Positions 1 through 64,000 of a stretch of DNA of 64,000 nucleotides are shown here, one piece after another (within the stretch, counting starts at the first letter, position 1; each line of letters starts with the position of its first letter). The stretch lies in the NCBI GenBank assembly GCA_041662205.1, contig JBAZSZ010000002.1, positions 103,266 to 167,265 on the forward strand, written 5' to 3'. The notes under the pieces were generated by a model, which saw only the letters and a list, made by a program, of their open reading frames with translations, searched no databases and had not been told where the DNA came from. Source of the stretch: Minisyncoccota bacterium (GTDB taxonomy: Bacteria > Patescibacteriota > Minisyncoccia > Phycocordibacterales > UBA9973). The translations under genes were made by a program, and so were the position numbers.

Positions 1-2060
1 CAAATTTTTGGCTTCAGATTGTTAGTGTTAAATGTTACTGTTTCTCCTATCCCAGCATTTTCCATATTTGCGAATGCGACAGGGGCGTTTGTTGGCCATG
101 CAGCATTCCCCCCCCATACATTGAGTCTTTCATACTCATTTTTTAATTCCGCATACCACTGATCGATATTATTGGGGTCTGTGGTCACTATCATATTACT
201 GTTAGCAATTTGGTTGATTTGAGCCATACCCATAGATATAAATGATTTTGCTGCCGAAGTGTCAGCCACAAAATATACCGCTTGTCCTGGGTATAATCTT
301 ATATTGAACTCAGTTTGGCCTAGCGCAAGGGGGACGTACTGGTGATTAGTGGGATTCTCAGACTGAGATATTGGAGTAGTAGTACCCACGGTAATATTTA
401 CGACGACATTTTTAACGGGATTAGAAGAATCTTTTATTTTCACAAAGGTGGCGCCATCGGCTATCCCCGATACGATCAAGTTTGCACCAGAGAGGAGAGC
501 TATAGCAACAGCTTCATTAGAATTTGTTTGGATAGAATAAGGTTCTGCCCCTCCGGATATTGCGGTGATAATTTGGCTACCTGTACCAGCAGTAGTTGAA
601 ATATTTGCCGGAGTAGATATTAGGTCTCCAATGTTGTTTACAGTAATATTTACAGTTTTAGTTTTAACTGGGATAGATGTGTCTTGTACTATTATTGAAG
701 TTGTGCCCTTGGTGACACCAACAATTGTGAGTTTTTGAAGAGAGCCAGAAACATCAATAGAGGCAATAGCTATGGCTGTCGATGCTTCTGGTTGAGGTTG
801 GATACTATAAATTCCTGAACCTCCTGATATTACCGTGCTAGCCGTAGCCCCGACAGTTACCGAAGCATTGTCTGGGACGATTAAATCATCAGCGGTGGGA
901 GTACTGCCATCTAAAGTAACACCATCATAACTAAAATTATCTACTGTTGATGGAGTGCCACTTATTGCACCAGAGAGAGCGTTCAAGCCTTTATTTAAAA
1001 AGTGAGTTAAAAGGGCGTCAAAAATACTAGACAAGCTATTCCCTATTGCTCCATCAAGTGCAGTTGTTAGAAATGGAGAGTTGAGTGCAGACATTACTTG
1101 GTTGGCTGCTACCGAACCGGGAGTAGTATTTTTTAAACCACCTGGGCAATCGTTTGTTAATGCCCATGTAGCTTTAGCTGCTGCTTCGTTTGCGTAATAG
1201 TCATGAATATAGTCGTCGTATGCTTGTTGTTGTGCTGGATCTGTTGGAATATTATTGCCTTCAGAATCTAATCCTCCCCCTGTTACTGTGGGAGGATTAA
1301 AGGCAACAGGATTTTGGAAACTTGGTCTGTTAAATTCGTTGGTACCATTGTTGTAACTAGGATTAGATGGACAAGTTTGTGGAGAAAGAAAACCCATGCC
1401 TTGTTGAAGTAGAGATTGATATTTTTGCGCTGGCGCTTGGACTGTGTCTCGAAGTTGTAGGGCAAGGTAATCAGTCATTTGCATTTGGGATCCTATATAA
1501 TTGTTTTGAGGGTACTGGGTGTTTATTAAAAATCCATTCCATCCACCGACGTTAAAATTATTTCTATAACTCTCAGCTTGTGCCCCATTCATTACCTTGC
1601 TCAAGGTGTACCCCATATTATTGGAAAGCTGGCTTTTGTAACTATTTATGGCATTTAGGGCAAATTGTTTTCCGAAAGGATAAAGCAAACTATCATAGCC
1701 AAAAGTATTTACTACATTTTTTAGTTCAGATTTTGCTATATCATTAAAGAAAGAGGTTGGATTTTCTAAAAAAAGTGGTGATCCATGAAAATCAGAATTT
1801 ATCCAATTTATAGTAGATTGGGTCATTTTTGCTAAAAGTTGCTTTGCGATTGTTTTAAGTAATTGTTCACCGATACGTTTAGCCCAATCTTTAAAGGTCC
1901 AAGCCTCAGTTAAATAATCATTAACTGGTACGCCTACTGGTACTACAGCAGCTCTTACTTGTCTTGGTATAGAAAATAAAATAGTGGGAGTAATGATAGA
2001 AATAATTAAAAGAGCAGAGATAAATTTTACTGTTTTATTTTTGGTTGAAATTTTTTCCAT
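1..2060 (-). CDS. Secreted protein with bacterial Ig-like (Big-2-type) domains, truncated by the window edge (start codon near 2058-2060, 3' end outside the window)
   Basis: Open reading frame with no stops on the minus strand from ATG at about 2060 to position 1, found by manual translation and absent from the ORF track because it lacks an in-window stop. It has an N-terminal signal peptide-like segment (MEKISTKNKTVKFISALLIISIITP...) and repeated segments such as GTTSIIVQDTSIPVKTKTVNITV that are typical of Ig-like folds. Confidence 0.6.
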   Translation of the reverse strand, partial: MEKISTKNKTVKFISALLIISIITPTILFSIPRQVRAAVVPVGVPVNDYLTEAWTFKDWAKRIGEQLLKTIAKQLLAKMTQSTINWINSDFHGSPLFLENPTSFFNDIAKSELKNVVNTFGYDSLLYPFGKQFALNAINSYKSQLSNNMGYTLSKVMNGAQAESYRNNFNVGGWNGFLINTQYPQNNYIGSQMQMTDYLALQLRDTVQAPAQKYQSLLQQGMGFLSPQTCPSNPSYNNGTNEFNRPSFQNPVAFNPPTVTGGGLDSEGNNIPTDPAQQQAYDDYIHDYYANEAAAKATWALTNDCPGGLKNTTPGSVAANQVMSALNSPFLTTALDGAIGNSLSSIFDALLTHFLNKGLNALSGAISGTPSTVDNFSYDGVTLDGSTPTADDLIVPDNASVTVGATASTVISGGSGIYSIQPQPEASTAIAIASIDVSGSLQKLTIVGVTKGTTSIIVQDTSIPVKTKTVNITVNNIGDLISTPANISTTAGTGSQIITAISGGAEPYSIQTNSNEAVAIALLSGANLIVSGIADGATFVKIKDSSNPVKNVVVNITVGTTTPISQSENPTNHQYVPLALGQTEFNIRLYPGQAVYFVADTSAAKSFISMGMAQINQIANSNMIVTTDPNNIDQWYAELKNEYERLNVWGGNAAWPTNAPVAFANMENAGIGETVTFNTNNLKPKI

Positions 2061-2098
2061 TTTCTTTTATTTACTTTCTTTATTGTATAATTTTTTAC

Positions 2099-3025
2099 TT
2101 AGTTATTCAATTTTTGTTTAATAGTGTCTGTTAGATTTTTAGCGGAAGATGTTAAGGCAAAGGCATTTTTTTCATATTGGACTATGGCGCCTATTGCTAC
2201 TATCGGATCATTCTCAAAAAGTTTTAGATCGCTTACGGTTTCTTTAATTTTTTGAGAATTATTTATTAAATTTAAATGCAACAAAGAGAGAGATTGTGGT
2301 ACTGGTAGTTTTAATGATTCATTAATAATCTGATTTGTTTGATTAATGACTGAATCAAGTTCTGCTAATTTTGCAGTGTTTGTTTCATCTGCTATAAATT
2401 CTTCCAAGATGGCTGGTACTCCTTTTTTAATGCGGTGTTTTATATAAATATTATTTAAAGAGTCGCTGTATTTTTGGATAACAAGTTTTGTTTCAGTATT
2501 AATGATTTTAATATCAGAAATTCTATAGATTTTTCTTTGGGTAGAATTTTCTATTTTATCGGATAGAGAATTACTTAAGGCATCTATTGTTTCTTGGTCT
2601 ACTTGACCATTTTGACTTAGGGCTGTAACTGTCGCAAAAAGCTCTCTGGAGAATTTGTCCGTTTGAGTTAGGTTTTCTGCACCTGTGGGACCTCCAATAG
2701 TAGCACTAGCACCGGCTTTTTTTTCTTGTTCAGCTCTTAATTTACTTAAGGTAATGCTGTCAGGTGTCCCCAAGGTAGTTTCTTTTTTGTTCGGGTCAAG
2801 ACCATATAAGCTTTCTTGCCAATCCGGTATTCCATCACTGTCGGTATCTTTGTCTACTAGATCTAGTATGGTGGCATTCTCATCATAAGTCAGACCATTT
2901 TTTGTATTATTTTCTTGATTAGATATTTTAGTATTTTTGAATAGAGATGTCTTTTGAAAAATTAAAAGTACCACTAAAAAAAGCACCGCTAAGATGATTA
3001 GAATTATCTTTTTGTGTTTTACCAA
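2099..3025 (-). CDS. Membrane-anchored hypothetical protein with a DxDxDG calcium-binding (thrombospondin type 3-like) motif
   Basis: ORF track, 308 aa, with an N-terminal hydrophobic helix and the motif DKDTDSDGIPDWQE. Confidence 0.55.
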   Translation of the reverse strand: MVKHKKIILIILAVLFLVVLLIFQKTSLFKNTKISNQENNTKNGLTYDENATILDLVDKDTDSDGIPDWQESLYGLDPNKKETTLGTPDSITLSKLRAEQEKKAGASATIGGPTGAENLTQTDKFSRELFATVTALSQNGQVDQETIDALSNSLSDKIENSTQRKIYRISDIKIINTETKLVIQKYSDSLNNIYIKHRIKKGVPAILEEFIADETNTAKLAELDSVINQTNQIINESLKLPVPQSLSLLHLNLINNSQKIKETVSDLKLFENDPIVAIGAIVQYEKNAFALTSSAKNLTDTIKQKLNN

Positions 3026-3127
3026 AAATATTTTAATAACAATCTAATTGTAACATCTCTTTTAAAAGGAAACTAGGTTTTTGGGGATATCTATGTCTTA
3101 TTTTATAATTATAGTATAATTTATTCC

Positions 3128-4126
3128 ATGAGACTGTTTTTTATTTTTTTATTTCTTATTTTCTCTTTACTTTTTTCTTCACAGACAGCTTTTGCAGTTT
3201 CTACAACCTCAGCTTCCTCTGATTGCAGTATTACTCTTAAATTAAAAGTAGGTTCAAAGGGTATCGAAGTAGAATGTCTTCAAAGAAAAATAGGGATTGT
3301 GGCTGATGGAAGCTTTGGACCTTTGACTAAAGCTAAAATTGTAGTTTTTCAATCAAATAATGGTTTAAAGATTGACGGAATAGTCGGTCCGCTCACACGG
3401 ACGGCTCTAAATGGTATAAAAGTAGGTAATATTTACCCAGAAGGTTGTATCTCAAATGTAGGATATAGTCCAACGACTGGCAAAAAATGTGATGGTACTG
3501 TAAAAAGTGTTGTAAATAAAGGCTTTAATCCTACTTCTATTCTTACCCCTACTCTTACTCCAAAACTTACTTCCAATAATGTAAATATGGATCAATTTAT
3601 TAAAACAGTGGTAGAAGTAAGTAGAAAATCTGGTTCCAGTGAAGCAAATCTTAAAATCATAGCGGATACTCTCAGGGAAACAATTCTAAATAGTGATGTT
3701 GATTATAATAAAAAATTTGAAGAATTGTTGACCAATGAAAGTAAATTGAGCACTAATTTAAAAACTAATATTTTTGCTTCTGTGTTTGATAAAGTTCTTA
3801 CAAAGACTTTTTCCTTTTTAGGGATTAAGCCTTCTATGGCTTTTGCTGCAACTGGTATACCGTTTGGTGGAGCTTTACTCTTTCCTTTTTTTTGTGAATA
3901 TAATGCAAGCTGGATGATAACTGTTTCACCTCTTCCCCCAACTTTTGTAACCCTTCTCTCTTATTATCCGGGAACTCAAGGATTTGCGAGTTATAATATA
4001 CCTTTTACTCGTTGGTTGCTCGGTGAATATGTAACACCTGGCGTTTGTTTAATACCAGGTGACCCTGTTATTGTTATTCCCACTACAGGTACTATTACTC
4101 CAAAGGTAGGTTCTTCTCCTATTTAG
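3128..4126 (+). CDS. Secreted protein with two putative peptidoglycan-binding (PG_binding_1-like) repeats
   Basis: Signal peptide MRLFFIFLFLIFSLLFSSQTAFA, followed by two repeats of the form GSKGIEVECLQRKIGIVADGSFGPLTKAKIVVFQSNNGLKIDGIVGPLTRTAL. Confidence 0.6.
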   Translation: MRLFFIFLFLIFSLLFSSQTAFAVSTTSASSDCSITLKLKVGSKGIEVECLQRKIGIVADGSFGPLTKAKIVVFQSNNGLKIDGIVGPLTRTALNGIKVGNIYPEGCISNVGYSPTTGKKCDGTVKSVVNKGFNPTSILTPTLTPKLTSNNVNMDQFIKTVVEVSRKSGSSEANLKIIADTLRETILNSDVDYNKKFEELLTNESKLSTNLKTNIFASVFDKVLTKTFSFLGIKPSMAFAATGIPFGGALLFPFFCEYNASWMITVSPLPPTFVTLLSYYPGTQGFASYNIPFTRWLLGEYVTPGVCLIPGDPVIVIPTTGTITPKVGSSPI

Positions 4127-4961
4127 AAGCAAGAGAAATTAGTATTATCCAATCATTGAGCGATAAATCTTCTGCTCTTTTGTTTTCCAGAGATGCCAAA
4201 TCCTTGTTTTGGCAGACATTCTTTAAATTACCAGAGAGTTTTTTTCTTTTATGGGCGAAGCCTGCTTTTACTATTTCCCAAAATTTTTCTTCGTTTATTT
4301 TGTTTTTTATAAAAGTTTTCCTAGAAATATTTTTTATAGAGATAATAGCTGAATCAACTTTTGGTGCGGGAGAAAAATATCTAGCGGGTACCTTCATTAT
4401 TAATTTTGGATCTCCGTAAGCTTTGACTGAAATGGAAAGGATGCTCTCTTTTTGGTCACGAGCGATGATTCTTTTGGCTACTTCATGCTGGACCATCAGA
4501 ACCATAAGTTCTGGTTGATGCAAACCACCTAAAAATTTTTTTAGAATTGCGCCAGTGATATTGTAAGGAATGTTGGCGATTATCTTATAGCGAAGAGATC
4601 TTAAATTTTTAGAATGGTCTGGCCGGGATAGGGACCCGGAGAACCGAGGACTTGATAAAAATTTGAAAATCTCTTCGCTGATATTAAATTCTAAAATATC
4701 CTCATTTATTAAAATTAATTCCCCCCCAGCAATTTCTTTTTCAAACCTTTCTTTTAAAAATTCAAAAAGTTCTCGGTCTTTTTCTACTGCTATTACAGTT
4801 TCAGATTTTTCTAAAAGTTTTTTTGTGAGAGCTCCTTTCCCCGGCCCTATTTCTAAAATTACATCTCCCTTTTTTATTTCACCCGCTTCAATAATTTTTT
4901 TTAAAGCCAGTTCAGACTTTAAAAAATTTTGCCCTAGTGATTTTTTTGCTTTGTGTTGCAT
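4119..4961 (-). CDS. ksgA: 16S rRNA (adenine1518/1519-N6)-dimethyltransferase KsgA/RsmA, carrying an in-frame palindromic element insertion
   Basis: Motifs LGQNFL and EIGPGKGALT (SAM-binding) plus NIPYNIT. The inserted segment SSPRFSGSLSRPDHS is encoded by repeat copy A. Confidence 0.85.
   Translation of the reverse strand: MQHKAKKSLGQNFLKSELALKKIIEAGEIKKGDVILEIGPGKGALTKKLLEKSETVIAVEKDRELFEFLKERFEKEIAGGELILINEDILEFNISEEIFKFLSSPRFSGSLSRPDHSKNLRSLRYKIIANIPYNITGAILKKFLGGLHQPELMVLMVQHEVAKRIIARDQKESILSISVKAYGDPKLIMKVPARYFSPAPKVDSAIISIKNISRKTFIKNKINEEKFWEIVKAGFAHKRKKLSGNLKNVCQNKDLASLENKRAEDLSLNDWIILISLASK
4606..4660 (+). repeat. GC-rich palindromic element, copy A (core ~4614-4652) inside ksgA
   Basis: agaATGGTCTGGCCGGGATAGGGACCCGGAGAACCGAGGACttgataaaa. 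The central CCGGG-ata-ggga-CCCGG hairpin is flanked by the inverted repeats GGTCTGG/CCGAGGACC and by outer ttttnGA/TnAnAAAA arms. Confidence 0.8.
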
Positions 4962-4965
4962 ATAT

Positions 4966-7047
4966 TTATAAGTAAATTGTTTTTATTCCACTAGCCTCCC
5001 CTTCTTTTTCTAATAAATCTGCTGGAATATCAGAAATAAATTCTGATGGAGCATTGATGTTGCGTGATCCAAAAATAGTGCGGAAATTTGCAAAGGATAA
5101 AAATAATTTTCTTCGGGCGCGGGTGAGCGCTACATAGAAAAGCCTTCTTTCTTCTTCACTATCTTCTCCAGACTGTCTCTCTCCTTGTCTTTGGTGCGGG
5201 AAAAGTCCGTCTTCAAGTCCAGTAATAAAAACGTATTCAAATTCAAGGCCTTTTGAGGCATGTACTGTCATTAATTTTATGGCATTTATTGTTTCTTTTT
5301 TCTCCTGATTTATCATTAAAGAATCCTGATCTGAGGCAAGGGAGGCATCTTCTAGAAGTTTTTCTACCCCTGCTCCATTTGTTAAATTGTCATATTTAAG
5401 AGCAAGGGTGGCGAGTTCTTTAATGTTTTCTAGTCTTTCCATATCTTCTTCAGTACCATTTTGTAATTCTTGTTCTATTCCAGATTTTTTGATTACAAAT
5501 TTTATTAATTCACTTGCTTTCAAGTTCGCTATTTTTTCTTTTATTTCTTCTAGTGTTTCGTAAAATTTGCTGATTTTTAACTGCATTTTTATTGGTAAGG
5601 TTTCTTTTTGGTTGGCAAAAATTTTCATCAAAGTTACTTTGCCGATGCCTCGTGCCGGGAAATTTATTATTCTTTTTATGTCAGATAGGCTGTCAGGATT
5701 TAAAGCTGCGCGCAAATATGCGAGAGTGTCTTTAATTTCTTTTCTTTCAAAAAATTTAACCCCTAAAACTTGGTAAGGGATATTATATCGAAGCATCGCT
5801 TCTTCGAGTGCTCGTGATTGGAAATTTGCGCGATATAAAACTGCGACTTCGCTGGCGATGCTTTTGCTCAGGTTCTCGGTCCCCCGGGTCCCTATCCCGG
5901 CCAGACCATTCTCAAAAGCATCACCAGCCCCGTCTATAATTTCTAAAATTTTTGTCGCGACAAATTCGGCTTCATCAGTTTCATCCAGAGCTTCATAGAG
6001 ACTTATCTTTTCACCTTCCACATTTTTTGTAAATAAATTTTTATCTGGCCGGTATTTATTTTTTTTGATTACTTCATTTGCCGCTTCTAAAATATTTTGA
6101 GTAGATCTATAATTTTGTTCTAATAAAATTATTTTGGCATTTGGGTAATCTTTTTCAAAACTTAAAATGTTTTTCAAATTTGCTCCGCGCCAAGAGTAAA
6201 TATTTTGATCGGCATCACCAACTACACAAATATTTTTATTATTTTCAGAAAGTAGCTTAGACATCAAGTATTGCACTTCATTGGTGTCTTGATATTCATC
6301 CACATGGATATATTCCCATTTTTCTTGATAAATTTTTCTGATTTCTGCATTTTCTTTTAATAATTTTGTCGCTTTAAGGAGCAGATCATCAAAGTCTAAA
6401 GAATTCTCTTTCATTTTTTGCTTCTCATATAAATTCCAAACCTGCGCTACTATTTTTCCGAGAGGACTTGAGCCCCCCTCTTCCCTCTCCGCATAATCTG
6501 CTAAATGTACAAACTTTCCTTTTTCTCGCGAGATTATATTTTTTATTTTTTTTGGATCGTATTGTTTTGGATCTATGCCGAGTTCTTTTAAGATATTTTT
6601 AATAAGGGTAGTCGCATCTCCTTCATCTAAAATAGTGAAATATCTTGTAAGTCCTAATAATCTAGCATTTTCTTTTATTATATAAACTCCTAGAGAGTGA
6701 AAAGTGGATACGAAAGGCGCTTCACTGGGAATACTTTTTTGGATGGTCTGGCCGGGATAGGGACCCGGAGAACCGAGGACCTCCGAAAAAGCATTCCCAG
6801 TGAAGCTGTTTTTTATTGCAACATCAATTCTTTCACGCATTTCCTTGGCAGCTTTATTGGTGAATGTCACTGCCAGAATTTTATCAGGAGACACTCCATT
6901 TTTTATTAAATTTACAATTCGGTGCGTAATGGTTTTTGTTTTTCCAGCTCCAGCTCCAGCAATAATCAAAAGTGGTCCCTTCATATGAAGCGCCGCCTCT
7001 TTTTGTTCAGGATTTAGGCCTTTAAGATGTTTTTCGTCTGTATCCAC
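4966..7047 (-). CDS. uvrD: UvrD/PcrA-family ATP-dependent DNA helicase carrying two in-frame palindromic element insertions
   Basis: Walker A GAGAGKTKT, DEYQDTN, and the VLYRANFQSRALEEA helicase motifs. Two extra loop segments, SEVLGSPGPYPGQTIQ and LAGIGTRGTENLS, are encoded by repeat copies C and B. Confidence 0.85.
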   Translation of the reverse strand: MDTDEKHLKGLNPEQKEAALHMKGPLLIIAGAGAGKTKTITHRIVNLIKNGVSPDKILAVTFTNKAAKEMRERIDVAIKNSFTGNAFSEVLGSPGPYPGQTIQKSIPSEAPFVSTFHSLGVYIIKENARLLGLTRYFTILDEGDATTLIKNILKELGIDPKQYDPKKIKNIISREKGKFVHLADYAEREEGGSSPLGKIVAQVWNLYEKQKMKENSLDFDDLLLKATKLLKENAEIRKIYQEKWEYIHVDEYQDTNEVQYLMSKLLSENNKNICVVGDADQNIYSWRGANLKNILSFEKDYPNAKIILLEQNYRSTQNILEAANEVIKKNKYRPDKNLFTKNVEGEKISLYEALDETDEAEFVATKILEIIDGAGDAFENGLAGIGTRGTENLSKSIASEVAVLYRANFQSRALEEAMLRYNIPYQVLGVKFFERKEIKDTLAYLRAALNPDSLSDIKRIINFPARGIGKVTLMKIFANQKETLPIKMQLKISKFYETLEEIKEKIANLKASELIKFVIKKSGIEQELQNGTEEDMERLENIKELATLALKYDNLTNGAGVEKLLEDASLASDQDSLMINQEKKETINAIKLMTVHASKGLEFEYVFITGLEDGLFPHQRQGERQSGEDSEEERRLFYVALTRARRKLFLSFANFRTIFGSRNINAPSEFISDIPADLLEKEGEASGIKTIYL
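5862..5919 (-). repeat. Palindromic element copy B (reverse orientation) inside uvrD
   Basis: ggttctcggtcccccgggtccctatcccggccagaccat, the reverse complement of the family core with variant termini. Confidence 0.8.
6737..6792 (+). repeat. Palindromic element copy C inside uvrD
   Basis: ggATGGTCTGGCCGGGATAGGGACCCGGAGAACCGAGGACCtccgaaaaag. The 39-nt core is identical to copy A. Confidence 0.8.
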
Positions 7048-7081
7048 GCATTTAATATAGCATGAATTTATTTTCTTAGAC

Positions 7082-9838
7082 TTATTTTCTTAAATTTTCT
7101 TCAAAAATTTCTAGTTTTCCAGTTGCTGTTAATTTTTGTAAGCAACGAGCGATAAAATGCTCACTACTTTCAGCTCCTATTCCAAGGAAACCTGATTTTG
7201 GTTTAAGTTCTGCGTGGTTTTTAAGTATATTTAAATAACCTGATAAGTGGTTTGCTGTCGGATCAGCACTTGGATTTTCTTGATATTCTAGAACTTCATC
7301 CGCTCTTAGTTTAAAACTATTTGATAAGTTATGCCACGTTATTGTTTTTTCCTCTAATAAGAAATCTACGCCATCGTCTTTGGCTTCATAAGCTTGCATT
7401 AATTTTTCCCCAGATAGACCATAAGGATTTTCTGCAAATTCAGGATGTTCTAATAAAATATTATTTTCCTCATGTGAAATATCTAAAAATGGATCATTGA
7501 GATATACATTTCCACCCCCTGTTTGTATTTCATTGCCTGTATGTCTTACTTCGCCGGTTGTTACTTTCATTCCAGTTGTGTATTTCGTGCCTGTGGAATA
7601 TGTTTTATTTCCTAAGGTAGGTTTTTTTATTTCAGTAGTGTCTGTAATGTTTGTTTTGGCTGTTTCAGTATCTATATCATATTGCATTTTTAATCTTGCT
7701 TTTGCTACTTCTATATTTGAATTTAATTCTTTTATTTTAGCATTTGATGCTTCTAATTCTTCAGCCGGGGTAAGTTTTGGAGGTGTTTCAGGTTCAGGCG
7801 TTGTCATGGGTGTAGGTTCAAGTTGTTCCGAGGTTGAAGTTTCGGGAACTTCAGTATCATTTTCATTTTCAAGCATTTCGTTCGCACTTTTTGTTGAAAT
7901 TTTCGCACTTCCATCTGAATCAAACATTTTTTCCGCATAGTATTCGACGTCTTCTCCTGTTTTTGCATCATGAAAAATTAAATTTCCCTGCGCATCAAAT
8001 TTTAAAGTCGAACCTTCTCGAATCAACGCACTTTCTTCAGGACTATTTGGATCATAAAGTCCGAGATTTTTTGCTCCCTCTATCGCATCGGTTTTCATAA
8101 AATCTTGAACACTTTTTGGTGCATTGGAATAATCCTCATTATATTGTTCTGCAATTTGCTTTTTCAAATCTAAAATCCCTTGTATTCCACCTTTTCCATT
8201 TTCAAACTTAATTCCCTCGTTAGTAAATCCTTTAACCGTTTGTGCAAACTTTGGAGTTTCTGGTGTTGGTGTTGCGTCTTGAGGTGCGGGTGCCTTAAAG
8301 GATTCTGTGGGCGCAGGTTTTGTTGCCTGTTCTTCTATCGCTGGAGCTGTACTAGGTGCAGGCTTTGGCGCAGGTGCTGATTTTTCTACCCCTCCCTTTT
8401 TTTCTCCACTAAAGATATTTTTTATAAATTTTCCAGCTCCATCAATTGGGTGAATGCCGTGAGATGTTAAAACCCGTGATATATTCTCAAATATTTTTTC
8501 TGCAGATAGGGCTAGTGTTTCTACCGTTACCACTGCGACGACAGTCTTTCCAGCTGTCTGCGCATAGCGACCAGCCATAGCCAGTCCGTCCACCGTACCG
8601 TATTGTGTAATAATACGATCACAATCTTCCAAATTTTTTCTTTCTTTTGTTAAAAGTTTTTCTATTGCCGTTTCTTTTTGTTCATGTGTAAGTCCCATAT
8701 CTCCTTGTATCTTTGTGATTTTTATATCAAGAAGAGCTAATCCACCCTCGATATCTGTTTTTAATATTTTTTGTATAAAAGAATTTGCAACATCAGGTAT
8801 TTTTAATCTTTCTTGTAAATCTTTAGGCATTTCCATCAAATAAGCTTTTTTTAATGCTTCTGCGGAAACGGAAATATTTCCATCCCACGCTCTATAATAT
8901 ATATTCCAAGCTTCTTCTTCTGCACGTTCCATATCCTCAATTCTGGTTTTTTCTATTACCTTTTCATTTTTTAAACGAGCTTCTTTACCTGCTTCAGCTA
9001 TACGAGTGGTCGCCATGCCTCCCATCATCACATAACGCAAAGGTGAAGCTAGAGATGCACCAGTTAAATCAGTAACCATTCTGCCGTATCTCACAACATT
9101 TCCAAAAAGAAGGCTTGCATTTGAAAGTCTGTGTTTTTCTTTGCCACTAGTAGTATCTTCAGCTTTTTTTACAGCAACTTTTGCGTCCCGTTCAAAACCG
9201 TTTCGCATTTCTGCAAAAAATCTTCCAGCCGTTCCTTTCTTGTCAATTTTCTTTAGTGCTTGATTAAAAGCCCCAGCAAAAAGATCATTTTTCGCCTTTT
9301 CAACTTTAAAACCAATAGTACTCAACCCCCAACCGATTTTTTCTTTATCTTTCGGTGAAAGATTTTTTAATTCTTCTTCTACCTCAACTTCTTCGGGAGT
9401 TTTTGGGGCACTTTCTTTTTTAGGTTCAACTTTGAGTCTGATGGTTTTCAATGCATCTATTATCCTTTTATATTCTTTTATTTCTTCAGTACAAGCATTT
9501 ATATTTTTTTGTTTCGTTGTTTCATTGTATTCTTTATCTTCTAACCAAGAATTTAATAATTCCTCAGCATCGCTTCTTTTTTCACTAAAATATGTTATTG
9601 GATCAGATTCTAATAATTTTACAGATTTTTCACAGTGTTTGATCATATTTTCATCTTGTTGTTCTGTAAAATCTTTCAAGATACTTTTTTCTTTTTTTAA
9701 TTCTTCATCAATAATGTTTTTAACATCTTCAGGTAATTCTGTATTTTCTTTTTTCCCTTCTCTTTTTTTATCTTCCTTAATACCTTTTTCAATTTTTTTA
9801 TTAAGAGCCGTGTTCGGCATTAGATTTATTCTTTTCAT
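7082..9838 (-). CDS. Large hypothetical protein (918 aa) with a Pro/Ala/Thr-rich linker
   Basis: ORF track. I recognise no catalytic motifs. It contains a PAPKPAPSTAP...TPTPETPK low-complexity linker. Confidence 0.5.
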   Translation of the reverse strand: MKRINLMPNTALNKKIEKGIKEDKKREGKKENTELPEDVKNIIDEELKKEKSILKDFTEQQDENMIKHCEKSVKLLESDPITYFSEKRSDAEELLNSWLEDKEYNETTKQKNINACTEEIKEYKRIIDALKTIRLKVEPKKESAPKTPEEVEVEEELKNLSPKDKEKIGWGLSTIGFKVEKAKNDLFAGAFNQALKKIDKKGTAGRFFAEMRNGFERDAKVAVKKAEDTTSGKEKHRLSNASLLFGNVVRYGRMVTDLTGASLASPLRYVMMGGMATTRIAEAGKEARLKNEKVIEKTRIEDMERAEEEAWNIYYRAWDGNISVSAEALKKAYLMEMPKDLQERLKIPDVANSFIQKILKTDIEGGLALLDIKITKIQGDMGLTHEQKETAIEKLLTKERKNLEDCDRIITQYGTVDGLAMAGRYAQTAGKTVVAVVTVETLALSAEKIFENISRVLTSHGIHPIDGAGKFIKNIFSGEKKGGVEKSAPAPKPAPSTAPAIEEQATKPAPTESFKAPAPQDATPTPETPKFAQTVKGFTNEGIKFENGKGGIQGILDLKKQIAEQYNEDYSNAPKSVQDFMKTDAIEGAKNLGLYDPNSPEESALIREGSTLKFDAQGNLIFHDAKTGEDVEYYAEKMFDSDGSAKISTKSANEMLENENDTEVPETSTSEQLEPTPMTTPEPETPPKLTPAEELEASNAKIKELNSNIEVAKARLKMQYDIDTETAKTNITDTTEIKKPTLGNKTYSTGTKYTTGMKVTTGEVRHTGNEIQTGGGNVYLNDPFLDISHEENNILLEHPEFAENPYGLSGEKLMQAYEAKDDGVDFLLEEKTITWHNLSNSFKLRADEVLEYQENPSADPTANHLSGYLNILKNHAELKPKSGFLGIGAESSEHFIARCLQKLTATGKLEIFEENLRK

Positions 9839-9890
9839 AAGTATTTATATTATATATTTTTTAATTTTTAATACCAAATTTAGGTTAAAA

Positions 9891-9903
9891 TAGTTATCCA
9901 CAT
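9891..9903 (+). promoter_or_regulatory. Perfect DnaA-box-like motif TAGTTATCCACA upstream of a -35/-10 pair (LysM-M23 gene leader)
   Basis: TTATCCACA is the canonical DnaA box. The same extended 11-12-mer recurs at 12069-12078, 26966-26976, 42156-42167 and, in reverse orientation, at 37783-37794, each 25-40 nt upstream of a plausible -10 hexamer. Confidence 0.5.
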
Positions 9904-10170
9904 TAATTTACGATTAAATTGACTTTTGACCCTTTTTGAGCTATTTTAGGAGTATAGTTCTGAAGAGAGGTATGGGGCAAATTGACCGAATTCCAGAGAA
10001 GATAGTAACATCGTGAGAATCTTTTTCCACCGGTTGGTGGACACAGTACTGTGGTCGTCCTGTAATTCTAGCCTTATATTTAAAGGCTAGAAAAGGAAAT
10101 CTCGCGACATTTTGTTTGTTTTATAAAACCTAAATTCAAAATTCTAAAATCACTCGTATCCTTTTTCCTG

Positions 10171-11184
10171 TTGTTTGGGGTTCTTTTTGTGCCCTCACTA
10201 CCAGCTCAGGCAGACCTATTCTCTTCCCTCTCTTCTATCTTTGTCGGTGATCAAGCCTATGCGCTTCAGGCCAATGTTTCTTCTATTTCAATTTTAGAGG
10301 ATAAAAATAACAAAGATGGTGCAAAAGACAATATTATCGGTGGCATAAATACAAACACAGACAATATTTCTGACGATGATAAGGCACTTACCCCTAACGT
10401 TGGTTTAATGGGGGTATCAGATGGAAAAGACACTCAAGATTATTCTGAAGAAGATATTAGTGTTTACGTGGTAAGAAATGGTGATTCTATTTCCCAAATA
10501 GCTGATATGTTTGAAGTTTCGACTAATACAATTCTTTGGGCTAATGATATGAAAAAAGGTGATAAATTAGTAGAAGGAGATACTTTGATTATTTTACCAG
10601 TTTCTGGTGTAAAGCATACAGTTCTCAAGGGGCAAACTTTAAAAGGAATTGCTAATAAATACAAAGTAGATATTTCAGACATCGCTAGTTTTAACGGGAT
10701 AGCTATGGATTCAGATCTAGCTCTTGGAGATGAGCTTATTATCCCTGATGCTGAAATGGTTAACGTTGAAGCCCCTAAAAAACCAAAGACTAATTCAGTA
10801 AATAGTATAAAAACAACACTCAAAACTTTAGTAGGATACTTCATCAATCCTGTCCCAGGCTATAAGAGGGTAAGTCAGAAGTTACATGGTAATAATGGTG
10901 TTGATTTAGCTGCTCCAATTGGTACAAAAATTATTGCCGCTGCTTCTGGAACAGTGCTCTTGGCGCGTAATGGATATAATGGAGGTTATGGAAATATGGT
11001 TATTATTAAACACTCAAATGGAACTAAGACTTTATATGCTCACCAATCAAAAATAGCTACCAGTACAGGAGCTAAAGTGTCTCAAGGAGAAATCATTGGC
11101 TATGTAGGGTCCACTGGACGCTCAACCGGCCCTCACCTTCACTATGAAATTCATGGTGCTAGGAATAATACTTTAGATTTGTAA
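10171..11184 (+). CDS. LysM-domain M23-family peptidoglycan endopeptidase
   Basis: LysM segment YVVRNGDSISQIADMFEVSTNTILWAN...GDTLIILP. M23 signature HGNNGVDLAAP...GNMVIIKHSNGTKTLYAHQS...GSTGRSTGPHLHYEIH. The start is a TTG; no in-frame ATG lies upstream. Confidence 0.8.
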   Translation: MFGVLFVPSLPAQADLFSSLSSIFVGDQAYALQANVSSISILEDKNNKDGAKDNIIGGINTNTDNISDDDKALTPNVGLMGVSDGKDTQDYSEEDISVYVVRNGDSISQIADMFEVSTNTILWANDMKKGDKLVEGDTLIILPVSGVKHTVLKGQTLKGIANKYKVDISDIASFNGIAMDSDLALGDELIIPDAEMVNVEAPKKPKTNSVNSIKTTLKTLVGYFINPVPGYKRVSQKLHGNNGVDLAAPIGTKIIAAASGTVLLARNGYNGGYGNMVIIKHSNGTKTLYAHQSKIATSTGAKVSQGEIIGYVGSTGRSTGPHLHYEIHGARNNTLDL

Positions 11185-11218
11185 ATTTGCTCTAAAAAGC
11201 AAAACTACTTATTTGTTG

Positions 11219-11289
11219 TGCGGGATAGGCGAATCGAACGCCTGCCCAGAGTTTGGAAAACTCTTATTCTACCACTAAACTAATCCCGC
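11219..11289 (-). tRNA. tRNA-Gly (anticodon UCC)
   Basis: Manual fold of the reverse complement. Acceptor GCGGGAT/ATCCCGC, anticodon stem AGAGU/ACUCU with loop UUUCCAA, T-arm AGGCG-UUCGAUU-CGCCU. Confidence 0.75.
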
Positions 11290-11334
11290 TTTCGTTAAAG
11301 CTTCGGCGGGCGAGCCCGCTTAGGCTATAACTTG

Positions 11335-11405
11335 TCGGGCTGCTGGGAATCGAACCCAGTCTAAACGCTCCCAAAGCGCTTGTACTACCGGTATACTACA
11401 GCCCG
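11335..11405 (-). tRNA. tRNA-Pro (anticodon UGG)
   Basis: Manual fold. C1:G72 acceptor CGGGCUG/CAGCCCG typical of bacterial tRNA-Pro, anticodon loop UUUGGGA, T-arm CUGGG-UUCGAUU-CCCAG. Confidence 0.75.
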
Positions 11406-11452
11406 TTAAATTATCAAGCTACAAAAACACATAACTACGCTCATATAATATA

Positions 11453-11863
11453 TCACAAGATAATATCACTTACCACTTTTATTTTCGCTTTTTTGTTTTG
11501 TATATCAAGGAATACAATCAATAGATCCACTTGCCATCCTTTTTCATCAGGTATTTTTTCTGATAAAAGATAAGTTTGTATTGTTCGTGATAAACGTTTA
11601 AGTTTCCATGGGTGCATATTGTCTTCAGGCTTATAGTTATCTTTTGTTCCATGTGAAACATTTTTTAAGGTTTTATGTGCGACTGATTTTACTTCAATAA
11701 AGTGTAATTTATTGGTCTTTTCAGCTACAATATCTATTTCACCCCATTTTTTCGTATAATTTCTATTTAATATTAGAAAATTATGTTTCATGAGAAACCT
11801 TACAGCTATATTTTCTCCAATTTCTCCAGTTTTTTGGGTTTTTGAGGTAAATACTTTTGGCAT
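11453..11863 (-). CDS. yraN: YraN-family (UPF0102) predicted endonuclease
   Basis: 136 aa with the GEIDIVA core typical of UPF0102/YraN. Confidence 0.65.
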   Translation of the reverse strand: MPKVFTSKTQKTGEIGENIAVRFLMKHNFLILNRNYTKKWGEIDIVAEKTNKLHFIEVKSVAHKTLKNVSHGTKDNYKPEDNMHPWKLKRLSRTIQTYLLSEKIPDEKGWQVDLLIVFLDIQNKKAKIKVVSDIIL

Positions 11864-12132
11864 TTTATTTATTGTTTTAAAATAAAATCCTTATTTTAAA
11901 AACAAAAAAGCTGTTTCACGTTTAACATGTTTCACATGAAACATAGTAACAAATTTTTAGTAAATTTTATGTCTTTTACTATAATATCCTTATTTTATAA
12001 GATATATACAGAAAAAATGCTAATAAAAGACAGTTTCATATTGTGTCCTTTATGAACAGTACTAACATAGTTATCCACAATTTTATTAAATCTTTAATTT
12101 ATAAGGTATTATTAAGGGACATCATTTTTTTG

Positions 12133-12203
12133 TGCGGCCAGAGAGAATCGGACTCTCGTCTCATCCTTGGCAAGGACGTGTTCTACCACTGAACCATGAC
12201 CGC
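12133..12203 (-). tRNA. tRNA-Gly (anticodon GCC); the T-loop reads UCCGAUU rather than UUCGAUU
   Basis: Manual fold. Acceptor GCGGUCA/UGGCCGC with one U-G pair, D-stem GUUC/GAAC, anticodon loop UUGCCAA, T-stem GAGAG/CUCUC. Confidence 0.65.
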
Positions 12204-12275
12204 AAATTTATCTATGTATAAAGACCACCGAATATGACCGCAAACTACTTATGTATAAAAACCACCGAATATGAC
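12204..12275. repeat. Two tandem ~34-bp direct repeats, each carrying a pseudo-copy of the first ~17 nt of the adjacent tRNA-Gly(GCC)
   Basis: tatgtataaagaccaccgaatatgaccgcaaa occurs twice. On the minus strand it reads gcggtcatattcggtgg, against the tRNA 5' end gcggtcatggttcagtgg. Confidence 0.7.
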
Positions 12276-12418
12276 CGCAAATTATATTTTAAAAAACTAT
12301 AAACAATTATAATATTTAATTAGAACTAATGCAATTATTAAATTAACCAATTAAATAAAGCTTATTTGTGAGTATTTTAAAAATAATGTATAATATGTAG
12401 TATTATTATATTAATTAC

Positions 12419-12490
12419 GCACTCGTAGTGAAATGGATATCACAATAGTCTTCGGAACTATTATTGAGGGTTCGAATCCCCCCGAGTGCA
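12419..12490 (+). tRNA. tRNA-Arg (anticodon UCG)
   Basis: Acceptor GCACUCG/CGAGUGC, D-stem GUGA/UCAC, anticodon stem AUAGU/ACUAU with loop CUUCGGA, T-loop UUCGAAU. A TATAAT-like -10 lies about 30 nt upstream. Confidence 0.7.
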
Positions 12491-14105
12491 CAAAACAAAA
12501 GTGGAACAGGATGTTAAAAATTTAATATCAAAAACACCCAAAGAAGTTTCACATGTAACTAATACGCTCGAAAAAGATGGTTTTGAGGCATATCTAGTTG
12601 GCGGGTGCGTTAGAGATCTTTTGATGTCTAAGGAGCCAAATGACTGGGATATCACAACTAATGCTAAACCAGAGCAAATTATAAGTCTTTTTGAAAAGAC
12701 TGTTTATGAGAATGGCTTTGGTACAGTAGCTGTGGTTGTTCCGCGTGAAACACATCAAGAGGATGTTTCACATGGAACAAACCCTATTCCCTTGTCAGAA
12801 GAGAAAAATATGATTATAGAAGTTACTCCTTATAGAATTGAAGCAAAATATAGCGATTTTAGACATCCAGATGAGGTGAAATTTAGTGATAAGCTGGAGG
12901 ACGATCTTAAAAGACGTGACTTTACGGTTAATGCCATGGCCTTAAACAGTAAAGGACATCTGGTTGATTTTTTTGATGGTATAAAGGACATTAACGAAAA
13001 GACAATAAAGGCAGTAGGGAATCCAGATGATCGTTTTGCTGAAGATGCTCTCAGGATGTTGCGCGCTGTACGTCTTTCCTGCCAGCTTAATTTTTCTGTG
13101 GCTTATGAAACGATGCAAAGTATTTTGAAAAATTCAGAGTTGATAAAAAAAATTTCTGAAGAAAGAATTCGTGATGAGTTTGTAAAAATAATTATGTCGG
13201 AAAATTCCGCGAATGGAATCGTGATGTTACAAAAATTTAATTTGTTAAAAAATATAATTCCTGAACTAGAAGAGGGAATAGGCTGTGAACAATCCGGTGA
13301 GCATATTTACGACGTTTGGAATCATTTACTTCATGCATTAGAACATGCGACAAACAAGAATTGGTCTTTGGAAATAAGGCTCGCAGCGCTTTTCCATGAT
13401 ATTGGGAAGCCCCGAAGTAGGCGTATTGCGGAGCGAATTGATAATTTATCAGGTCCTCGGTCTTTCGGGTCCCTACCCCGGCCAGACCATGACAAATCAT
13501 CAATTCGCTCCGCAAAGAAAAAATTTACTTTTTACGGTCATGAAGTTGTCAGCACGCGGATGGCAAAAAAAATAATGGAGAGATTAAAATTTCCTAAAAA
13601 AGAAATTGAGTTAGTAGAAAAACTTGTTCGCAATCATATGTTTTTTTCTGACACAGAATTAATCACGCTGTCAGCCGTGCGAAGAATTATTGCAAAAGTT
13701 GGAAAAGAAAATATTTGGTTATTGATGAATGTCCGTGAGTGCGACAGGGTAGGGATGAAGAAAAAAGAAACCCCATATCGCCTTCGGAAGTATTTTGCCA
13801 TGATTGAGGAAGCCCTGAGAGATCCTATTTCTGTCGGACAGTTGAAAATCAACGGTGAATTTATGATAAAAGAGCTTGGAATCACTCCCGGACCACGCAT
13901 GGGGTGGATTTTACATGCATTACTCGAAGAAGTGCTAGATGCTCCGGAGAAAAACACGGTAGAACATCTGTCGGAGTTGGTAAAATCTTTAAATATGTTG
14001 GGGGATACAGAACTAAAAACTCTTGGTCTACGTGGAAAAGAAAAAAAAGAAGAATTAGAAGAAGAAGAGGTTGTGAAGCTTCACAAAAAGCATGGAGTGA
14101 AATAA
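12486..14105 (+). CDS. cca: CCA-adding tRNA nucleotidyltransferase with an HD domain, carrying an in-frame palindromic element insertion
   Basis: GGCVRDLL, RRDFTVNA, and the HD motif LFHDIGKP...FYGHE with about 26 extra residues (..NLSGPRSFGSLPRPDHD..) between GKP and FYGHE, encoded by repeat copy D. The start is a GTG at 12486 (overlaps the tRNA-Arg 3' end by 5 nt) or at 12501; there is no early in-frame ATG. Confidence 0.8.
   Translation: MHKTKVEQDVKNLISKTPKEVSHVTNTLEKDGFEAYLVGGCVRDLLMSKEPNDWDITTNAKPEQIISLFEKTVYENGFGTVAVVVPRETHQEDVSHGTNPIPLSEEKNMIIEVTPYRIEAKYSDFRHPDEVKFSDKLEDDLKRRDFTVNAMALNSKGHLVDFFDGIKDINEKTIKAVGNPDDRFAEDALRMLRAVRLSCQLNFSVAYETMQSILKNSELIKKISEERIRDEFVKIIMSENSANGIVMLQKFNLLKNIIPELEEGIGCEQSGEHIYDVWNHLLHALEHATNKNWSLEIRLAALFHDIGKPRSRRIAERIDNLSGPRSFGSLPRPDHDKSSIRSAKKKFTFYGHEVVSTRMAKKIMERLKFPKKEIELVEKLVRNHMFFSDTELITLSAVRRIIAKVGKENIWLLMNVRECDRVGMKKKETPYRLRKYFAMIEEALRDPISVGQLKINGEFMIKELGITPGPRMGWILHALLEEVLDAPEKNTVEHLSELVKSLNMLGDTELKTLGLRGKEKKEELEEEEVVKLHKKHGVK
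13443..13499 (-). repeat. Palindromic element copy D (reverse orientation) inside cca
   Basis: aggtcctcggtctttcgggtccctaccccggccagaccatgac. The variant central hairpin ttcggg/ccccgg contains one G-U-type mismatch. Confidence 0.75.
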
Positions 14106-14153
14106 AAAATAGTGCTTGTGAGTTTGAAAGATTAAAATTATAATAAAACATAT

Positions 14154-15467
14154 ATGAAAGAAGGTATTCCAGTTAGAGAAATATACGAAAATCCAGAAAA
14201 AAAATTTGCTTTGATGGAAGCCGTAATGAATGGATCTTTGAATTCTATTATTGATAAAGAAAAAATACCAACAGCCATTGATTTTCCAGGAATTCCTCCT
14301 AGTTTAACAAAAGAAGGCATGCTTGAATGGATAAAGAAAGAAACAGAAATCGATCCCAAAATTATTTTAGAAAATGGAAAATCTCTAGAATCTCGCGATA
14401 AGTATTTTCTTTTAAACTATGCTTTTCAACAAGCAAAGAATTTTTTGAGAGATACGTTAAAATATTCTGAAAAGGAACTGTTTCTAGGGGTAGATTCTAT
14501 AAAATCCAAAGAAGACATTTTTAATATTTTAGAAAAAACAAAATTGACCGGTGACAAAGAAGGCTTGAGTCAGTCAATAAAATATTGTCGCATAGTAAAA
14601 ACTACGATAGCTACCTATGAAGCATTAAGAAATGATAGTCAGTTATTGAAAAAAATTACTGAAGATTTTGAAGGAGCGCTTGTTTCTACTCCGTCAGAAG
14701 GTGGAATTGTAAAAGATACCCCTTTAGTTTTTTCTGGTGAATATACTCCAGAAGGAAGAGGATTCCGTGCTGTAAGTGATAATAAATTAAAAGGGATTAT
14801 TAATTCTAGGGCAAAGGATTTTGAAAAAATAATACTTCGTTTTCTTACCAGGCCAGAGTCAGACGCAAAAACTGCGTTGAAAGATGGGATAGCTTCTAGA
14901 ATAACTATGGAAAAAGAGCAAGCAGTAAAACTGTTGCCTGAATTGTATGAGTGGCTTGCTAAAACAATGAAGGCAACCGACATAAAAATTGAAAATAAAT
15001 CTTTTTTTTCAACATCACAAATTAAAAAGCTAGTTGGAAAAATAAAAATATCAAATACTAAAGATGAAAAATTTCAAGCATTAGTAATTACTGGTAAATT
15101 GCACAAGGACTCTCATGGTGGACAGTTTGAAATGCAACTTGTAGATCCAAATAATAAAAATGAAGAAGGGGGAATGCATCATGCCATATATGATGTTAAG
15201 AAATTTGTTAATGCTCGCACACGATTAGATGGCGGATGTCCTGAAGATGTATTTGAAGAATTTGTTAAAGATGCTCACATTAAATCAGGGATAAGTGTAA
15301 AAGATATTAAGCATGAATTAATAGAAGAATCTGATGCGCCCATTATTAAGAAAAGAAAAAAGAACGGAAAGTGTATATATGTTACTGATAAGGTATACAA
15401 GCGTTGGTATAATTTTAAATGGGTAGAGGAATCTCTTTTTAAAGATATTCAAGAAGTATGTAAATAA
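14154..15467 (+). CDS. Hypothetical protein (437 aa)
   Basis: ORF track only. No recognisable motif. Confidence 0.5.
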   Translation: MKEGIPVREIYENPEKKFALMEAVMNGSLNSIIDKEKIPTAIDFPGIPPSLTKEGMLEWIKKETEIDPKIILENGKSLESRDKYFLLNYAFQQAKNFLRDTLKYSEKELFLGVDSIKSKEDIFNILEKTKLTGDKEGLSQSIKYCRIVKTTIATYEALRNDSQLLKKITEDFEGALVSTPSEGGIVKDTPLVFSGEYTPEGRGFRAVSDNKLKGIINSRAKDFEKIILRFLTRPESDAKTALKDGIASRITMEKEQAVKLLPELYEWLAKTMKATDIKIENKSFFSTSQIKKLVGKIKISNTKDEKFQALVITGKLHKDSHGGQFEMQLVDPNNKNEEGGMHHAIYDVKKFVNARTRLDGGCPEDVFEEFVKDAHIKSGISVKDIKHELIEESDAPIIKKRKKNGKCIYVTDKVYKRWYNFKWVEESLFKDIQEVCK

Positions 15468-15493
15468 AATTAAAAATATCTCAAATAAAATTT

Positions 15494-17173
15494 TTAATAA
15501 ACTTCTTGTTGGTAACATTTCTCACAATAAACAATCTCTGGTCTGTCTGAAGAATACGTAGTTTCAAATTCTACCTCACATTTTTTTGTGCCATGAGTAT
15601 GATTTTTTAAATCACACATACAAGCACGATGCCAAAGCTGGCGAGGATTTCTTTTTTTCATACGGTCTTTGTGTCGGCACTCAAAATCTTTGTGGGGTAG
15701 TGGAAGGTTCATTCTTTTGTAAAAATCTAATTCACCTTTGGTGATGCGGAAATTCTTTTTACAATCTTTGCAAACTAAAATTTCTTTCAAAATATCTTCT
15801 GTAACTTCAGAAATAGTTTCTGGCACATTTTCTTCTTTTATAGTTTCTTTGTCATAGGTGCCCGTAGTTTGATCTTGCCATTTGAAATCTTTTTCTTTAG
15901 CTTCTTTTTCTGTGATTGGGTAATAATCATACCCGAGAGTTTCATTAAATCCAAAAGGAGCAATTTCTGGCGGGAAAAATTGACCATAAGTGCCTTCGTT
16001 CTTCATTTGCTCATCGATTTGTTCTTTTATTTTATAGTAATCGTCTTTACTGTATTCTTTATTTAGTATCATATATTGACCTTTACGGATACCATTGCAT
16101 CCGATAGCGCTTGAGAGATTATGGCAACTTTCAGAATATTCTACTTCGTTGCAATAAAAAACAAAGGCGCAATTTTTTGATTTACTACTTTGCAATATAC
16201 CCATCATGTTGTAGCAGAGTTCTGATTTGTAATAAAAATTATTGCAGTCCATAGAGTCGATCGGGTCTTCGGCATCTGCCATATAGGAACAGTTTTTTAT
16301 ATTGGAACTATCAAATGCTTTTACTCCATCATGACAATTATATAAATAATCGCCGGTGATATTGTGACATTTTGTTTGGGTAGCGTATTTGACGATCGTT
16401 TTATTTTTTAAATCTAAAAATTCTTTTTTGGCTTGCTCAATGCTTTCATAGCTGGATAAAATTTCTTGTTTCTTTCTTTCGTATTCTTCTTTACTGTATT
16501 TTACATTCAGGATTGAATTAGAAATGTTTCTGCCATTTAGGCAAAAGATACAATTATTTGAATTGCGCACATTGTAGCAAAAGAGAAGATCACTCGAAGC
16601 TTCGCATTGCTCACAATACAGACATTTAAAACATTTATGTGTATCGATACATTCATAACATAGTTCAGAATCATAAATAAAAGCAGAATCAACACAGTTT
16701 TTGGATCTTTGAACTAATCTACCATATAAACAATCCTCATTTCCATCTGCGGCAAAAATTAAATAACAGTCTTTATTATCCGCAGCGCCATTGGTGTACT
16801 CACTCCTGACAGAATTTACTGTCATCAAAGCTATTCTTGGAACTTTTATTTGCAATTCTTTATATTGTTCAAAAAAATTTTTATTTGGATTGTAATCTTG
16901 AGCAAAACTTTTCGGATCCCACTTATCGCTCCACCAACATTCGTGACAGTAGACCGTAAAAGGAGAATTGTTCGCATAGATAGAGATCATGTCTTTTTTG
17001 CAAAGATCACAGGGTCTTTTGTAGAAAGTTCGTTCATTGCGAAAAGCTAAGCGTCTCATCGCACGGCAATCAGGACAGTAGAGCGGGGGAACAGTTTTTA
17101 TTTGTTCGTAAAAAATTAGATCTTCTGGTCTTATTTCAAAATTTTTTTTACAGGTTTGGCAAACTTTCTGCAT
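15494..17173 (-). CDS. Large cysteine-rich protein bracketed by homologous N- and C-terminal zinc-ribbon modules
   Basis: The N-terminus (CQTCKKNFEIRPEDLIFYEQIKTVPPLYCPDCR..RR) and C-terminus (CKDCKKNFRITKGELDFYKRMNLPLPHKDFECRHKDR) are similar. About 50 Cys lie in CxxC pairs throughout. There is no signal peptide. Confidence 0.55.
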   Translation of the reverse strand: MQKVCQTCKKNFEIRPEDLIFYEQIKTVPPLYCPDCRAMRRLAFRNERTFYKRPCDLCKKDMISIYANNSPFTVYCHECWWSDKWDPKSFAQDYNPNKNFFEQYKELQIKVPRIALMTVNSVRSEYTNGAADNKDCYLIFAADGNEDCLYGRLVQRSKNCVDSAFIYDSELCYECIDTHKCFKCLYCEQCEASSDLLFCYNVRNSNNCIFCLNGRNISNSILNVKYSKEEYERKKQEILSSYESIEQAKKEFLDLKNKTIVKYATQTKCHNITGDYLYNCHDGVKAFDSSNIKNCSYMADAEDPIDSMDCNNFYYKSELCYNMMGILQSSKSKNCAFVFYCNEVEYSESCHNLSSAIGCNGIRKGQYMILNKEYSKDDYYKIKEQIDEQMKNEGTYGQFFPPEIAPFGFNETLGYDYYPITEKEAKEKDFKWQDQTTGTYDKETIKEENVPETISEVTEDILKEILVCKDCKKNFRITKGELDFYKRMNLPLPHKDFECRHKDRMKKRNPRQLWHRACMCDLKNHTHGTKKCEVEFETTYSSDRPEIVYCEKCYQQEVY

Positions 17174-17180
17174 ATTAGTT

Positions 17181-17813
17181 TCAGCCCAACATATTTTTTA
17201 AACCCCCGATAAATTTACTAATGAGGTTAGTGCTGATTTGAGAAAAATTAAAAATTACCGCGAGGGTAAATAGAACTAAGGATAAATTATTATTTACAAA
17301 AGAAAGAATAATCGCTAACACGCCAAAAATTACAGGCATAAATATTCTAATAGTGCCACGATGTATTTCTTGTTTGCTGACTTCAATATTTTTAATATGA
17401 TCTGAATTGAATACATAACTTCGGATCATGAAAAGACAAAAACCGATAATAATAGTATGAACCCCGAAAATTATTATTGAAAATTGATTGTTGCTATACT
17501 CCCCGAGTAGGGAAGTGGAAAAAGGAATAAGAGCAAGGAAAAGGAAGAAAATAGCATTGAGATTCGTCAGATTAATATCGATATTTTTCGCATAAACTGA
17601 AACAAAAAAATGATGCGCGCGCCAATAAGTGAAAAGCAAAGAGAAACTCAGAAGATAGCTAAGGAAAATCGGGAGAGTGTGTTTCATTGCTAGGGCAAGT
17701 TCTAATGAATCGTTTGGGTTTACTAAAATGGGTGGTTTGATCTGAAAAACGAGTATCGTCATCACGATGGCAAATATTCCGTCTGCAAGGGTTTCTAATC
17801 TAGCTGCTTTCAT
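17181..17813 (-). CDS. TMEM175/DUF1211-family putative K+ channel (start probably the internal Met; the ORF-track start at 17858 overlaps xth)
   Basis: Signature RLETLADGIFAIVMTILVF (RLExxSDGvfAI) followed by multiple TM helices. Confidence 0.65.
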   Translation of the reverse strand: MKAARLETLADGIFAIVMTILVFQIKPPILVNPNDSLELALAMKHTLPIFLSYLLSFSLLFTYWRAHHFFVSVYAKNIDINLTNLNAIFFLFLALIPFSTSLLGEYSNNQFSIIIFGVHTIIIGFCLFMIRSYVFNSDHIKNIEVSKQEIHRGTIRIFMPVIFGVLAIILSFVNNNLSLVLFTLAVIFNFSQISTNLISKFIGGLKNMLG

Positions 17814-17833
17814 GTTTAGATAATAACATAGAA

Positions 17834-18601
17834 TTAAATTTCTAGCCAAATCGGACAATGATCTGAACCCATATAATCATTTAGCATTCCAGTAGATTTT
17901 ATTTTGGGTATGATTTTTTCATCGGCAAAAAAATAATCCAAGCGCCAGCCGACATTGCGGTCTCGGGCGCGAGTTTTGATATCCCAATAGGTATAGGCCC
18001 CTATTTTTTCTGGATAAAATTTTCTAAATACATCAATAAATTTATTTTTTATCACTTTATCTATCCAAGCGCGCTCTATCGGCAAGAAGCCAGTATTTTC
18101 TTCATTTGCTTTTGGTCGGGCTAGGTCTATCGGAGTGTGAGCGGTGTTTATATCTCCGCAGAAAATTACATTTTCGCCATTTTTACGAAGCTTCAGTATA
18201 AATTTTAAAAAAGCATCATAAAATTCCAATTTGTATTTTAATCTGTGCGGACCTTGGCCACCATTTGGAAAATATCCAGTTATAATTGTGAAATCTTTGA
18301 ACTTAGCGCCAATTAATCTACCTTCATCATCCAATTTTTTTATTCCCATACCATAAAAAACCTCCAGCGGTTCAACCGCTGAATAAATCGCTACGCCACT
18401 ATATCCTTTTTTAATTTTTGGATGCGAAAAATATGAATAATAATTTTTTATATTACGCACCTCTTCTGGAAGTTGGTCTGGTTCGGCTTTGGTTTCTTGC
18501 AAGCACAAAACATCAGGTTTGTATTTCTGAAATAGGGGAGTAAGGAATCCTTGTTTTGCTGTCGCCCGCAGTCCATTTGTGTTCCAGGAAATGATTTTCA
18601 T
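17834..18601 (-). CDS. xth: Exodeoxyribonuclease III (Xth/APE family AP endonuclease)
   Basis: MKIISWNTNGLRA, LCLQETKA, and C-terminal SDHCPI. Confidence 0.85.
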   Translation of the reverse strand: MKIISWNTNGLRATAKQGFLTPLFQKYKPDVLCLQETKAEPDQLPEEVRNIKNYYSYFSHPKIKKGYSGVAIYSAVEPLEVFYGMGIKKLDDEGRLIGAKFKDFTIITGYFPNGGQGPHRLKYKLEFYDAFLKFILKLRKNGENVIFCGDINTAHTPIDLARPKANEENTGFLPIERAWIDKVIKNKFIDVFRKFYPEKIGAYTYWDIKTRARDRNVGWRLDYFFADEKIIPKIKSTGMLNDYMGSDHCPIWLEI

Positions 18602-18603
18602 TT

Positions 18604-19530
18604 TTATTTTTGATTGTGAAACTTTTTGTGGATATCTCGTAAGTGTTTATCAGTGACATGGGTATAAATTTGTGTGGTGTTGATGTTGGCATGGCCGAGC
18701 ATCGCTTGTACAGAACGTAAATCTGCTCCGTTGCTAAGTAAGTCGGTCGCAAACATGTGCCTCATCACGTGCGGAGTAACCTTTTTGGAAATTCCCGCTT
18801 TGGTGGCGTGCTGTTTCACGATTCTTTCAATAGATCTTCTGGTTAATGGTTTTACATCTTTTAATTTTTCATTTTTTTTATTGGTTGTTCCAATTTGGAT
18901 AAATAAAGCATCACTCATATCTTTCCTTGCTGATAGATAATTTTTGACTGCTTTTTTTGCATCATCAGAAATAAAAACCACTCTTACTTTTCCACCTTTA
19001 CCACGAATAGAAAGTTCTTCTGAATGCAAATCAATATCAGCAGTTAGGGAACACAGCTCTGAGACGCGGAGTCCAGTGGAAAATAAAAGTTCTAAAATAG
19101 CCTTATCACGCAAATCTTTCAATTCTGTGCCTTTTGGAGAATCTAAAAGTCTCGAGAGTTCTAGGGGAGTAATCAAATCTAAGGATCTTTCATTTACTTT
19201 GGCTAATTCAATTCGTTCAGATGAAAGTGTTTTCACATCTTGTCGTGCTAAATATTTTAAAAATGCTCTCACTGCAATCAAATAATAATTTTGAGTTTTT
19301 TTCGACAAAGTTTCTCCGGTAGCTCTATTGTTGCCAGTTGATTGGCGGTTCAGCCAAAGACGAAATTCTCTTACCATAGCATCATCTATCTTTTCAGGAT
19401 TGTCATTTTTTATATATTCTAAAAAACGACTTAGGTAATGGTCATAATTTTCTACCGTTTTTAAGGATCGCCCTTTTTCTATCTCTATATATTCCAAAAA
19501 TTGAGTTTTGAGCTGTTTTAAGGAGGACAT
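18604..19530 (-). CDS. xerD: Tyrosine site-specific recombinase XerC/XerD
   Basis: C-terminal HVMRHMFATDLLSNGADLRSVQAMLGHANINTTQIYTHV. The likely start is MSSLKQLK (ATG near 19530) with a GGAGG Shine-Dalgarno sequence upstream. Confidence 0.8.
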   Translation of the reverse strand: MSSLKQLKTQFLEYIEIEKGRSLKTVENYDHYLSRFLEYIKNDNPEKIDDAMVREFRLWLNRQSTGNNRATGETLSKKTQNYYLIAVRAFLKYLARQDVKTLSSERIELAKVNERSLDLITPLELSRLLDSPKGTELKDLRDKAILELLFSTGLRVSELCSLTADIDLHSEELSIRGKGGKVRVVFISDDAKKAVKNYLSARKDMSDALFIQIGTTNKKNEKLKDVKPLTRRSIERIVKQHATKAGISKKVTPHVMRHMFATDLLSNGADLRSVQAMLGHANINTTQIYTHVTDKHLRDIHKKFHNQK

Positions 19531-19567
19531 ATTGCAATTATAACAGTTTTGTGTTAATATTGTGAAT

Positions 19568-19831
19568 ATGTTAAACACCAAGAAAAAGCAAGCAGTAATA
19601 AAGAAAAATCAAATACACGAGAAAGACACAGGCTCTTCAGAGGTGCAGGTGGCTGTTTTGTCTACTCAGATTTCCGAATTGGCAAAACATTTAAAGAAAC
19701 ATAAAAAAGATAATCATTCTCGTCGAGGGTTGATCAAGATGGTCGCTGACAGACGTACTCATTTGAAATATTTGGAACGAAAAAGCAAGCCTCGTTACGC
19801 TGCATTGATGAAGAAAATGGATCTCGCGTAA
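19568..19831 (+). CDS. rpsO: 30S ribosomal protein S15
   Basis: [42 protein letters not shown]. The ATG at 19568 is preceded closely by a TAATAT -10-like hexamer. Confidence 0.9.
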
Positions 19832-19838
19832 AGGAAGG

Positions 19839-19970
19839 TTTTTAAAATTCTTTCTTGGCATACTTTTTATAAAGCAATCTATCTGGCGAAGCTTCGCCAG
19901 CGAACTGCTCGGCTCGTCAGCCTGCGCAAGGCTTTCTAAAAAATACGCCTGCAACAAATTTTAAAAATCT
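19839..19970. repeat. Structured GC-rich intergenic element, family T1, copy 1 (downstream of rpsO)
   Basis: tttttataaagcAATCTATCTGGCGAAGCTTCGCCAGCGAACTGCTCGGCTCGTCAGCCTGCGCAAGgctttctaaaaaa, with outer AT-rich inverted arms. It ends at the TATAAT of the NYN gene. Confidence 0.7.
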
Positions 19971-19984
19971 GCTATAATACACAC

Positions 19985-20494
19985 ATGACAGTTATAAAAC
20001 ATAAAGAACAAAGAGTTGGGGTTTTTATTGATACTCAAAATTTATATCATAGTGCTCGCAATCTATATCAGGCGCGGGTTAATTTCGGTGCAGTTTTGAA
20101 AGATGCAGTAGCGGGGAGGAAGCTCGTGCGGGCAGTGGCTTATGTTATCACCACTGAAGCAGGAGATGAAAAGAATTTTTTTGAAGCGCTTTCGAAGCTT
20201 GGTATAGAAACCAAAACTAAAGACTTACAAATATTTGCTGGGGGTGCAAAAAAAGCGGATTGGGATGTAGGGCTCGCTGTGGATGCGATAAAAATGTCAC
20301 CCCGCCTCGATTCCGTGGTAATAATTTCTGGTGATGGAGACTTCATTCCATTAGTGGAATATTTACAGACGAATGGTGTACAAGTAGAAGTCGTTTCATT
20401 TGGTAAATCAACATCTAGTAAACTCCGTGAAGTGGTAGATGATTTTGTGGACCTATCTGAAAATCCTAGAAAATATTTAATGGGGGTGAAATAA
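19985..20494 (+). CDS. NYN/LabA-like domain protein (PIN-like predicted RNase) sitting between rpsO and pnp
   Basis: VGVFIDTQNLYHSARN and VIISGDGDFIPLVEYLQ, matching the NYN-domain pattern. Confidence 0.7.
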   Translation: MTVIKHKEQRVGVFIDTQNLYHSARNLYQARVNFGAVLKDAVAGRKLVRAVAYVITTEAGDEKNFFEALSKLGIETKTKDLQIFAGGAKKADWDVGLAVDAIKMSPRLDSVVIISGDGDFIPLVEYLQTNGVQVEVVSFGKSTSSKLREVVDDFVDLSENPRKYLMGVK

Positions 20495-20676
20495 TTTCTA
20501 TCTTTTTGCTTTTTGGTTATAAAATGCTAGGATAAATAATAGTTCATTAAAATTATTTATTAGTTAATCAGGTTCGCGTTTAGACACAAAGTAGTGTTTC
20601 CACTTATTATTTAAGTTGTGAAACAACACTGTAGTCTGGATACGAACCCTGCCCGCCTCTGGTGGGTGAAAAAAAG

Positions 20677-22791
20677 ATGCAAAAAAAAGAATATAGTGTA
20701 GAGATCGGAGGGAAAACATTGACTGCTATTTTTACTGATTTAGCAGAACAGGCACAAGGCTCTGTAATATTAAAATATGGAGAGACTATAGTCCTCGCCA
20801 CCGCCTGTATGTCGAAAGATAAACAACAAGGCTTGGGATTTTTTAATTTGACTGTTGACTATGTGGAGAAATTTTATGCAGCTGGAAAAATTTTAGGTTC
20901 TCGTTTTGTTCGCCGAGAAGGCAAGCCATCTGAAGAAGCGATCTTGGCTTGCCGAGTGATAGACCGCACTCTTCGTCCTCTCTTTGATCAAACGATGCGA
21001 CATGCGGTACAGATAATAGTGACAGTACTTTCAGTTGATGATAACGACCCGACTATTTTAGCTGTAAATGCAGCTTCTCTCGCTCTCGCTGTTTCTAATA
21101 TTCCATGGAATGGGCCTATTGGTTGTGTGCGCATTGGCAAGTATGACAACGATGACTTGAGGATTAATCCACCACAAAATTTACGAATAGACGAGGATAC
21201 TCAATATAAATTTGATCTGACTGTTTGCGGAAAAGACGGTAATATAAATATGATAGAAGCTTCTGCGCGCCAAAGTGAAGAGGAGGAATTAGAGTCTGCC
21301 TTGCAAAAAGCAAGTGAGGAAATAAAAAAGTTGGAAGATTTTCAAAAAAATATTATTAAAGAAATTGGCAAAGAAAAAAGAATCATAGAAAAAGAAAAAA
21401 TATCAGAAGAGTCAGTAGCTTTATTCAATGAAAATATTTTACCCAAGATGGAAGATGCTATTTTTGCGGGACCTGGTAAAACTAAAATTGAAGCATTGCA
21501 TAATGTTTGGAATAAAATGGTGAGGGATGGTTTTAAGGATCGTGAAGATTTTAGTTTGGAAGATAATTTATTTGATGATACAGAAAATGAAATTTTGCAT
21601 AAAAAAGCGATAGAAGAAAATAAGCGGGCAGATGGTAGGGGGATGGATGAACTTCGAGATCTATATGCGCAAGCAGGAGGTTTGTCATCACAGCTTCATG
21701 GTTCTGGAATTTTTTATCGTGGAGGCACCCATGTACTTTCGGTTTTAACTTTAGGAGGACCAGAAGATAGAAATTTGGTGGACGGTTTACAATTGAAAGT
21801 AGAAAAAAGATTTATGCATCATTACAATTTTCCGCCATACTCTGCGGGAGAAGTGGGAAGGGCAGGTTTTACTAATCGTCGAGAAGTCGGGCATGGAGCG
21901 CTCGCTCAAAAAGCTCTTGCCATGGTGTTGCCAGCTGTTTCCGAATTTCCATATACGATGCGTTTGGTTTCTGAATCAATGGCTTCAAATGGTTCAACCT
22001 CTCAAGCATCTATTTGTGCTTCCGTTCTTGCCTTGATGGATGGGGGAGTACCGATCTTAGCTCCTGTTGCTGGTATCGCTATGGGACTAATGTATGAGTC
22101 TGATGCAAAATATAAAATCTTAACGGATATTCAAGGCCCTGAAGATCATCATGGAGATATGGATTTTAAAATTGCAGGAACTAGAGAGGGAGTGACGGCT
22201 ATCCAGCTCGATGTAAAAGTGGAAGGTGTACCAATAAAAATATTAGGTGAAGCGATGAGACAATCTAAAGGTGCACGAGTGGCTATCATCGACAGAATTG
22301 AAAAAGAAATTTCAAAACCACGCTCAGATATTTCTCCAAATGCGCCAAAAATTTTGATTATCAAAATTGACCCGAATAAAATTGGTTTAGTAATAGGTGG
22401 TGGAGGAAAAACAATTAAAGAAATTAAAGAAAAATCTGGCGCTGAAATAACTATTGAAGATGATGGAACGGTATATTTGACAGGAAAAGATGGAGCAGCC
22501 GAAAAAGCAAAAGAGATAGTGGAAGAAATGACCCATGAATTTAAAGTTGGCGAAATGTTGAAAGGCGAGGTTGTAAAGATTGCTGACTTTGGAGCTTTTG
22601 TGGCCCTGAATCCTTTTACTGATGGCATGGTGCATATTTCTGAAATAGCACCATTTCGTGTTGAGAGAGTATCGGATATAATAAAAGAAGGTATGATAGT
22701 GCCAGTAAAGGTGATAAAGATAGATAGTGAGAGAGGTAAGATCAGCTTATCTATTAAAGAAGCAGATAAGGATTTCTTCAAAAAGCTTTAA
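20677..22791 (+). CDS. pnp: Polynucleotide phosphorylase
   Basis: Two RNase PH-like domains plus C-terminal KH (IGLVIGGGGKTIKEI) and S1 (GEVVKIADFGAFVAL) domains. An ATG at 20677 follows the GTG at 20662. Confidence 0.9.
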   Translation: MQKKEYSVEIGGKTLTAIFTDLAEQAQGSVILKYGETIVLATACMSKDKQQGLGFFNLTVDYVEKFYAAGKILGSRFVRREGKPSEEAILACRVIDRTLRPLFDQTMRHAVQIIVTVLSVDDNDPTILAVNAASLALAVSNIPWNGPIGCVRIGKYDNDDLRINPPQNLRIDEDTQYKFDLTVCGKDGNINMIEASARQSEEEELESALQKASEEIKKLEDFQKNIIKEIGKEKRIIEKEKISEESVALFNENILPKMEDAIFAGPGKTKIEALHNVWNKMVRDGFKDREDFSLEDNLFDDTENEILHKKAIEENKRADGRGMDELRDLYAQAGGLSSQLHGSGIFYRGGTHVLSVLTLGGPEDRNLVDGLQLKVEKRFMHHYNFPPYSAGEVGRAGFTNRREVGHGALAQKALAMVLPAVSEFPYTMRLVSESMASNGSTSQASICASVLALMDGGVPILAPVAGIAMGLMYESDAKYKILTDIQGPEDHHGDMDFKIAGTREGVTAIQLDVKVEGVPIKILGEAMRQSKGARVAIIDRIEKEISKPRSDISPNAPKILIIKIDPNKIGLVIGGGGKTIKEIKEKSGAEITIEDDGTVYLTGKDGAAEKAKEIVEEMTHEFKVGEMLKGEVVKIADFGAFVALNPFTDGMVHISEIAPFRVERVSDIIKEGMIVPVKVIKIDSERGKISLSIKEADKDFFKKL

Positions 22792-22818
22792 AATTCTTTA
22801 TTTTATAAACTTTTCTTT

Positions 22819-22888
22819 GGTACGGATTTTTTGAAGCTTAAAAAATCCTGAAGTTCTCGGCTCGTCAGCCTCGAAACCCCGCGAAAAG
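22819..22888 (+). repeat. Structured intergenic element, family T2, copy 1 (downstream of pnp)
   Basis: GGTACGGATTTTTTgaagcttAAAAAATCCTGAAGTTCTCGGCTCGTCAGCCTCGAAACCCC. It shares the CTCGGCTCGTCAGCC core with T1. Confidence 0.7.
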
Positions 22889-22913
22889 TTATATAATAAA
22901 GAATTAACGCTAT

Positions 22914-23804
22914 ATGGAAAAAGATAATGAAATATTTCCCCACCCAACGGGTGTAGGCGGGGAACATAAAATAGTGGAGACTTTTGCCGGAGATATGGCA
23001 GAGATACTTGAAAATGACAGAGAGGGTTTGGTAAAAAAAATAATCCATAAGGAGAAAGAATATGAAGAGAAAAAGAAAAACTTTTCTCCAGAATCAAAGG
23101 AAAATAAACTTTTTATGTTTGTTAGTTTTTTATTTTTATTTTTTGCTTTATTAATTTTATTTTTTTTCTTTGTTAAAAAAGAAAATAATGTAGTGCAAGT
23201 TGAAAAAAGATTTACCCCTATTATTTTTAACGACCGGAATACCTTTTTAGAAGTTTCAGAACTTAAAAAAGAAGAAATAGCGCAGACTGTTTTAGGAGAA
23301 ATCAATACTACTAAAGTAAAAGTAGGAGGAGTCGAAGGAATTTATCTAACAGAAAACAAACAAATCATCGGATTCAGAAGATTTCTCACTTTAATTAAGA
23401 GTAATTTTGTTAGCAATATTTCTTTGAGCGACAACACACTTTTTTTTAATGACAATTTCTTATTGGGTGGGGTGATTCTTGAATCTAAGAACTTTTTTAT
23501 CTTACTCAAAGTACGTTCTTTTGCTGATGTTTTTGATGCCCTACATTCATGGGAGGAGAAAATGTTTTTTGATCTGAATGGATTTTTTGGATTGAATCTT
23601 TCAGCTGATACTAATTATCTTTTAACGAAAGAATTTCAAGATGGGATCGTTGAAAATAAAAATGCTCGTATTCTTTATGATAAAGACAATAAAGCAGTTT
23701 TAATGTATGTTTTTGGAGATGATAATTCTGTTGTTATCTCTAACTCACAAAACGCAGTACATGAGATTATGTTGCGTCTCGCTTCTGCTCAAAAAAAGCA
23801 ATAA
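22914..23804 (+). CDS. Hypothetical single-pass membrane protein
   Basis: ORF track. One TM segment, LFMFVSFLFLFFALLILFFFFV. Confidence 0.5.
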   Translation: MEKDNEIFPHPTGVGGEHKIVETFAGDMAEILENDREGLVKKIIHKEKEYEEKKKNFSPESKENKLFMFVSFLFLFFALLILFFFFVKKENNVVQVEKRFTPIIFNDRNTFLEVSELKKEEIAQTVLGEINTTKVKVGGVEGIYLTENKQIIGFRRFLTLIKSNFVSNISLSDNTLFFNDNFLLGGVILESKNFFILLKVRSFADVFDALHSWEEKMFFDLNGFFGLNLSADTNYLLTKEFQDGIVENKNARILYDKDNKAVLMYVFGDDNSVVISNSQNAVHEIMLRLASAQKKQ

Positions 23805-23807
23805 GAT

Positions 23808-24887
23808 TTAATGTTTTATTTTTTTGATTTTTTCCCAAGGAAAATTTTTCTTGCCAAAATGGCCATATATAGCAGTCTGCTCATATATGGGTTTTTGGAG
23901 ACTCAGAGTTTTGATTATAGCGAGTGGTTTAAAGTCAAAATTTTGGCGGACAATTTTTGATAAATCTTCCCCTTTTTCATTTATTGCTTCTATCATCAGA
24001 GGTTCAGCCATACCTATAGCGTAAGCGACAGATACCAATATTTCTTTGCCGTATCCTGATGCTACTAAACTTTTGGCAACAAAACGCGCCATATAAGCAC
24101 CGGAGCGATCCACCTTTGTAGCGTCTTTTCCAGAAAAACATCCGCCTCCGTGGGGAATGAGCGCGCCATAAGTGTCTACTATTATTTTTCTTCCAGTTAA
24201 CCCTGTATCTGCTGCAAAACCACCGGAAGTAAATTTGTCTGTCGGATTTACTAAAATTTTTACTGTTTTTCGCTCTTCGGGAGATAGAAGGGGATTGATT
24301 ATTTTTTTTGTAATTTCTTTTTTTATTTCTTCCAAGGTAACATCTGGTGAATGTTGAGTACTCACTAATACAGTATGCAGTTTTCCATTAGTATAAGTTA
24401 CTTGTGTTTTGCCATCTGGTTGGAGCCATTTTATTTTTTTATTTTTATCAGTACTTTTTCTTGTCTCTTCTAAGCGTCTGGCAAGTTTGTGTGCTAACAC
24501 TACTCCTTTTGGTAAGAATTCCGGTGTTTCATTTGTGGCATATCCATACATAATGCCTTGATCTCCTGCTCCACCAATATCTACTCCTTTCGCTATATCA
24601 GGAGATTGAGTGACTATATGCGCAGAGATATTAAGTTTGTCTGTATAGCCAATTTTTTGATATACATTTTTTGCGATTTTGACATAATCTACCTTTCCTT
24701 TGGAAGTTACTTCTCCGCCGATGACAAGCTTGCCATGGCCACCAAAAATTTCTACGGCTACACGGCTTTTTGGATCTATTTTTAAATACGCATCTAAAAT
24801 AGCGTCTGATATTTGATCACAGATTTTATCTGGATGACCGGAAGTTACACTCTCGACGGTGTAATTGTTGCTGTGTTTGTAAAACAT
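23808..24887 (-). CDS. metK: S-adenosylmethionine synthetase
   Basis: ESVTSGHPDKICDQISDAILD and the GGGAFSGKD-type motif GGGCFSGKDATKVDRSGAY. Confidence 0.9.
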   Translation of the reverse strand: MFYKHSNNYTVESVTSGHPDKICDQISDAILDAYLKIDPKSRVAVEIFGGHGKLVIGGEVTSKGKVDYVKIAKNVYQKIGYTDKLNISAHIVTQSPDIAKGVDIGGAGDQGIMYGYATNETPEFLPKGVVLAHKLARRLEETRKSTDKNKKIKWLQPDGKTQVTYTNGKLHTVLVSTQHSPDVTLEEIKKEITKKIINPLLSPEERKTVKILVNPTDKFTSGGFAADTGLTGRKIIVDTYGALIPHGGGCFSGKDATKVDRSGAYMARFVAKSLVASGYGKEILVSVAYAIGMAEPLMIEAINEKGEDLSKIVRQNFDFKPLAIIKTLSLQKPIYEQTAIYGHFGKKNFPWEKIKKIKH

Positions 24888-24902
24888 GATAGGAGTATAA
24901 CA

Positions 24903-24955
24903 TTTCCCCCACCCCAGGGATAGGGGAAATCCCCTATCCCTGGGGTGGGGGAAAC
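24903..24955. repeat. Perfect 53-bp palindrome (25-bp arms, 3-nt spacer) between divergent metK and the dksA-like gene
   Basis: TTTCCCCCACCCCAGGGATAGGGGA-aat-TCCCCTATCCCTGGGGTGGGGGAAA. GC-rich in an AT-rich genome. Its GGGATAGGG centre resembles the core of the in-frame element family. Confidence 0.85.
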
Positions 24956-24968
24956 TTGCTATGAAAAT

Positions 24969-25346
24969 ATGAAATGTTATGATTGTGGCATGTTAGACAA
25001 GAAAAAAATTAAAGAGAAATTAGAAAAAGAAAGAGATGTTTTGCTTGAGCAGATGAAGGACTGGGGCAAATTAAATGGAGAGACAGGAGAGTGGGAAGCG
25101 ATTCCGGAAGTATTGGAATTTCCGGAAACTGATGAAAATGATAAAGCCGACCGGTTCGAGAATTTTGAAGCTAGAAGTTCTATGATCAGAACCCTAGAGC
25201 CAAGATTAAATATTATTTTAAAATCATTGAAAGGAATAAATAGAGAGTCTTTTGGAAAGTGTGTAGTTTGTGGAAAATTTATTGAAATGGCGCGCTTGGA
25301 AGCAAATCCTGCTGCTCAGACATGTAAGAAACATTTAGAAAGTTAA
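24969..25346 (+). CDS. DksA/TraR-family C4 zinc-finger protein
   Basis: C-terminal CVVCGKFIEMARLEANPAAQTCKKH preceded by a coiled-coil region. The ORF-track start (GTG at 24945) lies inside the palindrome; an ATG at 24969 is more plausible. Confidence 0.65.
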   Translation: MKCYDCGMLDKKKIKEKLEKERDVLLEQMKDWGKLNGETGEWEAIPEVLEFPETDENDKADRFENFEARSSMIRTLEPRLNIILKSLKGINRESFGKCVVCGKFIEMARLEANPAAQTCKKHLES

Positions 25347-25349
25347 TTT

Positions 25350-26966
25350 ATGAGTTTTGCCAAAGTTTATTCAGCGCAAGTTAATTTACTCAAGGGTTCT
25401 ATCGTGACTATTGAAGTAGATCTCTCAAAAGGGCTCCACTCTTTTAGCTTGGTTGGTTTGCCGGACAAAGCGGTGGATGAATCCAAAGATAGAGTAAGCG
25501 GAGCCATAAAAAATTCTGGCTTTAAATCTCCCAAAGCAAAAAATCAAAAGATAATAGTTTCGCTTTCACCGGCTGATTTGAAAAAGGAGGGCCCTTTTTT
25601 TGATTTAGGAATTGCTTTGTCTTATATGCTAGCGGCGGGTGACGTGAAATTTGATTCAGAGAAAAAGATTTTTTTAGGAGAGCTGGGGCTCGATGGAACT
25701 TTGCGGAAAATCCGTGGGGCCTTACCACTTGCGCAAGAAGCTAAAAGACTTGGTTTTGAAGAAATATATTTACCAAAAGAAAATGCAGTCGAGGCGGCGT
25801 TAGTGGAAGGCATAAAAATTTTTGGAGCAAATAGTTTGCAGGAAGTGGTGAGGCATCTAAGCCCCAATGAGGCCAGCAAAATTTTTTCGGGTCCTCGGTC
25901 TGAAGCCAGACCAGCTCAAAAATCTTCTAGCCTCATTGAGGCTGGAGGATTAATTAATATTCAGCCGCAAACAAAAATAAATTATAAAAAAGAAATATCA
26001 CGGATTGATTTTTCAGATATTCGTGGGCAAGAGGGAGCCAAGCGAGGTTTGGAAATTGCGGCAGCTGGCGGACACAATATCGCCATGTATGGCCCACCGG
26101 GCACAGGTAAGACGATGCTTGCTCGGGCATTTTCTCAACTACTACCAGATTTAGATCTTGATGAGGTTTTAGAAATTACAGGCATTCACTCAGTAGCAGG
26201 AAATACAAATGGAGAGTTAGTTTGTTTTCCTCCATTTCGTTCCCCGCATCATACTTCGTCCTATGTTTCTATTATCGGTGGAGGGACATATCCAAAGCCC
26301 GGAGAAGTGACGCTCGCACATCGCGGAGTTTTATTTTTAGATGAATTTCCAGAATTTGAAAAAAGAGTGATCGAATCTCTGCGCCAGCCACTCGAAGACA
26401 ACATTGTTTCAATTTCGCGCGCCAAAGGAAATGCTTGTTTTCCTTCAAATTTTATTTTAGTCGCGGCGATGAATCCTTGTCCTTGTGGGAACGCGACTTC
26501 GAAACAAAAAGCATGCATTTGCAAACCGTCCGACTTAGATAGATATAAAAGAAAATTGTCTGGACCGATTGTGGATCGTATCGATCTCTGGGTTTCTGTC
26601 GGTAACGTTGATTATAAAAAATTAGGAGGCGATGGGGATGGCGAGAAAAGTGAAAAGATAAAAGAAAGAATAATCAAAGCGCGAGAAAACCAAAAAAATA
26701 GATTTAAAAAATTTGAGAAAGATATTAAGAAAAAAATCACAACTAATAGTGAGATGAATGTAAAAGATCTAGGTATGATGGTGCCACTCGGTGGCAAAGT
26801 GAGAGACTTGCTCGATGATAGTGCAGAACGTTTGAGCTTGTCTGCTCGCGCCTATCATCGGATAATTAAAATAGCATGCACGATAGCAGACTTGGAAAAT
26901 TCTCCTGAGGTAGAAGAGCATCATATTTTAGAAGCGATACAATATCGACCGAAAGTTAATAACTAG
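25350..26966 (+). CDS. comM: YifB/ComM-family Mg-chelatase-like AAA+ ATPase, carrying an internally deleted copy of the palindromic element in its linker
   Basis: N-terminal Lon-like domain, Walker A GPPGTGKT, Walker B VLFLDEF, and a C-terminal Mg-chelatase region. The linker SGPRSEARPAQ is encoded by repeat copy E. Confidence 0.8.
   Translation: MSFAKVYSAQVNLLKGSIVTIEVDLSKGLHSFSLVGLPDKAVDESKDRVSGAIKNSGFKSPKAKNQKIIVSLSPADLKKEGPFFDLGIALSYMLAAGDVKFDSEKKIFLGELGLDGTLRKIRGALPLAQEAKRLGFEEIYLPKENAVEAALVEGIKIFGANSLQEVVRHLSPNEASKIFSGPRSEARPAQKSSSLIEAGGLINIQPQTKINYKKEISRIDFSDIRGQEGAKRGLEIAAAGGHNIAMYGPPGTGKTMLARAFSQLLPDLDLDEVLEITGIHSVAGNTNGELVCFPPFRSPHHTSSYVSIIGGGTYPKPGEVTLAHRGVLFLDEFPEFEKRVIESLRQPLEDNIVSISRAKGNACFPSNFILVAAMNPCPCGNATSKQKACICKPSDLDRYKRKLSGPIVDRIDLWVSVGNVDYKKLGGDGDGEKSEKIKERIIKARENQKNRFKKFEKDIKKKITTNSEMNVKDLGMMVPLGGKVRDLLDDSAERLSLSARAYHRIIKIACTIADLENSPEVEEHHILEAIQYRPKVNN
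25884..25913 (-). repeat. Internally deleted palindromic element copy E inside comM
   Basis: ttttcgGGTCCTCGGTCTgaagCCAGACCAgct. Both termini are retained and the central palindrome is replaced by gaag. Confidence 0.6.
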
Positions 26967-26992
26967 TTATCCACAGTACCTTTGTTGACAAG

Positions 26993-27008
26993 TGAACGCT
27001 TGTTCACT
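26993..27008 (+). promoter_or_regulatory. Cheo-type LexA (SOS) box GAAC-N4-GTTC inside a sigma70-like promoter (TTGACA, 18 nt, TATACT)
   Basis: ttgacaAGTGAACGCTTGTTCACttatact. The operator fills the -35/-10 spacer. lexA lies about 260 bp downstream on the same strand. Confidence 0.7.
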
Positions 27009-27065
27009 TATACTATATTTACGACCAAGTCGCGGGTCAAATTAGTAAAAATAATAAATAAACAT

Positions 27066-27272
27066 ATGAGTCAATCACAATATTTAAAAATGCTAGAGAA
27101 GGAAATACAAAAAATCAATAAAAAAATTGATTTGAAAATTCTCCAGGGGCAAGATTATCGAAAGGAAGCAAGAGATCATAAATTGCTTTTAAAAAAAGTT
27201 CGTTATAACTCTAGAGTTAGTTTGACGAACAGATTTGTTACTCTATTCTTCAGAACAAACATCTATGCATAA
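27066..27272 (+). CDS. Small basic protein (68 aa), translationally coupled to lexA
   Basis: MSQSQYLKMLEKEIQKINKK... The stop TAA overlaps the lexA ATG (ATGCATAA). It lies downstream of the SOS-box promoter. The ORF-track TTG-extended version (26982) overlaps the promoter and is probably spurious. Confidence 0.45.
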   Translation: MSQSQYLKMLEKEIQKINKKIDLKILQGQDYRKEARDHKLLLKKVRYNSRVSLTNRFVTLFFRTNIYA

Positions 27273-27843
27273 TTCCTATCAGGAAAAGATTGAATCTTTT
27301 TATAAAGAGAATAAAAGAATGCCAGCATACTCTGAAATGATGAAGTTATTCGGTTTCAAATCAAAGAATGCTGTGTTTCGAGTGGTGGAGAAGTTGATTA
27401 ACATGAATATGGTTGAGAAGGATCATTTGGGTAGATTAATCCCATCTGAAACATTTACAGAAAATATTTCTAGTATTCCCATGCTTGGTTTTGTCACGGC
27501 TGGATTTCCGGCAACGGTGGAAGAAGAGTTGGCAGATAAAGTAAATTTGGATGATCTTTTAATAAAAAATAAGCCGCTAACATATATGCTTGAGGTAGAT
27601 GGAGATTCAATGATCGATGCCCACATAAAACCTGGGGACATGGTACTCGTAGAAAAAACAAATACCGCTCGCGACGGGCAGATAGTTATTGCTGAAGTAG
27701 ATGGAGAATTTACGATGAAATATTTTCGCAAAACTGTTACAAAAGTCTGGCTCGAACCAGCGAATAAAAATTATAAACCGATTTATCCAAAACATTCGCT
27801 AAACATTAATGCAGTAGTTAAGGCGGTTATAAGGAAATATTAA
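27265..27843 (+). CDS. lexA: LexA repressor (S24 peptidase)
   Basis: Winged-helix N-terminus (MPAYSEMMKLFGFKSKNAVFRVVEKL), cleavage region, VDGDSM (Ser nucleophile), GDMVLVE, and the catalytic Lys region MKYFRK. Confidence 0.85.
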   Translation: MHNSYQEKIESFYKENKRMPAYSEMMKLFGFKSKNAVFRVVEKLINMNMVEKDHLGRLIPSETFTENISSIPMLGFVTAGFPATVEEELADKVNLDDLLIKNKPLTYMLEVDGDSMIDAHIKPGDMVLVEKTNTARDGQIVIAEVDGEFTMKYFRKTVTKVWLEPANKNYKPIYPKHSLNINAVVKAVIRKY

Positions 27844-27855
27844 TTTATAGAAAAT

Positions 27856-27882
27856 AAAAAATCCCCATTAAGGGGATTTTTT
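27856..27882. terminator. Bidirectional intrinsic terminator between lexA and hup
   Basis: AAAAAATCCCC-attaa-GGGGATTTTTT, an 11-bp stem flanked by A and T runs. A second perfect palindrome, attttatCTCGAGataaaat, follows. Confidence 0.7.
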
Positions 27883-27902
27883 ATTTTATCTCGAGATAAA
27901 AT

Positions 27903-28178
27903 TTAGGCAACCATGTCTTTCAAACCTTTTGCAGGTCGGAATTTTGGAACTTTCTTTGCAGCTACTTTTACTTGCTCTCCAGTCTTTGGATTGCGAGCCA
28001 TTCTTGCAGCTCTTGCCTTTACGGAAAAGATTCCGAATCCAGCGATTGAAACTTCACCACCCTTTTTCAAGGTCTGGATGATAGCGTCAAACATTGAATC
28101 AACGATTTCCTCAGCTTGTACTTTTGTACCACCGAGCTTTCCATGTACTAATTCGGCTAATGCTTGTTTATTCATATA
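27903..28178 (-). CDS. hup: DNA-binding protein HU
   Basis: MNKQALAELVHGKLGGTKVQAEEIVDSMFDAIIQTLKKGGEVSIAGFGIFSVKARAARMARNPKTGEQVKVAAKKVPKFRPAKGLKD. The ORF-track extension upstream to 28442 is unsupported. Confidence 0.85.
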   Translation of the reverse strand, partial: YMNKQALAELVHGKLGGTKVQAEEIVDSMFDAIIQTLKKGGEVSIAGFGIFSVKARAARMARNPKTGEQVKVAAKKVPKFRPAKGLKDMVA

Positions 28179-28313
28179 TATTTTAAGTTGATATTTATAA
28201 TATTTCGACCAATTAACCCTTATTTTTGATACCTCTACATTATATATCAAGGGTTTTTTAAGGCAAGTCTTTTGAAAAATTAAAAAATCTTTATAAATAC
28301 CAATCTTTTTAGG

Positions 28314-28385
28314 GTACAGATTTTTCAATAAAAGATTAGACTTAAAAAATCCTGAAGTTTGCTCGCCGTCGCTCGCAAAACCCCC
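28314..28385 (+). repeat. Family T2, degenerate copy 3 (downstream of rny, upstream of hup)
   Basis: GGTACAGATTTTTcaataaaagattagacttAAAAAATCCTGAAGTTTGCTCGCCGTCGCTCGCAAAACCCCC. Confidence 0.55.
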
Positions 28386-28410
28386 TAAAAAAATTGTATT
28401 TAAAAGATTT

Positions 28411-29940
28411 TTACCGCGCGTATTCAATAATTCGGGTTTCACGAATCATAGTAACTTTTATTTCTCCTGGATATTTGAGTTCTTGTTCTATTTTTATAGC
28501 TATATCGCGAGCCATAATTTTGGCTTCAGCATCTGATATTTTTTCTGGAGTAACAAAGATACGGATTTCACGCCCAGCTTGGAGAGCATATGATTTTTCA
28601 ACAGCGGGGAAAGCGTTTACTAGTGCTTCGAGTTCTTGAAGTCTTTTTAGGTAATTTTCTACTGAGTCTCGGCGTGCGCCAGGGCGTCCACCCGAAATCG
28701 AGTCTGCTGTTTGCACAATGATGGACTCAATAGTTTCATAAGGGTAATCCTCATGGTGGCTTTTCATGGCAGTGATGATGCGTTCATCTGCTCCGAATTT
28801 TTGTAAAATACGGATACCTATTTCAACATGCGTGCCTTGCACTTCATGATCTAGCGCTTTACCAATATCGTGCACCAAGGCCCCAGCTTTAGCTATCGCT
28901 ACGTCTGCACCTAACTCTTCTGCGAGCATGCCAGCGATATGGGCCATCTCAATAGAATGTTGCAAAACGTTTTGTCCGTAACTTGTGCGGAAATACAATC
29001 GTCCGATGATGGCGATGATACGTGGATCAAAATTAAATATTCCACATTCATAGACTGCTTGTTCTCCTTTTTCTTTTATTATTTTATTTATTTCTTCTTT
29101 GGCTTTTTCCACTAGCTCTTCGATCTTGGCTGGTTGAATACGGCCGTCTAAGATCAGATTTTCTAAAGCTAGTCTGGCGACTTGTCTCCTAATAGGGTCA
29201 AATGAAGAAATCACTATGGAGCCAGGGGTATCATCCACAATGAGTTCCACTCCAGAAGCTCTTTCAAAAGCGCGTATATTTCTGCCTTCTTTCCCGATTA
29301 TTTTACCTTTGATTTCATTGTTTGGAATAGCGACTACGGTGGTCATCAATTCAGAAGCCGTGCTAGAAGATAGGCGCTGAATAGAAGTTGCCAAAATATC
29401 TTTGGCTCTGCGGTCTAGTTTTTCTTCGTTACTGTTTTCTAGTTTTTGGATTCTAACTAAAATATCTTCTTCATATTTTTTTTCAACATCTTTTAAAAGC
29501 TCATCTTTGGCTTCTACTTCAGTTAATTTTGCTACTCTTTCTAATTCTATTATTTTTTCTGCTTCTATTTTAGATACTTTTTCTTGGATTTTTTTTATTT
29601 CTTCTACTTTTACTTTAATATTTTCTACTTCTTTGTTTACTTCGACTTGTCGCGCATCTAAAAACTCGTCTTTTTTAATGAGTCTTTTTTCTGTTTCTTT
29701 AAATTCAATTTCTTTCTTTTTTTCTTCTTCTTTTAGATAAGTGAGTTGTTCTTCAGATTTCTTTTTTGCTTCGTCGGTGATTTTTTGTGCTTCTTCTTTT
29801 GCGCCGACCATCATTTGTTTGATGTCTATTTCAATGGATCTTCTTTTTCCAAGGGCAATAATCAGACGAAGATAATACCCGATGCCAACACCAAAAAAGA
29901 GCGCTATGGCACTTATTAGAATTATTATTGTTATACTCAT
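28411..29940 (-). CDS. rny: Ribonuclease Y
   Basis: N-terminal TM helix, coiled coil, KH domain (GKIIGKEGRNIRAFE), and HD domain (HSIEMAHIAG...LVHDIGKA). Confidence 0.9.
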   Translation of the reverse strand: MSITIIILISAIALFFGVGIGYYLRLIIALGKRRSIEIDIKQMMVGAKEEAQKITDEAKKKSEEQLTYLKEEEKKKEIEFKETEKRLIKKDEFLDARQVEVNKEVENIKVKVEEIKKIQEKVSKIEAEKIIELERVAKLTEVEAKDELLKDVEKKYEEDILVRIQKLENSNEEKLDRRAKDILATSIQRLSSSTASELMTTVVAIPNNEIKGKIIGKEGRNIRAFERASGVELIVDDTPGSIVISSFDPIRRQVARLALENLILDGRIQPAKIEELVEKAKEEINKIIKEKGEQAVYECGIFNFDPRIIAIIGRLYFRTSYGQNVLQHSIEMAHIAGMLAEELGADVAIAKAGALVHDIGKALDHEVQGTHVEIGIRILQKFGADERIITAMKSHHEDYPYETIESIIVQTADSISGGRPGARRDSVENYLKRLQELEALVNAFPAVEKSYALQAGREIRIFVTPEKISDAEAKIMARDIAIKIEQELKYPGEIKVTMIRETRIIEYAR

Positions 29941-30151
29941 AAGCTTTGAGCGAGCTTACAAGAACAAACCACTATATTTTTGGTTTTATTTCCTTGCTGG
30001 AAAAAACTTTAGTAAAGATAGACAAATTTTTCTTTAAAAACTTCATAATATATGGATATTCCTGTGAACCAGCTATAATTAAACAATTAAAAGATTGCGT
30101 TAAATTTTTAAATTTCAACGCTCTAAGTATAACAAACAAATAGAGTTGTGT

Positions 30152-30763
30152 CTAGTTGTCTCTGTTTGGTTTAGAAACAGGGATTTTTGATTTGGTGATT
30201 ATATCGTCTATAATGCCATATTTTTTGGCTTCATTTGCGTCCATAAAGAAATCACGCTCTACATCTTTTTCTATTTCAGGAAGAGATTTACCAGTATTTT
30301 TTGCTAAAAGTTTATTTAAATTATCCCTAGTTTTCAAAATATGTTTGGCTGTAATAGCGATATCTGTTGCTTGGCCTTCTACTCCGCCCATTGGCTGATG
30401 GATCATGACTTCAGCATTTGGCAAAATAAAACGTTTGCCCTTTTTACCAGCTGATAGTACGATGGCTGCGCCTGAAGCGGCGAGTCCGACACAAAAAGTG
30501 GAAATATCTGGACGTACATGATTCATGGTGTCTACGATAGCCATAGTAGAAGTGACGGATCCGCCAGGGGAATTTATATATAGGAAAATATCTTTTTTGG
30601 CATCTTCGGATTCTAGAAAGAGAAGCTGGGCAATGACAATATTTGCCACATTGTCATCAATCGGACCTGCTAAAAAGACAATCCTTTCGCGCAAAAGACG
30701 AGAATAGATATCATAAGCTCTTTCTCCAAATTGTGATTTTTCTATAACTGTAGGTATTAACAT
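30152..30763 (-). CDS. clpP: ATP-dependent Clp protease proteolytic subunit
   Basis: [37 protein letters not shown]...[14 protein letters not shown]...MIHQP. The likely start is the internal Met (the ORF track extends to 30817). Confidence 0.88.
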
Positions 30764-30801
30764 GTTTTGATAATACACCCGTTTTATACTAGAATCAAGA
30801 T

Positions 30802-31884
30802 ATGCTTCTTGAACCATTTTACGATCCTCTAAAATCTTATGAGGAAAATTACGAAAAAGGACCTTTTGGTGCTTTTGCTGATGGAAAAATAGAAAATCCA
30901 GAAAAGGGAGTCTTTGCTGAAAAGTATGATTTTTTGGGTTTCAAAGTAAATTCTCCTTTTGGTATTCCGGCTGGACCGCTTATAAATGGAAAATTTATGA
31001 AAGCAGCGTTCGATAAAGGTTTTGATATTTGTGTGTATAAGACCGTGCGTAGTGAAAAATATCCTTGCCACCCTTGGCCAAATGTTTTGTCGGTAAAGAT
31101 AGACGGTGATTTAACTTTAGAAAAAATGAAAGATGGCGTGGTTGTAGATAAGAATAATAAAGGAATACCAGAACTTATTACTAATTCTTTTGGTGTACCA
31201 TCATCTGAGCCAGAATCCTGGCAAAAAGATTTAACTAATTTATTAAAGAATACCAAATCAGGTCAAATTGTTGTAGGAAGTTTTCAAGGAACAAAAAAAG
31301 AAGGACAAAGTGTAGAAGAATATATAAATGATTATCGCAATGTAGCTAAATTACTTAAAGATACTGGGGTAAAAGTAATGGAAGTTAATTTGAGTTGTCC
31401 AAATGAAGGTTCAAACAATTTACTTTGTTTTGATACAGAACGGAGCGTAAAAGTGGTTGAAGAGATAAAAGAAGTTATTGGAGAAATTCCATTAATTATT
31501 AAAATCGCTTATTTTGAAGATGAAGAAGCGTTAAGAAATTTAGTACAAGAGATTGGTAACATAGTGGAAGGTATTTCTGCGATAAATACTATGCCCACTA
31601 AGGTGTTAGATGAAAATGGAGAACAAGCACTTTCTGGTGAAGGCAGGTTGGTAAGTGGTCTTTGTGGTCATGCCATAAAATGGGCAGGTCTGGATATGGT
31701 AAAAAGATTAAAAAAATTGCGTGACAAAATGAGATATAAATTTACCATTATTGGTGTCGGCGGGGTGACTACACCAGATGATTTTTTTGAATATCAAAAA
31801 GCTGGCGCGGATATTGTGATGTCAGCGACAGGGGCAATGTGGAATCCATATCTTGCAAAAGAGATAAAAGAAAGGTTAAGATAA
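30802..31884 (+). CDS. pyrD: Dihydroorotate dehydrogenase family (class 1 PyrD/DHPD-like)
   Basis: [18 protein letters not shown], and [20 protein letters not shown]. It lies upstream of pyrE and pyrF. Confidence 0.75.
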
Positions 31885-31888
31885 AAAT

Positions 31889-32512
31889 ATGCAAGAGACA
31901 ATTGATATTCTAAAAAGTGTAGGGGCTGTCATTACTGACAGCCATTTTGTTGGTACTTCTAGTAGACATATGAATATATATGTGAATAAAGATAATTTAT
32001 TACCTCACCCAAAAGAAACATTTGAGATAACAAAAAGGTTGGCAGAGTTGTGTAAAGATTTAGATGTGGATGTGGTGGCTGCCCCTGTCGTGGGCGGAGT
32101 AATTTTGGGCCACTTAGTGGCTTATCATTTATCTATATTAAAAGGGAAAGAAATTTTAAGCGCCTATGCAGAAAAAACTGATGAAGGACCAATGGTATTT
32201 AAAAGAGGCTATGACACTTTAATTAAAGATAAAAAAGTTTTGATTATTGATGATACTGTCGCCACTGGTTTTTCTGTACATAAAATGTTGGAAGTTGTTC
32301 GAAACTTTGGAGGAAATATTGTTGCGATGGGAGTTATCGCAAATAGAATTCCAGAAGAAATAAATAGTAAAACTTTAGGTGTACCATTTTTGTGGTTGTG
32401 TGAAATTCCAGCAAAAACTTATGATGAGAAAGATTGTCCATTTTGTAAAGCTGGAATTCCAGTAAATACGAAAGTTGGTCATGGTAAGAAATTTTTAGAA
32501 TCCAAAAAATAA
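31889..32512 (+). CDS. pyrE: Orotate phosphoribosyltransferase-like PRTase
   Basis: PRPP-binding motif VLIIDDTVATGFSV. Confidence 0.7.
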   Translation: MQETIDILKSVGAVITDSHFVGTSSRHMNIYVNKDNLLPHPKETFEITKRLAELCKDLDVDVVAAPVVGGVILGHLVAYHLSILKGKEILSAYAEKTDEGPMVFKRGYDTLIKDKKVLIIDDTVATGFSVHKMLEVVRNFGGNIVAMGVIANRIPEEINSKTLGVPFLWLCEIPAKTYDEKDCPFCKAGIPVNTKVGHGKKFLESKK

Positions 32513-32515
32513 ATA

Positions 32516-33322
32516 ATGATTATCGACAAATACAACAAAAGAGCCAAGAAAATAAATTCACTTTTATGCGTTGGTCTGGATACGGATTTTGCAAAAATTC
32601 CAAAAAGATTTTTGAAAAAGAAATTTCCGCAATTTGAATTTAATAAATGGATTATCGAAGAGACCCACGAATATGCCGCTGCTTATAAACCCAATAGCGC
32701 TTTTTATGAAGCTAGGGGTGATAAAGGAATACGAGAATTAAAAATGACGATGGATTATCTGATAAAAAATCATCCAGATATTTTTACGATTCTTGACGCC
32801 AAGAGGGGGGACATAGGAAATACGAATAATGGTTACGTTGCTTCTATTTTCGATTGGTTTGGCTTTGACGCTTTCACTGTGTATCCATATTTAGGACAGG
32901 AAGCAGTGCAACCGATTTTAGATAGAAAAGATAAAGGAGTGATTTTGCTTTGCCGTACTTCAAATCCTGGAGCAAAAGATTTTCAAGATTTAAAGATTAA
33001 TGGAAAACCACTTTGGCAGATTGTGGCAGAGAAAGTTTCTAAAGAGTGGAATAAGAATAAAAATTGTATGCTCGTCGTCGGGGCGACTTATCCTAAAGAG
33101 ATGAAAAAAATTCGCTCTATTGTGGGGGATATGACTTTTCTAGCTCCAGGCGTGGGTGCTCAAGGTGGGGAATTAAAAGAAATGCTAAAAGCTGGATTAA
33201 ACAGTAAAGGTTTAGGCTTAATAATAAATTCTTCTAGGGGTATAATTTTTTCCAATAATCCAAAAATTGAAGCCAAAAAACTACAAGACGAGATTAGGAA
33301 ACACAAGCAGGAAATTAATTAA
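32516..33322 (+). CDS. pyrF: Orotidine-5'-phosphate decarboxylase (type 2)
   Basis: LCVGLDTD and ILDAKRGDIGNT. Confidence 0.8.
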   Translation: MIIDKYNKRAKKINSLLCVGLDTDFAKIPKRFLKKKFPQFEFNKWIIEETHEYAAAYKPNSAFYEARGDKGIRELKMTMDYLIKNHPDIFTILDAKRGDIGNTNNGYVASIFDWFGFDAFTVYPYLGQEAVQPILDRKDKGVILLCRTSNPGAKDFQDLKINGKPLWQIVAEKVSKEWNKNKNCMLVVGATYPKEMKKIRSIVGDMTFLAPGVGAQGGELKEMLKAGLNSKGLGLIINSSRGIIFSNNPKIEAKKLQDEIRKHKQEIN

Positions 33323-33333
33323 AAAAGAAAATA

Positions 33334-33445
33334 ACTAAAATAGGAAAATATCAAAATTTATAAAGCAATCTATCTGGTGTTGCTACACCAGCGAACTGCT
33401 CGGCCCGTCGGCCTGCGCAAGGCTTTCTAAATTTTTTATTTTCCT
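33334..33445. repeat. Family T1, copy 2 (downstream of pyrF), flanked by a perfect 18-bp inverted repeat
   Basis: aactaaaataggaaaata...ataaagcAATCTATCTGGTGTTGCTACACCAGCGAACTGCTCGGCCCGTCGGCCTGCGCAAGgctttctaaa...tattttcctattttagtt. Compensatory substitutions relative to copy 1 in both internal hairpins. Confidence 0.75.
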
Positions 33446-33631
33446 ATTTTAGTTTTCCACTTTTTCCACTTTTATCTAGGCTTGCTTCTGTGTGTAGAAA
33501 TGTTACTATCATTTTTAATGTATCAACAGAGATTAAAAGAGAAAAAGTCTGGGGAAAAGTTTGCCACTTCTATCTTTTTAAGCTCCATTATCAATATTTT
33601 ATTTTAAAACCCCTTTTGGGGTTATTTTTTT

Positions 33632-34900
33632 ATGAATCAAAAAACATCTTATATAAAGACAGCTTCTTATGAAGCAAAAAATGGAGAAATCGATAAAGTT
33701 TTGCTTTTATATTCTGGTGGGTTAGATACTTCGGTAATGCTGAAATGGATCCAAGATAACTACAATGCAAAAGTAGTGACTTTGACTATGAACCTCGGGC
33801 AACAGCATGATGATCTAAAAGCTATTGAAAAAAAGGCTAAGAAACTCGGGGCATTAAAAACTTATACTTTAGATGTCAGGGAAGAGTTTGCGACTGAATA
33901 TATTGCGAAAGGAATAAAGGCGAATGCTCATTATCAAGGAGAGTATCGTCTTTCGACTCCCATTGGTCGTGCCATTGTGGCTCAAAAAGCGATAGAAATT
34001 GCTCACAAGGAAGGTATCAAGTGTATTGCTCATGGTTGTACTGGTAAAGGAAATGATCAGGTGCGACTCGATGGGTATGTTTTAGCTCTTGATAAAAATA
34101 TGAAAATTATCGCTCCAGTTAGAGAGTGGGGAATGGATCGAGAAGCAGAAATCAGATATGCAGAGGAGAATAAAATTCCTGTTCCAGCGACGATTGATTT
34201 TCCTTATAGTGATGATGACAATATGTGGGGAATCACTTGGGAAGGTGGAGAAATTACAGATCCGAAACTTATAGTGCCAGTAGAAAAATTCTTAACCACC
34301 TATACTCTTCCTAAAAATGCGCCTGATAAAGCTGAATTGGTCAAATTGTCTTTTAATAAAGGAATTCCTACAGCAATCAATGGCAAGAAATTAAAACTTT
34401 CCGAACTCATAATTAATTTAAATAAAATTGCTGGAAAGCATGGAGTGGGAACAGTGCAACTTCTCGAAGACCGTTTGGTAGGTTTAAAAAATAGAGGCAT
34501 CTACGAACATCCTGGAGCGCACACTATTATCGAGGCGCATAGAAATTTGGAGAAATATGTTTCTACTAGACATCTCAATGAATTAAAAGAAATGATGGAT
34601 ATAAAGTGGGGCTATATGTGTTACGGTGCTTTGTGGTTTGATCAAACCATGGATGCTATTAACGCATTTAATGATTCCGTAAATGAGAGGGTTACTGGAG
34701 AGGTGACGGTGAGACTTTACAAAGGAAATCTAGAAGTAGTAGCTCTTACTTCTCCTTATGCGCTTTCTTACACTTCTTTTAACAACAGCGAAGGATATGA
34801 TTTTAATGTAAATAATAGCGCAGGATTTACAGAAGTATATACTTTACAGATGAGACTCGCTAAAGAAATTGATGATAAGAAAAATAAAAAAAATAAATAA
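33632..34900 (+). CDS. argG: Argininosuccinate synthase
   Basis: PP-loop LLYSGGLDTSV and a conserved C-terminal domain. Confidence 0.9.
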   Translation: MNQKTSYIKTASYEAKNGEIDKVLLLYSGGLDTSVMLKWIQDNYNAKVVTLTMNLGQQHDDLKAIEKKAKKLGALKTYTLDVREEFATEYIAKGIKANAHYQGEYRLSTPIGRAIVAQKAIEIAHKEGIKCIAHGCTGKGNDQVRLDGYVLALDKNMKIIAPVREWGMDREAEIRYAEENKIPVPATIDFPYSDDDNMWGITWEGGEITDPKLIVPVEKFLTTYTLPKNAPDKAELVKLSFNKGIPTAINGKKLKLSELIINLNKIAGKHGVGTVQLLEDRLVGLKNRGIYEHPGAHTIIEAHRNLEKYVSTRHLNELKEMMDIKWGYMCYGALWFDQTMDAINAFNDSVNERVTGEVTVRLYKGNLEVVALTSPYALSYTSFNNSEGYDFNVNNSAGFTEVYTLQMRLAKEIDDKKNKKNK

Positions 34901-34906
34901 AAAATC

Positions 34907-36109
34907 ATGACAAAATTGTGGGATAAAAAAGGAGTAAAGAATACTAACAGTAAGATAAGTCAAACCATAGAGGACTATACTGTTGGAGTTGACTATTTGC
35001 TTGACTTAGAACTTTTACCCTATGACATAGAGGGTACTCTCGCTCATGCCAAAATGCTTCATAAAATAAAAATATTAAACAAAAAAGAACTCGATACTTT
35101 ACTTGCTGGCCTCAATAAAATTTTAACGCTTTGGAAAAAAGGAGAGTTTAAAATAGATAAGTCTCAAGAAGATGGGCATACAGCCATAGAAGCATATCTG
35201 ACAGAGCATTATGGAGAAGTCGGCAAGAAAGTGCATACGGGGCGTTCTAGAAATGATCAATCTTTAGTGATGACTCGTCTTTTTAGCAAGGAAAAACTTC
35301 TAGAAATTAAAAAGAATGTTGAGATTTTAATTAAAGAATTAGAACAACAAATTAAAAAACAGGGAAAAATAAAAATGCCTGGCTATACTCACACGCAAAG
35401 AGCGATGCCTAGCTCGGTCGGCATGTGGCTCGGTTCTTTCTGTGATAGTTTGAAAGATGATCTGATTTTGATAGAAGCAGCGATGAAAGTCATCGATCAA
35501 AACCCACTCGGATCGGCAGCTGGTTATGGAGAAAATATTTTAGGATTGGATAAAAAATTTACCACAAAAGAATTAAATTTTAAAAAGGTGCAAGAGAATC
35601 CGATGTATTGCGCTATGTCTCGCGGGAAATTTGAAAATATGGTCTTGCAAGCTATTGGAGAAGTAATGTTTGATCTCGGTAAGATTTCAAATGACCTCAT
35701 TCTTTTCACCACTAAAGAATTTAATTTCTTTACTCTGCCAGATGCATTTAAAACAGGTTCTAGTATTATGCCTCAAAAGAAAAATTATGATGTGTTGGAA
35801 TTAATCAGAGGCAATGTCGCTATTTTTAATGGTTATCAATATCAAATAGAAAATATTATTAAGAATTTATTTTCTGGATACAATAGAGATTTTCAATTAA
35901 CAAAAGAACCGTATCTAAAAGGGATGAAACTCGCCATGAATACCATAGAAATGATGATCCTTGTTATAGAAAATCTTGAAGCAAAAAAAGTAAATTTAGA
36001 AAATGCTTGCAGTACTGAACTTTATGCTACTGATGAAGCCTTGAAATTAGTGAAAGCAGGGAAAAGTTTTAGAGAGGCTTATCAAGAAGTAAAAGAAAAA
36101 TATCAATAA
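34907..36109 (+). CDS. argH: Argininosuccinate lyase (fumarate-lyase family)
   Basis: HTGRSRNDQ and the signature GSSIMPQKKN. Confidence 0.88.
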   Translation: MTKLWDKKGVKNTNSKISQTIEDYTVGVDYLLDLELLPYDIEGTLAHAKMLHKIKILNKKELDTLLAGLNKILTLWKKGEFKIDKSQEDGHTAIEAYLTEHYGEVGKKVHTGRSRNDQSLVMTRLFSKEKLLEIKKNVEILIKELEQQIKKQGKIKMPGYTHTQRAMPSSVGMWLGSFCDSLKDDLILIEAAMKVIDQNPLGSAAGYGENILGLDKKFTTKELNFKKVQENPMYCAMSRGKFENMVLQAIGEVMFDLGKISNDLILFTTKEFNFFTLPDAFKTGSSIMPQKKNYDVLELIRGNVAIFNGYQYQIENIIKNLFSGYNRDFQLTKEPYLKGMKLAMNTIEMMILVIENLEAKKVNLENACSTELYATDEALKLVKAGKSFREAYQEVKEKYQ

Positions 36110-36112
36110 AGT

Positions 36113-37093
36113 ATGGAAAACATAAATCCTTGGAATTTAAAAAAACAAATGCTGAGAGATATCAAAACTAATGGTGGTTTTTCAAATTGCCATGCGCATT
36201 TTGATAAAGCATATTTTATAACTCGAGAAGGATTAGACAAAGCCATGATTGATATGGAGGTAAAGTGGTTTATGAGTGATGGTATGAAACGAAATAGTAC
36301 AGTGGAAGATATAAAGGAAAGAATCAGACGAGCCCTGGATTTTTTAATTGAGCAAGGGTGCGAAATAACTTGTACTTTCGTAGATGCTTATGATGCTGTT
36401 GGGCATAAGGCTATTGATGCGGCTGTAGCCGTGAAAGAAGAATACAAAAACAAAATAACTTTATTGATAGCGACTCAGCCACTCGGTGGACTCATTGACG
36501 ATAAGGCTCGCGCTCTTTATGAAGAAATTACTGCCAAGGCAGATATCGCCGGCGGATTGCCTTCGAAAGATCGCCCAGATGATGAAAAAAGTTTAGATTA
36601 TCTTTTTGAAATTGCGAAGAGATTAAACAAGCCGGTGCATGTGCACATCGATCAGGAAAATAATCCAAACGAACGTGATATGGAGAAATTGATTGCTGCA
36701 GTCAAGCGACATAATTACGAGGGGAGGACTGTGGCTATTCATGCTATCTCTGTTTCGGCGCAACCAAAAGAATATCGGATGAAAATCTATAAAGAAATGG
36801 CGGAGCTCGGTATCGCTGTGGTGGTATGTCCTTCGGCGGCGCTTTCTATGCGACAGCTAGATCAATACAATGCTCCAGTGCATAACTCTATTGCCAATGT
36901 ACCTGAAATGCTCGAAGCTGGAGTGCTGGTAGGCCTCGGTGTAGATAACATCGCAGACTTCTATGAACCTTTTGTGGATGGAGATATGTGGGTAGAGCTT
37001 CGCTTGATGCAAGAAGCTTGCAGGTATTACAATCTCGACGAATTAGTCAAAGTCGCTACTACTAACGGAACTAAAATTCTTTGGTATAAATAA
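36113..37093 (+). CDS. Metal-dependent amidohydrolase (cytosine deaminase-like fold)
   Basis: HxH metal-ligand motif NCHAHFD, later HVHIDQ, and a C-terminal D in GVDNIADF. The substrate is not assignable. Confidence 0.6.
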   Translation: MENINPWNLKKQMLRDIKTNGGFSNCHAHFDKAYFITREGLDKAMIDMEVKWFMSDGMKRNSTVEDIKERIRRALDFLIEQGCEITCTFVDAYDAVGHKAIDAAVAVKEEYKNKITLLIATQPLGGLIDDKARALYEEITAKADIAGGLPSKDRPDDEKSLDYLFEIAKRLNKPVHVHIDQENNPNERDMEKLIAAVKRHNYEGRTVAIHAISVSAQPKEYRMKIYKEMAELGIAVVVCPSAALSMRQLDQYNAPVHNSIANVPEMLEAGVLVGLGVDNIADFYEPFVDGDMWVELRLMQEACRYYNLDELVKVATTNGTKILWYK

Positions 37094-37121
37094 AAAAATA
37101 CCTTATTCAGGTAAAAGTGAG

Positions 37122-37158
37122 ACAGGCAGAGCTGGGTATAAGACCCTGCTCTGCCTGT
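37122..37158. terminator. Long GC-rich hairpin (11-bp stem) between convergent genes; with T-runs on the minus-strand side it probably terminates the 37249-37602 gene
   Basis: ACAGGCAGAGC-tgggtataagaccct-GCTCTGCCTGT. A second hairpin, ccggctgttttatgccgg, lies near 37205-37225. Confidence 0.55.
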
Positions 37159-37248
37159 TGTGATACTAAACGATAAAAAAAACAAAAAACTTTTTGCTTA
37201 AGCCGGCTGTTTTATGCCGGATCTCTTCCTTTTGTTTCCCTTAAGATC

Positions 37249-37602
37249 TTAAGCGGATGTTACCTGTCGGAGTCCTGTTCCATCGTCGCTTGTTTTCCTT
37301 ATTGCCGCTACAGGCTGTAATCCCTTGCCGTCATCCTGGCCCATTGCCTTTGTAGTTGCGATAGTCCAGCCGTCTTCTTTTGCGAGGTCCTGCTGCCCTG
37401 TTGCCTTCATAAGAATACCCTGATCCACGGTAACGGCGTCGGTGATAGTTGCGCCTTCTTCTTTTGCGAGGTCCTGCTGCCCTGTTGCCTTCATAAGAAT
37501 ACCCTGATCCACGGTAACGGCGTCGGTGGCTGCGAACGCGATAGCGGCGCACAGTACTGTAAAACAACAGCATAGCACTACCAATAAAAGTTTCTTCTTC
37601 AT
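37249..37602 (-). CDS. Small secreted protein with two 28-aa tandem repeats and atypically high GC
   Basis: Signal peptide MKKKLLLVVLCCCFTVLCAAIAFA, a strong AGGAGGG Shine-Dalgarno sequence, repeats (A)TDAVTVDQGILMKATGQQDLAKE(E/D)G, and local GC of about 55-59% against about 35% nearby. Confidence 0.6.
   Translation of the reverse strand: MKKKLLLVVLCCCFTVLCAAIAFAATDAVTVDQGILMKATGQQDLAKEEGATITDAVTVDQGILMKATGQQDLAKEDGWTIATTKAMGQDDGKGLQPVAAIRKTSDDGTGLRQVTSA
37374..37541. repeat. 84-bp tandem direct repeat x2 inside the 37249-37602 gene
   Basis: cttcttttgcgaggtcctgctgccctgttgccttcataagaataccctgatccacggtaacggcgtcggtg occurs twice with a period of 84 bp. Confidence 0.8.
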
Positions 37603-37816
37603 ATTTTCCCTCCTAACAGAAAATTTATGAAAAAAATCTTACTCTAAATTTTATCAACAAGCTTCCTAACTTGTCGATACGGGTCTCGAGCGTCCCCGTT
37701 GTTTTTTTATTGTTTCAACGTACCTCCTTCAATTAGATACTATCAAATAACGATTTTTCGTCAATTTAGAAAAAGCGTGATTGTGGATAACTCGCCAGAG
37801 GCGAGCAAGTTCTTTT

Positions 37817-38869
37817 TTATTGGTTTTCTAAAAACTGAAAAATTTTTTCGTTGGTGAGGACATTTTCGGCGTGCATGCGGGCGCGTTCAGGGTCGGCGTC
37901 TTTGTAGTGTTCTAGGATTGCGGCGACTTCGTTGGCTACTTGTTCGTCGTCGGCGACTATTTTTTCCGCTTTAGCTATCTCATTTAAGATCAGAGCGAGT
38001 TTGGCTTTTTTTTCAGCATCAATTCTAAATTCTTTTCGCAAATCTTCTTTTGTTTTGTTTAAATGTTTTAAATAATCTTCAAATTTTAATCCCATTTGGG
38101 TGATGTCGGACTCCATGCGGTATAAGATTTTGTCTAATTCAACTTCCACTAAAATTTCAGGCAGATCCATAATACTACCTTCTACTATTTCTTCTATGAT
38201 TTTTAGACGAGTTTTTTCTTTTTGCCCGTTTTCTTTTTCTAATTTTATATTTTCTCTTAGTTTGGTTTTAAAATCTTCAACATCTTTGAAGGGGCCAAGC
38301 GCTTGCACAAAAGCATCATCGAATGTGGGGAGTTCTGGTTCTGGGTGTACATGTTCCTCACCTTCTTTGTGTTCATGCTCTGCCATATGCACCTTGGGTG
38401 CGCGAGATTTACGGATATCCATGATGGTATTTTCTAAATCTTCATCAGAGACAACGATATTTTTCTCAGCATCGGTAACACCTCCTATTTTTTTTGCAGC
38501 GTCTTTGTAGTCAGGAAGTTTTATTTCCGGTAAGATAGCAGTTTTTATTTTAAATCCTAGAGGATTATTACGCGCTAATTTTATGATAGAAATTTCTGGT
38601 CTACTTATGACGTCTAGTTTTTCATCGGTAATTATTTTGGGGTAATGTTCACCCAAAGCCATCTCTGCCATTTCTTCTAGGATGCTAATCTCTGGGATAT
38701 TAGAAAGCAAAACATTTTCAGGAACTTTGCCCTTTCTAAAACCATCTAATTTAACATTTTCACCAAGCTTTTTTAATGCTTTCGAATAATAAGACTCAAA
38801 AATTTCGGCTTCTAGTTCACCTTCAATTTCTACTTCACTTTTTGGAAGTTTGTTTACTGTTATTTTCAT
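37817..38869 (-). CDS. tig: Trigger factor (compact form)
   Basis: N-terminal ribosome-binding signature GFRKGKVP. Total length about 350 aa. The likely start is MKITVNKLPK. Confidence 0.75.
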   Translation of the reverse strand: MKITVNKLPKSEVEIEGELEAEIFESYYSKALKKLGENVKLDGFRKGKVPENVLLSNIPEISILEEMAEMALGEHYPKIITDEKLDVISRPEISIIKLARNNPLGFKIKTAILPEIKLPDYKDAAKKIGGVTDAEKNIVVSDEDLENTIMDIRKSRAPKVHMAEHEHKEGEEHVHPEPELPTFDDAFVQALGPFKDVEDFKTKLRENIKLEKENGQKEKTRLKIIEEIVEGSIMDLPEILVEVELDKILYRMESDITQMGLKFEDYLKHLNKTKEDLRKEFRIDAEKKAKLALILNEIAKAEKIVADDEQVANEVAAILEHYKDADPERARMHAENVLTNEKIFQFLENQ

Positions 38870-38903
38870 AATTTTTAGTCTATATTTATTTATGTTTTTT
38901 GTC

Positions 38904-38944
38904 AAAAAAATAACCCCGTCGCTCGTGAGCGACGGGGTTATTTT
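38904..38944. terminator. Intrinsic terminator (for the minus-strand gene 38957-39184) just upstream of the tig promoter
   Basis: aaaaaaaTAACCCCGTCGCTC-gtga-GCGACGGGGTTAtttt. Confidence 0.7.
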
Positions 38945-38956
38945 AATTCTTAATTC

Positions 38957-39184
38957 CTAATTTACACTATTCACATCCACGCCAGTGTTAACATCTGTCG
39001 TTTGTATATCTGCTTCTAGGGTATTTAGATCAGCAGAATCTTGAGTAGTGACAGTCTCGGGTGTGACAGAACTTTTATTTGATTTCCACATAAATATTCC
39101 AGCGATAATAATAAGAATAATTATTACTATCCCAATTATCATTCCGTTTGATTTTTTTTCTGTTTCCATAGTTTTCCCCGACAT
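38957..39184 (-). CDS. Small single-pass membrane protein
   Basis: IIGIVIIILIIIAGIFMW TM segment followed by an acidic/Thr-rich tail. Confidence 0.5.
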   Translation of the reverse strand: MSGKTMETEKKSNGMIIGIVIIILIIIAGIFMWKSNKSSVTPETVTTQDSADLNTLEADIQTTDVNTGVDVNSVN

Positions 39185-39212
39185 AGCGAGGTAAGTTAAA
39201 TTTAATAATAAT

Positions 39213-40079
39213 TTATTGACTGTCGCTTCCTGAATTATTAGAATTATCTAATTTCAATTTATCTAATTCTATTTTTACTTCGTCTTTTAAAGATTTAACT
39301 GCATCTCTAAGTGCTTGATGAGCATCTTTAATAAGATTTTGAGTATCTTGTGCAAGAGTTACTAATTTAGCTTTTTCTGTTGCAGAAAGTTTATTAACTG
39401 AGGTTGCTAGAATTGTGTTTATTTCTGTAATTTTTACATTAGCAGTATTTAGTTTTGTTTCAGCTGTTGTTACAAAAGCTTTAGCGTTCGTAACATTTAC
39501 TCCCTTCAATGCTAGTTTGGCTATTTGATTGTTAATTCTATCTTTTAAATTATTCATTCTTGCAACTGCCGCATCAAATCTCTGTAATGCATTTTCTCTT
39601 CCAGAAATTCTTGTCTCGCCATCTAATTTTTTGGCTAAATTTTTTTCTCCTTTAAGGATAGATTTTAAATCCTCTAGTTTATTTTTTGCTACTTCACGTA
39701 GTGCCCTGTTTGCATCATCACCACTATCAGATGAATTGTCGATACGCACTCCAGCTGCATTAAAATCTCCTCTACCTTGGTCTGGGGTCCCATCATCATC
39801 ACCAGGAGTATTGTCTATGCGTACTCCAGCTGCATTAAAATCTCCTCTACCTTGGTCTGGGGTCCCATCATCACCAGGAGTATTATCTACACGTACTCCG
39901 GCAGCGTTGAAATCACCAGAACCTTGGTCAGGAGTTCCATCATCACTACCACCTCCACTACTACTAACGCCACTGGAAGAATTACCAGAACTTCCATCTT
40001 TTGCTTGAGAGTTATTTGCATTCATCATAAACACTAGCATTAAAACAATCACAAACAAACCTATATTTTTTTTCATCAT
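39213..40079 (-). CDS. Secreted protein with three tandem 22-23-aa RGD-containing repeats and a C-terminal coiled coil
   Basis: Signal peptide MMKKNIGLFVIVLMLVFMMNANNSQA. Repeats GDDGTPDQG(R/S)GDFNAAGVR(I/V)DNTP x3. The DNA repeat period is 66-69 bp over about 39740-39950. Confidence 0.6.
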   Translation of the reverse strand: MMKKNIGLFVIVLMLVFMMNANNSQAKDGSSGNSSSGVSSSGGGSDDGTPDQGSGDFNAAGVRVDNTPGDDGTPDQGRGDFNAAGVRIDNTPGDDDGTPDQGRGDFNAAGVRIDNSSDSGDDANRALREVAKNKLEDLKSILKGEKNLAKKLDGETRISGRENALQRFDAAVARMNNLKDRINNQIAKLALKGVNVTNAKAFVTTAETKLNTANVKITEINTILATSVNKLSATEKAKLVTLAQDTQNLIKDAHQALRDAVKSLKDEVKIELDKLKLDNSNNSGSDSQ

Positions 40080-40220
40080 AAATTTTTTAGATATTAATTA
40101 ATAATAATATTATTCTATTCTCAAACATCATCATTAATTTAACATTAATTTGATAATTGTTGATAAATAGAACCTCCTTTTTATATTTTATCAATAAAAC
40201 AACTAAAAACAATAGCAACT

Positions 40221-40805
40221 TTATTCGAAGTTTTTCGAGTAAATATCCGTATATCTTTGTTCACACTCCTTTAATACTTTCAAGGCTTCATTTTTATCAA
40301 AAAACCCTTTTATTATGGTAGTTCCAGGGTTTTTTAGGTGTTTATAGTATTCCCAAAAATGCGTAGTTTCTTTTTTAAATTGCTCTCCTAGATCATCGAT
40401 TGATTTGATGTGGTCGCTTCTTCGGTCATCAGATAAAACTGCGATGATCTTATCATCAATTTCTCCTCCATCTTCAAATTTCATTACACCGATAACACGA
40501 GCTTCAACCAAACATCCAGGGATGAGTGGTTCGGTAACATTGGCGATACAAATATCCAAAGGATCATTGTCATAGTCCCAAGTTTGCGGTATCGCTCCAT
40601 AGGAAAAAGGATAAGCAAGAGATGAGTAGCCGACTCGATCTAGCTTGAGTTGCCCAGATTCGGTAATTATTTCATATTTACTAATAGCGCCAGAATTTAT
40701 TTCAACAATAGTATTAACAACATCACTTTTTTCTTCTACAAATGTAGGAAGAACATGCAACAAATTGAGCATAAATTTTGAAGGTTTGTGATTTATGTTT
40801 GCCAT
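40221..40805 (-). CDS. ppa: Inorganic pyrophosphatase (family I)
   Basis: DNDPLDICI and EARVIGVMKFEDGGEIDDKIIAV. Confidence 0.8.
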   Translation of the reverse strand: MANINHKPSKFMLNLLHVLPTFVEEKSDVVNTIVEINSGAISKYEIITESGQLKLDRVGYSSLAYPFSYGAIPQTWDYDNDPLDICIANVTEPLIPGCLVEARVIGVMKFEDGGEIDDKIIAVLSDDRRSDHIKSIDDLGEQFKKETTHFWEYYKHLKNPGTTIIKGFFDKNEALKVLKECEQRYTDIYSKNFE

Positions 40806-40893
40806 AATTTTTATTATATCAACAAGAGAGGATCAAAGCAAAGCTTGCTTTTGTTTTGTCCGAGCGCCGTTGATATATGGTAATCCATATATT

Positions 40894-42057
40894 TTATTCC
40901 TCAATTTTTTCAACTGTAGAAGAAGTTTGAGCTTCGATGGGGGTAGTTGCTTCATCACCCTTGATATCTATCCTCCAGCCGGTGAGCTTGGCAGCGAGAC
41001 GTACGTTTTGTCCACCTTTACCGATAGCGAGGGACAGCTGATCATTGGCTACTTCTACAATGGCTTTGTGCTCCTTTTCATCTATCACAATTGAAATAAC
41101 TTTTGCTGGGGAAAGGGAATTAGAAACAAATTGGATGGGATTTTCGGACCAAGGAATGATATCAATTTTTTCTCCAGAAAGCTCTGTGGTAATAGTATTT
41201 ACTCGAGTTCCTTTTTGTCCGACACAAGAACCGACTGGGTCAATATGTTCATCGTTTGAAAAAACTGCAATTTTTGTACGGGCGCCTGCTTCACGGGCAA
41301 CAGATTTTATTTCCACTATACCGTTTTCTATTTCTGGTGCTTCGATGGAAAAAAGTTTTTCTACAAATTTAGGATGAGTGCGTGAAAGACGCAAGTTGAT
41401 ACCTCGATGAGTGTCTTCTACGCTATAAAGGTAAGCTCTTATTCTTTGTCCTCGAGTCCAATATTCTCCAGGAATTTGTTCTTCGGCTGGCAAGATTCCT
41501 GTCGCTCTATTGAAATCTACATAGACATTTCCTCTTTCTACTTTTTGAACTATACCAGAGATGACTTCTCCTTCTTTGGTGCCGTATTCGTCAATAATAG
41601 AAGTACGTTCCGCTTCGCGGATTTTCTGGATGATGACTTGCTTGGCAGTTTGTGCGGCGATACGTCCATAATCATCTTTTTGTTCTAGTGGGAAAATGAT
41701 TTCATCATTGAGTTCTGCCCCTTTTTTTATTTTTTTTGCGTCTTCGAGAAGAATGTGATGTTCGGAATTAAAATGTACTCGTTCATCCATGTCATCTTTT
41801 ATGGAATATTCCCCACTTTCTTTTTCGTCATCCATGATAGCGATACTTTCATCAACCACGATTTTTACTTGGAAGAAATCTGTTTTACCAGTTTCCATAT
41901 CAAATTTGGCTCGGATGATTTGTCCTTTTTTACCGTAATCTTTTTTATAAGCAGCAGCCATGGCCTGTTCTATTGCTTCTAATATTTTTGCTTTTGGAAT
42001 TTTCCTTTCTTCTTCCAATTGTTCTAACGCTGATTTGAATGTTTTTATGTCTAACAT
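40894..42057 (-). CDS. nusA: Transcription termination/antitermination factor NusA
   Basis: N-terminal domain, S1 domain, and two KH domains (GSCVGQKGTRV and IGKGGQNVRLA). Confidence 0.9.
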   Translation of the reverse strand: MLDIKTFKSALEQLEEERKIPKAKILEAIEQAMAAAYKKDYGKKGQIIRAKFDMETGKTDFFQVKIVVDESIAIMDDEKESGEYSIKDDMDERVHFNSEHHILLEDAKKIKKGAELNDEIIFPLEQKDDYGRIAAQTAKQVIIQKIREAERTSIIDEYGTKEGEVISGIVQKVERGNVYVDFNRATGILPAEEQIPGEYWTRGQRIRAYLYSVEDTHRGINLRLSRTHPKFVEKLFSIEAPEIENGIVEIKSVAREAGARTKIAVFSNDEHIDPVGSCVGQKGTRVNTITTELSGEKIDIIPWSENPIQFVSNSLSPAKVISIVIDEKEHKAIVEVANDQLSLAIGKGGQNVRLAAKLTGWRIDIKGDEATTPIEAQTSSTVEKIEE

Positions 42058-42086
42058 ATTATTATTTTATTAAGTTTTATTAAAAA

Positions 42087-42110
42087 AAGCCCTGTGGCTA
42101 CAGGACTCAT
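42087..42110 (-). terminator. Candidate leader terminator/attenuator in the nusA 5' region (minus strand)
   Basis: On the minus strand: GUCCUGU-agcc-ACAGGGC followed by UUUUUUU, about 30 nt upstream of the nusA ATG. No co-directional upstream gene exists for it to terminate. Confidence 0.45.
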
Positions 42111-42214
42111 ACCAGAAAATAGTACCATAAGAGTGATTTTTATGCAAACACAATAGAGTTATCCACACCTCTGATTCACCCTTTTTCTTTTTTGTTCTAT
42201 ACTTATCTTAACTT

Positions 42215-42505
42215 ATGAATAAAAATCAAAAGGTCGCAATAATTATTTTGATTGTCATCTTTTTAGGTTTGTTTATCTTTTATTTTATCTTCCGTTCAAA
42301 ATCTCCTCCACCACCACTTACCGAAGCAGAAGTAAGACAAGCTCTCATTGATTCCACAACTGCTCCCATCACCTCAATTCCAATGAACCCAAAAGAAATA
42401 AAGCAACTCATAGATTCCACTACTGCCCCAACACAAAAACAAACACCAGCATTAAAAACAAAACAACCATTAACAGCAAATAAATATAAATATAATGAAA
42501 ACTAA
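42215..42505 (+). CDS. Small membrane protein with a Pro/Thr-rich tail
   Basis: TM segment VAIIILIVIFLGLFIFYFIF. First gene of the pilus-associated cluster. Confidence 0.5.
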   Translation: MNKNQKVAIIILIVIFLGLFIFYFIFRSKSPPPPLTEAEVRQALIDSTTAPITSIPMNPKEIKQLIDSTTAPTQKQTPALKTKQPLTANKYKYNEN

Positions 42506-43370
42506 AATAATCCAAAATATAAAATCAATCATCTTAGCCTTAATTTTAGTACTTGGTGTAAGTTATGTTTCTGCTTTTAGTACTTGGGTTAATCCAACTT
42601 CAACTCCACCTAATAATAATGCTGATACACCACTTAATGTAGGTAATACTGGTCAAATAAAGGTTGGAGGTTTGACGCTGAACACAGGTGGGGCTCCTAA
42701 TGGTCTTATTGTACAAAGTGGTAAGGTGGGTATCGGGGTAGCGAGTCCAGCTCAAAAATTGGATGTAGCTGGAACAATTCAAGCTACTGGATTAAAGATT
42801 ACAACTGGTGCAACTGCGGGAAAAGTTCTGACTTCTGACGCATTAGGTGTAGCGACTTGGCAGGCAGCAGCAGCGGGAAGCGGAGATAATCTAGGTAATC
42901 ATGTAGCGACCCAAGCATTAAATATGAATAATAATGTTATCACTAGGCAGGCCTCGGGTGATTTCAATACTGTTGAACTTCAAAGTGGTTCCGATCGAAT
43001 TAGCTTTGATAATGGTTCTTATAATGGAGAAACAGTTTTTGCAGCGCTTATTAACGAAGGACCTTACCCAATACAGAGAAGAGGGAGTTTGAATTGTCCA
43101 GCTGGGCAGGCTATTCGTACAATTGGTGTAAATGGAAGTGCGACGTGTGTTGATGTGGGAGCAACTACAACAAGTGTTACTTTGACAAATTGTGAGTGGA
43201 CTGCATGGGAATACAATGCTACTGGCGCCAATGTTAAAGGTGCTGGCTTGGGCCCAACATATTGTCCAGCTGGAAAAATTGCAAGTGGGTTTGATCTGGA
43301 TGGTTCTTCAAACAATGATAACGAATCTGTTTTTCAAAGAATGTATTGTTGTTCAATGAGTTTCCAATAA
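42495..43370 (+). CDS. Secreted protein with a phage-tail-fibre-like repeat domain and a Cys-rich C-terminus
   Basis: Signal peptide, then VGIGVASPAQKLDVAGTIQATGLKITTGATAGKVLTSDALGVATWQ (a motif widespread in tail-fibre-like proteins), and a C-terminus with 8 Cys. Confidence 0.55.
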   Translation: MKTKIIQNIKSIILALILVLGVSYVSAFSTWVNPTSTPPNNNADTPLNVGNTGQIKVGGLTLNTGGAPNGLIVQSGKVGIGVASPAQKLDVAGTIQATGLKITTGATAGKVLTSDALGVATWQAAAAGSGDNLGNHVATQALNMNNNVITRQASGDFNTVELQSGSDRISFDNGSYNGETVFAALINEGPYPIQRRGSLNCPAGQAIRTIGVNGSATCVDVGATTTSVTLTNCEWTAWEYNATGANVKGAGLGPTYCPAGKIASGFDLDGSSNNDNESVFQRMYCCSMSFQ

Positions 43371-43389
43371 TCTTTGGTTTAATAAAATA

Positions 43390-44763
43390 ATGAAAATTTC
43401 TTTTTTAAAAATTATTTTTGTTTTAGCATTTATTTTTTGTTTTTCTCCTTTTCTGGCTTCGGCAAGTGTTACAGACAATATGTCAGGTTATGCTTGGTCC
43501 TCAAATATCGGTTGGATTAGTTTTAATTGTACGAACAATAATAGCTGTGCGACTTCAAATTATGGTGTTAATAAAGATGCAAGTGGTAATCTTGTAGGAT
43601 ATGCTTGGTCACCAAATATCGGTTGGATCCAATTTGGTGGGCTTTCTAGTTTTCCAATTGGATCTGGAACGCAATCAATAAATGCAAAGATAAATGGTAA
43701 CAATTTACAAGGTTGGGCAAAAGCACCTTCTGCTAGTGACGGTAGTAGTGGCTGGGATGGCTGGATTTCTTTATCTGGCGCAGGTCCAAATTATGGGGTA
43801 ATTTTGACTGGTAATGATTTTTCTGGTTATGCATGGGGGAGTGAGGTAATAGGTTGGATCAACTTTGTTAGCGTTGCGGTTGATGCTGGACCTATTATGT
43901 CAGGTACTCTAACCCCAGCCACTTCTTCCTGCGTCATTGCTTCGGGGGCAAGTACTTGTACGGTAAACCTAAGTTGGTCTATCGTAAATCCAGTAGGAAC
44001 TCCCACCGCTATTACCGCTAATGGTATGACTAATGTGAATGTGACCAATACCCTAGTAACCCCTCAGTCAGGAGGCCCTCTAGCCTTAACTGTTCCTTGG
44101 GGAGGTAGGATATTTTATCTTTACAACAACAATGTTCTTTTAGCTCAAAGTACAGTTAATTCAACTTCTGTAACTTGCGTAGCAGGAACTAGTTGGGATG
44201 AAACGAAGTGTGCTCCATCTATTTGCACCCCAACTCCTCCAGGCTTTACTGGAAGCGTAAGTCCATCTTCGGTTGCTGTTGGAGGGGCATACACATTATC
44301 TTGTGACTATGGAGTTAATTCTTGGTACATTTTCCCTACTGTTGGTTCTGGTTCGTGTGAATGGGTTAATACTGAAGGAACAAAAGGGAATTTCAATTGT
44401 ACTGCCGGTTCGAGTACTGGAACTTTTAGTAATAATTGTGTCATTTATAATACCCCAACAGACACAGACCCATCCCATGGTGGTCAGTATTGTACAAGCA
44501 CTAATGCTATAAATAGTCTTACGGTTACCGCTGATGGTAGTGGTAATTGTACTGATGGTATTCAAAATGGAAATGAAACTGGTATTGACACTGGTGGTCG
44601 TTGTACTGGTAGCAGTAATACCTGTTCTGATCCTAGTGAGCACTATTTATGTGGTGATGGCAACCCTGGCACAAATCAAACAAGTAGTCCTACTAAATGG
44701 TCTTGGAGGTGTGGTTCAACCCTTTGTTCAGAAAAGAAAATTCCAGGGTTTATAGAGAATTAA
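43390..44763 (+). CDS. Secreted protein with four GYAWSxNIGWIxF repeats and a Cys-rich C-terminal half
   Basis: Signal peptide MKISFLKIIFVLAFIFCFSPFLASA. Repeats SGYAWSSNIGWISF, VGYAWSPNIGWIQF, DGWISLSG, SGYAWGSEVIGWINF. Confidence 0.55.
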   Translation: MKISFLKIIFVLAFIFCFSPFLASASVTDNMSGYAWSSNIGWISFNCTNNNSCATSNYGVNKDASGNLVGYAWSPNIGWIQFGGLSSFPIGSGTQSINAKINGNNLQGWAKAPSASDGSSGWDGWISLSGAGPNYGVILTGNDFSGYAWGSEVIGWINFVSVAVDAGPIMSGTLTPATSSCVIASGASTCTVNLSWSIVNPVGTPTAITANGMTNVNVTNTLVTPQSGGPLALTVPWGGRIFYLYNNNVLLAQSTVNSTSVTCVAGTSWDETKCAPSICTPTPPGFTGSVSPSSVAVGGAYTLSCDYGVNSWYIFPTVGSGSCEWVNTEGTKGNFNCTAGSSTGTFSNNCVIYNTPTDTDPSHGGQYCTSTNAINSLTVTADGSGNCTDGIQNGNETGIDTGGRCTGSSNTCSDPSEHYLCGDGNPGTNQTSSPTKWSWRCGSTLCSEKKIPGFIEN

Positions 44764-44782
44764 GAAAGATTTACTTATAGCA

Positions 44783-44809
44783 AAAAATTCCCCTAGCAGG
44801 GAATTTTTT
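44783..44809 (+). terminator. Intrinsic terminator after the 43390-44763 gene, followed by the pilB promoter (TATACT)
   Basis: aaaaAATTCCC-ctagca-GGGAATTtttttg. Confidence 0.65.
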
Positions 44810-44824
44810 GCTATACTAGTAACA

Positions 44825-46597
44825 ATGCAAATTAACGAAGAACAATTAAAGAAATTTATTTTAGATGAAGGGTTGGTATCTGAAACAGATCTCAAGGATG
44901 CATTTAAAAAAGCTGAAATTAAAAAACAAAAAATTGGGGACGTTTTATTTTCAGATGGGAAAATATCTGAAACTGATTTAAAGCGAATAGAGGCTTATGT
45001 TTTAGGAATACCATTCGTTAGTTTGAATGATAAAAAAATAGATTTTTCTGTTCTTTCTTTTGTGCCTGAACCAATTGCGCGCAATTATAATATTGTCGCT
45101 TATAAAAAAAGTGAAAACAGCTTAGAGGTGGCGATGCTTGATGTTGATGACCTGCCGGTGATTGATTTTATTAAAAAACGTTCCGGCTTAAAAATTTTAC
45201 CTAGGTTAACAGATACAGCTTCTATCAGATCTGTCTTGGTTCAGTATCGACAAAGTTTAGAATCTGAATTTCGAGATATTATTCAAAAAGAAAATGCTAC
45301 TTTAAATAATTCTTTAGGAGAAGACAGTGAAGGTTCTGCAGAAAAAACTGGTGAAAAGTCTGAATTGGAATTAAAACAAATGGCAGAGGATCTGCCAGTG
45401 GTAAAAATAGTAGATTCTTTAATTTTTCATGCAATTTTACAAAATGCGTCCGACATTCATATTGAGCCTGGAGAACATGAGCTCACTGTGCGTTACCGAA
45501 TAGATGGAATCTTGCATGACGCCATGGTCCTTGAGAAAAATGCTGGTTCAGGGATAACTGCGCGTATCAAAGTATTAGCCAATTTAAAATTGGATGAAAA
45601 AAGATTGCCCCAAGACGGCAGATTTAAAATAGAACAAAATGGAGAAAAAATTTCTTTTCGTGTTTCTACTCTACCTACTTTTTTTGGAGAGAAGACAGTG
45701 ATCAGAATTTTAAAAGAAAACACCCATGGTTTTTCTTTAGAAGCGCTTGGTTTTCATGGTGAAGGATTAGAGCGAATACATAACTCATTGAAACAAAAAA
45801 CTGGGATGGTGCTCGCTACTGGTCCGACCGGAAGTGGAAAGACGACTACGCTTTATACTTTGCTTGATATTTTAAATAGACCAGAAGTTAATATTTCAAC
45901 AGTAGAAGATCCTGTCGAATATCAAATGCCTAGAGTCAATCAAACACAGGTTAAACCAGAGATTGGTTTAACTTTTGCCAACGGGCTTCGTTCATTATTG
46001 CGTCAAGATCCGGACATTGTAATGGTGGGAGAAATTCGTGATGGAGAAACAGCTGGATTGGCTATCAATGCTTCGCTTACAGGTCACTTAGTTCTTTCTA
46101 CTATTCATACCAACTCAGCTTCTGGTGCAATTCCAAGACTTATAGATATGGGAGTGGAGCCTTTTTTGATAACCGCCACTGTGAAAACAATTCTAGCTCA
46201 AAGACTAGTGCGTCGACTTACAGCTAATAAAGAAAAATATTTCCTGTCTGATGTAGAGATAAAAAATCTTGCAAAGGTTGTCGATTTAGATAGAGTGTTA
46301 GATTTTTTAAAAATTGAAAAAATTGTGAGTGAAAAAGATGATTGGGAAAAAATTCCTTTTTATAAAGCGATAAAAAATGCTGAATTTGAAGATGGATATT
46401 CGGGTCGGGTTGGGATGCATGAAGTATTAAAAGTTACACCCACTATCAAAGAAATGATTATTAAGGGAAGTTCTCAGGATGATATAGAGGCGCAAGCAAA
46501 AAAAGAAGGAATGATGACTATGATTGAGGATGGAGTTTTCCAAGCAGTATTGGGTTTAACTACCCTTGAAGAAGTGTTCCGAGTTGTTTCAGAATAG
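44825..46597 (+). CDS. pilB: Type IV pilus assembly ATPase PilB (GspE family)
   Basis: N-terminal GSPII-type domain, Walker A GPTGSGKTTTLY, Asp box, Walker B IVMVGEIRD, His box. Confidence 0.9.
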   Translation: MQINEEQLKKFILDEGLVSETDLKDAFKKAEIKKQKIGDVLFSDGKISETDLKRIEAYVLGIPFVSLNDKKIDFSVLSFVPEPIARNYNIVAYKKSENSLEVAMLDVDDLPVIDFIKKRSGLKILPRLTDTASIRSVLVQYRQSLESEFRDIIQKENATLNNSLGEDSEGSAEKTGEKSELELKQMAEDLPVVKIVDSLIFHAILQNASDIHIEPGEHELTVRYRIDGILHDAMVLEKNAGSGITARIKVLANLKLDEKRLPQDGRFKIEQNGEKISFRVSTLPTFFGEKTVIRILKENTHGFSLEALGFHGEGLERIHNSLKQKTGMVLATGPTGSGKTTTLYTLLDILNRPEVNISTVEDPVEYQMPRVNQTQVKPEIGLTFANGLRSLLRQDPDIVMVGEIRDGETAGLAINASLTGHLVLSTIHTNSASGAIPRLIDMGVEPFLITATVKTILAQRLVRRLTANKEKYFLSDVEIKNLAKVVDLDRVLDFLKIEKIVSEKDDWEKIPFYKAIKNAEFEDGYSGRVGMHEVLKVTPTIKEMIIKGSSQDDIEAQAKKEGMMTMIEDGVFQAVLGLTTLEEVFRVVSE

Positions 46598-46605
46598 TTA
46601 GTTGC

Positions 46606-46683
46606 GCTTCTTCCAATTTTTCTTCGGCTCATCCTTCTCGGAGTACCGAGCGGGACCCTACCGAAAGAAAAATTGGAAGAAGC
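46606..46683. repeat. Compound GC-containing palindrome between pilB and pilC
   Basis: cttcttccaatttttcttCGG...CTCGGagtaCCGAG...CCGaagaaaaattggaagaag. An 18-bp outer inverted repeat encloses an inner palindrome. The right arm overlaps the possible TTG start of pilC. Confidence 0.6.
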
Positions 46684-47911
46684 TTTACAAAAAATGTTAT
46701 TTTTATACAGCGCAAAATCAAAAACAGGGGAAATTTTGGAAAGTGTCTTGGACGCCACTGATCGTTATACTCTTGCTCGAGAGTTGCGTTCTCGGGGTTA
46801 TGCTCCATTGTCGATTACAAAAAAAAATAAATATTTTAGTGATAAATTTTTAGCCCTGTCTGATATTTTTTCAAAAATAAAAGTTGCAGAGCAGATCATA
46901 TTGACTAAAAATTTAAGTGGAATGATCAAAGCAGGACTCTCCCTTTCCAGAGCATTATCGGTTTTAAAAAAGCAAACAAAAAATCCTAAACTAATTAAAA
47001 TTTTAACTTCTTTAATAAATGATATAAATTCTGGAGAAACTTTTTCTTTTGCTCTTTCAAAATTTCCAAATGTTTTTTCTAAACTTTTTACCTCGATGGC
47101 TCGTGCTGGGGAAGAATCAGGAAATCTGTCTGGAGCTCTTTCTGATATTGGATTAAATCTGGAAAAGTCTTATTCTTTGAATAAGAAAATTAAAGGCGCG
47201 CTTATTTACCCAGGAGTGATCATGTCAGCGATGGTCGTTATTGGTGTTTTGATGTTTGCTTTTGTGGTGCCAACTTTGGCAGGTACATTCAAAGAACTTG
47301 GAGTGGTATTACCTTTTTCTACTCAGGTCCTTATATTTTTTGGTAATTTTTTCTCGCATAATTTAATCCTAACTTTTCTAATAATTTTCAGTACAGCTCT
47401 CGGTATCATTTCTCTTTTTCAAGCTAAATTCATGGCGCCGTATATTGATTTTATTATTTTAAAAATTCCAGTTGTGAATAATTTAACTAAAGAATTAAAT
47501 ACTGCCCGCACGGCTCGCACTATTTCTTCGCTTTTAATTTCTGGTGTTTCTTTAACTCGAACTATTGAAATAACTGAAGATGTAGTGCAAAATATTTATT
47601 ATAAAAAAGTTTTAAATGAAGCAAAATTAGCGATAGAAAAAGGAGAGCCATTTTCAAAGGCATTCGAAGCTCATCTTGATTTATATCCTGTAATGATGTC
47701 CGAAATGATTGAGGTCGGAGAGGAAACAGGAAAACTATCTGATATGTTGCTTGAAATTGCTTTATTTTATGAAGGAGAGGTAGAAAATAAAACTAAAAAT
47801 CTTTCCACTATTATCGAGCCTTTACTCATGATTGTTATCGGATCGGGGGTTGGGTTTTTTGCTATTTCAATGATTTCCCCATTGTATTCAATTTTAGGAA
47901 GTATAAATTAA
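46673..47911 (+). CDS. pilC: Type IV pilus platform protein PilC (T2SS F-domain x2)
   Basis: Two GspF-like repeats with TM helices. The ORF-track start is a TTG at 46673; an ATG at 46694 is an alternative. Confidence 0.85.
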   Translation: MEEALQKMLFLYSAKSKTGEILESVLDATDRYTLARELRSRGYAPLSITKKNKYFSDKFLALSDIFSKIKVAEQIILTKNLSGMIKAGLSLSRALSVLKKQTKNPKLIKILTSLINDINSGETFSFALSKFPNVFSKLFTSMARAGEESGNLSGALSDIGLNLEKSYSLNKKIKGALIYPGVIMSAMVVIGVLMFAFVVPTLAGTFKELGVVLPFSTQVLIFFGNFFSHNLILTFLIIFSTALGIISLFQAKFMAPYIDFIILKIPVVNNLTKELNTARTARTISSLLISGVSLTRTIEITEDVVQNIYYKKVLNEAKLAIEKGEPFSKAFEAHLDLYPVMMSEMIEVGEETGKLSDMLLEIALFYEGEVENKTKNLSTIIEPLLMIVIGSGVGFFAISMISPLYSILGSIN

Positions 47912-47915
47912 CAAC

Positions 47916-48401
47916 ATGATTAATTTATTAAAAATTAAGAAAGATTTTTTACTAAAGACGCGGGGGATATCTGTAATAGAGATATTGATTATAATTGCAG
48001 TCCTTGGTATTATTTTTTTGATTTTTATTCCTCAATTTTCTAAATTAAGAGAAATGCAAGTACTCAAAAGCGGAGTTGGAGATATCTTGTCTTCCATAGA
48101 CAAAGCACGTAGTGAAACGCTAGCATCTGTTGACTCTTCTTCTTATGGGGTGCATTTTCAATCTGATAAAATTATAATTTTTAAAGGTACAGTTTTTTCT
48201 GATTCTGATGTAAATAATAAAACAATAAACATTACAACACCCGCAACTATTTCTGATATTACTCTCGGGGGTGGGGGGAGTGATCTTTATTTTAATCGTC
48301 TTTCAGGTGCACCAAACACTACCGGAACTGTAATAGTTTCCACCACTTCTTATTCAAAGACGATCACAATTTCTGCTACTGGAGTTGCTAGCGTTAATTA
48401 A
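47916..48401 (+). CDS. Type IV pilin/pseudopilin (class III prepilin signal)
   Basis: KTRG/ISVIEILIIIAVLGIIF: Gly at -1, Glu at +5, then a hydrophobic helix. Confidence 0.75.
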   Translation: MINLLKIKKDFLLKTRGISVIEILIIIAVLGIIFLIFIPQFSKLREMQVLKSGVGDILSSIDKARSETLASVDSSSYGVHFQSDKIIIFKGTVFSDSDVNNKTINITTPATISDITLGGGGSDLYFNRLSGAPNTTGTVIVSTTSYSKTITISATGVASVN

Positions 48402-48402
48402 G

Positions 48403-48828
48403 ATGAAAAATATTTTTTTTAAAAAAGGTTTCATGGTTGTGGAAGTATTAATAGCTGCTTCTATTATTACTGTTTCTGTTTTAGCTGCGATGACGGTTGC
48501 TCAAAAATCTATTTTTGTTTCTCGCCAAGCTTTGCATGTGACACAAGCGTCATTTTTATTAGAAGAAGGAGCCGAGAACGCGCGAATTGCTAGAGATAAT
48601 GCTTGGAGTAATGTAGCGAGTATTAATTCTTCGGAACAAATAGGAATTTTTACTAGAACGGTTGTTGCTTCAAATACGAATCGTGACAATACTACTAAAG
48701 ATATTGTTAGTGTCGGAGGCGTTCTTGATCCTGGAACAAAATTAATAACTGTTACTGTTTTTTGGCAAGAAGGCGGGCAAACAATAACCAAATCATTACA
48801 ATTTTTCATATCTGATATTTTTTTATGA
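48403..48828 (+). CDS. Pseudopilin
   Basis: KKG/FMVVEVLIAASIITVSVLA prepilin signal with Glu at +5. Confidence 0.7.
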   Translation: MKNIFFKKGFMVVEVLIAASIITVSVLAAMTVAQKSIFVSRQALHVTQASFLLEEGAENARIARDNAWSNVASINSSEQIGIFTRTVVASNTNRDNTTKDIVSVGGVLDPGTKLITVTVFWQEGGQTITKSLQFFISDIFL

Positions 48829-49310
48829 TAAAAATTAATCGACAAAAAAATGGTTACGCTATCTTAGAACTTCTTTTTTATGTCGCTTTTTTTTCTATTC
48901 TTTCTTTGGTGGTGATCAATGCGATGATTACAATGGCTAGAGCATTAAAGGAAACTACCATACACGCGGAATTAATTCAGAGTGGAAATATCATGGAAAG
49001 AATGTCGAGAGAAATTAGACAAGCTAGTGATATTATATCAATCAGCGCAAATGATTTAGTGCTTGATGCTGGGTCAGGCAAAACAATAGAATTTAAGTTA
49101 GTTGGTTCAGATGTTCAACTTTGGGATACTAGCACTAATATTGGAAATTTAAATTCACCCAATATTATAGTTACCGCTCTTACTTTTACTCAAATAATTA
49201 CAACAAAAGGAAAAGCGGTTAAAATAGTTTTAACTATAAGGCCTATTAATGATGCATCAGGTAATATCCAAGATTTTTACAATACGATTGTGTTAAGAGG
49301 GAGTTATTAA
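48825..49310 (+). CDS. Pseudopilin
   Basis: KNG/YAILELLFYVAFFSILSLVV prepilin-like N-terminus. Confidence 0.7.
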   Translation: MIKINRQKNGYAILELLFYVAFFSILSLVVINAMITMARALKETTIHAELIQSGNIMERMSREIRQASDIISISANDLVLDAGSGKTIEFKLVGSDVQLWDTSTNIGNLNSPNIIVTALTFTQIITTKGKAVKIVLTIRPINDASGNIQDFYNTIVLRGSY

Positions 49311-49314
49311 TAAA

Positions 49315-50610
49315 ATGAAAAAAACAAGAAGAAAAGTTAATAATCAATCAGGTGCAGCGATGCTTATATCTGTTTTATTTTTCCTTTTCATTTCTTTGGC
49401 AATAATTGCTGGGCTTGTAGGGCCGACTGTGCGGGAATTTAGGAATGCCAGAGTGAATTTGAATTCTAAGCTAGTATATTTTTTAGCGGAATCTGGAACA
49501 GAAGATGCGGCGTATAGGATATTAAACAATATGACGATAGGAAATAGTGAAACAATAACTCTGAATTCTAATTCAGTGACCACTACAATTTCTACTCTTT
49601 TGGGAAATATTAAGGAAGTTGATTCTCTGGGTGACGTTGAAAGTTCACAGCGGAAAACTAGTCTGACTCTTAAAACTGGAGAGGGTACTGTGTTCAAATA
49701 TGGATCACAAGCAGGAGAAGGCGGTTTCGTTTTTCAAAACAATTCTTATGTAAGTGGCAGTTTGTATTCAAATGGTGATATTCTTGGTTCAAATGGTGCT
49801 TATGTCACAGGCGATGCATTTGTGGCTGGGAATACTGGATTAATTTCAAATATGCGTATTGGTTACGGTGGTACTGGGAATGCGCATTCCCATAATGTAA
49901 CTGGTTCAACAGTAACTGGTACAATTTATTGCCAAGTTGGTTCTGGAAACAATAAAAATTGTGATACTTCACAGGCTGATCCTGAGATTAAGGAAATGCC
50001 AATATCTGATGAAAAAATTACTCAATGGAAAACTGATGCAACTAATGGTGGAGTGACGGAAAACAATGTAATAATTTCTACACCAACTTTTCTTGGTCCC
50101 CAAAAGATAATAGGTAATTTGACAATAAATGATATTTTGACCATTACAGATACTATTTATGTAACAGGTAATATTATAATTAATGCTATTCCAGGACAAC
50201 CAACACCACCATCTTTAAAGCTGACTTCTTCTTATGGAGCAACCTCAGGTATTATAATTGCTGATGGTTATATTATAATAAATAATGGTGTTGCTTTTGA
50301 AGACTCCGGAACTACTGGAAGTTATATATTACTTTTATCAAATAGTACTTGTGATGCAAGTATGTCTGGAAGTCCTTGTAATGGACATAATGCGATTGAT
50401 GTCAGCAATAACTCAGCTATTTCAATATTAAATGCTCAAAAGGGCACAATTTATTTTAGTAATAATGCAAGTGTAAAAGAGGCAGCAGGAAAAAAAATAG
50501 AATTAAAAAACAACACGCATTTTGATTATGGAAGTGGGTTGATAAATGTTGATTTCACAAGTGGCCCTTCGGGTTCTTGGGTTATTGATAGTTGGGAGGA
50601 AAGTATTTAA
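49315..50610 (+). CDS. Large minor pilin-like protein (431 aa, PilX/tip-adhesin-like)
   Basis: N-terminus QSGAAMLISVLFFLFISLAIIAGL (prepilin-like but lacking Glu at +5), followed by a Gly/Asn/Thr-rich beta-rich region. Confidence 0.55.
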   Translation: MKKTRRKVNNQSGAAMLISVLFFLFISLAIIAGLVGPTVREFRNARVNLNSKLVYFLAESGTEDAAYRILNNMTIGNSETITLNSNSVTTTISTLLGNIKEVDSLGDVESSQRKTSLTLKTGEGTVFKYGSQAGEGGFVFQNNSYVSGSLYSNGDILGSNGAYVTGDAFVAGNTGLISNMRIGYGGTGNAHSHNVTGSTVTGTIYCQVGSGNNKNCDTSQADPEIKEMPISDEKITQWKTDATNGGVTENNVIISTPTFLGPQKIIGNLTINDILTITDTIYVTGNIIINAIPGQPTPPSLKLTSSYGATSGIIIADGYIIINNGVAFEDSGTTGSYILLLSNSTCDASMSGSPCNGHNAIDVSNNSAISILNAQKGTIYFSNNASVKEAAGKKIELKNNTHFDYGSGLINVDFTSGPSGSWVIDSWEESI

Positions 50611-50629
50611 AATATGTTAGAATAATTCT

Positions 50630-51421
50630 ATGTCTAAAAAAATTATTATTGGTAATTGGAAAATGAACCCGCTTACTTCAAAGGAGGCGGAAAAGCTTTT
50701 TTTTGACGTGGTAAAAGGAATTTCTGAAATTAAAAAAACTGTAAAAAAGACTGAAGTCGTAATTTGTCCGCCCAGTATTTATTTAGAAAAATTAAAAAAA
50801 ATTAGAACTAGTAAAATACTGCTAGGCGCGCAGAATGCTTTTTCTGGAGATGTCGGTGCTTTTACCGGAGAAGTTTCAGGAGAAATGCTTTATGAAATAG
50901 GAGTTAGATATGTGATTTTAGGACATTCAGAAAGACGTAATCCATCAGCCATAGGAGGGGAAACAAATGAAATGATAAATAAAAAAATAAAATCTTCACT
51001 TGTTGCAGGACTTTATCCTATATTATGTGTTGGAGAAAACACTCGTGATCTTAGCCATGGTTATTTTAATTTAGTTAAAACACAAATAGAAGAATGTCTG
51101 GCTGGAATTTCTAAAAACTCAATTTCAAAAATTATCATTGCTTATGAGCCAGTCTGGGCGCTTTCTAGTACAATTGATCGCAAGGATGCCACGGCTCTTG
51201 ATTCTAGAGAAATGGCTATTTTTATTCGTAAAATTCTTTCTGATAAATTTGGCCGAGAAGCAGGGAGCACTAGGATTATTTATGGTGGTTCCGCTAATGA
51301 AAAAGATGCGGAAGATTTTCTAAAAAATGGAGGAGTAGATGGTTTGCTCGCTGGTCGTGCTAGTTTAAATGCAAAAAAGTTTGTAGAAATTGTAAAAATA
51401 TGCGAAGCATTAAATCAATAA
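50630..51421 (+). CDS. tpiA: Triosephosphate isomerase
   Basis: IIGNWKMN, ILGHSERR, and AYEPVWA. Confidence 0.9.
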   Translation: MSKKIIIGNWKMNPLTSKEAEKLFFDVVKGISEIKKTVKKTEVVICPPSIYLEKLKKIRTSKILLGAQNAFSGDVGAFTGEVSGEMLYEIGVRYVILGHSERRNPSAIGGETNEMINKKIKSSLVAGLYPILCVGENTRDLSHGYFNLVKTQIEECLAGISKNSISKIIIAYEPVWALSSTIDRKDATALDSREMAIFIRKILSDKFGREAGSTRIIYGGSANEKDAEDFLKNGGVDGLLAGRASLNAKKFVEIVKICEALNQ

Positions 51422-52419
51422 AAAATATACAAGGGAAAACGGTGCTGGTGCGGGTGGATTTTAATGTGCCTATTAAAAATGGGAAAGTGGAAGATGATTT
51501 TCGCATAAAAAGAGCTTTGCCAACAATTAATTTTTTACTTAAAAAAGGTGCGAAATTAATTTTAATTACTCATCTTGGTAAAGACGGAACAGCAAGTCTG
51601 AAACCAGTGATAAAACATTTTTTTGCAATTTCAAAAATACCTGAAAACAAAATAACTTTTTTTGACAATATCAGAAAATTTCCTGGTGAAATGAAAAATG
51701 ATAAAAATTTTGCCAAAAAACTCTCAACCATGGGGGATATTTATGTGAATGACGCTTTTTCGGTTTCACATAGAAAACATGCTTCATTAGTAACGTTACC
51801 AAAATACTTGCAAAGTTTTGCCGGATTGGAATTTGAAAAAGAAATAGAAAATTTGTCTCACGCTATTTTAAAACCTAAACATCCATTTTTATTTATTTTA
51901 GGCGGGGCTAAATTTTCCACTAAAATGCCTCTCATAAAAAAATACTTAAAATTAGCAGACTACGTTTTTGTCGGTGGAGCTTTAGCCCATGATTTTTTAA
52001 AAGTGAAAGGATGTGAAATCGGTGAGTCTTTGGTCAGTAATGATAATTATGGGATTGAAGAATTATTGAAAAATAAAAAATTGATTATACCTACTGATTT
52101 TATAATGAAAGACGGGGCTATTATAGATATAGGAGAAGAGGCAGTGAAAGATTTAGCTTCTCTAATAAAGAAGTCGAAACTTATACTCTGGAATGGTCCG
52201 CTTGGCAAATATGAAGACGGCGGAGCGAAAGCCACAAAAAAAGCATTGAGGCTGGTTGCAGCTTCTAGAGCTGAAAGTATTATTGGCGGAGGAGATACTG
52301 CGGATTTAATAGATAAAATGAATATAGAAAATAAATTTTCTTTTGTGTCGACCGGAGGTGGCGCCATGCTAGATTTCTTGGCAAATGGAACCCTACCAGG
52401 AATCAAAGCGCTTCGATAA
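51400..52419 (+). CDS. pgk: Phosphoglycerate kinase (compact, 339 aa)
   Basis: VLVRVDFNVP and C-terminal STGGGAMLDFL. Overlaps tpiA by 22 nt. Confidence 0.8.
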   Translation: MRSIKSIKNIQGKTVLVRVDFNVPIKNGKVEDDFRIKRALPTINFLLKKGAKLILITHLGKDGTASLKPVIKHFFAISKIPENKITFFDNIRKFPGEMKNDKNFAKKLSTMGDIYVNDAFSVSHRKHASLVTLPKYLQSFAGLEFEKEIENLSHAILKPKHPFLFILGGAKFSTKMPLIKKYLKLADYVFVGGALAHDFLKVKGCEIGESLVSNDNYGIEELLKNKKLIIPTDFIMKDGAIIDIGEEAVKDLASLIKKSKLILWNGPLGKYEDGGAKATKKALRLVAASRAESIIGGGDTADLIDKMNIENKFSFVSTGGGAMLDFLANGTLPGIKALR

Positions 52420-52795
52420 TTTTTTTGGCAGCTTCTACTGATTCATTATCTTTATATGTTTTTATTGGAAACATAGGTAGAGCATCTTTTAAATATCTTG
52501 GAATTAGGTGAACGTGGAAATGCGGGACGTCTTTGCCTACGACTGATAACTGTACATAATCGCACCCAATTCCTTTTTTAACGGCTAGTATTAATTTTTT
52601 TGCTAATGTAAAAATTTCTGAAATGATTCCATCATCTGCGTCTTGTATCCAGACAATATGCTTTTTAGGAATTATTAAAAGGTGTCCATCGGAAACTGGC
52701 TGGATGTCTAAAAACACCAAAAAATCTTGGTTTTCATGGATTTTTGTGCAAGGGATTTCTCCTTTGACTATTTTACAAAAAATGCAGTTTTCCAT
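52403..52795 (-). CDS. HIT-family (histidine triad) hydrolase
   Basis: CIFCKI zinc-binding region and HFHVHLIP histidine triad. Confidence 0.75.
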   Translation of the reverse strand: MENCIFCKIVKGEIPCTKIHENQDFLVFLDIQPVSDGHLLIIPKKHIVWIQDADDGIISEIFTLAKKLILAVKKGIGCDYVQLSVVGKDVPHFHVHLIPRYLKDALPMFPIKTYKDNESVEAAKKIIEAL

Positions 52796-52812
52796 AGAAA
52801 GTTTTATAAAAT

Positions 52813-52875
52813 AAAGTTTTGGAATGGTCTGGCTGGGATAGGGACCCAGAGAACCGAGGACCTGAGAAAACTTTG
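52813..52875 (+). repeat. Palindromic element copy F, intergenic (HIT gene / recJ), with compensatory stem changes
   Basis: aaagttttggaATGGTCTGGCTGGGATAGGGACCCAGAGAACCGAGGACCtgagaaaacttt. The stem CTGGG/CCCAG replaces CCGGG/CCCGG, a double compensatory change. The outer arms aaagtttt/aaaacttt extend the palindrome to about 63 bp. Confidence 0.8.
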
Positions 52876-52895
52876 ATTTTATAAAACTTTCTATA

Positions 52896-54578
52896 TTGTA
52901 TGCTAAAATTCAATTTATGCAAAGATACGGAGAATTATTGCGAACACTTTTGGAAAAAAGGGGAATTGTTGATGAAAAACAAGCGGAAATTTTTCTAAAT
53001 CCAAATTATGAACGTGATTTTCATGACCCATTTTTAATGCGAGATATGGAAAAAGCTTGTGTGCGTTTATATGAAGCAATAGAAAATAAAGAAAAAATAA
53101 TTATTTACGCAGATTATGATTGCGATGGGATACCTGGGGCAGTTATCTTGACTGATTTGTTTCTATTATTGGGATATAAAAATTTTGAAATTTATATTCC
53201 TCAAAGAAATTCGGAGGGCTACGGACTAAATCTTGAAGCGATAAAACAATTTTCAAAATCTAATGTGAAACTTTTAATTACGGTGGATCTTGGCATTACT
53301 GCAATAAAGGAAGTAGCGCAAGCAGAAGTCGATGGTATAGACGTAATAATAATGGATCACCATTTGCCAAAAGAAACTCTACCTCGTGCTTATGCAATTT
53401 TAAATCCAAAGGTGGATGAATATCCGGAAAAAATGCTTTGTGGGGCGGGAGTTGTTTTTAAATTTGTGCAGGGGTTTATTCAAAAATATAGTAAATATTT
53501 TGACATTAAAGATGGTAGTGAGAAATGGATGCTAGATATGGCGGGATTAGCGACGCTTTCTGATATGGTTCAGCTTACGGGTGAGAATAGAGCTATGGCA
53601 TATTTTGGAATGAAAGTGCTAAAGAAGACTCCTCGTCCAGGATTACAAAAACTTTTAGCAAAAATGAAGATTGAACAGAAATATTTATCTTCTGACGATG
53701 TTGGTTTTATGGTAACACCTAGATTAAATGCCGCCTCAAGGATGGACGATCCGATGCGAGCTTATGAACTTCTTGCCACGAGAGATGAGTCGGAAGCGGA
53801 TGTACTTTCAAATCACTTATCAAAAATAAATGATGAAAGAAAAAATATCGTGAAGGGTATTATGCGTGATGTAAATAAACATATAGATAAAAAATTAGAA
53901 AGTGGAAAAGGGTCTGACGTGATAGTGATAGGTAATCCAGAATGGAAGGTAGGAGTACTGGGACTTATCGCGGGGAAAATATCAGATAAATATAAAAAAT
54001 CTGTTTTTGTATGGGCGAAAGATGAAAATGATTGTATTAAGGGTTCTTGTCGGAGCGATGGATCTGTTTCTGTGGTGGAGCTGATGAGTGAAAACAGTGA
54101 ATCATTTGTGGATTTTGGCGGGCACGAGCTGGCAGGAGGGTTTACTGTTTACGATGATAAAATTCATTTTTTAGAAGAAGCGCTTTCTCTTTCTTTTCAC
54201 AAAGTAAAAAGAGAAAAAAAAGAATATATTGTAGATTATGATATTAAATCTGATTTAGGCATCGTGAATATTAAAAATTGGAAGGAAATAGAAAAAATGA
54301 CACCTTTTGGAATAGGAAATCCTAAACCAGTTTTTTTCTTTTCTGACGTTAAGATAGAAAAAATAAAAAAATTTGGCAAAAATGGATCCGGAGAACATCT
54401 AGAAATTATTTTTTCTGATTCTTCTGGTAAAGTTACAGCAATTTCTTTTTTTTCTGATTGTGATTCTTTTGACGTACCTCTTGTAGAAGATAAAACAGTC
54501 AATCTATTGGCTACATTTGATCTATCTAGATTTAGAGGGAGAGTTGAGTTAAGATTGAGAATAGAGAATATATTATAA
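52896..54578 (+). CDS. recJ: Single-stranded-DNA-specific exonuclease RecJ
   Basis: DHH motifs IIYADYDCDGIPGA and IIMDHH, and the DHHA1 region GGHELAGG. Confidence 0.85.
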   Translation: MYAKIQFMQRYGELLRTLLEKRGIVDEKQAEIFLNPNYERDFHDPFLMRDMEKACVRLYEAIENKEKIIIYADYDCDGIPGAVILTDLFLLLGYKNFEIYIPQRNSEGYGLNLEAIKQFSKSNVKLLITVDLGITAIKEVAQAEVDGIDVIIMDHHLPKETLPRAYAILNPKVDEYPEKMLCGAGVVFKFVQGFIQKYSKYFDIKDGSEKWMLDMAGLATLSDMVQLTGENRAMAYFGMKVLKKTPRPGLQKLLAKMKIEQKYLSSDDVGFMVTPRLNAASRMDDPMRAYELLATRDESEADVLSNHLSKINDERKNIVKGIMRDVNKHIDKKLESGKGSDVIVIGNPEWKVGVLGLIAGKISDKYKKSVFVWAKDENDCIKGSCRSDGSVSVVELMSENSESFVDFGGHELAGGFTVYDDKIHFLEEALSLSFHKVKREKKEYIVDYDIKSDLGIVNIKNWKEIEKMTPFGIGNPKPVFFFSDVKIEKIKKFGKNGSGEHLEIIFSDSSGKVTAISFFSDCDSFDVPLVEDKTVNLLATFDLSRFRGRVELRLRIENIL

Positions 54579-54599
54579 GAGATGCAAAAAGAATATAGC

Positions 54600-55073
54600 A
54601 TGAAAATTTATACAGATGGAGCAGCCAAGGGGAACCCAGGCAGGTCCGGATGGGGGGCGGTTTTTATCGTAATGGATAAGGTTTTTGAAATTGGTGGAGG
54701 GGTAGACCATGCCACAAATAATCAAATGGAGTTAACAGCGCCCATTGAAGCTTTGAAGTTTCTAGCTAGGCAAGGTCTAGTCGGAGATGATGTGGAAATT
54801 GTTTCTGATTCTAAGTATGTGATCTTGGGAATTACAGAATGGATTTTTAATTGGCAAAAAAATAATTGGCGCAATGCTAAAAAGGAGCCTGTTTTAAATC
54901 AGGTTCTTTGGGAAGAATTATATTCTCTTACACAAGAATTTGCTTGTTTACCAAATAGGGAAAAAATTAAATGGACTTATGTAAAAGGACATAATGGAGA
55001 TAAATATAATGAAAGGGCGGACGAAATAGCTACCAGTTTTGCGGAAGGCAAGCCGGTAAAATTGAAAAAATAG
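54600..55073 (+). CDS. rnhA: Ribonuclease HI
   Basis: MKIYTDGAAKGNPGRSGWGAV, SDSKYV, HNGDKYNERADEIA. Confidence 0.85.
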   Translation: MKIYTDGAAKGNPGRSGWGAVFIVMDKVFEIGGGVDHATNNQMELTAPIEALKFLARQGLVGDDVEIVSDSKYVILGITEWIFNWQKNNWRNAKKEPVLNQVLWEELYSLTQEFACLPNREKIKWTYVKGHNGDKYNERADEIATSFAEGKPVKLKK

Positions 55074-55082
55074 TTATCCTAA

Positions 55083-56591
55083 ATGCGAGATAGAATTTTT
55101 TATACAATTTGTTTTGGTTTTTTATTTGGAGTGCTGACGCGCTCTTTTATTTTGGTAGATTTATATTTGGTTATTTTGTTTAGTGTGATTGCTGGTGCAT
55201 TGTTTATATTTTTTACATTAGTCTCAAAAAGTGATTGGACCTGTCTGCGCAGGCAGGGAATTATAGTTTCTATTTTTATTTTGGCTTTTAGTTTAGGTGT
55301 TTACAGATTTAATATGGTGGATGTGCCGAATTCTCTTGTTTTTGAAAATCAAGTGGGACAAGAAGTAACTTTTTCTGGAGAAATTACAGACGAGCCTAGT
55401 ATAAAAGAGAATAACCAGCAATTGATAGTAAAAATAAAAAAAGAAAAAGATAAAACACATATTTTATTAACCACTAATTTAGATATAGATTATAAATATG
55501 GAGATGAGATAAATTTTTTTGGCGAATTAGAAAAGCCGGGAAATTTTATTACTGATCAGGGAAAAGAATTTGACTATATAAATTATTTACGGAAAGATGG
55601 GATTTTGTATGTGATGAGTTATCCAACAATTTCCATTGTTTCGCGCGGGAATGGTAACTCAATTCAAAGCATCTTATTTTCTATTAAAGATAAGTTTTTG
55701 GAGAAAATAAATTTTGCTATTAATGCCCCTGAGAATCTTCTTATGGGCGGGCTTATTTTGGGCGAAAAATCTTCTTTTAGCCAGGAGCTGAGACAGAATT
55801 TTGTGGATACTGGTACGATACACATCGTTGCTCTTTCTGGATACAATGTGACAATTGTGGCTGAATGGATTATGAAATTATTCTCTTATGTAAATTTTGG
55901 CTTGCCTGCACAGGCAGGTATTGGAATGGGAATATTAACAATAATTTTATTCATTATAATGACTGGTGGAATTTCGACCGCTATTCGGGCGGGGATAATG
56001 GCGACTTTGGCATTAGTGGCCCGCGCGACTGGGCGCAACTATGATGTCGCGCGAGCTTTATTATTGGCTGGGTTGTTTATGATAATTCTTAATCCTTTTC
56101 TTCTTGTTTTTGATGCTTCTTTTCAACTTTCTTTTTTGGCGACAGCCGCTGTGATATTTATTGCTCCTAGAATTGAAAAATATTTTCTATGGGTACCGAA
56201 AACTTTTGAGTTACGAGATATAGTATCAGTCACTTGCGCTGCTTATATTTTTGTTTTTCCTTTTATTCTTTATAAAATGGGTAATTTTTCACTCGTAGCC
56301 TTACCAGCTAATATTTTAATTTTGCCCTTTATTCCTCTTACGATGATGTTTGGGTTTGTTACTGGTTTTCTTGGACTTGTTTATTATGTATTGGCAGTGC
56401 CTGTGGGTTATCTTTCTTATTTATTTTTACATTATGAGCTCGGAGTAATAAGTTTTTTTGCTGATCTACCTTTTGCGTCTTTTACTTTTCCAGATTTTCC
56501 ACTTTTGCTAACAGTTTTAATATACATCTATTTTATTTATAAACTTTTTGGCAGAAATATAATAAGTTTTTTTAGAGAAAATCAAGAATAA
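55083..56591 (+). CDS. comEC: ComEC/Rec2-family competence channel protein (DUF4131 + Competence domain only; no MBL domain)
   Basis: Polytopic membrane protein with the Competence-domain motif GTIHIVALSGYNVTIVA. Confidence 0.7.
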   Translation: MRDRIFYTICFGFLFGVLTRSFILVDLYLVILFSVIAGALFIFFTLVSKSDWTCLRRQGIIVSIFILAFSLGVYRFNMVDVPNSLVFENQVGQEVTFSGEITDEPSIKENNQQLIVKIKKEKDKTHILLTTNLDIDYKYGDEINFFGELEKPGNFITDQGKEFDYINYLRKDGILYVMSYPTISIVSRGNGNSIQSILFSIKDKFLEKINFAINAPENLLMGGLILGEKSSFSQELRQNFVDTGTIHIVALSGYNVTIVAEWIMKLFSYVNFGLPAQAGIGMGILTIILFIIMTGGISTAIRAGIMATLALVARATGRNYDVARALLLAGLFMIILNPFLLVFDASFQLSFLATAAVIFIAPRIEKYFLWVPKTFELRDIVSVTCAAYIFVFPFILYKMGNFSLVALPANILILPFIPLTMMFGFVTGFLGLVYYVLAVPVGYLSYLFLHYELGVISFFADLPFASFTFPDFPLLLTVLIYIYFIYKLFGRNIISFFRENQE

Positions 56592-56600
56592 TGTTTTTAA

Positions 56601-56662
56601 GGGGTTTCGAGGCTGTCGAGCCGAGAATTTCAGGATTTTTCAAGCTTCGAAAAATTTGTACC
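56601..56662 (-). repeat. Family T2, copy 2 (reverse orientation) between the convergent comEC and sodA genes
   Basis: The reverse complement reads GGTACAAATTTTTCGAAGCTTGAAAAATCCTGAAATTCTCGGCTCGACAGCCTCGAAACCCC. Confidence 0.7.
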
Positions 56663-56688
56663 GGCAAAAATATTACTCTTGATTTTCT

Positions 56689-57300
56689 CTACTGAGAATT
56701 TTTGAAATTTTCCTCTACCATTTCCCAATTTAGATTTGCGAAAAAGTCTTCAACATATTGTTTTTTACCACTAGGTTGATAGTCTGTCACAAAAGCGTGT
56801 TCCCACATATCAATACCCAAAATCCAATTAAGACCATTTAATTGTCCTAAATGATGCTCATCTATCCAAGCATCTATAAATTGATTTGTTTCTTTGTCCC
56901 AATATAATACGGCCCAGCCGATCCCGCGAGTCATGGCTAGAGATTTAAACTTAGTAAGCCAAGCATCAAAAAATAATCCTTGTTTTTCTATAGCATTTTT
57001 AAATGTAGAATTTGTTGGTAGTGGCCTTGCTCCTCCTTCAAGAGATTTGAAATAATATTCATGATTACGCATGCCGTTGAATTCAAAACCAAATCTTCTA
57101 TGTAATTCTCCTATCAAATAAATAACACCCGGTGTTAATTCTCTTATTTCAGACATTTTGTCATATTCTTCAAGCTTTTCCAAAATTAGGTTTGTGTTTT
57201 TTACATAGCCAGCATAAAGCTTCAAATGTTCTTCAATATTTTTTGAAGAGATACCTTTTAAAGTTCCAATATTAAATTTTTTTTCTTCAAACTTCTTCAT
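56689..57300 (-). CDS. sodA: Fe/Mn superoxide dismutase
   Basis: LHRRFGFEFNGMRNHEYYF and GIDMWEHAFVTDYQ (D-x-W-E-H). Confidence 0.85.
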   Translation of the reverse strand: MKKFEEKKFNIGTLKGISSKNIEEHLKLYAGYVKNTNLILEKLEEYDKMSEIRELTPGVIYLIGELHRRFGFEFNGMRNHEYYFKSLEGGARPLPTNSTFKNAIEKQGLFFDAWLTKFKSLAMTRGIGWAVLYWDKETNQFIDAWIDEHHLGQLNGLNWILGIDMWEHAFVTDYQPSGKKQYVEDFFANLNWEMVEENFKNSQ

Positions 57301-57314
57301 GCTAATATTGTAGC

Positions 57315-58184
57315 ATGTCTAAAGATATCAAACAGTACAGGCTGTTTATTCTTACATTTTTTCTTTTATTTACAACGGTTTTTCTGGCTCATTTAGATTG
57401 GCAAAATTCTCACCGTAGCTTTACTTTTGCTATGCTGGACGTCGGTCAGGGTGATGCGCTTTTTGTAGAATCTCCGACAGGTACGCAAGTAATGTTTGAT
57501 GGTGGACCGGCGCGCAAAGTTTTAGGTCCACTTACAAGAGTGATGTCTCCATTTGATAAAACTATTGATGCATTAGTTATCACTAATCCAGACGCTGATC
57601 ACATTGGCGGGTTTTTAGATATTTTAAAAAATTATAAAGTGGGTGTTGTGTTGGAGTCGGGTACTTTGACTGATTCCAAAACTTATCAAAATCTTAGGGA
57701 AGAAATGAAAAAGCAAAACATTCCGGATATTTTAGCTAAAAGAGGAATGAGATTGGATTTAGGTGGTGGAGTTGTGATTGATATTTTATTTCCTGATAGA
57801 GATGTCTCCGAGTGGGCTACTAATGATGGAGGAGTAGTGGCGCGAATGACTTATGGAGAGACGTCAATCATGCTTACTGGTGATATAGGAGCAAAAACAG
57901 AACAAATAATTCTTGAGGAAAATTCTCAGATACAACTAAAGAGCACTATTTTAAAAGTCGGACATCATGGTTCGCATACTTCTTCGTCTTCGGGTTTTGT
58001 AAAAGCTGTTTCTCCGATGTATGCGCTCATTTCAGATGGTAAAGATAATAACTATGGCCACCCACATAAAGAAACACTCGATACTTTAGCTAAATTTGGA
58101 GCAAATATTTTCCGAACTGACTTATTGGGCACAATGGTTATGAAATCCGACGGTCAGAATGTCAATTTTTTATTCCACAAGTAG
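57315..58184 (+). CDS. Metallo-beta-lactamase-fold protein resembling the ComEC C-terminal domain, encoded separately
   Basis: N-terminal TM helix, then MLDVGQGDALFVESPTGTQVMFDGGP and HxHxDH (DADHIGG). Confidence 0.65.
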   Translation: MSKDIKQYRLFILTFFLLFTTVFLAHLDWQNSHRSFTFAMLDVGQGDALFVESPTGTQVMFDGGPARKVLGPLTRVMSPFDKTIDALVITNPDADHIGGFLDILKNYKVGVVLESGTLTDSKTYQNLREEMKKQNIPDILAKRGMRLDLGGGVVIDILFPDRDVSEWATNDGGVVARMTYGETSIMLTGDIGAKTEQIILEENSQIQLKSTILKVGHHGSHTSSSSGFVKAVSPMYALISDGKDNNYGHPHKETLDTLAKFGANIFRTDLLGTMVMKSDGQNVNFLFHK

Positions 58185-58215
58185 ACAGGAAAATAAATAT
58201 GATATACTTCATTTC

Positions 58216-59406
58216 ATGAAAGATAAAAAAATTGAGAGTCTTATTAAAAATGAGACAAAGAGGCAAAAAAGTATTATTAATCTTATTCCTTCCGAGAATT
58301 ATGTTTCTAAAGATGTTTTAACAGCGCTCGGTTCTATTTTTGACAATAAATATGCTGAAGGATATCCCTATGCTCGATATTATGGAGGGCAAAGATACAC
58401 AGATGAGCTAGAGACTCTTTGCCAAGATAGAGCTCGAAAACTTTTCAAATTAAAAAAAGATTTATGGCATGTAAATGTTCAGCCACTTTCAGGGTCACCA
58501 GCAAATTTAGCTGTATATTTAGCACTTGTGCCACAAGGGGGCAAGATCATGGGGCTACCTCTTTCTTCTGGTGGACATTTGACTCATGGTCAAAAAGTTT
58601 CAATCACTGGTAAAGTTTGGGAACAAGTACCTATCGGGATAGATTTGAAAACTGAACTTATTGATTATAAAAAAATGAAAGAGGATGCTGTTAGAGAAAA
58701 ACCAAAACTAATTGTTGTAGGATTTACTGCCTATCCAAGAATAGTTGATTTCAAAAAATGTCGTGAAGTGGCTGATGCTTGCGGAGCATACTTAATGGTA
58801 GATATGTCTCATTTTGCTGGATTAGTAGCGGGTGAAGCTTATCCATCACCCTTTCAATATGCAGATGTCGTTACAACCACTACCCATAAAACTCTTCGTG
58901 GCCCTCGAGGTGCCATGATTTTTTCTAGAAAAGATAAAAAAATTGGAGATAAAAATATTTCAGTTTTGATTGATAAAGCTATTTTCCCAGGCATACAAGG
59001 AGGTCCGCATATGGGGCAGATAGCAGCTATCGCTGTCGCTCTCAAAGAAGATGATTCACCTGCGTTTAAAAAATATGCAAAACAAATTCTCAAGAATGCA
59101 AAAGCATTAGCAGACGAACTTAGTCGCTTGGGTTGGAGAATCGTTTCTGGGGGGACAGAGTCGCATCTTATTTTGGTGGATACTTGGATGGATGGAAAAG
59201 GTATTTCAGGAAAAGAAGCCGAGGCCAAGCTTGAAAAAGCTGGAATCATTTGCAACAAAAACACGATTCCAGGTGAAACTCGTTCACCATTTGATCCTTC
59301 TGGTATTCGGATAGGTACACCAGCAGAAACTACTTTAGGTAAAAAAGAGAAAGATATGATCTTGATCGCTAGAAAAATAGATAAGACTTTAAAGGGGAAG
59401 AAATAA
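58216..59406 (+). CDS. glyA: Serine hydroxymethyltransferase
   Basis: LIPSENYVS, AEGYP, and the PLP site TTTTHKTLRGPRG. Confidence 0.9.
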   Translation: MKDKKIESLIKNETKRQKSIINLIPSENYVSKDVLTALGSIFDNKYAEGYPYARYYGGQRYTDELETLCQDRARKLFKLKKDLWHVNVQPLSGSPANLAVYLALVPQGGKIMGLPLSSGGHLTHGQKVSITGKVWEQVPIGIDLKTELIDYKKMKEDAVREKPKLIVVGFTAYPRIVDFKKCREVADACGAYLMVDMSHFAGLVAGEAYPSPFQYADVVTTTTHKTLRGPRGAMIFSRKDKKIGDKNISVLIDKAIFPGIQGGPHMGQIAAIAVALKEDDSPAFKKYAKQILKNAKALADELSRLGWRIVSGGTESHLILVDTWMDGKGISGKEAEAKLEKAGIICNKNTIPGETRSPFDPSGIRIGTPAETTLGKKEKDMILIARKIDKTLKGKK

Positions 59407-59455
59407 AAGTTTAAAATAGTTTTTAATTTAGCTCTTTTTCTGCTATATTTTCTAT

Positions 59456-60160
59456 ATGGCCAAGAAGAAACAAAGAGGGAAACTCATCGTTATAGATGGC
59501 ACTGATGGCAGCGGGAAGGCGACGCAGGTTAAATTTTTGTCGGAGAGGCTAAAAAAAGAAGGGAAGATAGTAAAGATTGTTGATTTTCCTGAGTATTATA
59601 AGAATTTTTTTGGAGCATTTCTTGGTCACTGCCTTTCTGAGCAATATTATAATTTTTTAAATGTTCATCCAAAGATTGCTTCGGTGCTGTATGCGGCGGA
59701 TCGTTTTGAATCGAGCGAGGAAATGAGAAGTTGGCTCCAAAAAGGATATATCGTTATTGCGAACCGCTATGTTTCTGCTAATCAAATTCACCAAGGCGGG
59801 AAAATCAAGGACACAAAAAAACGTAATAATTTTATAAAATGGCTGGATGAAATGGAATACGGAGTTTTTAAAATTCCTCGTCCCGACGTTACTCTGTATT
59901 TGAGTTTGCCGATCGATATTGTTTCACAACTTTTAAAACATCGTGATAGTAGTAAAATGAAGAGAGCTTATTTAAAAAAGAAAAAAGATGTGCATGAGGA
60001 AGATGTAAATTTTCTTAAAAATTCTATAAAAAGTGCTTTAAAATTAGAAAAAGAAGTTCCTCATTTTATTAAAATTGACTGTGCTCCTAAGGGAGAAATT
60101 TTATCTCGTGAAATAATCCACGAAAAAATTTATGAAAAGATTAAAAAAGTTTTGAAATAA
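59456..60160 (+). CDS. tmk: Thymidylate kinase-like P-loop kinase
   Basis: P-loop IVIDGTDGSGKAT and the DRY-like motif ADRFESS. Confidence 0.7.
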   Translation: MAKKKQRGKLIVIDGTDGSGKATQVKFLSERLKKEGKIVKIVDFPEYYKNFFGAFLGHCLSEQYYNFLNVHPKIASVLYAADRFESSEEMRSWLQKGYIVIANRYVSANQIHQGGKIKDTKKRNNFIKWLDEMEYGVFKIPRPDVTLYLSLPIDIVSQLLKHRDSSKMKRAYLKKKKDVHEEDVNFLKNSIKSALKLEKEVPHFIKIDCAPKGEILSREIIHEKIYEKIKKVLK

Positions 60161-60167
60161 TAAATAA

Positions 60168-60593
60168 ATGCAAATTAAAGTTAAAAAACTCATAGAAGAT
60201 GCAAAATTGCCAACCCATGGGCACCCCGGGGATGCGGGGATGGATTTTTATTGTGTGGAAGATGTTCTTTTTCCACCTGGTAAACAGGAGAGAGTCCGCA
60301 CTGGCATAGCCATTGAAATTCCAGAAGGACATGTAGGTCTTATCTGGGACAAATCAAGCATATCTTTTAATCTTGGATTGAAGATCATGGGCGGGGTTAT
60401 TGATTCTGGTTTTCGGGGTGAGATCACTATGAATCTTTTGAATGTTTCTAATAAAGAAGTATTGATGACCAAAGATCATAAGATTGCTCAAATGGTAATT
60501 CAAAAATTTGAACATTGTGATATTGTAGAGGTTGATGAGCTTTCAGAGACTGTGCGTGGAGAAGGCCGAGAAGGGAGTACTGGTAAAAAATGA
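60168..60593 (+). CDS. dut: dUTP diphosphatase
   Basis: GDAGMDF, GVIDSGFRGEI, and C-terminal GEGREGSTG. Confidence 0.85.
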   Translation: MQIKVKKLIEDAKLPTHGHPGDAGMDFYCVEDVLFPPGKQERVRTGIAIEIPEGHVGLIWDKSSISFNLGLKIMGGVIDSGFRGEITMNLLNVSNKEVLMTKDHKIAQMVIQKFEHCDIVEVDELSETVRGEGREGSTGKK

Positions 60594-60623
60594 TATAAAA
60601 TTTTTACAAAAACATTCTAAATT

Positions 60624-62363
60624 ATGGAACAAGAAATAAAAAATTTAATAAAAGATGCACTAAATAATCTAAGCATAGAAGTTAGCAATATTGTTCTAGA
60701 ACATCCAGAAAATTCATCCAACGGAGATTATTCTACGAATGTGGCTTTAGCTATATCAAAAAGTGTTGAAAGAAACCCTAAAGAATTAGCAGAAAAAATA
60801 ATTACTGAAATAATTAGGTTAAATATTGATAAAAATATTGAAAAAATAGAAGTTGCTGGTAATGGTTTTATTAATTTCTATTTATCGAGAGAGTTTTTTA
60901 GAAAAAGTATCGAAGAAATTTTAAATAATCCAGAAAACTTTGGGAAAAATAATTCGTTAGAAGGGAAAAAAATAATGGTGGAATATACGGACCCAAACCC
61001 TTTTAAGCCTTTTCATATTGGACATTTGATGAGTAATGCTATAGGAGAATCAATCTCGCGTCTTGTAGAATTTTCTGGAGCAAAAACTACGCGTGCAAAT
61101 TATCAGGGAGATGTCGGGTTGCATGTAGCGAAAGCCATTTACGGACTTTTAGAAAATGAAAAATTACAAAATAAAATAGGATCAAATGCGCTACAAGCAT
61201 CAAATATAGGGCGAGCTTATGCGCGGGGCGCAGAGCTTTATGAAATTGATGAGAAAATAAAAAAAGAAATAGATGAAATAAATAAAAAACTTTATATTAA
61301 AGATAATGATAAAAAAGACAAAAAAATAAATGAAATATATGAGTGGGGTTTCAAGGTGACGATGGAAGCTTTTGAAGATTTGTATAAAATACTCGGTACA
61401 AAATTTGATTTTTATTTTTTGGAAAGCATGATGGCGGATATCGGGCGAGAAATTGTAAATGATAATATGGGAAAAATTTTTGAAGAATCTGAAGGAGCTA
61501 TTGTGTTTAAAGCAGAGAAGTACAATATAGAAGGTCAGCCTAAATTTCACACTCGAGTTTTTATTACTTCCCAAAGTTTACCTACATATGAAACTAAAGA
61601 ACTTGGCTTAACAGCTGAAAAATTTAAAACTTATCCGGAGATGGATTTATCTATTGTGGTTACTGCTAATGAACAAATGGATTATATGCGGGTTGTGGCA
61701 AAAGCTATTTCTCTTATTCATCCTGAATATGAGAAAAAAATGTTTCATATTACTCACGGGATGATGCGTTTGACTACTGGCAAGATGGGGTCCAGAAAGG
61801 GAAATGTCATTACCGGGGAATTTCTCTTAAATGATGCTCGAGATGCTATTTTAGAGAAAATGACTGATAGAGATTTTTCTCCTGAAGAAGAAGAAAAAGT
61901 GGCAAACGAAGTTAGCGTTTCTGCCTTAAAATATTCTATATTAAAACAATCAATTGGTGGAGATATTGTTTTTGATTTTGAAAAATCTATTTCTTTTGAG
62001 GGAGATTCAGGGCCATATTTGCAATATTCTTATGCTAGAGCGAATTCAATTTTAGAAAAAGCACAAAAAGAAAATATCTTGCCAGATCCACATGCTTTCC
62101 TGCCAGAAATTTTTGAAGTAGAAAAATTATTATATAAATTTCCGGAAGTTGTATTACGTTCAGCAAAGGAATATGAACCGCATTATATTGTAAATTATTT
62201 AATAGAAGTTGCTCGTTCTTTTAATAGCTTTTATGGCAACAATATTATTGTAAATAAAGAAGACAAAACTTCTTCTTATAAAATAGCTCTGACTTACGCT
62301 TTTTCTTTTGTAATGAAAAATGGTTTGCGCCTTCTCGGCATCGTGGCTCCGAAGAAAATGTAG
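60624..62363 (+). CDS. argS: Arginyl-tRNA synthetase
   Basis: N-terminal Arg-tRNA-synthetase add-on domain, class I HIGH (PFHIGHL), and a C-terminal DALR anticodon-binding domain (VARSFNSFYGNNIIV). Confidence 0.8.
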   Translation: MEQEIKNLIKDALNNLSIEVSNIVLEHPENSSNGDYSTNVALAISKSVERNPKELAEKIITEIIRLNIDKNIEKIEVAGNGFINFYLSREFFRKSIEEILNNPENFGKNNSLEGKKIMVEYTDPNPFKPFHIGHLMSNAIGESISRLVEFSGAKTTRANYQGDVGLHVAKAIYGLLENEKLQNKIGSNALQASNIGRAYARGAELYEIDEKIKKEIDEINKKLYIKDNDKKDKKINEIYEWGFKVTMEAFEDLYKILGTKFDFYFLESMMADIGREIVNDNMGKIFEESEGAIVFKAEKYNIEGQPKFHTRVFITSQSLPTYETKELGLTAEKFKTYPEMDLSIVVTANEQMDYMRVVAKAISLIHPEYEKKMFHITHGMMRLTTGKMGSRKGNVITGEFLLNDARDAILEKMTDRDFSPEEEEKVANEVSVSALKYSILKQSIGGDIVFDFEKSISFEGDSGPYLQYSYARANSILEKAQKENILPDPHAFLPEIFEVEKLLYKFPEVVLRSAKEYEPHYIVNYLIEVARSFNSFYGNNIIVNKEDKTSSYKIALTYAFSFVMKNGLRLLGIVAPKKM

Positions 62364-62374
62364 TAGAATAGGAC

Positions 62375-63979
62375 GTGACTCAAAGTGAAGCTTTAAATAT
62401 TTTAAAAACTGGCGCCAATGTTTTTTTAACGGGGGAGCCAGGGGCGGGGAAAACGCACACTATAAATAATTTTGTGAATTATTTGCGTGCCTGTGAAGTA
62501 GAACCTGCGATTACTGCTTCTACAGGTATTGCTGCGACGCATATCGGCGGGATGACTATCCATTCTTGGAGCGGAATCGGTATCAGAACTAAATTAGATA
62601 AATATGATTTAGATAAAATTGCGAGCAGTGAATATGTTTGCAAGCGTGTTCGTCGGACCCATGTTTTGATAATTGATGAGATTTCTATGCTCTCTACAAA
62701 GATGCTTGATATGGTGGATCTGGTTTGTCGGGAAATAAAACAAAATGATGAACCATTTGGCGGCATTCAAGTTATTTTGGTAGGTGATTTTTTTCAATTA
62801 CCGCCGATTGTAGGAATGCACGATAATAATAAAAATAAACAAAGTTCACTTATCTCAGAGGTCGGACCTATGGGGATTTTTGCTTATAATAGTGGAGCGT
62901 GGGAGAGAGCTGGGTTAGTTGTTTGTTATCTGACTGAACAGCATCGACAGGATGATAAAGATTTTCTTTCCGTTCTTTCCGGCATACGTGAGAATAATTT
63001 TTCCCAAACACATAAAAAATTTATAACTGCTCGACAGATTGATCTTGATGATATAGGAGAAGAGACCATGAATATTACCAAACTTTTTTCGCATAATATA
63101 GACGTAGATCGGGTAAACAATATTGAACTTGGAAAATTAGAGGAAGAAGTAAAATTATTCAAAATGTCTGGAAATGGAAATGATAAGATGATAGAGACAC
63201 TTAAGAAAGGATGTTTGTCGCCAGAAAATTTAGAGCTTAAAATCGGAGCGGTGGTGATGTGCACCAAGAATAATCAAAAAGAAAGATTTGTAAATGGCAC
63301 ACTCGGCGTGGTGACAGGGTTTGAAGAATTTAGCGGACATCCAATTATCAAAACTAGAAACGGACGAAGTATTATTGTTCCACCCTCGGATTGGATGGTA
63401 GAAGAAAATGGAAAAATCCGCGCACAAATAACCCAGATACCGCTCCGACTGGCTTGGGCTATTACGGTGCACAAGAGCCAGGGGATGAGCATGGATGCAG
63501 CGGTAATGGATTTGTCGCAAGTGTTTGAATTCGGGCAGGGTTATGTGGCGCTTTCTCGTGTGCGCAGGCTCTCGGGTCTTTATCTCCTTGGAATCAACGA
63601 GCACGCTTTTAAGGTGCATCCAGAAGTTTTAGAAAAAGATATTTCTTTTAAGAAAAAGTCTAGAGAAGCAGTAAAAGTCTTTGGAGAACTTTCAGAAAAT
63701 GATCTAAAAAAAATGCACAATGATTTTGTAATTGCTTGCGGTGGAAAGATAGGGAAAGAGAAGATGAAAGGCGCATCGAGTACCGCGCGCCTTGACGCAT
63801 TTTCCGAAATCAGAGAAAAACATCCCAATGCGTATCGTCCATGGAGTAAAGAACAAGATGAAGAATTGAAAAAGTTATTTACTTCAGGCGCTAAAATAAT
63901 TGATCTAATGAAAAGTTTTGGTAGGAAAAGGGGTGGGATTACAGCTAGGCTCGAAAAGCTCGGGTTGGTAGAGAAATAA
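62375..63979 (+). CDS. PIF1/RecD-like (AAA_30 + UvrD_C_2) DNA helicase with a C-terminal extension
   Basis: Walker A GEPGAGKTHT, Walker B LIIDEISM, and motifs VGDFFQLPP and TVHKSQGMS. Confidence 0.75.
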   Translation: MTQSEALNILKTGANVFLTGEPGAGKTHTINNFVNYLRACEVEPAITASTGIAATHIGGMTIHSWSGIGIRTKLDKYDLDKIASSEYVCKRVRRTHVLIIDEISMLSTKMLDMVDLVCREIKQNDEPFGGIQVILVGDFFQLPPIVGMHDNNKNKQSSLISEVGPMGIFAYNSGAWERAGLVVCYLTEQHRQDDKDFLSVLSGIRENNFSQTHKKFITARQIDLDDIGEETMNITKLFSHNIDVDRVNNIELGKLEEEVKLFKMSGNGNDKMIETLKKGCLSPENLELKIGAVVMCTKNNQKERFVNGTLGVVTGFEEFSGHPIIKTRNGRSIIVPPSDWMVEENGKIRAQITQIPLRLAWAITVHKSQGMSMDAAVMDLSQVFEFGQGYVALSRVRRLSGLYLLGINEHAFKVHPEVLEKDISFKKKSREAVKVFGELSENDLKKMHNDFVIACGGKIGKEKMKGASSTARLDAFSEIREKHPNAYRPWSKEQDEELKKLFTSGAKIIDLMKSFGRKRGGITARLEKLGLVEK

Positions 63980-64000
63980 AGCATCTTATGTTAAAATCAG

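Follow-up and report, generated by a model that had tools for sequence, protein, structure and literature searches.

A putative host-recognition module next to a type IV pilus operon in a Candidatus Paceibacterota MAG

Three consecutive genes at positions 42215-44763, on the forward strand of a 64,000-nucleotide stretch of a Candidatus Paceibacterota MAG (the whole stretch is hereafter called the window), encode a single-pass membrane protein of 96 amino acids (tm96), a protein of 291 amino acids (p291) and a protein of 457 amino acids (p457). With moderate confidence, it is proposed that the products of these genes recognise the host at the surface of an episymbiotic cell, as one module acting in concert with the type IV pilus. 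In other, related bacteria the Trp-rich domain of p457, hereafter called the GYAWS domain, is fused to a pilus subunit, and the three genes are thus probably part of a host-cell-recognition apparatus. The locus and the operon that follows it contain these features:

42175..42203 (+): putative promoter TTCACC-17-TATACT; consensus scan alone, 9/12 matches, weak evidence
42215..42505 (+): tm96, 96 aa, candidate partner of the fibre gene; ORF
42495..43370 (+): p291, predicted short tail-fibre-like (MAT-like) adhesin; ORF, family profile matches to PDB fibres
43390..44763 (+): p457, free-standing GYAWS-domain protein; ORF, AF2 mean pLDDT 73.5
44786..44809 (+): hairpin AATTCCC-ctagca-GGGAATT followed by a T-run, possible terminator or attenuator; read from sequence
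44825..46597 (+): pilB, GspE/PilB-type assembly ATPase with MshEN N-domain; PF00437 E=3e-121, TIGR02538 E=9e-156
46673..47911 (+): pilC, GspF/PilC platform protein; PF00482 E=8e-54
47916..48401 (+): pil1, GspH/FimU-like minor pilin (RG|ISVIE); PF12019 GspH E=1.4e-3, weak ComGC/GspH matches
48385..50610 (+): pil2, PilV/GspI-like; pil3, in ComGF/GspJ-like position; pil4, 431 aa, in GspK/PilX-like position

The promoter-like site is located 12 nt 5' of tm96, inside a 157-nt divergent gap to nusA. An 11-nt overlap between tm96 and p291 suggests translational coupling, and a gap of 19 nt separates p291 from p457. Downstream of p457, pilB, pilC and four pilin-like minor-pilin genes follow, all on the forward strand. 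The first-pass annotation had described three secreted proteins, the first of them a small membrane protein, running directly into pilB-pilC. The gene order and shared strand were observed as described, with Sec-type N-termini in p291 and p457, but the run into pilB may be less direct, as the 61-nt gap between p457 and pilB contains the terminator-like hairpin, with a stem of 7 bp. The scan reported the hairpin of this gap on the minus strand. Reading of the sequence showed the G|xxxxE prepilin motif in three of the four pilin-like genes (47916-50610), and pil1-3 were the sole matches in a prepilin regex scan of the window; pil4 lacks E5, as in GspK/PilX. The pil2 product matched TIGR02523 PilV with E=3e-6, which is under the family cut-off. 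No major pilin was found within the window, the operon genes all being of minor (pseudo)pilin type, and no paralogues were found elsewhere in it.

The p457 sequence was divided into six parts:

43390..43464 (+): residues 1-25, Sec-type signal peptide (...FLASA|S); read from sequence
43465..43893 (+): residues 26-168, GYAWS domain of four Trp/Gly-rich beta-hairpin repeats; pLDDT ~90, all-beta
43897..44229 (+): residues 170-280, Ig-like beta-sandwich
44239..44607 (+): residues 284-406, Cys/Thr/Ser/Gly-rich region, low model confidence; pLDDT <50
44617..44739 (+): residues 410-450, small Cys-containing beta domain (…PTKWSWRCGSTLCSEKK); pLDDT 92-95
44743..44760 (+): residues 452-457, tail PGFIEN (P-x-F/Y-x-E-x-COOH motif)

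The hydrophobic N-terminus of p457 is kept across the family. The four copies of a Trp-rich repeat reported at first pass comprise three canonical repeats, GYAWSSNIGWISF (residue 33), GYAWSPNIGWIQF (residue 70) and GYAWGSEVIGWINF (residue 146), and a degenerate one, GWAKA...GWDGWISL (residue 108). These repeats are not a product of chance, since their positions are invariant or nearly so in 108 homologues; the alignment of the GYAWS domain (A3) has 34 invariant columns. In agreement with the earlier view that the repeat could not be placed in a known family, the domain matched nothing in Pfam, NCBIfam, PHROG or PDB, p457 had no Pfam match at E<=1, and no structural or sequence likeness to a known lectin or adhesin was seen. 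When p457 and 108 relatives were scanned against Pfam, NCBIfam and PHROG, the matches (Ig-like, TSP1, PKD and CARDB) were confined to the variable part, and none of the 108 family members matched the wall-binding families CW_binding_1, SLH, LysM, SH3b or GW at E<=1e-3. A profile search with the GYAWS domain returned 8154 clusters (50% identity, E<=1e-3), and matches occur in at least 558 species-level genomes; all named matches are from Patescibacteria, except for two contigs that are probably misbinned. Full-text literature searches on the GYAWS motif strings gave unrelated matches only, and no description of the p291 or GYAWS families was found in a search on Parcubacteria pili, adhesins and tail fibres. 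Large multi-copy GYAWS proteins exist in the family.

The remainder of p457 is Cys-rich, as had been noted earlier, with 16 Cys (5.6%) in residues 171-457. Residues 284-406, which are poorly modelled by AF2, as is the p291 tip, are deleted or replaced in the closest relative, and the small beta domain at residues 410-450 is common to a subset of homologues. No enzymatic fold, the outcome named by the first-pass annotation as speaking against its proposal, was predicted.

The p291 sequence has three recognizable parts:

42495..42575 (+): residues 1-27, N-terminal hydrophobic helix, Sec signal or signal-anchor (MKTKIIQNIKSIILALILVLGVSYVSA)
42702..42863 (+): residues 70-123, fibre stalk / capping-loop motif (GKVGIGVASPAQKLDVAGTIQATG...AGKVLTSDALGVATW); pLDDT 91-95
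42882..43367 (+): residues 130-291, variable Cys-containing tip (6 Cys)

Both halves of the tail-fibre motif noticed at first pass in p291 are present, LDVAGTIQAT at residues 89-98 and AGKVLTSDALGVATW at residues 108-122, and database matches bore out the assignment. A family profile (alignment A2) matched the Bdellovibrio fibres Bd2133 (8ond; E=2e-15), Bd3182 (6e-7), Bd2439 (1e-5) and Bd1334 (3e-3) in PDB, residues 70-123 matched PHROG 3269 'tail protein' with E=1.4e-6, and the best Foldseek matches were the same Bdellovibrio 'mosaic adhesive trimer' (MAT) fibres, though weak. The stalk block aligns with the repeated GNVGIGTxxPxxKLxV units of Bd2133. Within this block, residues 78-89 (VGIGVASPAQKL) conform to the capping-loop consensus of the MAT beta-helix stalk units, V-G-G/N-pi-x-x-P-x-x-x-L (PMC10769870). 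The N-terminal helix (residues 2-29 in the AF2 model, pLDDT 84-95) is almost invariant among paralogues that have otherwise diverged and is followed by a conserved stretch some 45 residues long. Most of the 87 homologues span 15-55% of the query at its N-terminus; they have the N-terminal third alone in common, and the tips are swapped. Tip domains across the family include S74 (5), gp53-like_C (3), YadA_head (2), C1q (2) and H_lectin (1), and the family thus has the exchangeable tips of MAT-like adhesins. The tip of p291 itself is conserved only in the closest relative and was modelled with low confidence by AF2 as a monomer. By sequence, p291 belongs to the superfamily of tail-fibre-like trimeric adhesins, of which it is a short representative; trimerisation and surface location are predicted.

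The small protein tm96 combines a TM helix at its N-terminus with a Pro-rich linker and a pair of '...E..(x)LIDSTTAP' repeats, and belongs to no curated family in Pfam and NCBIfam scans. A similar small TM gene, with two to three 'L-x-S-L-[ST]-A-P' repeats, is located immediately 5' of the fibre gene at other loci. The tm96 product may therefore be a membrane partner of p291, either an anchor or an assembly factor.

A functional link of the GYAWS domain to type IV pili is supported by sequence comparisons, and the recurrent fusions of this domain to GspH-like prepilins are stronger backing for it than synteny. At least 13 clusters, all from protein databases, contain proteins with a prepilin N-terminus, a GspH-like module and a C-terminal GYAWS domain. 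Both fusion loci examined (L090 and L091) have the fusion gene directly after pilB-pilC, and it thus occupies the position held by pil1 in the window. The C-terminal module of one such prepilin, P0330, is 42% identical to p457 residues 30-162 (E=6e-25). Because the pilin module of P0330 was not significantly similar to pil1 in pairwise BLAST (19% identity, E=0.2), the equivalence of these two rests on gene position and weak GspH matches. The common ground between p457 and the P0330 group is the GYAWS domain only, so p457 is a free-standing relative of the module and not a member of the pilin family. Class III prepilin signals are absent from p457 (MKISFLKIIFVLAFIFCFSPFLASA|S) and from p291 (MKTKIIQNIKSIILALILVLGVSYVSA|F, with no G-F-x-x-x-E), neither matched N_methyl or TIGR02532, and no pilin N-terminus was found on the GYAWS or fibre genes of 79 genome loci. 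A relative of p291, P0184, is a prepilin bearing the same fibre motif.

Synteny gave a mixed picture. Homologues scattered with no pilus linkage had been named beforehand as evidence against the proposal, and this was observed in part: pilB is located up to 8 kb downstream, in at least five gene orders, at 18 of 52 evaluable species-level loci and is absent within 8 kb at the other 34, counts that are not independent because the loci are phylogenetically related. One free-standing GYAWS copy is found within a complete type IV pilus cluster (L037). The commonest partner of GYAWS genes is the fibre gene and not the pilus (adjacent in 38/77, within 5 kb in 46/77). Comparison with the closest relative points to fast evolution: the conserved genes show high identity (NusA 93%, pilB 92%), p291 is 50% identical at the N-terminus only, and pil4 is 50% identical; for p457 the N-terminal 175 residues are 74% identical and the rest can be aligned in parts only (73%, 54%). 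The earlier suggestion of plausible pilus-tip or adhesion components is upheld, by the fusions and synteny, as far as pilus association is concerned. Neither protein is a pilin, and a tip location and an adhesive role would follow by inference.

The C-terminus of p457 carries a further conserved element. In alignment A1, P452 and E456 both have a conservation of 90% or more, and p457 ends one residue past this Glu (PGFIEN-stop TAA). The strict form of the motif, P-x-phi-x-E-x, was found in 61 of 109 cluster representatives, and 72 of the 109 have E at position -2; a broader regex allowing Q/N/D variants matched 41 of 77 genomic homologues. At the loci, 52 ORFs of at least 150 aa have the strict tail, namely 42 GYAWS proteins and 10 neighbouring large secreted proteins, and it was found on no other ORF of that length. 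Most free-standing GYAWS proteins have the P-x-F/Y-x-E-x tail, which occurs in none of 14 pilin fusions. The ends are real, as the stops in the 77 homologues are TAA (55), TAG (17) and TGA (5). An alternative genetic code or read-through was considered as the cause of the short tail and was rejected because the stops are mostly TAA or TAG. The tail does not have the motif, TM helix and basic cluster of the sorting signals LPXTG, PEP-CTERM or GlyGly-CTERM. As a speculation to which little probability is given, the tail, in the form P-x-F/Y/W-x-E-x-COOH, could be an unrecognised Patescibacteria signal that docks Sec-exported proteins non-covalently on the minor-pilin complex or hands them to the pilus machinery, the proteins concerned being free-standing GYAWS proteins and other large adhesin-like proteins, with the GYAWS domain as a new lectin-like fold that sets the host range of Paceibacteria.

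Several known systems resemble parts of this locus. The MAT fibres of Bdellovibrio bacteriovorus (Bd2133, Bd3182, Bd2439; PMC10769870) have beta-helix / capping-loop units (GNVGIGTxxPxxKLxV) to which the p291 family profile aligns significantly. As in p291, a signal peptide and a conserved proximal region go with distal tips that can be exchanged (S74, C1q/TNF-like, lectin), and both serve a bacterium in attaching to other bacteria. They are ~600-1,150 aa in length, whereas p291 is much shorter, with 291 aa and a single stalk unit. MAT fibres also have a conserved beta-rich N-domain of ~130 aa following the signal peptide, of which the N-segment of p291 is at most a candidate counterpart, as the PDB entries compared cover C-terminal parts only. 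A small TM gene devoted to p291 as its partner is a further difference from MAT fibres. The Paceibacterota organism is thought to have no outer membrane, unlike the Bdellovibrio owner of the MAT fibres. The thin-pilus tip adhesin PilV of R64 is another protein in which C-terminal tips are exchanged on a constant region, as in the p291 family. One family member (L085, 11602-12552) matched Pfam Shufflon_N (PF04917) with E=3.9e-14 (53 bits, cut-off 27.5) over profile positions 189-278, within the R64 PilV constant region; p291 itself differs from PilV in having no prepilin N-terminus and no Shufflon_N match at E<=1, and neither a shufflon recombinase nor a system of inverted repeats was seen.

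Host binding by Saccharibacteria is mediated by lectin-like minor pilins, PilX2 among them (PMC11623550). PilX1 and PilX2 of Nanosynbacter lyticus TM7x (PMC11623550) show a binding module on the type IV pilus by way of a minor pilin, as the GYAWS prepilins would. Streptococcus sanguinis PilB (PMC8179133) similarly has an adhesive module on a modular minor pilin, as in P0330; the GYAWS module is of a different, undescribed fold family from the modules of these proteins. In contrast to modular minor pilins, p457 is not built into a pilin but is exported by Sec as a protein in its own right, and it carries a C-terminal tail of its own. PilY1 and Neisseria PilC are closest to the working model of p457, being non-pilin, Sec-exported, coded with minor pilins and associated with the pilus tip. 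They differ in that p457 lacks a beta-propeller (its AF2 model has beta-hairpin repeats and an Ig-like domain), has no Pfam Neisseria_PilC match, is much smaller and belongs to an unrelated domain family.

It is possible, if rather doubtful, that p291 and p457 are general surface proteins of the membrane, wall or S-layer that act independently of the pilus, with the GYAWS domain anchoring them to the cell's own wall like other Trp-rich hairpin repeats, and with pilB lying close by because a single clade of Paceibacteria inherited that neighbourhood (the nusA ... tpiA-pgk frame). The Sec-type N-termini and the 34 loci with no nearby pilB are in favour of this, and an invariant N-terminal domain with variable Ig-like modules fits surface display. 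One conserved frame is also suggested by nusA, which is upstream at 12 of the 18 pilB-linked loci. Loci L019, L060 and L069 keep GYAWS and fibre genes beside tpiA-pgk with no pilus genes, and the GYAWS/fibre genes of L023 and L051 are in highly expressed translation operons, such genes being found in the fusA-tuf and S10 ribosomal regions in some lineages. However, the pilB linkage recurs at six loci outside the nusA frame, in differing gene orders. An anchor to the cell's own wall would also be poorly placed at the distal C-terminus of a prepilin, where the fusions have the domain, and GYAWS shows no likeness to SLH, CW_binding, LysM, SH3b or other wall-binding families.

A T2SS-like pseudopilus, in which the pilB-pilC-gspH/I/J/K-like operon drives proteins already exported by Sec across the wall or S-layer and p457 and its large secreted neighbours are cargo recognised by the P-x-F-x-E-x-COOH tail, is considered unlikely. 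The restriction of the operon to minor (pseudo)pilin-type genes would fit it, as would the restriction of the tail to secreted proteins of these loci. Against this, we know of no T2SS substrate with a linear C-terminal signal, tail-bearing GYAWS genes are also found far from any pilB, and the pilin fusions argue for display on a filament, not export; moreover, Patescibacteria pili have been observed as filaments that serve host binding (PMC11623550). The fibre motif of p291, which matches phage tail proteins, and the S74 chaperone or gp53-like tips of some homologues raise a further alternative, that a prophage tail-fibre module left these genes behind as remnants. This explanation is very unlikely and was rejected: no phage structural, integrase or lysis genes are nearby, the core-genome frame (PPase-nusA | ... 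| tpiA-pgk) is conserved in many species, GC content is 0.377 as against 0.34-0.37 in neighbouring windows, and p457 has no PHROG match.

In the preferred reading, that of a host-recognition module working with the pilus, p291 would be a short trimeric fibre of the MAT kind in which the near-invariant helix and a short stalk hold out a fast-exchanged, Cys-containing tip that binds a structure on the host surface. The p457 protein, exported by Sec, would present its N-terminal GYAWS domain as a binding head and join the pilus complex non-covalently, as a separate protein coded beside pilB-pilC and the minor pilins. Docking would probably be by way of its tail, with the GYAWS head left at the distal end, the arrangement seen in the fusions. 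Host binding and a location at the pilus tip are thus suggested for p291 and p457, and the ligand bound would probably be a glycan.

We know of no cultured member of Paceibacteria (Parcubacteria), a group at class level, nor of any account of the way in which these cells locate and hold on to a host. The locus gives concrete candidate determinants for both steps. One is a set of short fibres whose tips can be swapped and which are related to those used by Bdellovibrio for prey recognition; another is a very large uncurated family, GYAWS (>8,000 clusters), which gene fusions tie to type IV pili and which merits curation as a family and structure determination. The partner of the tail motif could show by what means proteins other than pilins become attached to the pili or the cell surface of these organisms, and the fast-evolving tips could mark host range in metagenomes.

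In this stretch of a Candidatus Paceibacterota MAG, the genes tm96, p291 and p457, encoding products of 96, 291 and 457 amino acids, are located between a divergent nusA and a set of pilus genes, and identical copies of p291 and p457 are on record at NCBI (locus tags WC694_02835 and WC694_02840).

Features of the locus in the window
40894-42057, - strand: nusA, divergent from tm96 across a 157-nt gap
42215-42505, + strand: tm96, 96 aa, N-terminal transmembrane helix, two '...LIDSTTAP' repeats
42495-43370, + strand: p291, overlapping tm96 by 11 nt
43390-44763, + strand: p457, 19 nt after p291
44786-44809: 7-bp hairpin followed by a T-run, within the 61-nt p457-pilB gap

Downstream of p457 follow pilB, pilC, four pilin-like genes, tpiA and pgk. 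The prepilin motif G|xxxxE was found in three of the four pilin-like genes, with GspH, PilV and ComGF as weak best matches; E5 is missing from the fourth (431 aa), as it is from GspK/PilX. Based upon these family matches and motifs, the operon supplies an assembly ATPase, a platform protein and a set of minor pilins, and a prepilin motif scan of the window detected no major pilin. All motifs and repeats quoted in the first-pass annotation were located in the p291 and p457 sequences. Its description of the secreted genes as running directly into pilB-pilC holds for gene order and strand, but the hairpin and T-run in the gap mean that co-transcription of p457 and pilB is not certain. A second hairpin (9 bp, GC-containing, with a T-run; 42087-42108, - strand) lies between the divergent genes, some 30 nt before the nusA start codon, and could be a nusA leader or attenuator rather than any gene's terminator. 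The PilB N-terminus (residues 12-54; gene at 44825-46597) weakly matches NF053729, an MshE-type cyclic-di-GMP-binding motif (E=2.4e-6, 27 bits, cut-off 38), alongside an MshEN domain match, raising the possibility of cyclic-di-GMP control of pilus assembly.

The p457 product begins with a signal peptide (residues 1-25), followed by an all-beta domain (about 30-165) and an Ig-like sandwich (170-280), both predicted by AF2 with pLDDT of about 90, a Cys/Thr/Ser-rich stretch (284-406, pLDDT below 50) and a small Cys-containing domain (410-450, pLDDT 92-95). The Trp-rich domain in its N-terminal part, hereafter called the GYAWS domain, is built from four YGV...G.L.G(Y/W)AW(S/G)..(I/V)GWI.F repeats, the third degenerate, with 34 invariant columns in the domain alignment (A3). 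The first-pass annotation could not place this repeat in a known family, and neither could the searches: p457 has no match in Pfam or NCBIfam (E<=1) or in PHROGs (E<=0.01), the domain draws no Pfam match in any of 108 relatives, searches of PDB sequences with the profile (E<=1) and of structures with Foldseek (E<=1e-3) returned nothing, and a full-text literature search with the motif strings gave nothing relevant. The GYAWS domain is a large family recognized by no curated resource, with more than 2,700 matches at 90% clustering, 8,154 clusters at 50% identity (E<=1e-3; 5,235 at E<=1e-10) and at least 558 confirmed occurrences across species-level genomes. Named sources are all Patescibacteria except for two short contigs, which are probably misbinned. 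The variable part of the relatives holds adhesin-type Pfam modules (Big_2, CARDB, PKD, TSP1, fn3, Flg_new), and some single proteins carry several GYAWS copies.

In at least 13 protein clusters (P0215, P0326, P0329, P0330, P0343, P0364, P0366, P0369, P0372, P0375, P0382, P0387 and P0410) the GYAWS domain is fused to a prepilin, in one architecture: a prepilin N-terminus of the form G|(F/Y)TL(I/L)E, a GspH-like module (best NCBIfam match, below cut-off) and a C-terminal GYAWS domain in one or two copies (E=1e-30 to 1e-38), with an fn3 domain in some. P0330's GYAWS module and residues 30-162 of p457 share 42% identity (E=6e-25). At two loci, L090 (a 608-kb Candidatus Harrisonbacteria contig) and L091, the fusion gene lies directly 3' of pilB-pilC, the slot occupied in the window by pil1, the GspH-like minor pilin. 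Of the evidence linking the GYAWS domain to the pilus, this domain fusion is the decisive part. Given both fused and split arrangements, p457 is predicted to act together with the minor pilins in a single complex.

The neighborhoods of GYAWS genes were compared using one genome per species (79 loci holding 77 GYAWS genes). A p291-family fibre gene is adjacent on the same strand in 38/77 and within 5 kb in 46/77, nusA is upstream in 28/77, and pilB lies within 8 kb downstream at 18 of 52 evaluable loci, where a few per cent would be expected for a random gene (our own rough estimate, assuming 2-3 pilB-like genes per genome of about 0.7 Mb). The loci are phylogenetically related, so these counts are not independent of one another.

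Gene orders at pilus-linked loci
nusA, then tm-fibre-GYAWS-pilB: window, L006, L007
nusA, then GYAWS-pilB: L011, L016, L043, L045
nusA, then X-Y-GYAWS-tm-fibre-pilB: L085-L087, L021, L048, L073
pilB-linked without nusA: L012, L017, L018, L036, L070
pilB-pilT-pilC, two major-pilin-like genes, GYAWS, a PilD-like gene, three minor pilins: L037

That gene orders vary among loci argues that the pilus linkage has been maintained. The linkage is not obligatory: in L019, L060 and L069 the GYAWS and fibre genes adjoin tpiA-pgk and pilus genes are absent, and in L023 and L051 they occur in translation operons. Synteny with pilus loci in related genomes was found in part, with pilB downstream at a third or so of evaluable loci in varied orders, but with most homologues lacking a nearby pilB. 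This majority keeps credible the main alternative, that p291 and p457 are pilus-independent surface proteins whose proximity to pilB is an inherited neighborhood, an explanation to which we give less than even odds. A role for p457 as cargo of a T2SS-like machinery and a prophage origin of the locus are less likely. Association of p291 and p457 with the pilus is the reading we favor, if only somewhat above even.

Several loci hold further features. Adhesin-like genes occur inside translation operons in L023 (9902-11565, 16909-17748) and L051 (10001-11498, 13443-14063, 17197-17733), which suggests high constitutive expression; as judged by eye from ORF sequences, the GYAWS gene and a small transmembrane gene lie between apparent fusA and tuf, and the fibre genes are interspersed with ribosomal-protein genes, at positions between rpsJ and rplC and following rplB. 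L003, a locus without pilB, has four small T4SS_pilin (PF18895) genes (2519-4624), with the tm-fibre-GYAWS trio 5-7 kb downstream. Between their pilB and pilC genes, the Patescibacteria loci L085 (14626-15471) and L086 (14387-15220) encode bona fide PEP-CTERM proteins (VPEPST...RKRQRKK; PF07589 E=1.6e-4, above cut-off); exosortase-type signals of this sort were unexpected in Patescibacteria. L086 also carries a reverse-transcriptase gene (RVT_1, 1866-2852), some 8 kb 5' of its GYAWS gene, which could be part of a diversity-generating retroelement acting on neighboring surface proteins.

No significant Pfam or NCBIfam match was found for p291. A profile built from 87 homologues (A2) matched surface fibres of Bdellovibrio bacteriovorus with solved structures, namely Bd2133 (PDB 8ond, E=2.1e-15), Bd3182 (8ojn, E=6e-7), Bd2439 (8ol4, E=1e-5) and Bd1334 (8on4 and 8oml, E=8e-5 and 3e-3), with the alignment located on repeated GNVGIGTxxPxxKLxV units. 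The same fibres ranked top, weakly (E>=0.03), in a Foldseek search with the AF2 model, which is confident only at the N-terminal helix and residues ~70-130, and PHROG 3269, annotated 'tail protein', aligns with residues 70-123 (E=1.4e-6). The profile and PHROG matches bear out the earlier description, and p291 is accordingly classed, from its sequence, as a putative short tail-fibre-like adhesin. The Bdellovibrio proteins are 'mosaic adhesive trimers', surface fibres whose proximal part is conserved, whose stalks are beta-helices with capping loops, and whose varied tips recognize prey glycans (PMC10769870). The p291 family likewise combines a conserved N-terminal part, with residues 1-27 almost invariant, and differing tips, among them Peptidase_S74, gp53-like_C, YadA_head, C1q and H_lectin. 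Homologues mostly align to just 15-55% of p291; with its closest relative, in L006, it is alignable only at residues 1-127 (50% identity), against 93% and 92% identity for the flanking NusA and PilB. At many loci the first fibre gene is closely preceded by a gene for a small transmembrane protein with 2-3 'L-x-S-L-[ST]-A-P' repeats. The prepilin P0184 bears the p291 fibre motif, and the L085 fibre gene matches Pfam Shufflon_N (E=3.9e-14), which represents the constant part of PilV, the tip adhesin of R64; both are fibre-side links to the pilus comparable to the GYAWS fusions.

Free-standing GYAWS proteins end in P-x-(F/Y/W)-x-E-x-COOH irrespective of their middle domains (PGFIEN in p457), and the p457-family alignment (A1) shows P452 and E456 conserved at 90% or more. 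A broader family pattern allowing Q/N/D variants matches 41/77 genomic homologues, and about 66/77 have Glu at position -2 when judged by eye; among 109 cluster representatives, 61 match the strict P-x-phi-x-E-x and 72 have Glu at -2, with LP-x-(F/W)-(K/R)-E-(I/V)-x-P-x as a variant. The ends are real, since stop codons in the genomic homologues are mainly TAA or TAG. Across the 79 loci the motif occurs on 52 of 1,131 ORFs of at least 150 aa, comprising 42 GYAWS proteins and 10 other large secreted proteins. An LPXTG or PEP-CTERM type of signal was rejected because neither a transmembrane helix nor a basic cluster follows the motif. The tail was found in 0/14 fusion sequences. In L085 (7810-9984), L086 (8124-9920) and L087 (7715-9400), a gene just 5' of the GYAWS gene encodes a large secreted protein of 560-724 aa that lacks the GYAWS domain yet shares this tail (PQFKEI, PDFREI). 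Ahead of it, each time, is a gene for a 220-300-aa protein with transmembrane segments at both termini. The one large protein scanned had a weak PKD match below cut-off.

Elsewhere in the window, a 288-aa secreted protein (39213-40079, - strand) is encoded between a 75-aa transmembrane protein and a pyrophosphatase gene. It has about three 24-25-aa repeats, '(D)DGTPDQG(S/R)GDFNAAGVR(V/I)DN(T/S)' (tandem repeat at 39735-39946), two of them with an RGD tripeptide, and a coiled-coil-like C-terminal half; the equivalent position in L001 is taken by a 281-aa protein without a Pfam match. A four-tRNA cluster (Gly-TCC, Pro-TGG, Gly-GCC, Arg-TCG) lies at 11218-12491.

Adhesins of the tail-fibre-like kind whose tips can be exchanged are already known, as are pilus adhesins that are modular or tip-associated. 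The GYAWS family itself, its existence in both pilin-borne and free-standing forms, the common C-terminal tail, and the tm96-fibre gene pair in Paceibacteria appear to be new. In the proposed pilus-associated arrangement the GYAWS domain would be distal in both forms, being C-terminal on the pilin and N-terminal on the tailed p457, whose conserved tail could be an attachment point. Lectin-like minor pilins occur in Saccharibacteria (PMC11623550), and because of this and its Trp/Gly-rich hairpin repeats, the GYAWS domain may be a binding head whose ligand is probably a host surface glycan.

Follow-up and report, generated by a model that had tools for sequence, protein, structure and literature searches.

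An intergenic hairpin between HIT and recJ genes probably belongs to a dispersed palindromic repeat family of CPR bacteria with in-frame copies in conserved genes

Results

The spacer between a HIT-family gene and a recJ-like gene contains a hairpin that is probably an intergenic member of a palindromic repeat family, here called F1, which is dispersed and non-autonomous and occurs in Paceibacteria/Nomurabacteria of the candidate phyla radiation (CPR). F1 combines multiple copies, a stem-loop with pairing ends, in-frame insertion and insert-free alleles in relatives, as the Rickettsia palindromic elements (RPEs) do. It is likely a protein-coding, RPE-like palindromic repeat of a variant undescribed in CPR; searches on CPR, Patescibacteria, Nomurabacteria and Parcubacteria found no description of such elements in a literature coverage that left out most subscription journals. 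So far, protein-coding palindromes have been regarded as peculiar to Rickettsia and Wolbachia. If an equivalent is widespread in CPR and comprises several families, this would show that small, AT-rich, host-dependent genomes acquire them repeatedly.

The focal copy in the HIT-recJ spacer

The window analysed is a 64-kb stretch of genomic DNA. The first-pass annotation had placed the focal copy between the HIT start and recJ, and this holds, with the HIT CAT at 52793-52795 on the minus strand and the recJ ATG at 52918. It had also let the outer arms extend the palindrome to about 63 bp. The arms do extend it, but the whole palindrome is 101 nt long (52794-52894) and occupies nearly all of the spacer between the two start codons. 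One end lies inside the complement of the HIT start codon, where the first two bases of the left arm are the complement of the AT of the ATG, and the other end stops 23 nt short of the recJ ATG. The features of the locus are as follows.

52794-52894, plus strand: focal F1 copy, entire palindrome (RNAfold; covariance model R1, 85.2 bits; 36-39-nt empty spacer in relatives)
52794-52825, plus strand: left arm, HIT side, 32 nt, ATAGAAAGTTTTATAAAATAAAGTTTTGGAAT (28 Watson-Crick pairs in the arm alignment)
52826-52862, plus strand: 37-nt apex, GGTCTGG-CTGGG-ATAGGGA-CCCAG-AGAA-CC-GA-GGACC (alignment A2, 75 copies)
52833-52837, plus strand: 5' side of the central stem, CTGGG, with the variant base T52834 (sequence comparison; covariation)
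52845-52849, plus strand: 3' side of the central stem, CCCAG, with the compensating base A52848 (column pair 33-47)
52863-52894, plus strand: right arm, recJ side, 32 nt, TGAGAAAACTTTGATTTTATAAAACTTTCTAT, with a one-base bulge at G52875 (folding, arm alignment, covariance model)
52403-52795, minus strand: HIT-family gene, whose start codon (CAT 52793-52795) adjoins the left arm (Pfam HIT; P0121 100% identical)
52918-54578, plus strand: recJ-like gene, ATG 52918 (MQRYGE...) (neighbour DHH/DHHA1/RecJ_OB; ...ctttgcat start conserved in relatives)

The mechanical recJ ORF begins earlier, at TTG 52896; ATG 52918 is the start kept in relatives.

Within a genome of about 35% G+C, positions 52826-52862 form a GC-rich block, GGTCTGGCTGGGATAGGGACCCAGAGAACCGAGGACC. 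The CTGGG side of the central stem (52833-52837) and its CCCAG partner (52845-52849) enclose a 7-nt loop, ATAGGGA. The two sides were said to have changed in step, and these coordinates bear this out: the focal copy carries a T52834:A52848 pair where the other intact copies in the window have C and G. RNAfold gave -40 kcal/mol for the plus strand (z = -6.2), with 52794 paired to 52894, and RNA folding of the minus strand gave -38.6 kcal/mol (z = -7.7); for either strand, none of 200 shuffles was as stable.

Because the palindrome fills a divergent promoter region, it could be read as a local regulatory element of HIT and recJ, that is, a shared operator or promoter, a bidirectional terminator or insulator, a cis-regulatory RNA or a small RNA gene. 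Each arm contains TATAAA 8-10 nt from the neighbouring gene end, and the arms are almost identical in L046, although the neighbouring HIT coding sequence diverges more. We consider such a local role very unlikely. Elsewhere F1 lies inside ORFs. The recJ/HIT/pgk gene order is conserved among relatives, and in L161, L163 and L164 an empty spacer of 36-39 nt, with its own TATAAT box, suffices; the filled spacers measure 122 nt in the window, 120 nt in L165 and 106 nt in L162, which has a short-form core, and all keep the 22 nt adjoining recJ. TATAAA is not retained in L051 and L165, and in L046 and L051 the element points the other way with respect to both genes. The apex of the window copy and L165 is oriented opposite to that of L046, L051 and L162. 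Terminator prediction made no call at the focal element, which has no T-tract and sits between two gene starts, and a single weak promoter-like match lies nearby (minus strand, 52923-52895).

Searches for known RNA classes agreed with this. At gathering thresholds, Rfam found four tRNAs alone in the whole window, all away from the focal element, and ARAGORN likewise found four tRNAs in the window and none at the element. At permissive E-values, the best Rfam match within 52760-52930 was to an unrelated miRNA hairpin, whose 20.7 bits fall well short of the threshold of 94. Inspection by eye plus Rfam gave no convincing match to hammerhead or twister cores. As for integron attC features, in F1 the base of the stem is variable and the apex conserved, and no cassette context surrounds the focal element. 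We infer no dedicated function of the element for HIT or recJ.

The F1 family

Against an expectation of 0.25, the window contains the core motif five times. These five intact copies, aligned with one another, have a core of about 40 nt in common, and their flanks are unlike, yet self-complementary within each copy. The covariance model found one further, decayed copy. The window copies inside genes are the following.

4592-4676, plus strand: F1 in KsgA/RsmA (ORF 4119-4961, minus), in frame, antisense; encodes FKFLSSPRFSGSLSRPDHSKNL (83 bits)
5848-5931, minus strand: F1 at site 2 of a UvrD/PcrA-like helicase (ORF 4966-7047, minus), in frame, sense; AFENGLAGIGTRGTENLSKS (77 bits)
6719-6806, plus strand: F1 at site 1 of UvrD (ORF 4966-7047), in frame, antisense; encodes AFSEVLGSPGPYPGQTIQKS (97.8 bits)
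13426-13515, minus strand: F1 in the CCA-adding enzyme (ORF 12486-14105, plus), in frame, antisense; NLSGPRSFGSLPRPDHDKS (84.8 bits)
25860-25943, minus strand: decayed short-form F1 in a ComM/Mg-chelatase-like gene (ORF 25350-26966, plus), in frame; KIFSGPRSEARPAQKSS (covariance model R1, 37.2 bits, E = 4e-7)

In the last of these, whose host gene was assigned by Pfam, the covariance-model match covers 25866-25937, the central stem-loop is lost and the arms are 81% complementary.

A DNA-pattern scan of one genome per GTDB species gave 78 loci; with chance matches in high-GC genomes removed, the final set comprises 75 F1 copies, the five window copies included. MAGs of Nomurabacteria, Paceibacterota or other Patescibacteria account for nearly all of them, single contigs can hold several, and roughly half are intragenic. 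A metagenome scan with KsgA returned mostly distant, empty homologues and few further F1 copies.

All copies follow one build. A conserved unit of about 56-59 nt consists of C-TTTTT-nGAAT, the 37-nt GC-rich apex and CTGAn-AAAAA-G, with a one-base bulge as part of the shared design. Site-specific outer arms of 20-33 nt lengthen the hairpin to 78-103 nt; they pair with each other and have no consensus. The polarity of the inner arms, T5 on the left and A5 on the right, is the same in 74 of the 75 copies. The invariance of the apex is partly one of ascertainment, as the search pattern dictated 18 of its positions; the apex segment CCGAGGACC, which the pattern left unconstrained, is still at least 90% conserved, and so are the T5/A5 tracts.

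Copies inside genes keep the reading frame

Besides the window genes, F1 is found in TsaD, TGT, SMC, MnmA, UvrC, a class-V aminotransferase (cysteine desulfurase-like) and a DUF4147/MOFRL (glycerate kinase-like) gene. We counted a copy as genic when an open frame of 200 nt or more adjoined it on each side, which was so for 49; of these, 37 lie well inside a gene and 12 at gene ends. The reading frame is kept, without stops, in all 37 internal copies, against about 28-44% by chance; across the intergenic copies, 28% of frames are open. Being in frame and stop-free within host genes, the inserts are presumably translated. Predicted peptides run across the insert junctions (e.g. SGPRFSGSLSRPDHSK) and through the insert (e.g. 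FFSGPRFSGSLSRPDHSKNL). F1 uses four reading frames and orientations, with peptides such as SGPRFSGSLSRPDH, QVLGSPGPYPGQTI, NGLAGIGTRRTEDL and WSGRDRDPENRGP, and it follows that conservation lies in the nucleic acid and not in the peptide. AlphaFold modelled the window KsgA with two confident strands, at 82-85 and 125-130, and with the insert as a low-confidence loop between them (pLDDT under 50 for residues 104-121). The genic sites may be permissive surface loops of conserved housekeeping proteins. The 20-30 residues added to proteins such as KsgA, UvrD, the CCA-adding enzyme, TsaD and SMC affect annotation, protein alignments and structure models of CPR proteins.

The inserts could instead be removed or skipped at the RNA level, by an intron-like excision or by ribosomal bypassing as with the byp elements of Magnusiomyces, in which case the hairpin would be selected in the mRNA. 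In the mitochondria of Magnusiomyces, ribosomes skip the byp elements, and the frame need not be kept. A long, stable hairpin would bring the boundaries of the insertion together, and comparable elements are known in AT-rich mitochondrial genomes. Removal needs no frame, however, and the intact frame of every internal copy led us to reject introns and bypassing. Transition mismatches on the host mRNA strand are mostly the disruptive A.C, at 31 against 16 of the pairing-compatible G.U, and either orientation is used at the same site. We regard removal or skipping as extremely improbable. The excess of A.C over G.U, together with the apex flips described below, also led us to reject a hairpin selected as RNA in the host mRNA.

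Presence, absence and turnover at orthologous sites

F1 is inherited at orthologous sites and has decayed in some lineages. About 22 of the 120 closest KsgA homologues have no insert, and 48 have F1, 36 in antisense and 12 in sense. About 10 of the 120 carry an unrelated family, ERTLGRSDGDGQRKFSAENFRGESEN, at the F1 position, and others have short or decayed cores such as SGPRKKSPDHE and SGYPASQRHHS. In L080, KsgA holds two elements in tandem. Neither KsgA nor UvrD site 2 is filled in L079, a close relative whose UvrD is about 90% identical. Diverged or short-form cores are seen in L080, in L162 and in the window ComM copy. The KsgA arms of the window and L031 are unrelated although their flanks are about 86% identical; at sites such as KsgA, whole alleles may have been replaced by recombination between strains.

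Between genomes, the apex can lie in either direction relative to its flanks. Such inversions were seen at five sites, namely HIT-recJ, KsgA, the CCA-adding enzyme, UvrD site 2 and the site shared by L008 and L016. Per site, the orientation of the apex is mostly conserved, which argues for vertical inheritance of apex and arms together. It speaks against the repeated insertion of a core into a pre-existing hairpin, which we also considered.

Filled and empty alleles at UvrD site 2, KsgA and HIT-recJ were compared for target duplications. None of the three showed a clear direct repeat; what UvrD site 2 showed instead was the flank copied in inverted orientation. Since neither a target-site duplication nor a conserved terminal inverted repeat was found, the proposed mobility of F1 draws on its distribution and on the empty sites, and F1 is best described as putatively mobile.

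Origin of the outer arms

UvrD site 2 gives the clearest view of how an outer arm came about. The empty allele reads GAC TCC GCC GGA CAA GAT GTT GCC (D SAGQ DVA). Filled alleles have these native codons as their gene-upstream outer arm, with TCC GCC GGA matched at 9/9 positions in L031, 8/9 in L066 and 7/9 in L023. The gene-downstream arm is extra DNA that complements the upstream arm, at 11/12 positions in L031, 10/12 in L023 and 10/12 in L010; in the window copy the complementarity of the arms is 5/6 plus one wobble. The net insertion is also shorter than the palindrome, at 69-78 nt against 78-96 nt. A native arm and a shorter net insertion together indicate that at least the outermost 6-12 bp of the stem at this site were templated from the host flank. 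The UvrD site 2 alleles are a natural case of a palindrome stem copied from host DNA.

The net insertion falls short of the palindrome at the two other sites as well, with about 72 nt against 89-93 nt at KsgA and about 85 nt against 101 nt at the focal spacer. Host templating at the focal site is consistent with these lengths and with a palindrome that includes the AT of the HIT ATG. Alignment of the HIT-side arm to the native 16 nt of the empty alleles was not significant (at best, 215 of 3000 shuffles scored equally well, p ~0.07), and we do not claim this arm as native DNA.

Covariation in the F1 hairpin

The first-pass annotation took the change to CTGGG/CCCAG for a double compensatory mutation of the focal copy and, from it, for a sign of selection on the hairpin. 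In column pair 33-47, which holds the focal-type pair, the 75 copies have C:G in 50 cases, T:A in 23, T:G in one (L029) and C:A in one (L047). The T:A state is common to the focal copy and the orthologous L051 and absent from the orthologues L046 and L165. At least six orthologous sites have both C:G and T:A, and one site holds C:G (L008), T:G (L029) and T:A (L016). An allele this common at many sites is not a double mutation born in the focal copy, and that part of the earlier account had to be given up. The change from C:G to T:A is a common family allele, probably exchanged between copies; ectopic conversion between copies could have moved both bases at once.

The larger alignment that had been suggested as a refuting test gave a clear excess of covariation, where a lack of it would have left two independent single events. 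Covariation was computed on a gap-free 84-column alignment of the 75 copies with 35 pairs. Both sides vary in 22 of the 35 pairs, and standard pairs fill 87% of the cells, against 68% in shuffles. The covariation score was 0.458, compared with 0.130 for shuffles and at most 0.20 when partners were slid by one to three columns. At UvrD site 1, nine pairs change on both sides among ten species, a number reached by none of 500 shuffles. The U29:G57 pair is invariant across the F1 alignment. That the F1 hairpin is a maintained feature is strongly supported by these results.

The same cannot be said of selection as the cause. With a native arm and an inverted copy of it at UvrD site 2, the pairing of arms is possible through templated copying without selection. 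We attribute covariation in the F1 DNA palindrome at least partly to templated copying rather than to proven selection. For RNA-structure discovery this is a caution, as strong covariation in a DNA palindrome alone is no proof of selection on an RNA fold. A role of the hairpin as RNA in the host transcript is not favoured, because the apex flips at five sites and G.T is enriched on the plus strand of the element and not on the mRNA strand.

Strand bias and conservation of the apex

Mismatches in the arms are asymmetric. On the F1 plus strand there are 52 G.T against 20 A.C (p = 2e-4), and 36 against 17 when related copies are collapsed (p = 0.013). The plus strand is antisense to the host gene in 37 of the 49 genic copies (37 vs 12) and to the flanking genes in 15 of the 20 spacers between tandem genes (15 vs 5). 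This suggests that folding is required of the plus strand, or else that stable hairpins are unfavourable in the mRNA. Deamination biases, as expected, would yield an asymmetry opposite to the observed G.T excess. The G.T excess and the antisense bias point to a strand-specific constraint, for which the reading of F1 as an RPE-like repeat offers no cause.

The apex is also better conserved than its surroundings. At orthologous sites, the mean pairwise identity is 92-97% for the apex, about 62-82% for flanking coding DNA and 43-63% for the outer arms. In the KsgA protein set, which was chosen independently of the core, the intact core peptide is present in 48 of 120. A decaying selfish element alone does not explain this conservation of the apex.

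These two properties are the strength of the main rival to an RPE-like repeat, namely a host-level nucleic-acid signal. The hairpin would act strand-specifically, as single-stranded DNA or in a transcript of its own, and its apex would be bound by a conserved host protein, e.g. in replication, recombination, DNA uptake or RNA processing. Purifying selection would hold the apex, the stem would need only to pair, and genic copies would be tolerated. A near-invariant apex across many species with diverged arms and flanks fits such a signal, as do the fixed T5/A5 polarity, the invariant U29:G57, the G.T excess on the plus strand and the orientation bias in and between genes. The F1 core pattern also had no match in 2.9 million viral contigs, and a phage vector was rejected on this count. 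Several observations speak against a host signal: close relatives have empty alleles at three sites, many lineages have lost the core or let it decay, the KsgA position is also used by families unrelated to F1, and the apex is flipped at orthologous sites. The exact-pattern search inflates the apparent invariance of the apex, given the diverged or short cores of L080 and L162, and no candidate apex-binding protein was identified. We consider the host signal unlikely.

Discussion

How would an RPE-like F1 have come to its present distribution? F1 would have entered spacers and permissive surface loops of conserved housekeeping genes and then been inherited, decaying in some lineages. The simplest process for its stem would be intrastrand template switching at the hairpin, in which inverted copying of the host flank extends the palindrome. 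Template switching could also re-copy later changes from one arm to the other. Recombination between the arms may flip the apex in place. The near-invariant apex may be recognised by some conserved factor, or copies may be homogenised continually.

A bolder reading goes further. F1 and sister families of the same build in this genome would be mobile hairpins of a kind not described before. A GC-rich unit, about 56-59 nt long, would spread in AT-rich CPR genomes with no need of terminal repeats or target duplications. Its long stem would be made and maintained through inverted copies of adjacent host DNA, and its apex would stay constant because a conserved factor recognises it on one strand. 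We hold this to be rather unlikely as a whole. If it is true, essential CPR genes hold a strand-specific DNA or RNA signal within their coding sequence. The conserved apex provides a concrete sequence with which to seek a binding or mobilising factor in organisms that cannot yet be grown alone.

Among known systems, RPEs are the closest to F1. The families RPE-1 to RPE-10 reportedly go back to work by Ogata et al. in 2000 and 2002, and similar protein-coding palindromes occur in Wolbachia. RPEs are described as hairpins 105-150 bp long that carry conserved terminal inverted repeats of 12 bp and are found in spacers and in frame in conserved genes, where they are translated and tolerated (PMC2229807, PMC10969869). 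Like them, F1 is a dispersed repeat of about 100 nt with a long stem-loop. It occupies both spacers and, in frame, the housekeeping genes of small genomes that depend on a host, presumably adds surface peptides that are tolerated, is inherited at orthologous sites and decays in some lineages. Unlike RPEs, F1 is shorter (78-103 vs 105-150 nt), conserves a GC-rich apex where RPEs conserve the termini, has site-specific outer arms that at UvrD site 2 are partly host-copied, and occurs in both orientations and four reading frames. F1 also belongs to a different phylum, and the likeness is one of described behaviour; given the difference in phylum and base composition, sequence homology is not expected.

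What defines MITEs is that their terminal inverted repeats are conserved and that they are flanked by a target-site duplication, which is often TA. Those of the Correia/NEMIS, ERIC, RUP and BOX type resemble F1 in being small and non-autonomous, with long transcript hairpins and some in-frame gene fusions. The termini of F1 differ at every site, in contrast, and no clear direct duplication is seen; a search for terminal inverted repeats found no consensus in the outer 14 columns per side of alignment A2, and the outer arms of orthologues are 43-63% identical.

REP/BIME/REPIN elements (RAYT, Y1 HUH) and PATEs derived from IS200/IS605 are hairpin repeats, as F1 is; they are recognised as a folded single strand and need neither terminal inverted repeats nor target-site duplications. 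With recognition of this kind, strand-specific tolerance of G.T is expected. REPs, however, are extragenic, have a conserved stem with the GTAG motif and are accompanied by a RAYT or TnpA gene, whereas about half of F1 copies are intragenic and their stems vary. Nor does F1 follow the lagging-strand-template rule of IS200/IS605, as its G.T-tolerant strand is usually the template strand of the gene, if genes follow replication.

Quasipalindrome template switching (the Ripley model) is a process, and a source of point-mutation hotspots in E. coli and phage. Copying of one arm from the other yields perfect pairing, apparent compensation and outward growth, as at the UvrD codons. It leaves the conservation of the unpaired apex unexplained, and it is not known to maintain a dispersed repeat family.

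The GC clusters and byps of yeast mitochondria are GC-rich palindromic mobile inserts in a very AT-rich genome, also within coding genes, and in these respects they are like F1. They differ in being organellar, and while byps need not keep the frame, F1 always does.

Insertion sites shared by F1 and an unrelated element

The in-frame position at which F1, the dispersed palindromic repeat family of Paceibacteria, is inserted in KsgA/RsmA (the KsgA loop) is not used by F1 alone. In about ten homologues, among them P0063, P0081, P0072 and P0053, exactly the same loop is occupied by an element unrelated to F1, here called family B, which encodes the peptide ERTLGRSDGDGQRKFSAENFRGESEN and has perfect 20-nt arms in the KsgA locus L080. 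A tandem of family B and a diverged F1 lies within L080:920-1957, and at site 2 of the UvrD/PcrA-like helicase gene (UvrD site 2) two further loci, L031 and L066, carry F1 followed by family B. The KsgA loop and UvrD site 2 are hot spots for insertion or uniquely permissive sites.

UvrD site 2 also carries a full F1 copy in L023, on a contig (JACPNO010000035.1) of 58% G+C that was assigned to the bin 'Candidatus Solibacter usitatus'. The arms of this copy are GC-richer, matching the 58% G+C of the contig. The colinearity of the contig's UvrD with the Paceibacteria genes means that this contig either was mis-binned or comes from a CPR lineage of higher G+C. In another locus, L064, the F1 copy within the CCA-adding enzyme gene (about 4990-5050, minus strand) has a further palindrome of 30 nt (GTTGAAATCTG…CAGATTTCAAC) nested within its apex, in place of the AGAACCG segment.

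Other palindromes and repeats in the window

Several palindromic or repeated elements with sequences of their own accompany F1 in the window, as listed below.

Palindromic and repeated elements of the window other than F1
46606-46683: second element of F1-like build, arms GCTTCTTCCAATTTTTCTT / AAGAAAAATTGGAAGAAGC, core distinct from F1
19836-19970 and 33322-33465: a further GC-rich core, …CTGGCGAAGCTTCGCCAGCGAACTGCTCGGCTCGTCAGCCTGCGCAAGGC…, in two intergenic copies that share 91% identity
22806-22887, 28341-28395 and 56590-56675 (inverted): third repeat family, core …GTTCTCGGCTCGTCAGCCTCGAAACCCC…
24903-24954: perfect GC-rich palindrome, arms TTTCCCCCACCCCAGGGATAGGGGA / TCCCCTATCCCTGGGGTGGGGGAAA
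12736-12780: separate 45-nt palindrome, TTGTTCCGCGTGAAACA…TGTTTCACATGGAACAA, in frame within the CCA-adding enzyme gene
39716-39937: tandem direct repeat, three copies of 75 nt, the two later ones sharing 87% and 67% identity with the first
37360-37527: tandem direct repeat, two copies of 84 nt, 95% identity

The element at 46606-46683 holds a 40-nt GC-rich core between perfect 19-nt arms and is located in a spacer, with a PilB/GspE-like ATPase gene on one side and a PilC-like gene on the other. Each CTGGCGAAGCTTCGCCAGCGAACTGCTCGGCTCGTCAGCCTGCGCAAGGC-core copy is enclosed by inverted repeats of 37-40 nt with a sequence of their own, and the copies of the GTTCTCGGCTCGTCAGCCTCGAAACCCC-core family are placed at gene boundaries. 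The palindrome at 24903-24954, with 25-nt arms and a 2-nt loop, is immediately upstream of the start of a MetK-like gene, and its sequence overlaps the beginning of the following ORF. The 45-nt palindrome encodes the peptide …VVPRETHQEDVSHGTN…, and the CCA-adding enzyme gene, which also carries F1, therefore contains two palindromic inserts. The two tandem direct repeats are probably repeats inside coding sequence.

Promoter boxes and strand organization

In the alleles of the HIT-recJ spacer without F1, only 7-8 nt separate a TATAAT box from the HIT ATG downstream of it, and the recJ ATG has a TAAAAT box at a comparable distance, an observation that covers positions 865-900 of L161, L163 and L164 together with window positions 52880-52895. 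The closeness of these boxes to the two start codons suggests that transcripts in these CPR genomes may be leaderless or have very short leaders.

Within about 8000-13000 of the window, at around 10-12 kb and adjoining a cluster of four tRNA genes, the GC skew reverses its sign and coding passes from the minus to the plus strand. These changes may mark a replication origin or may reflect a gene-strand effect only.
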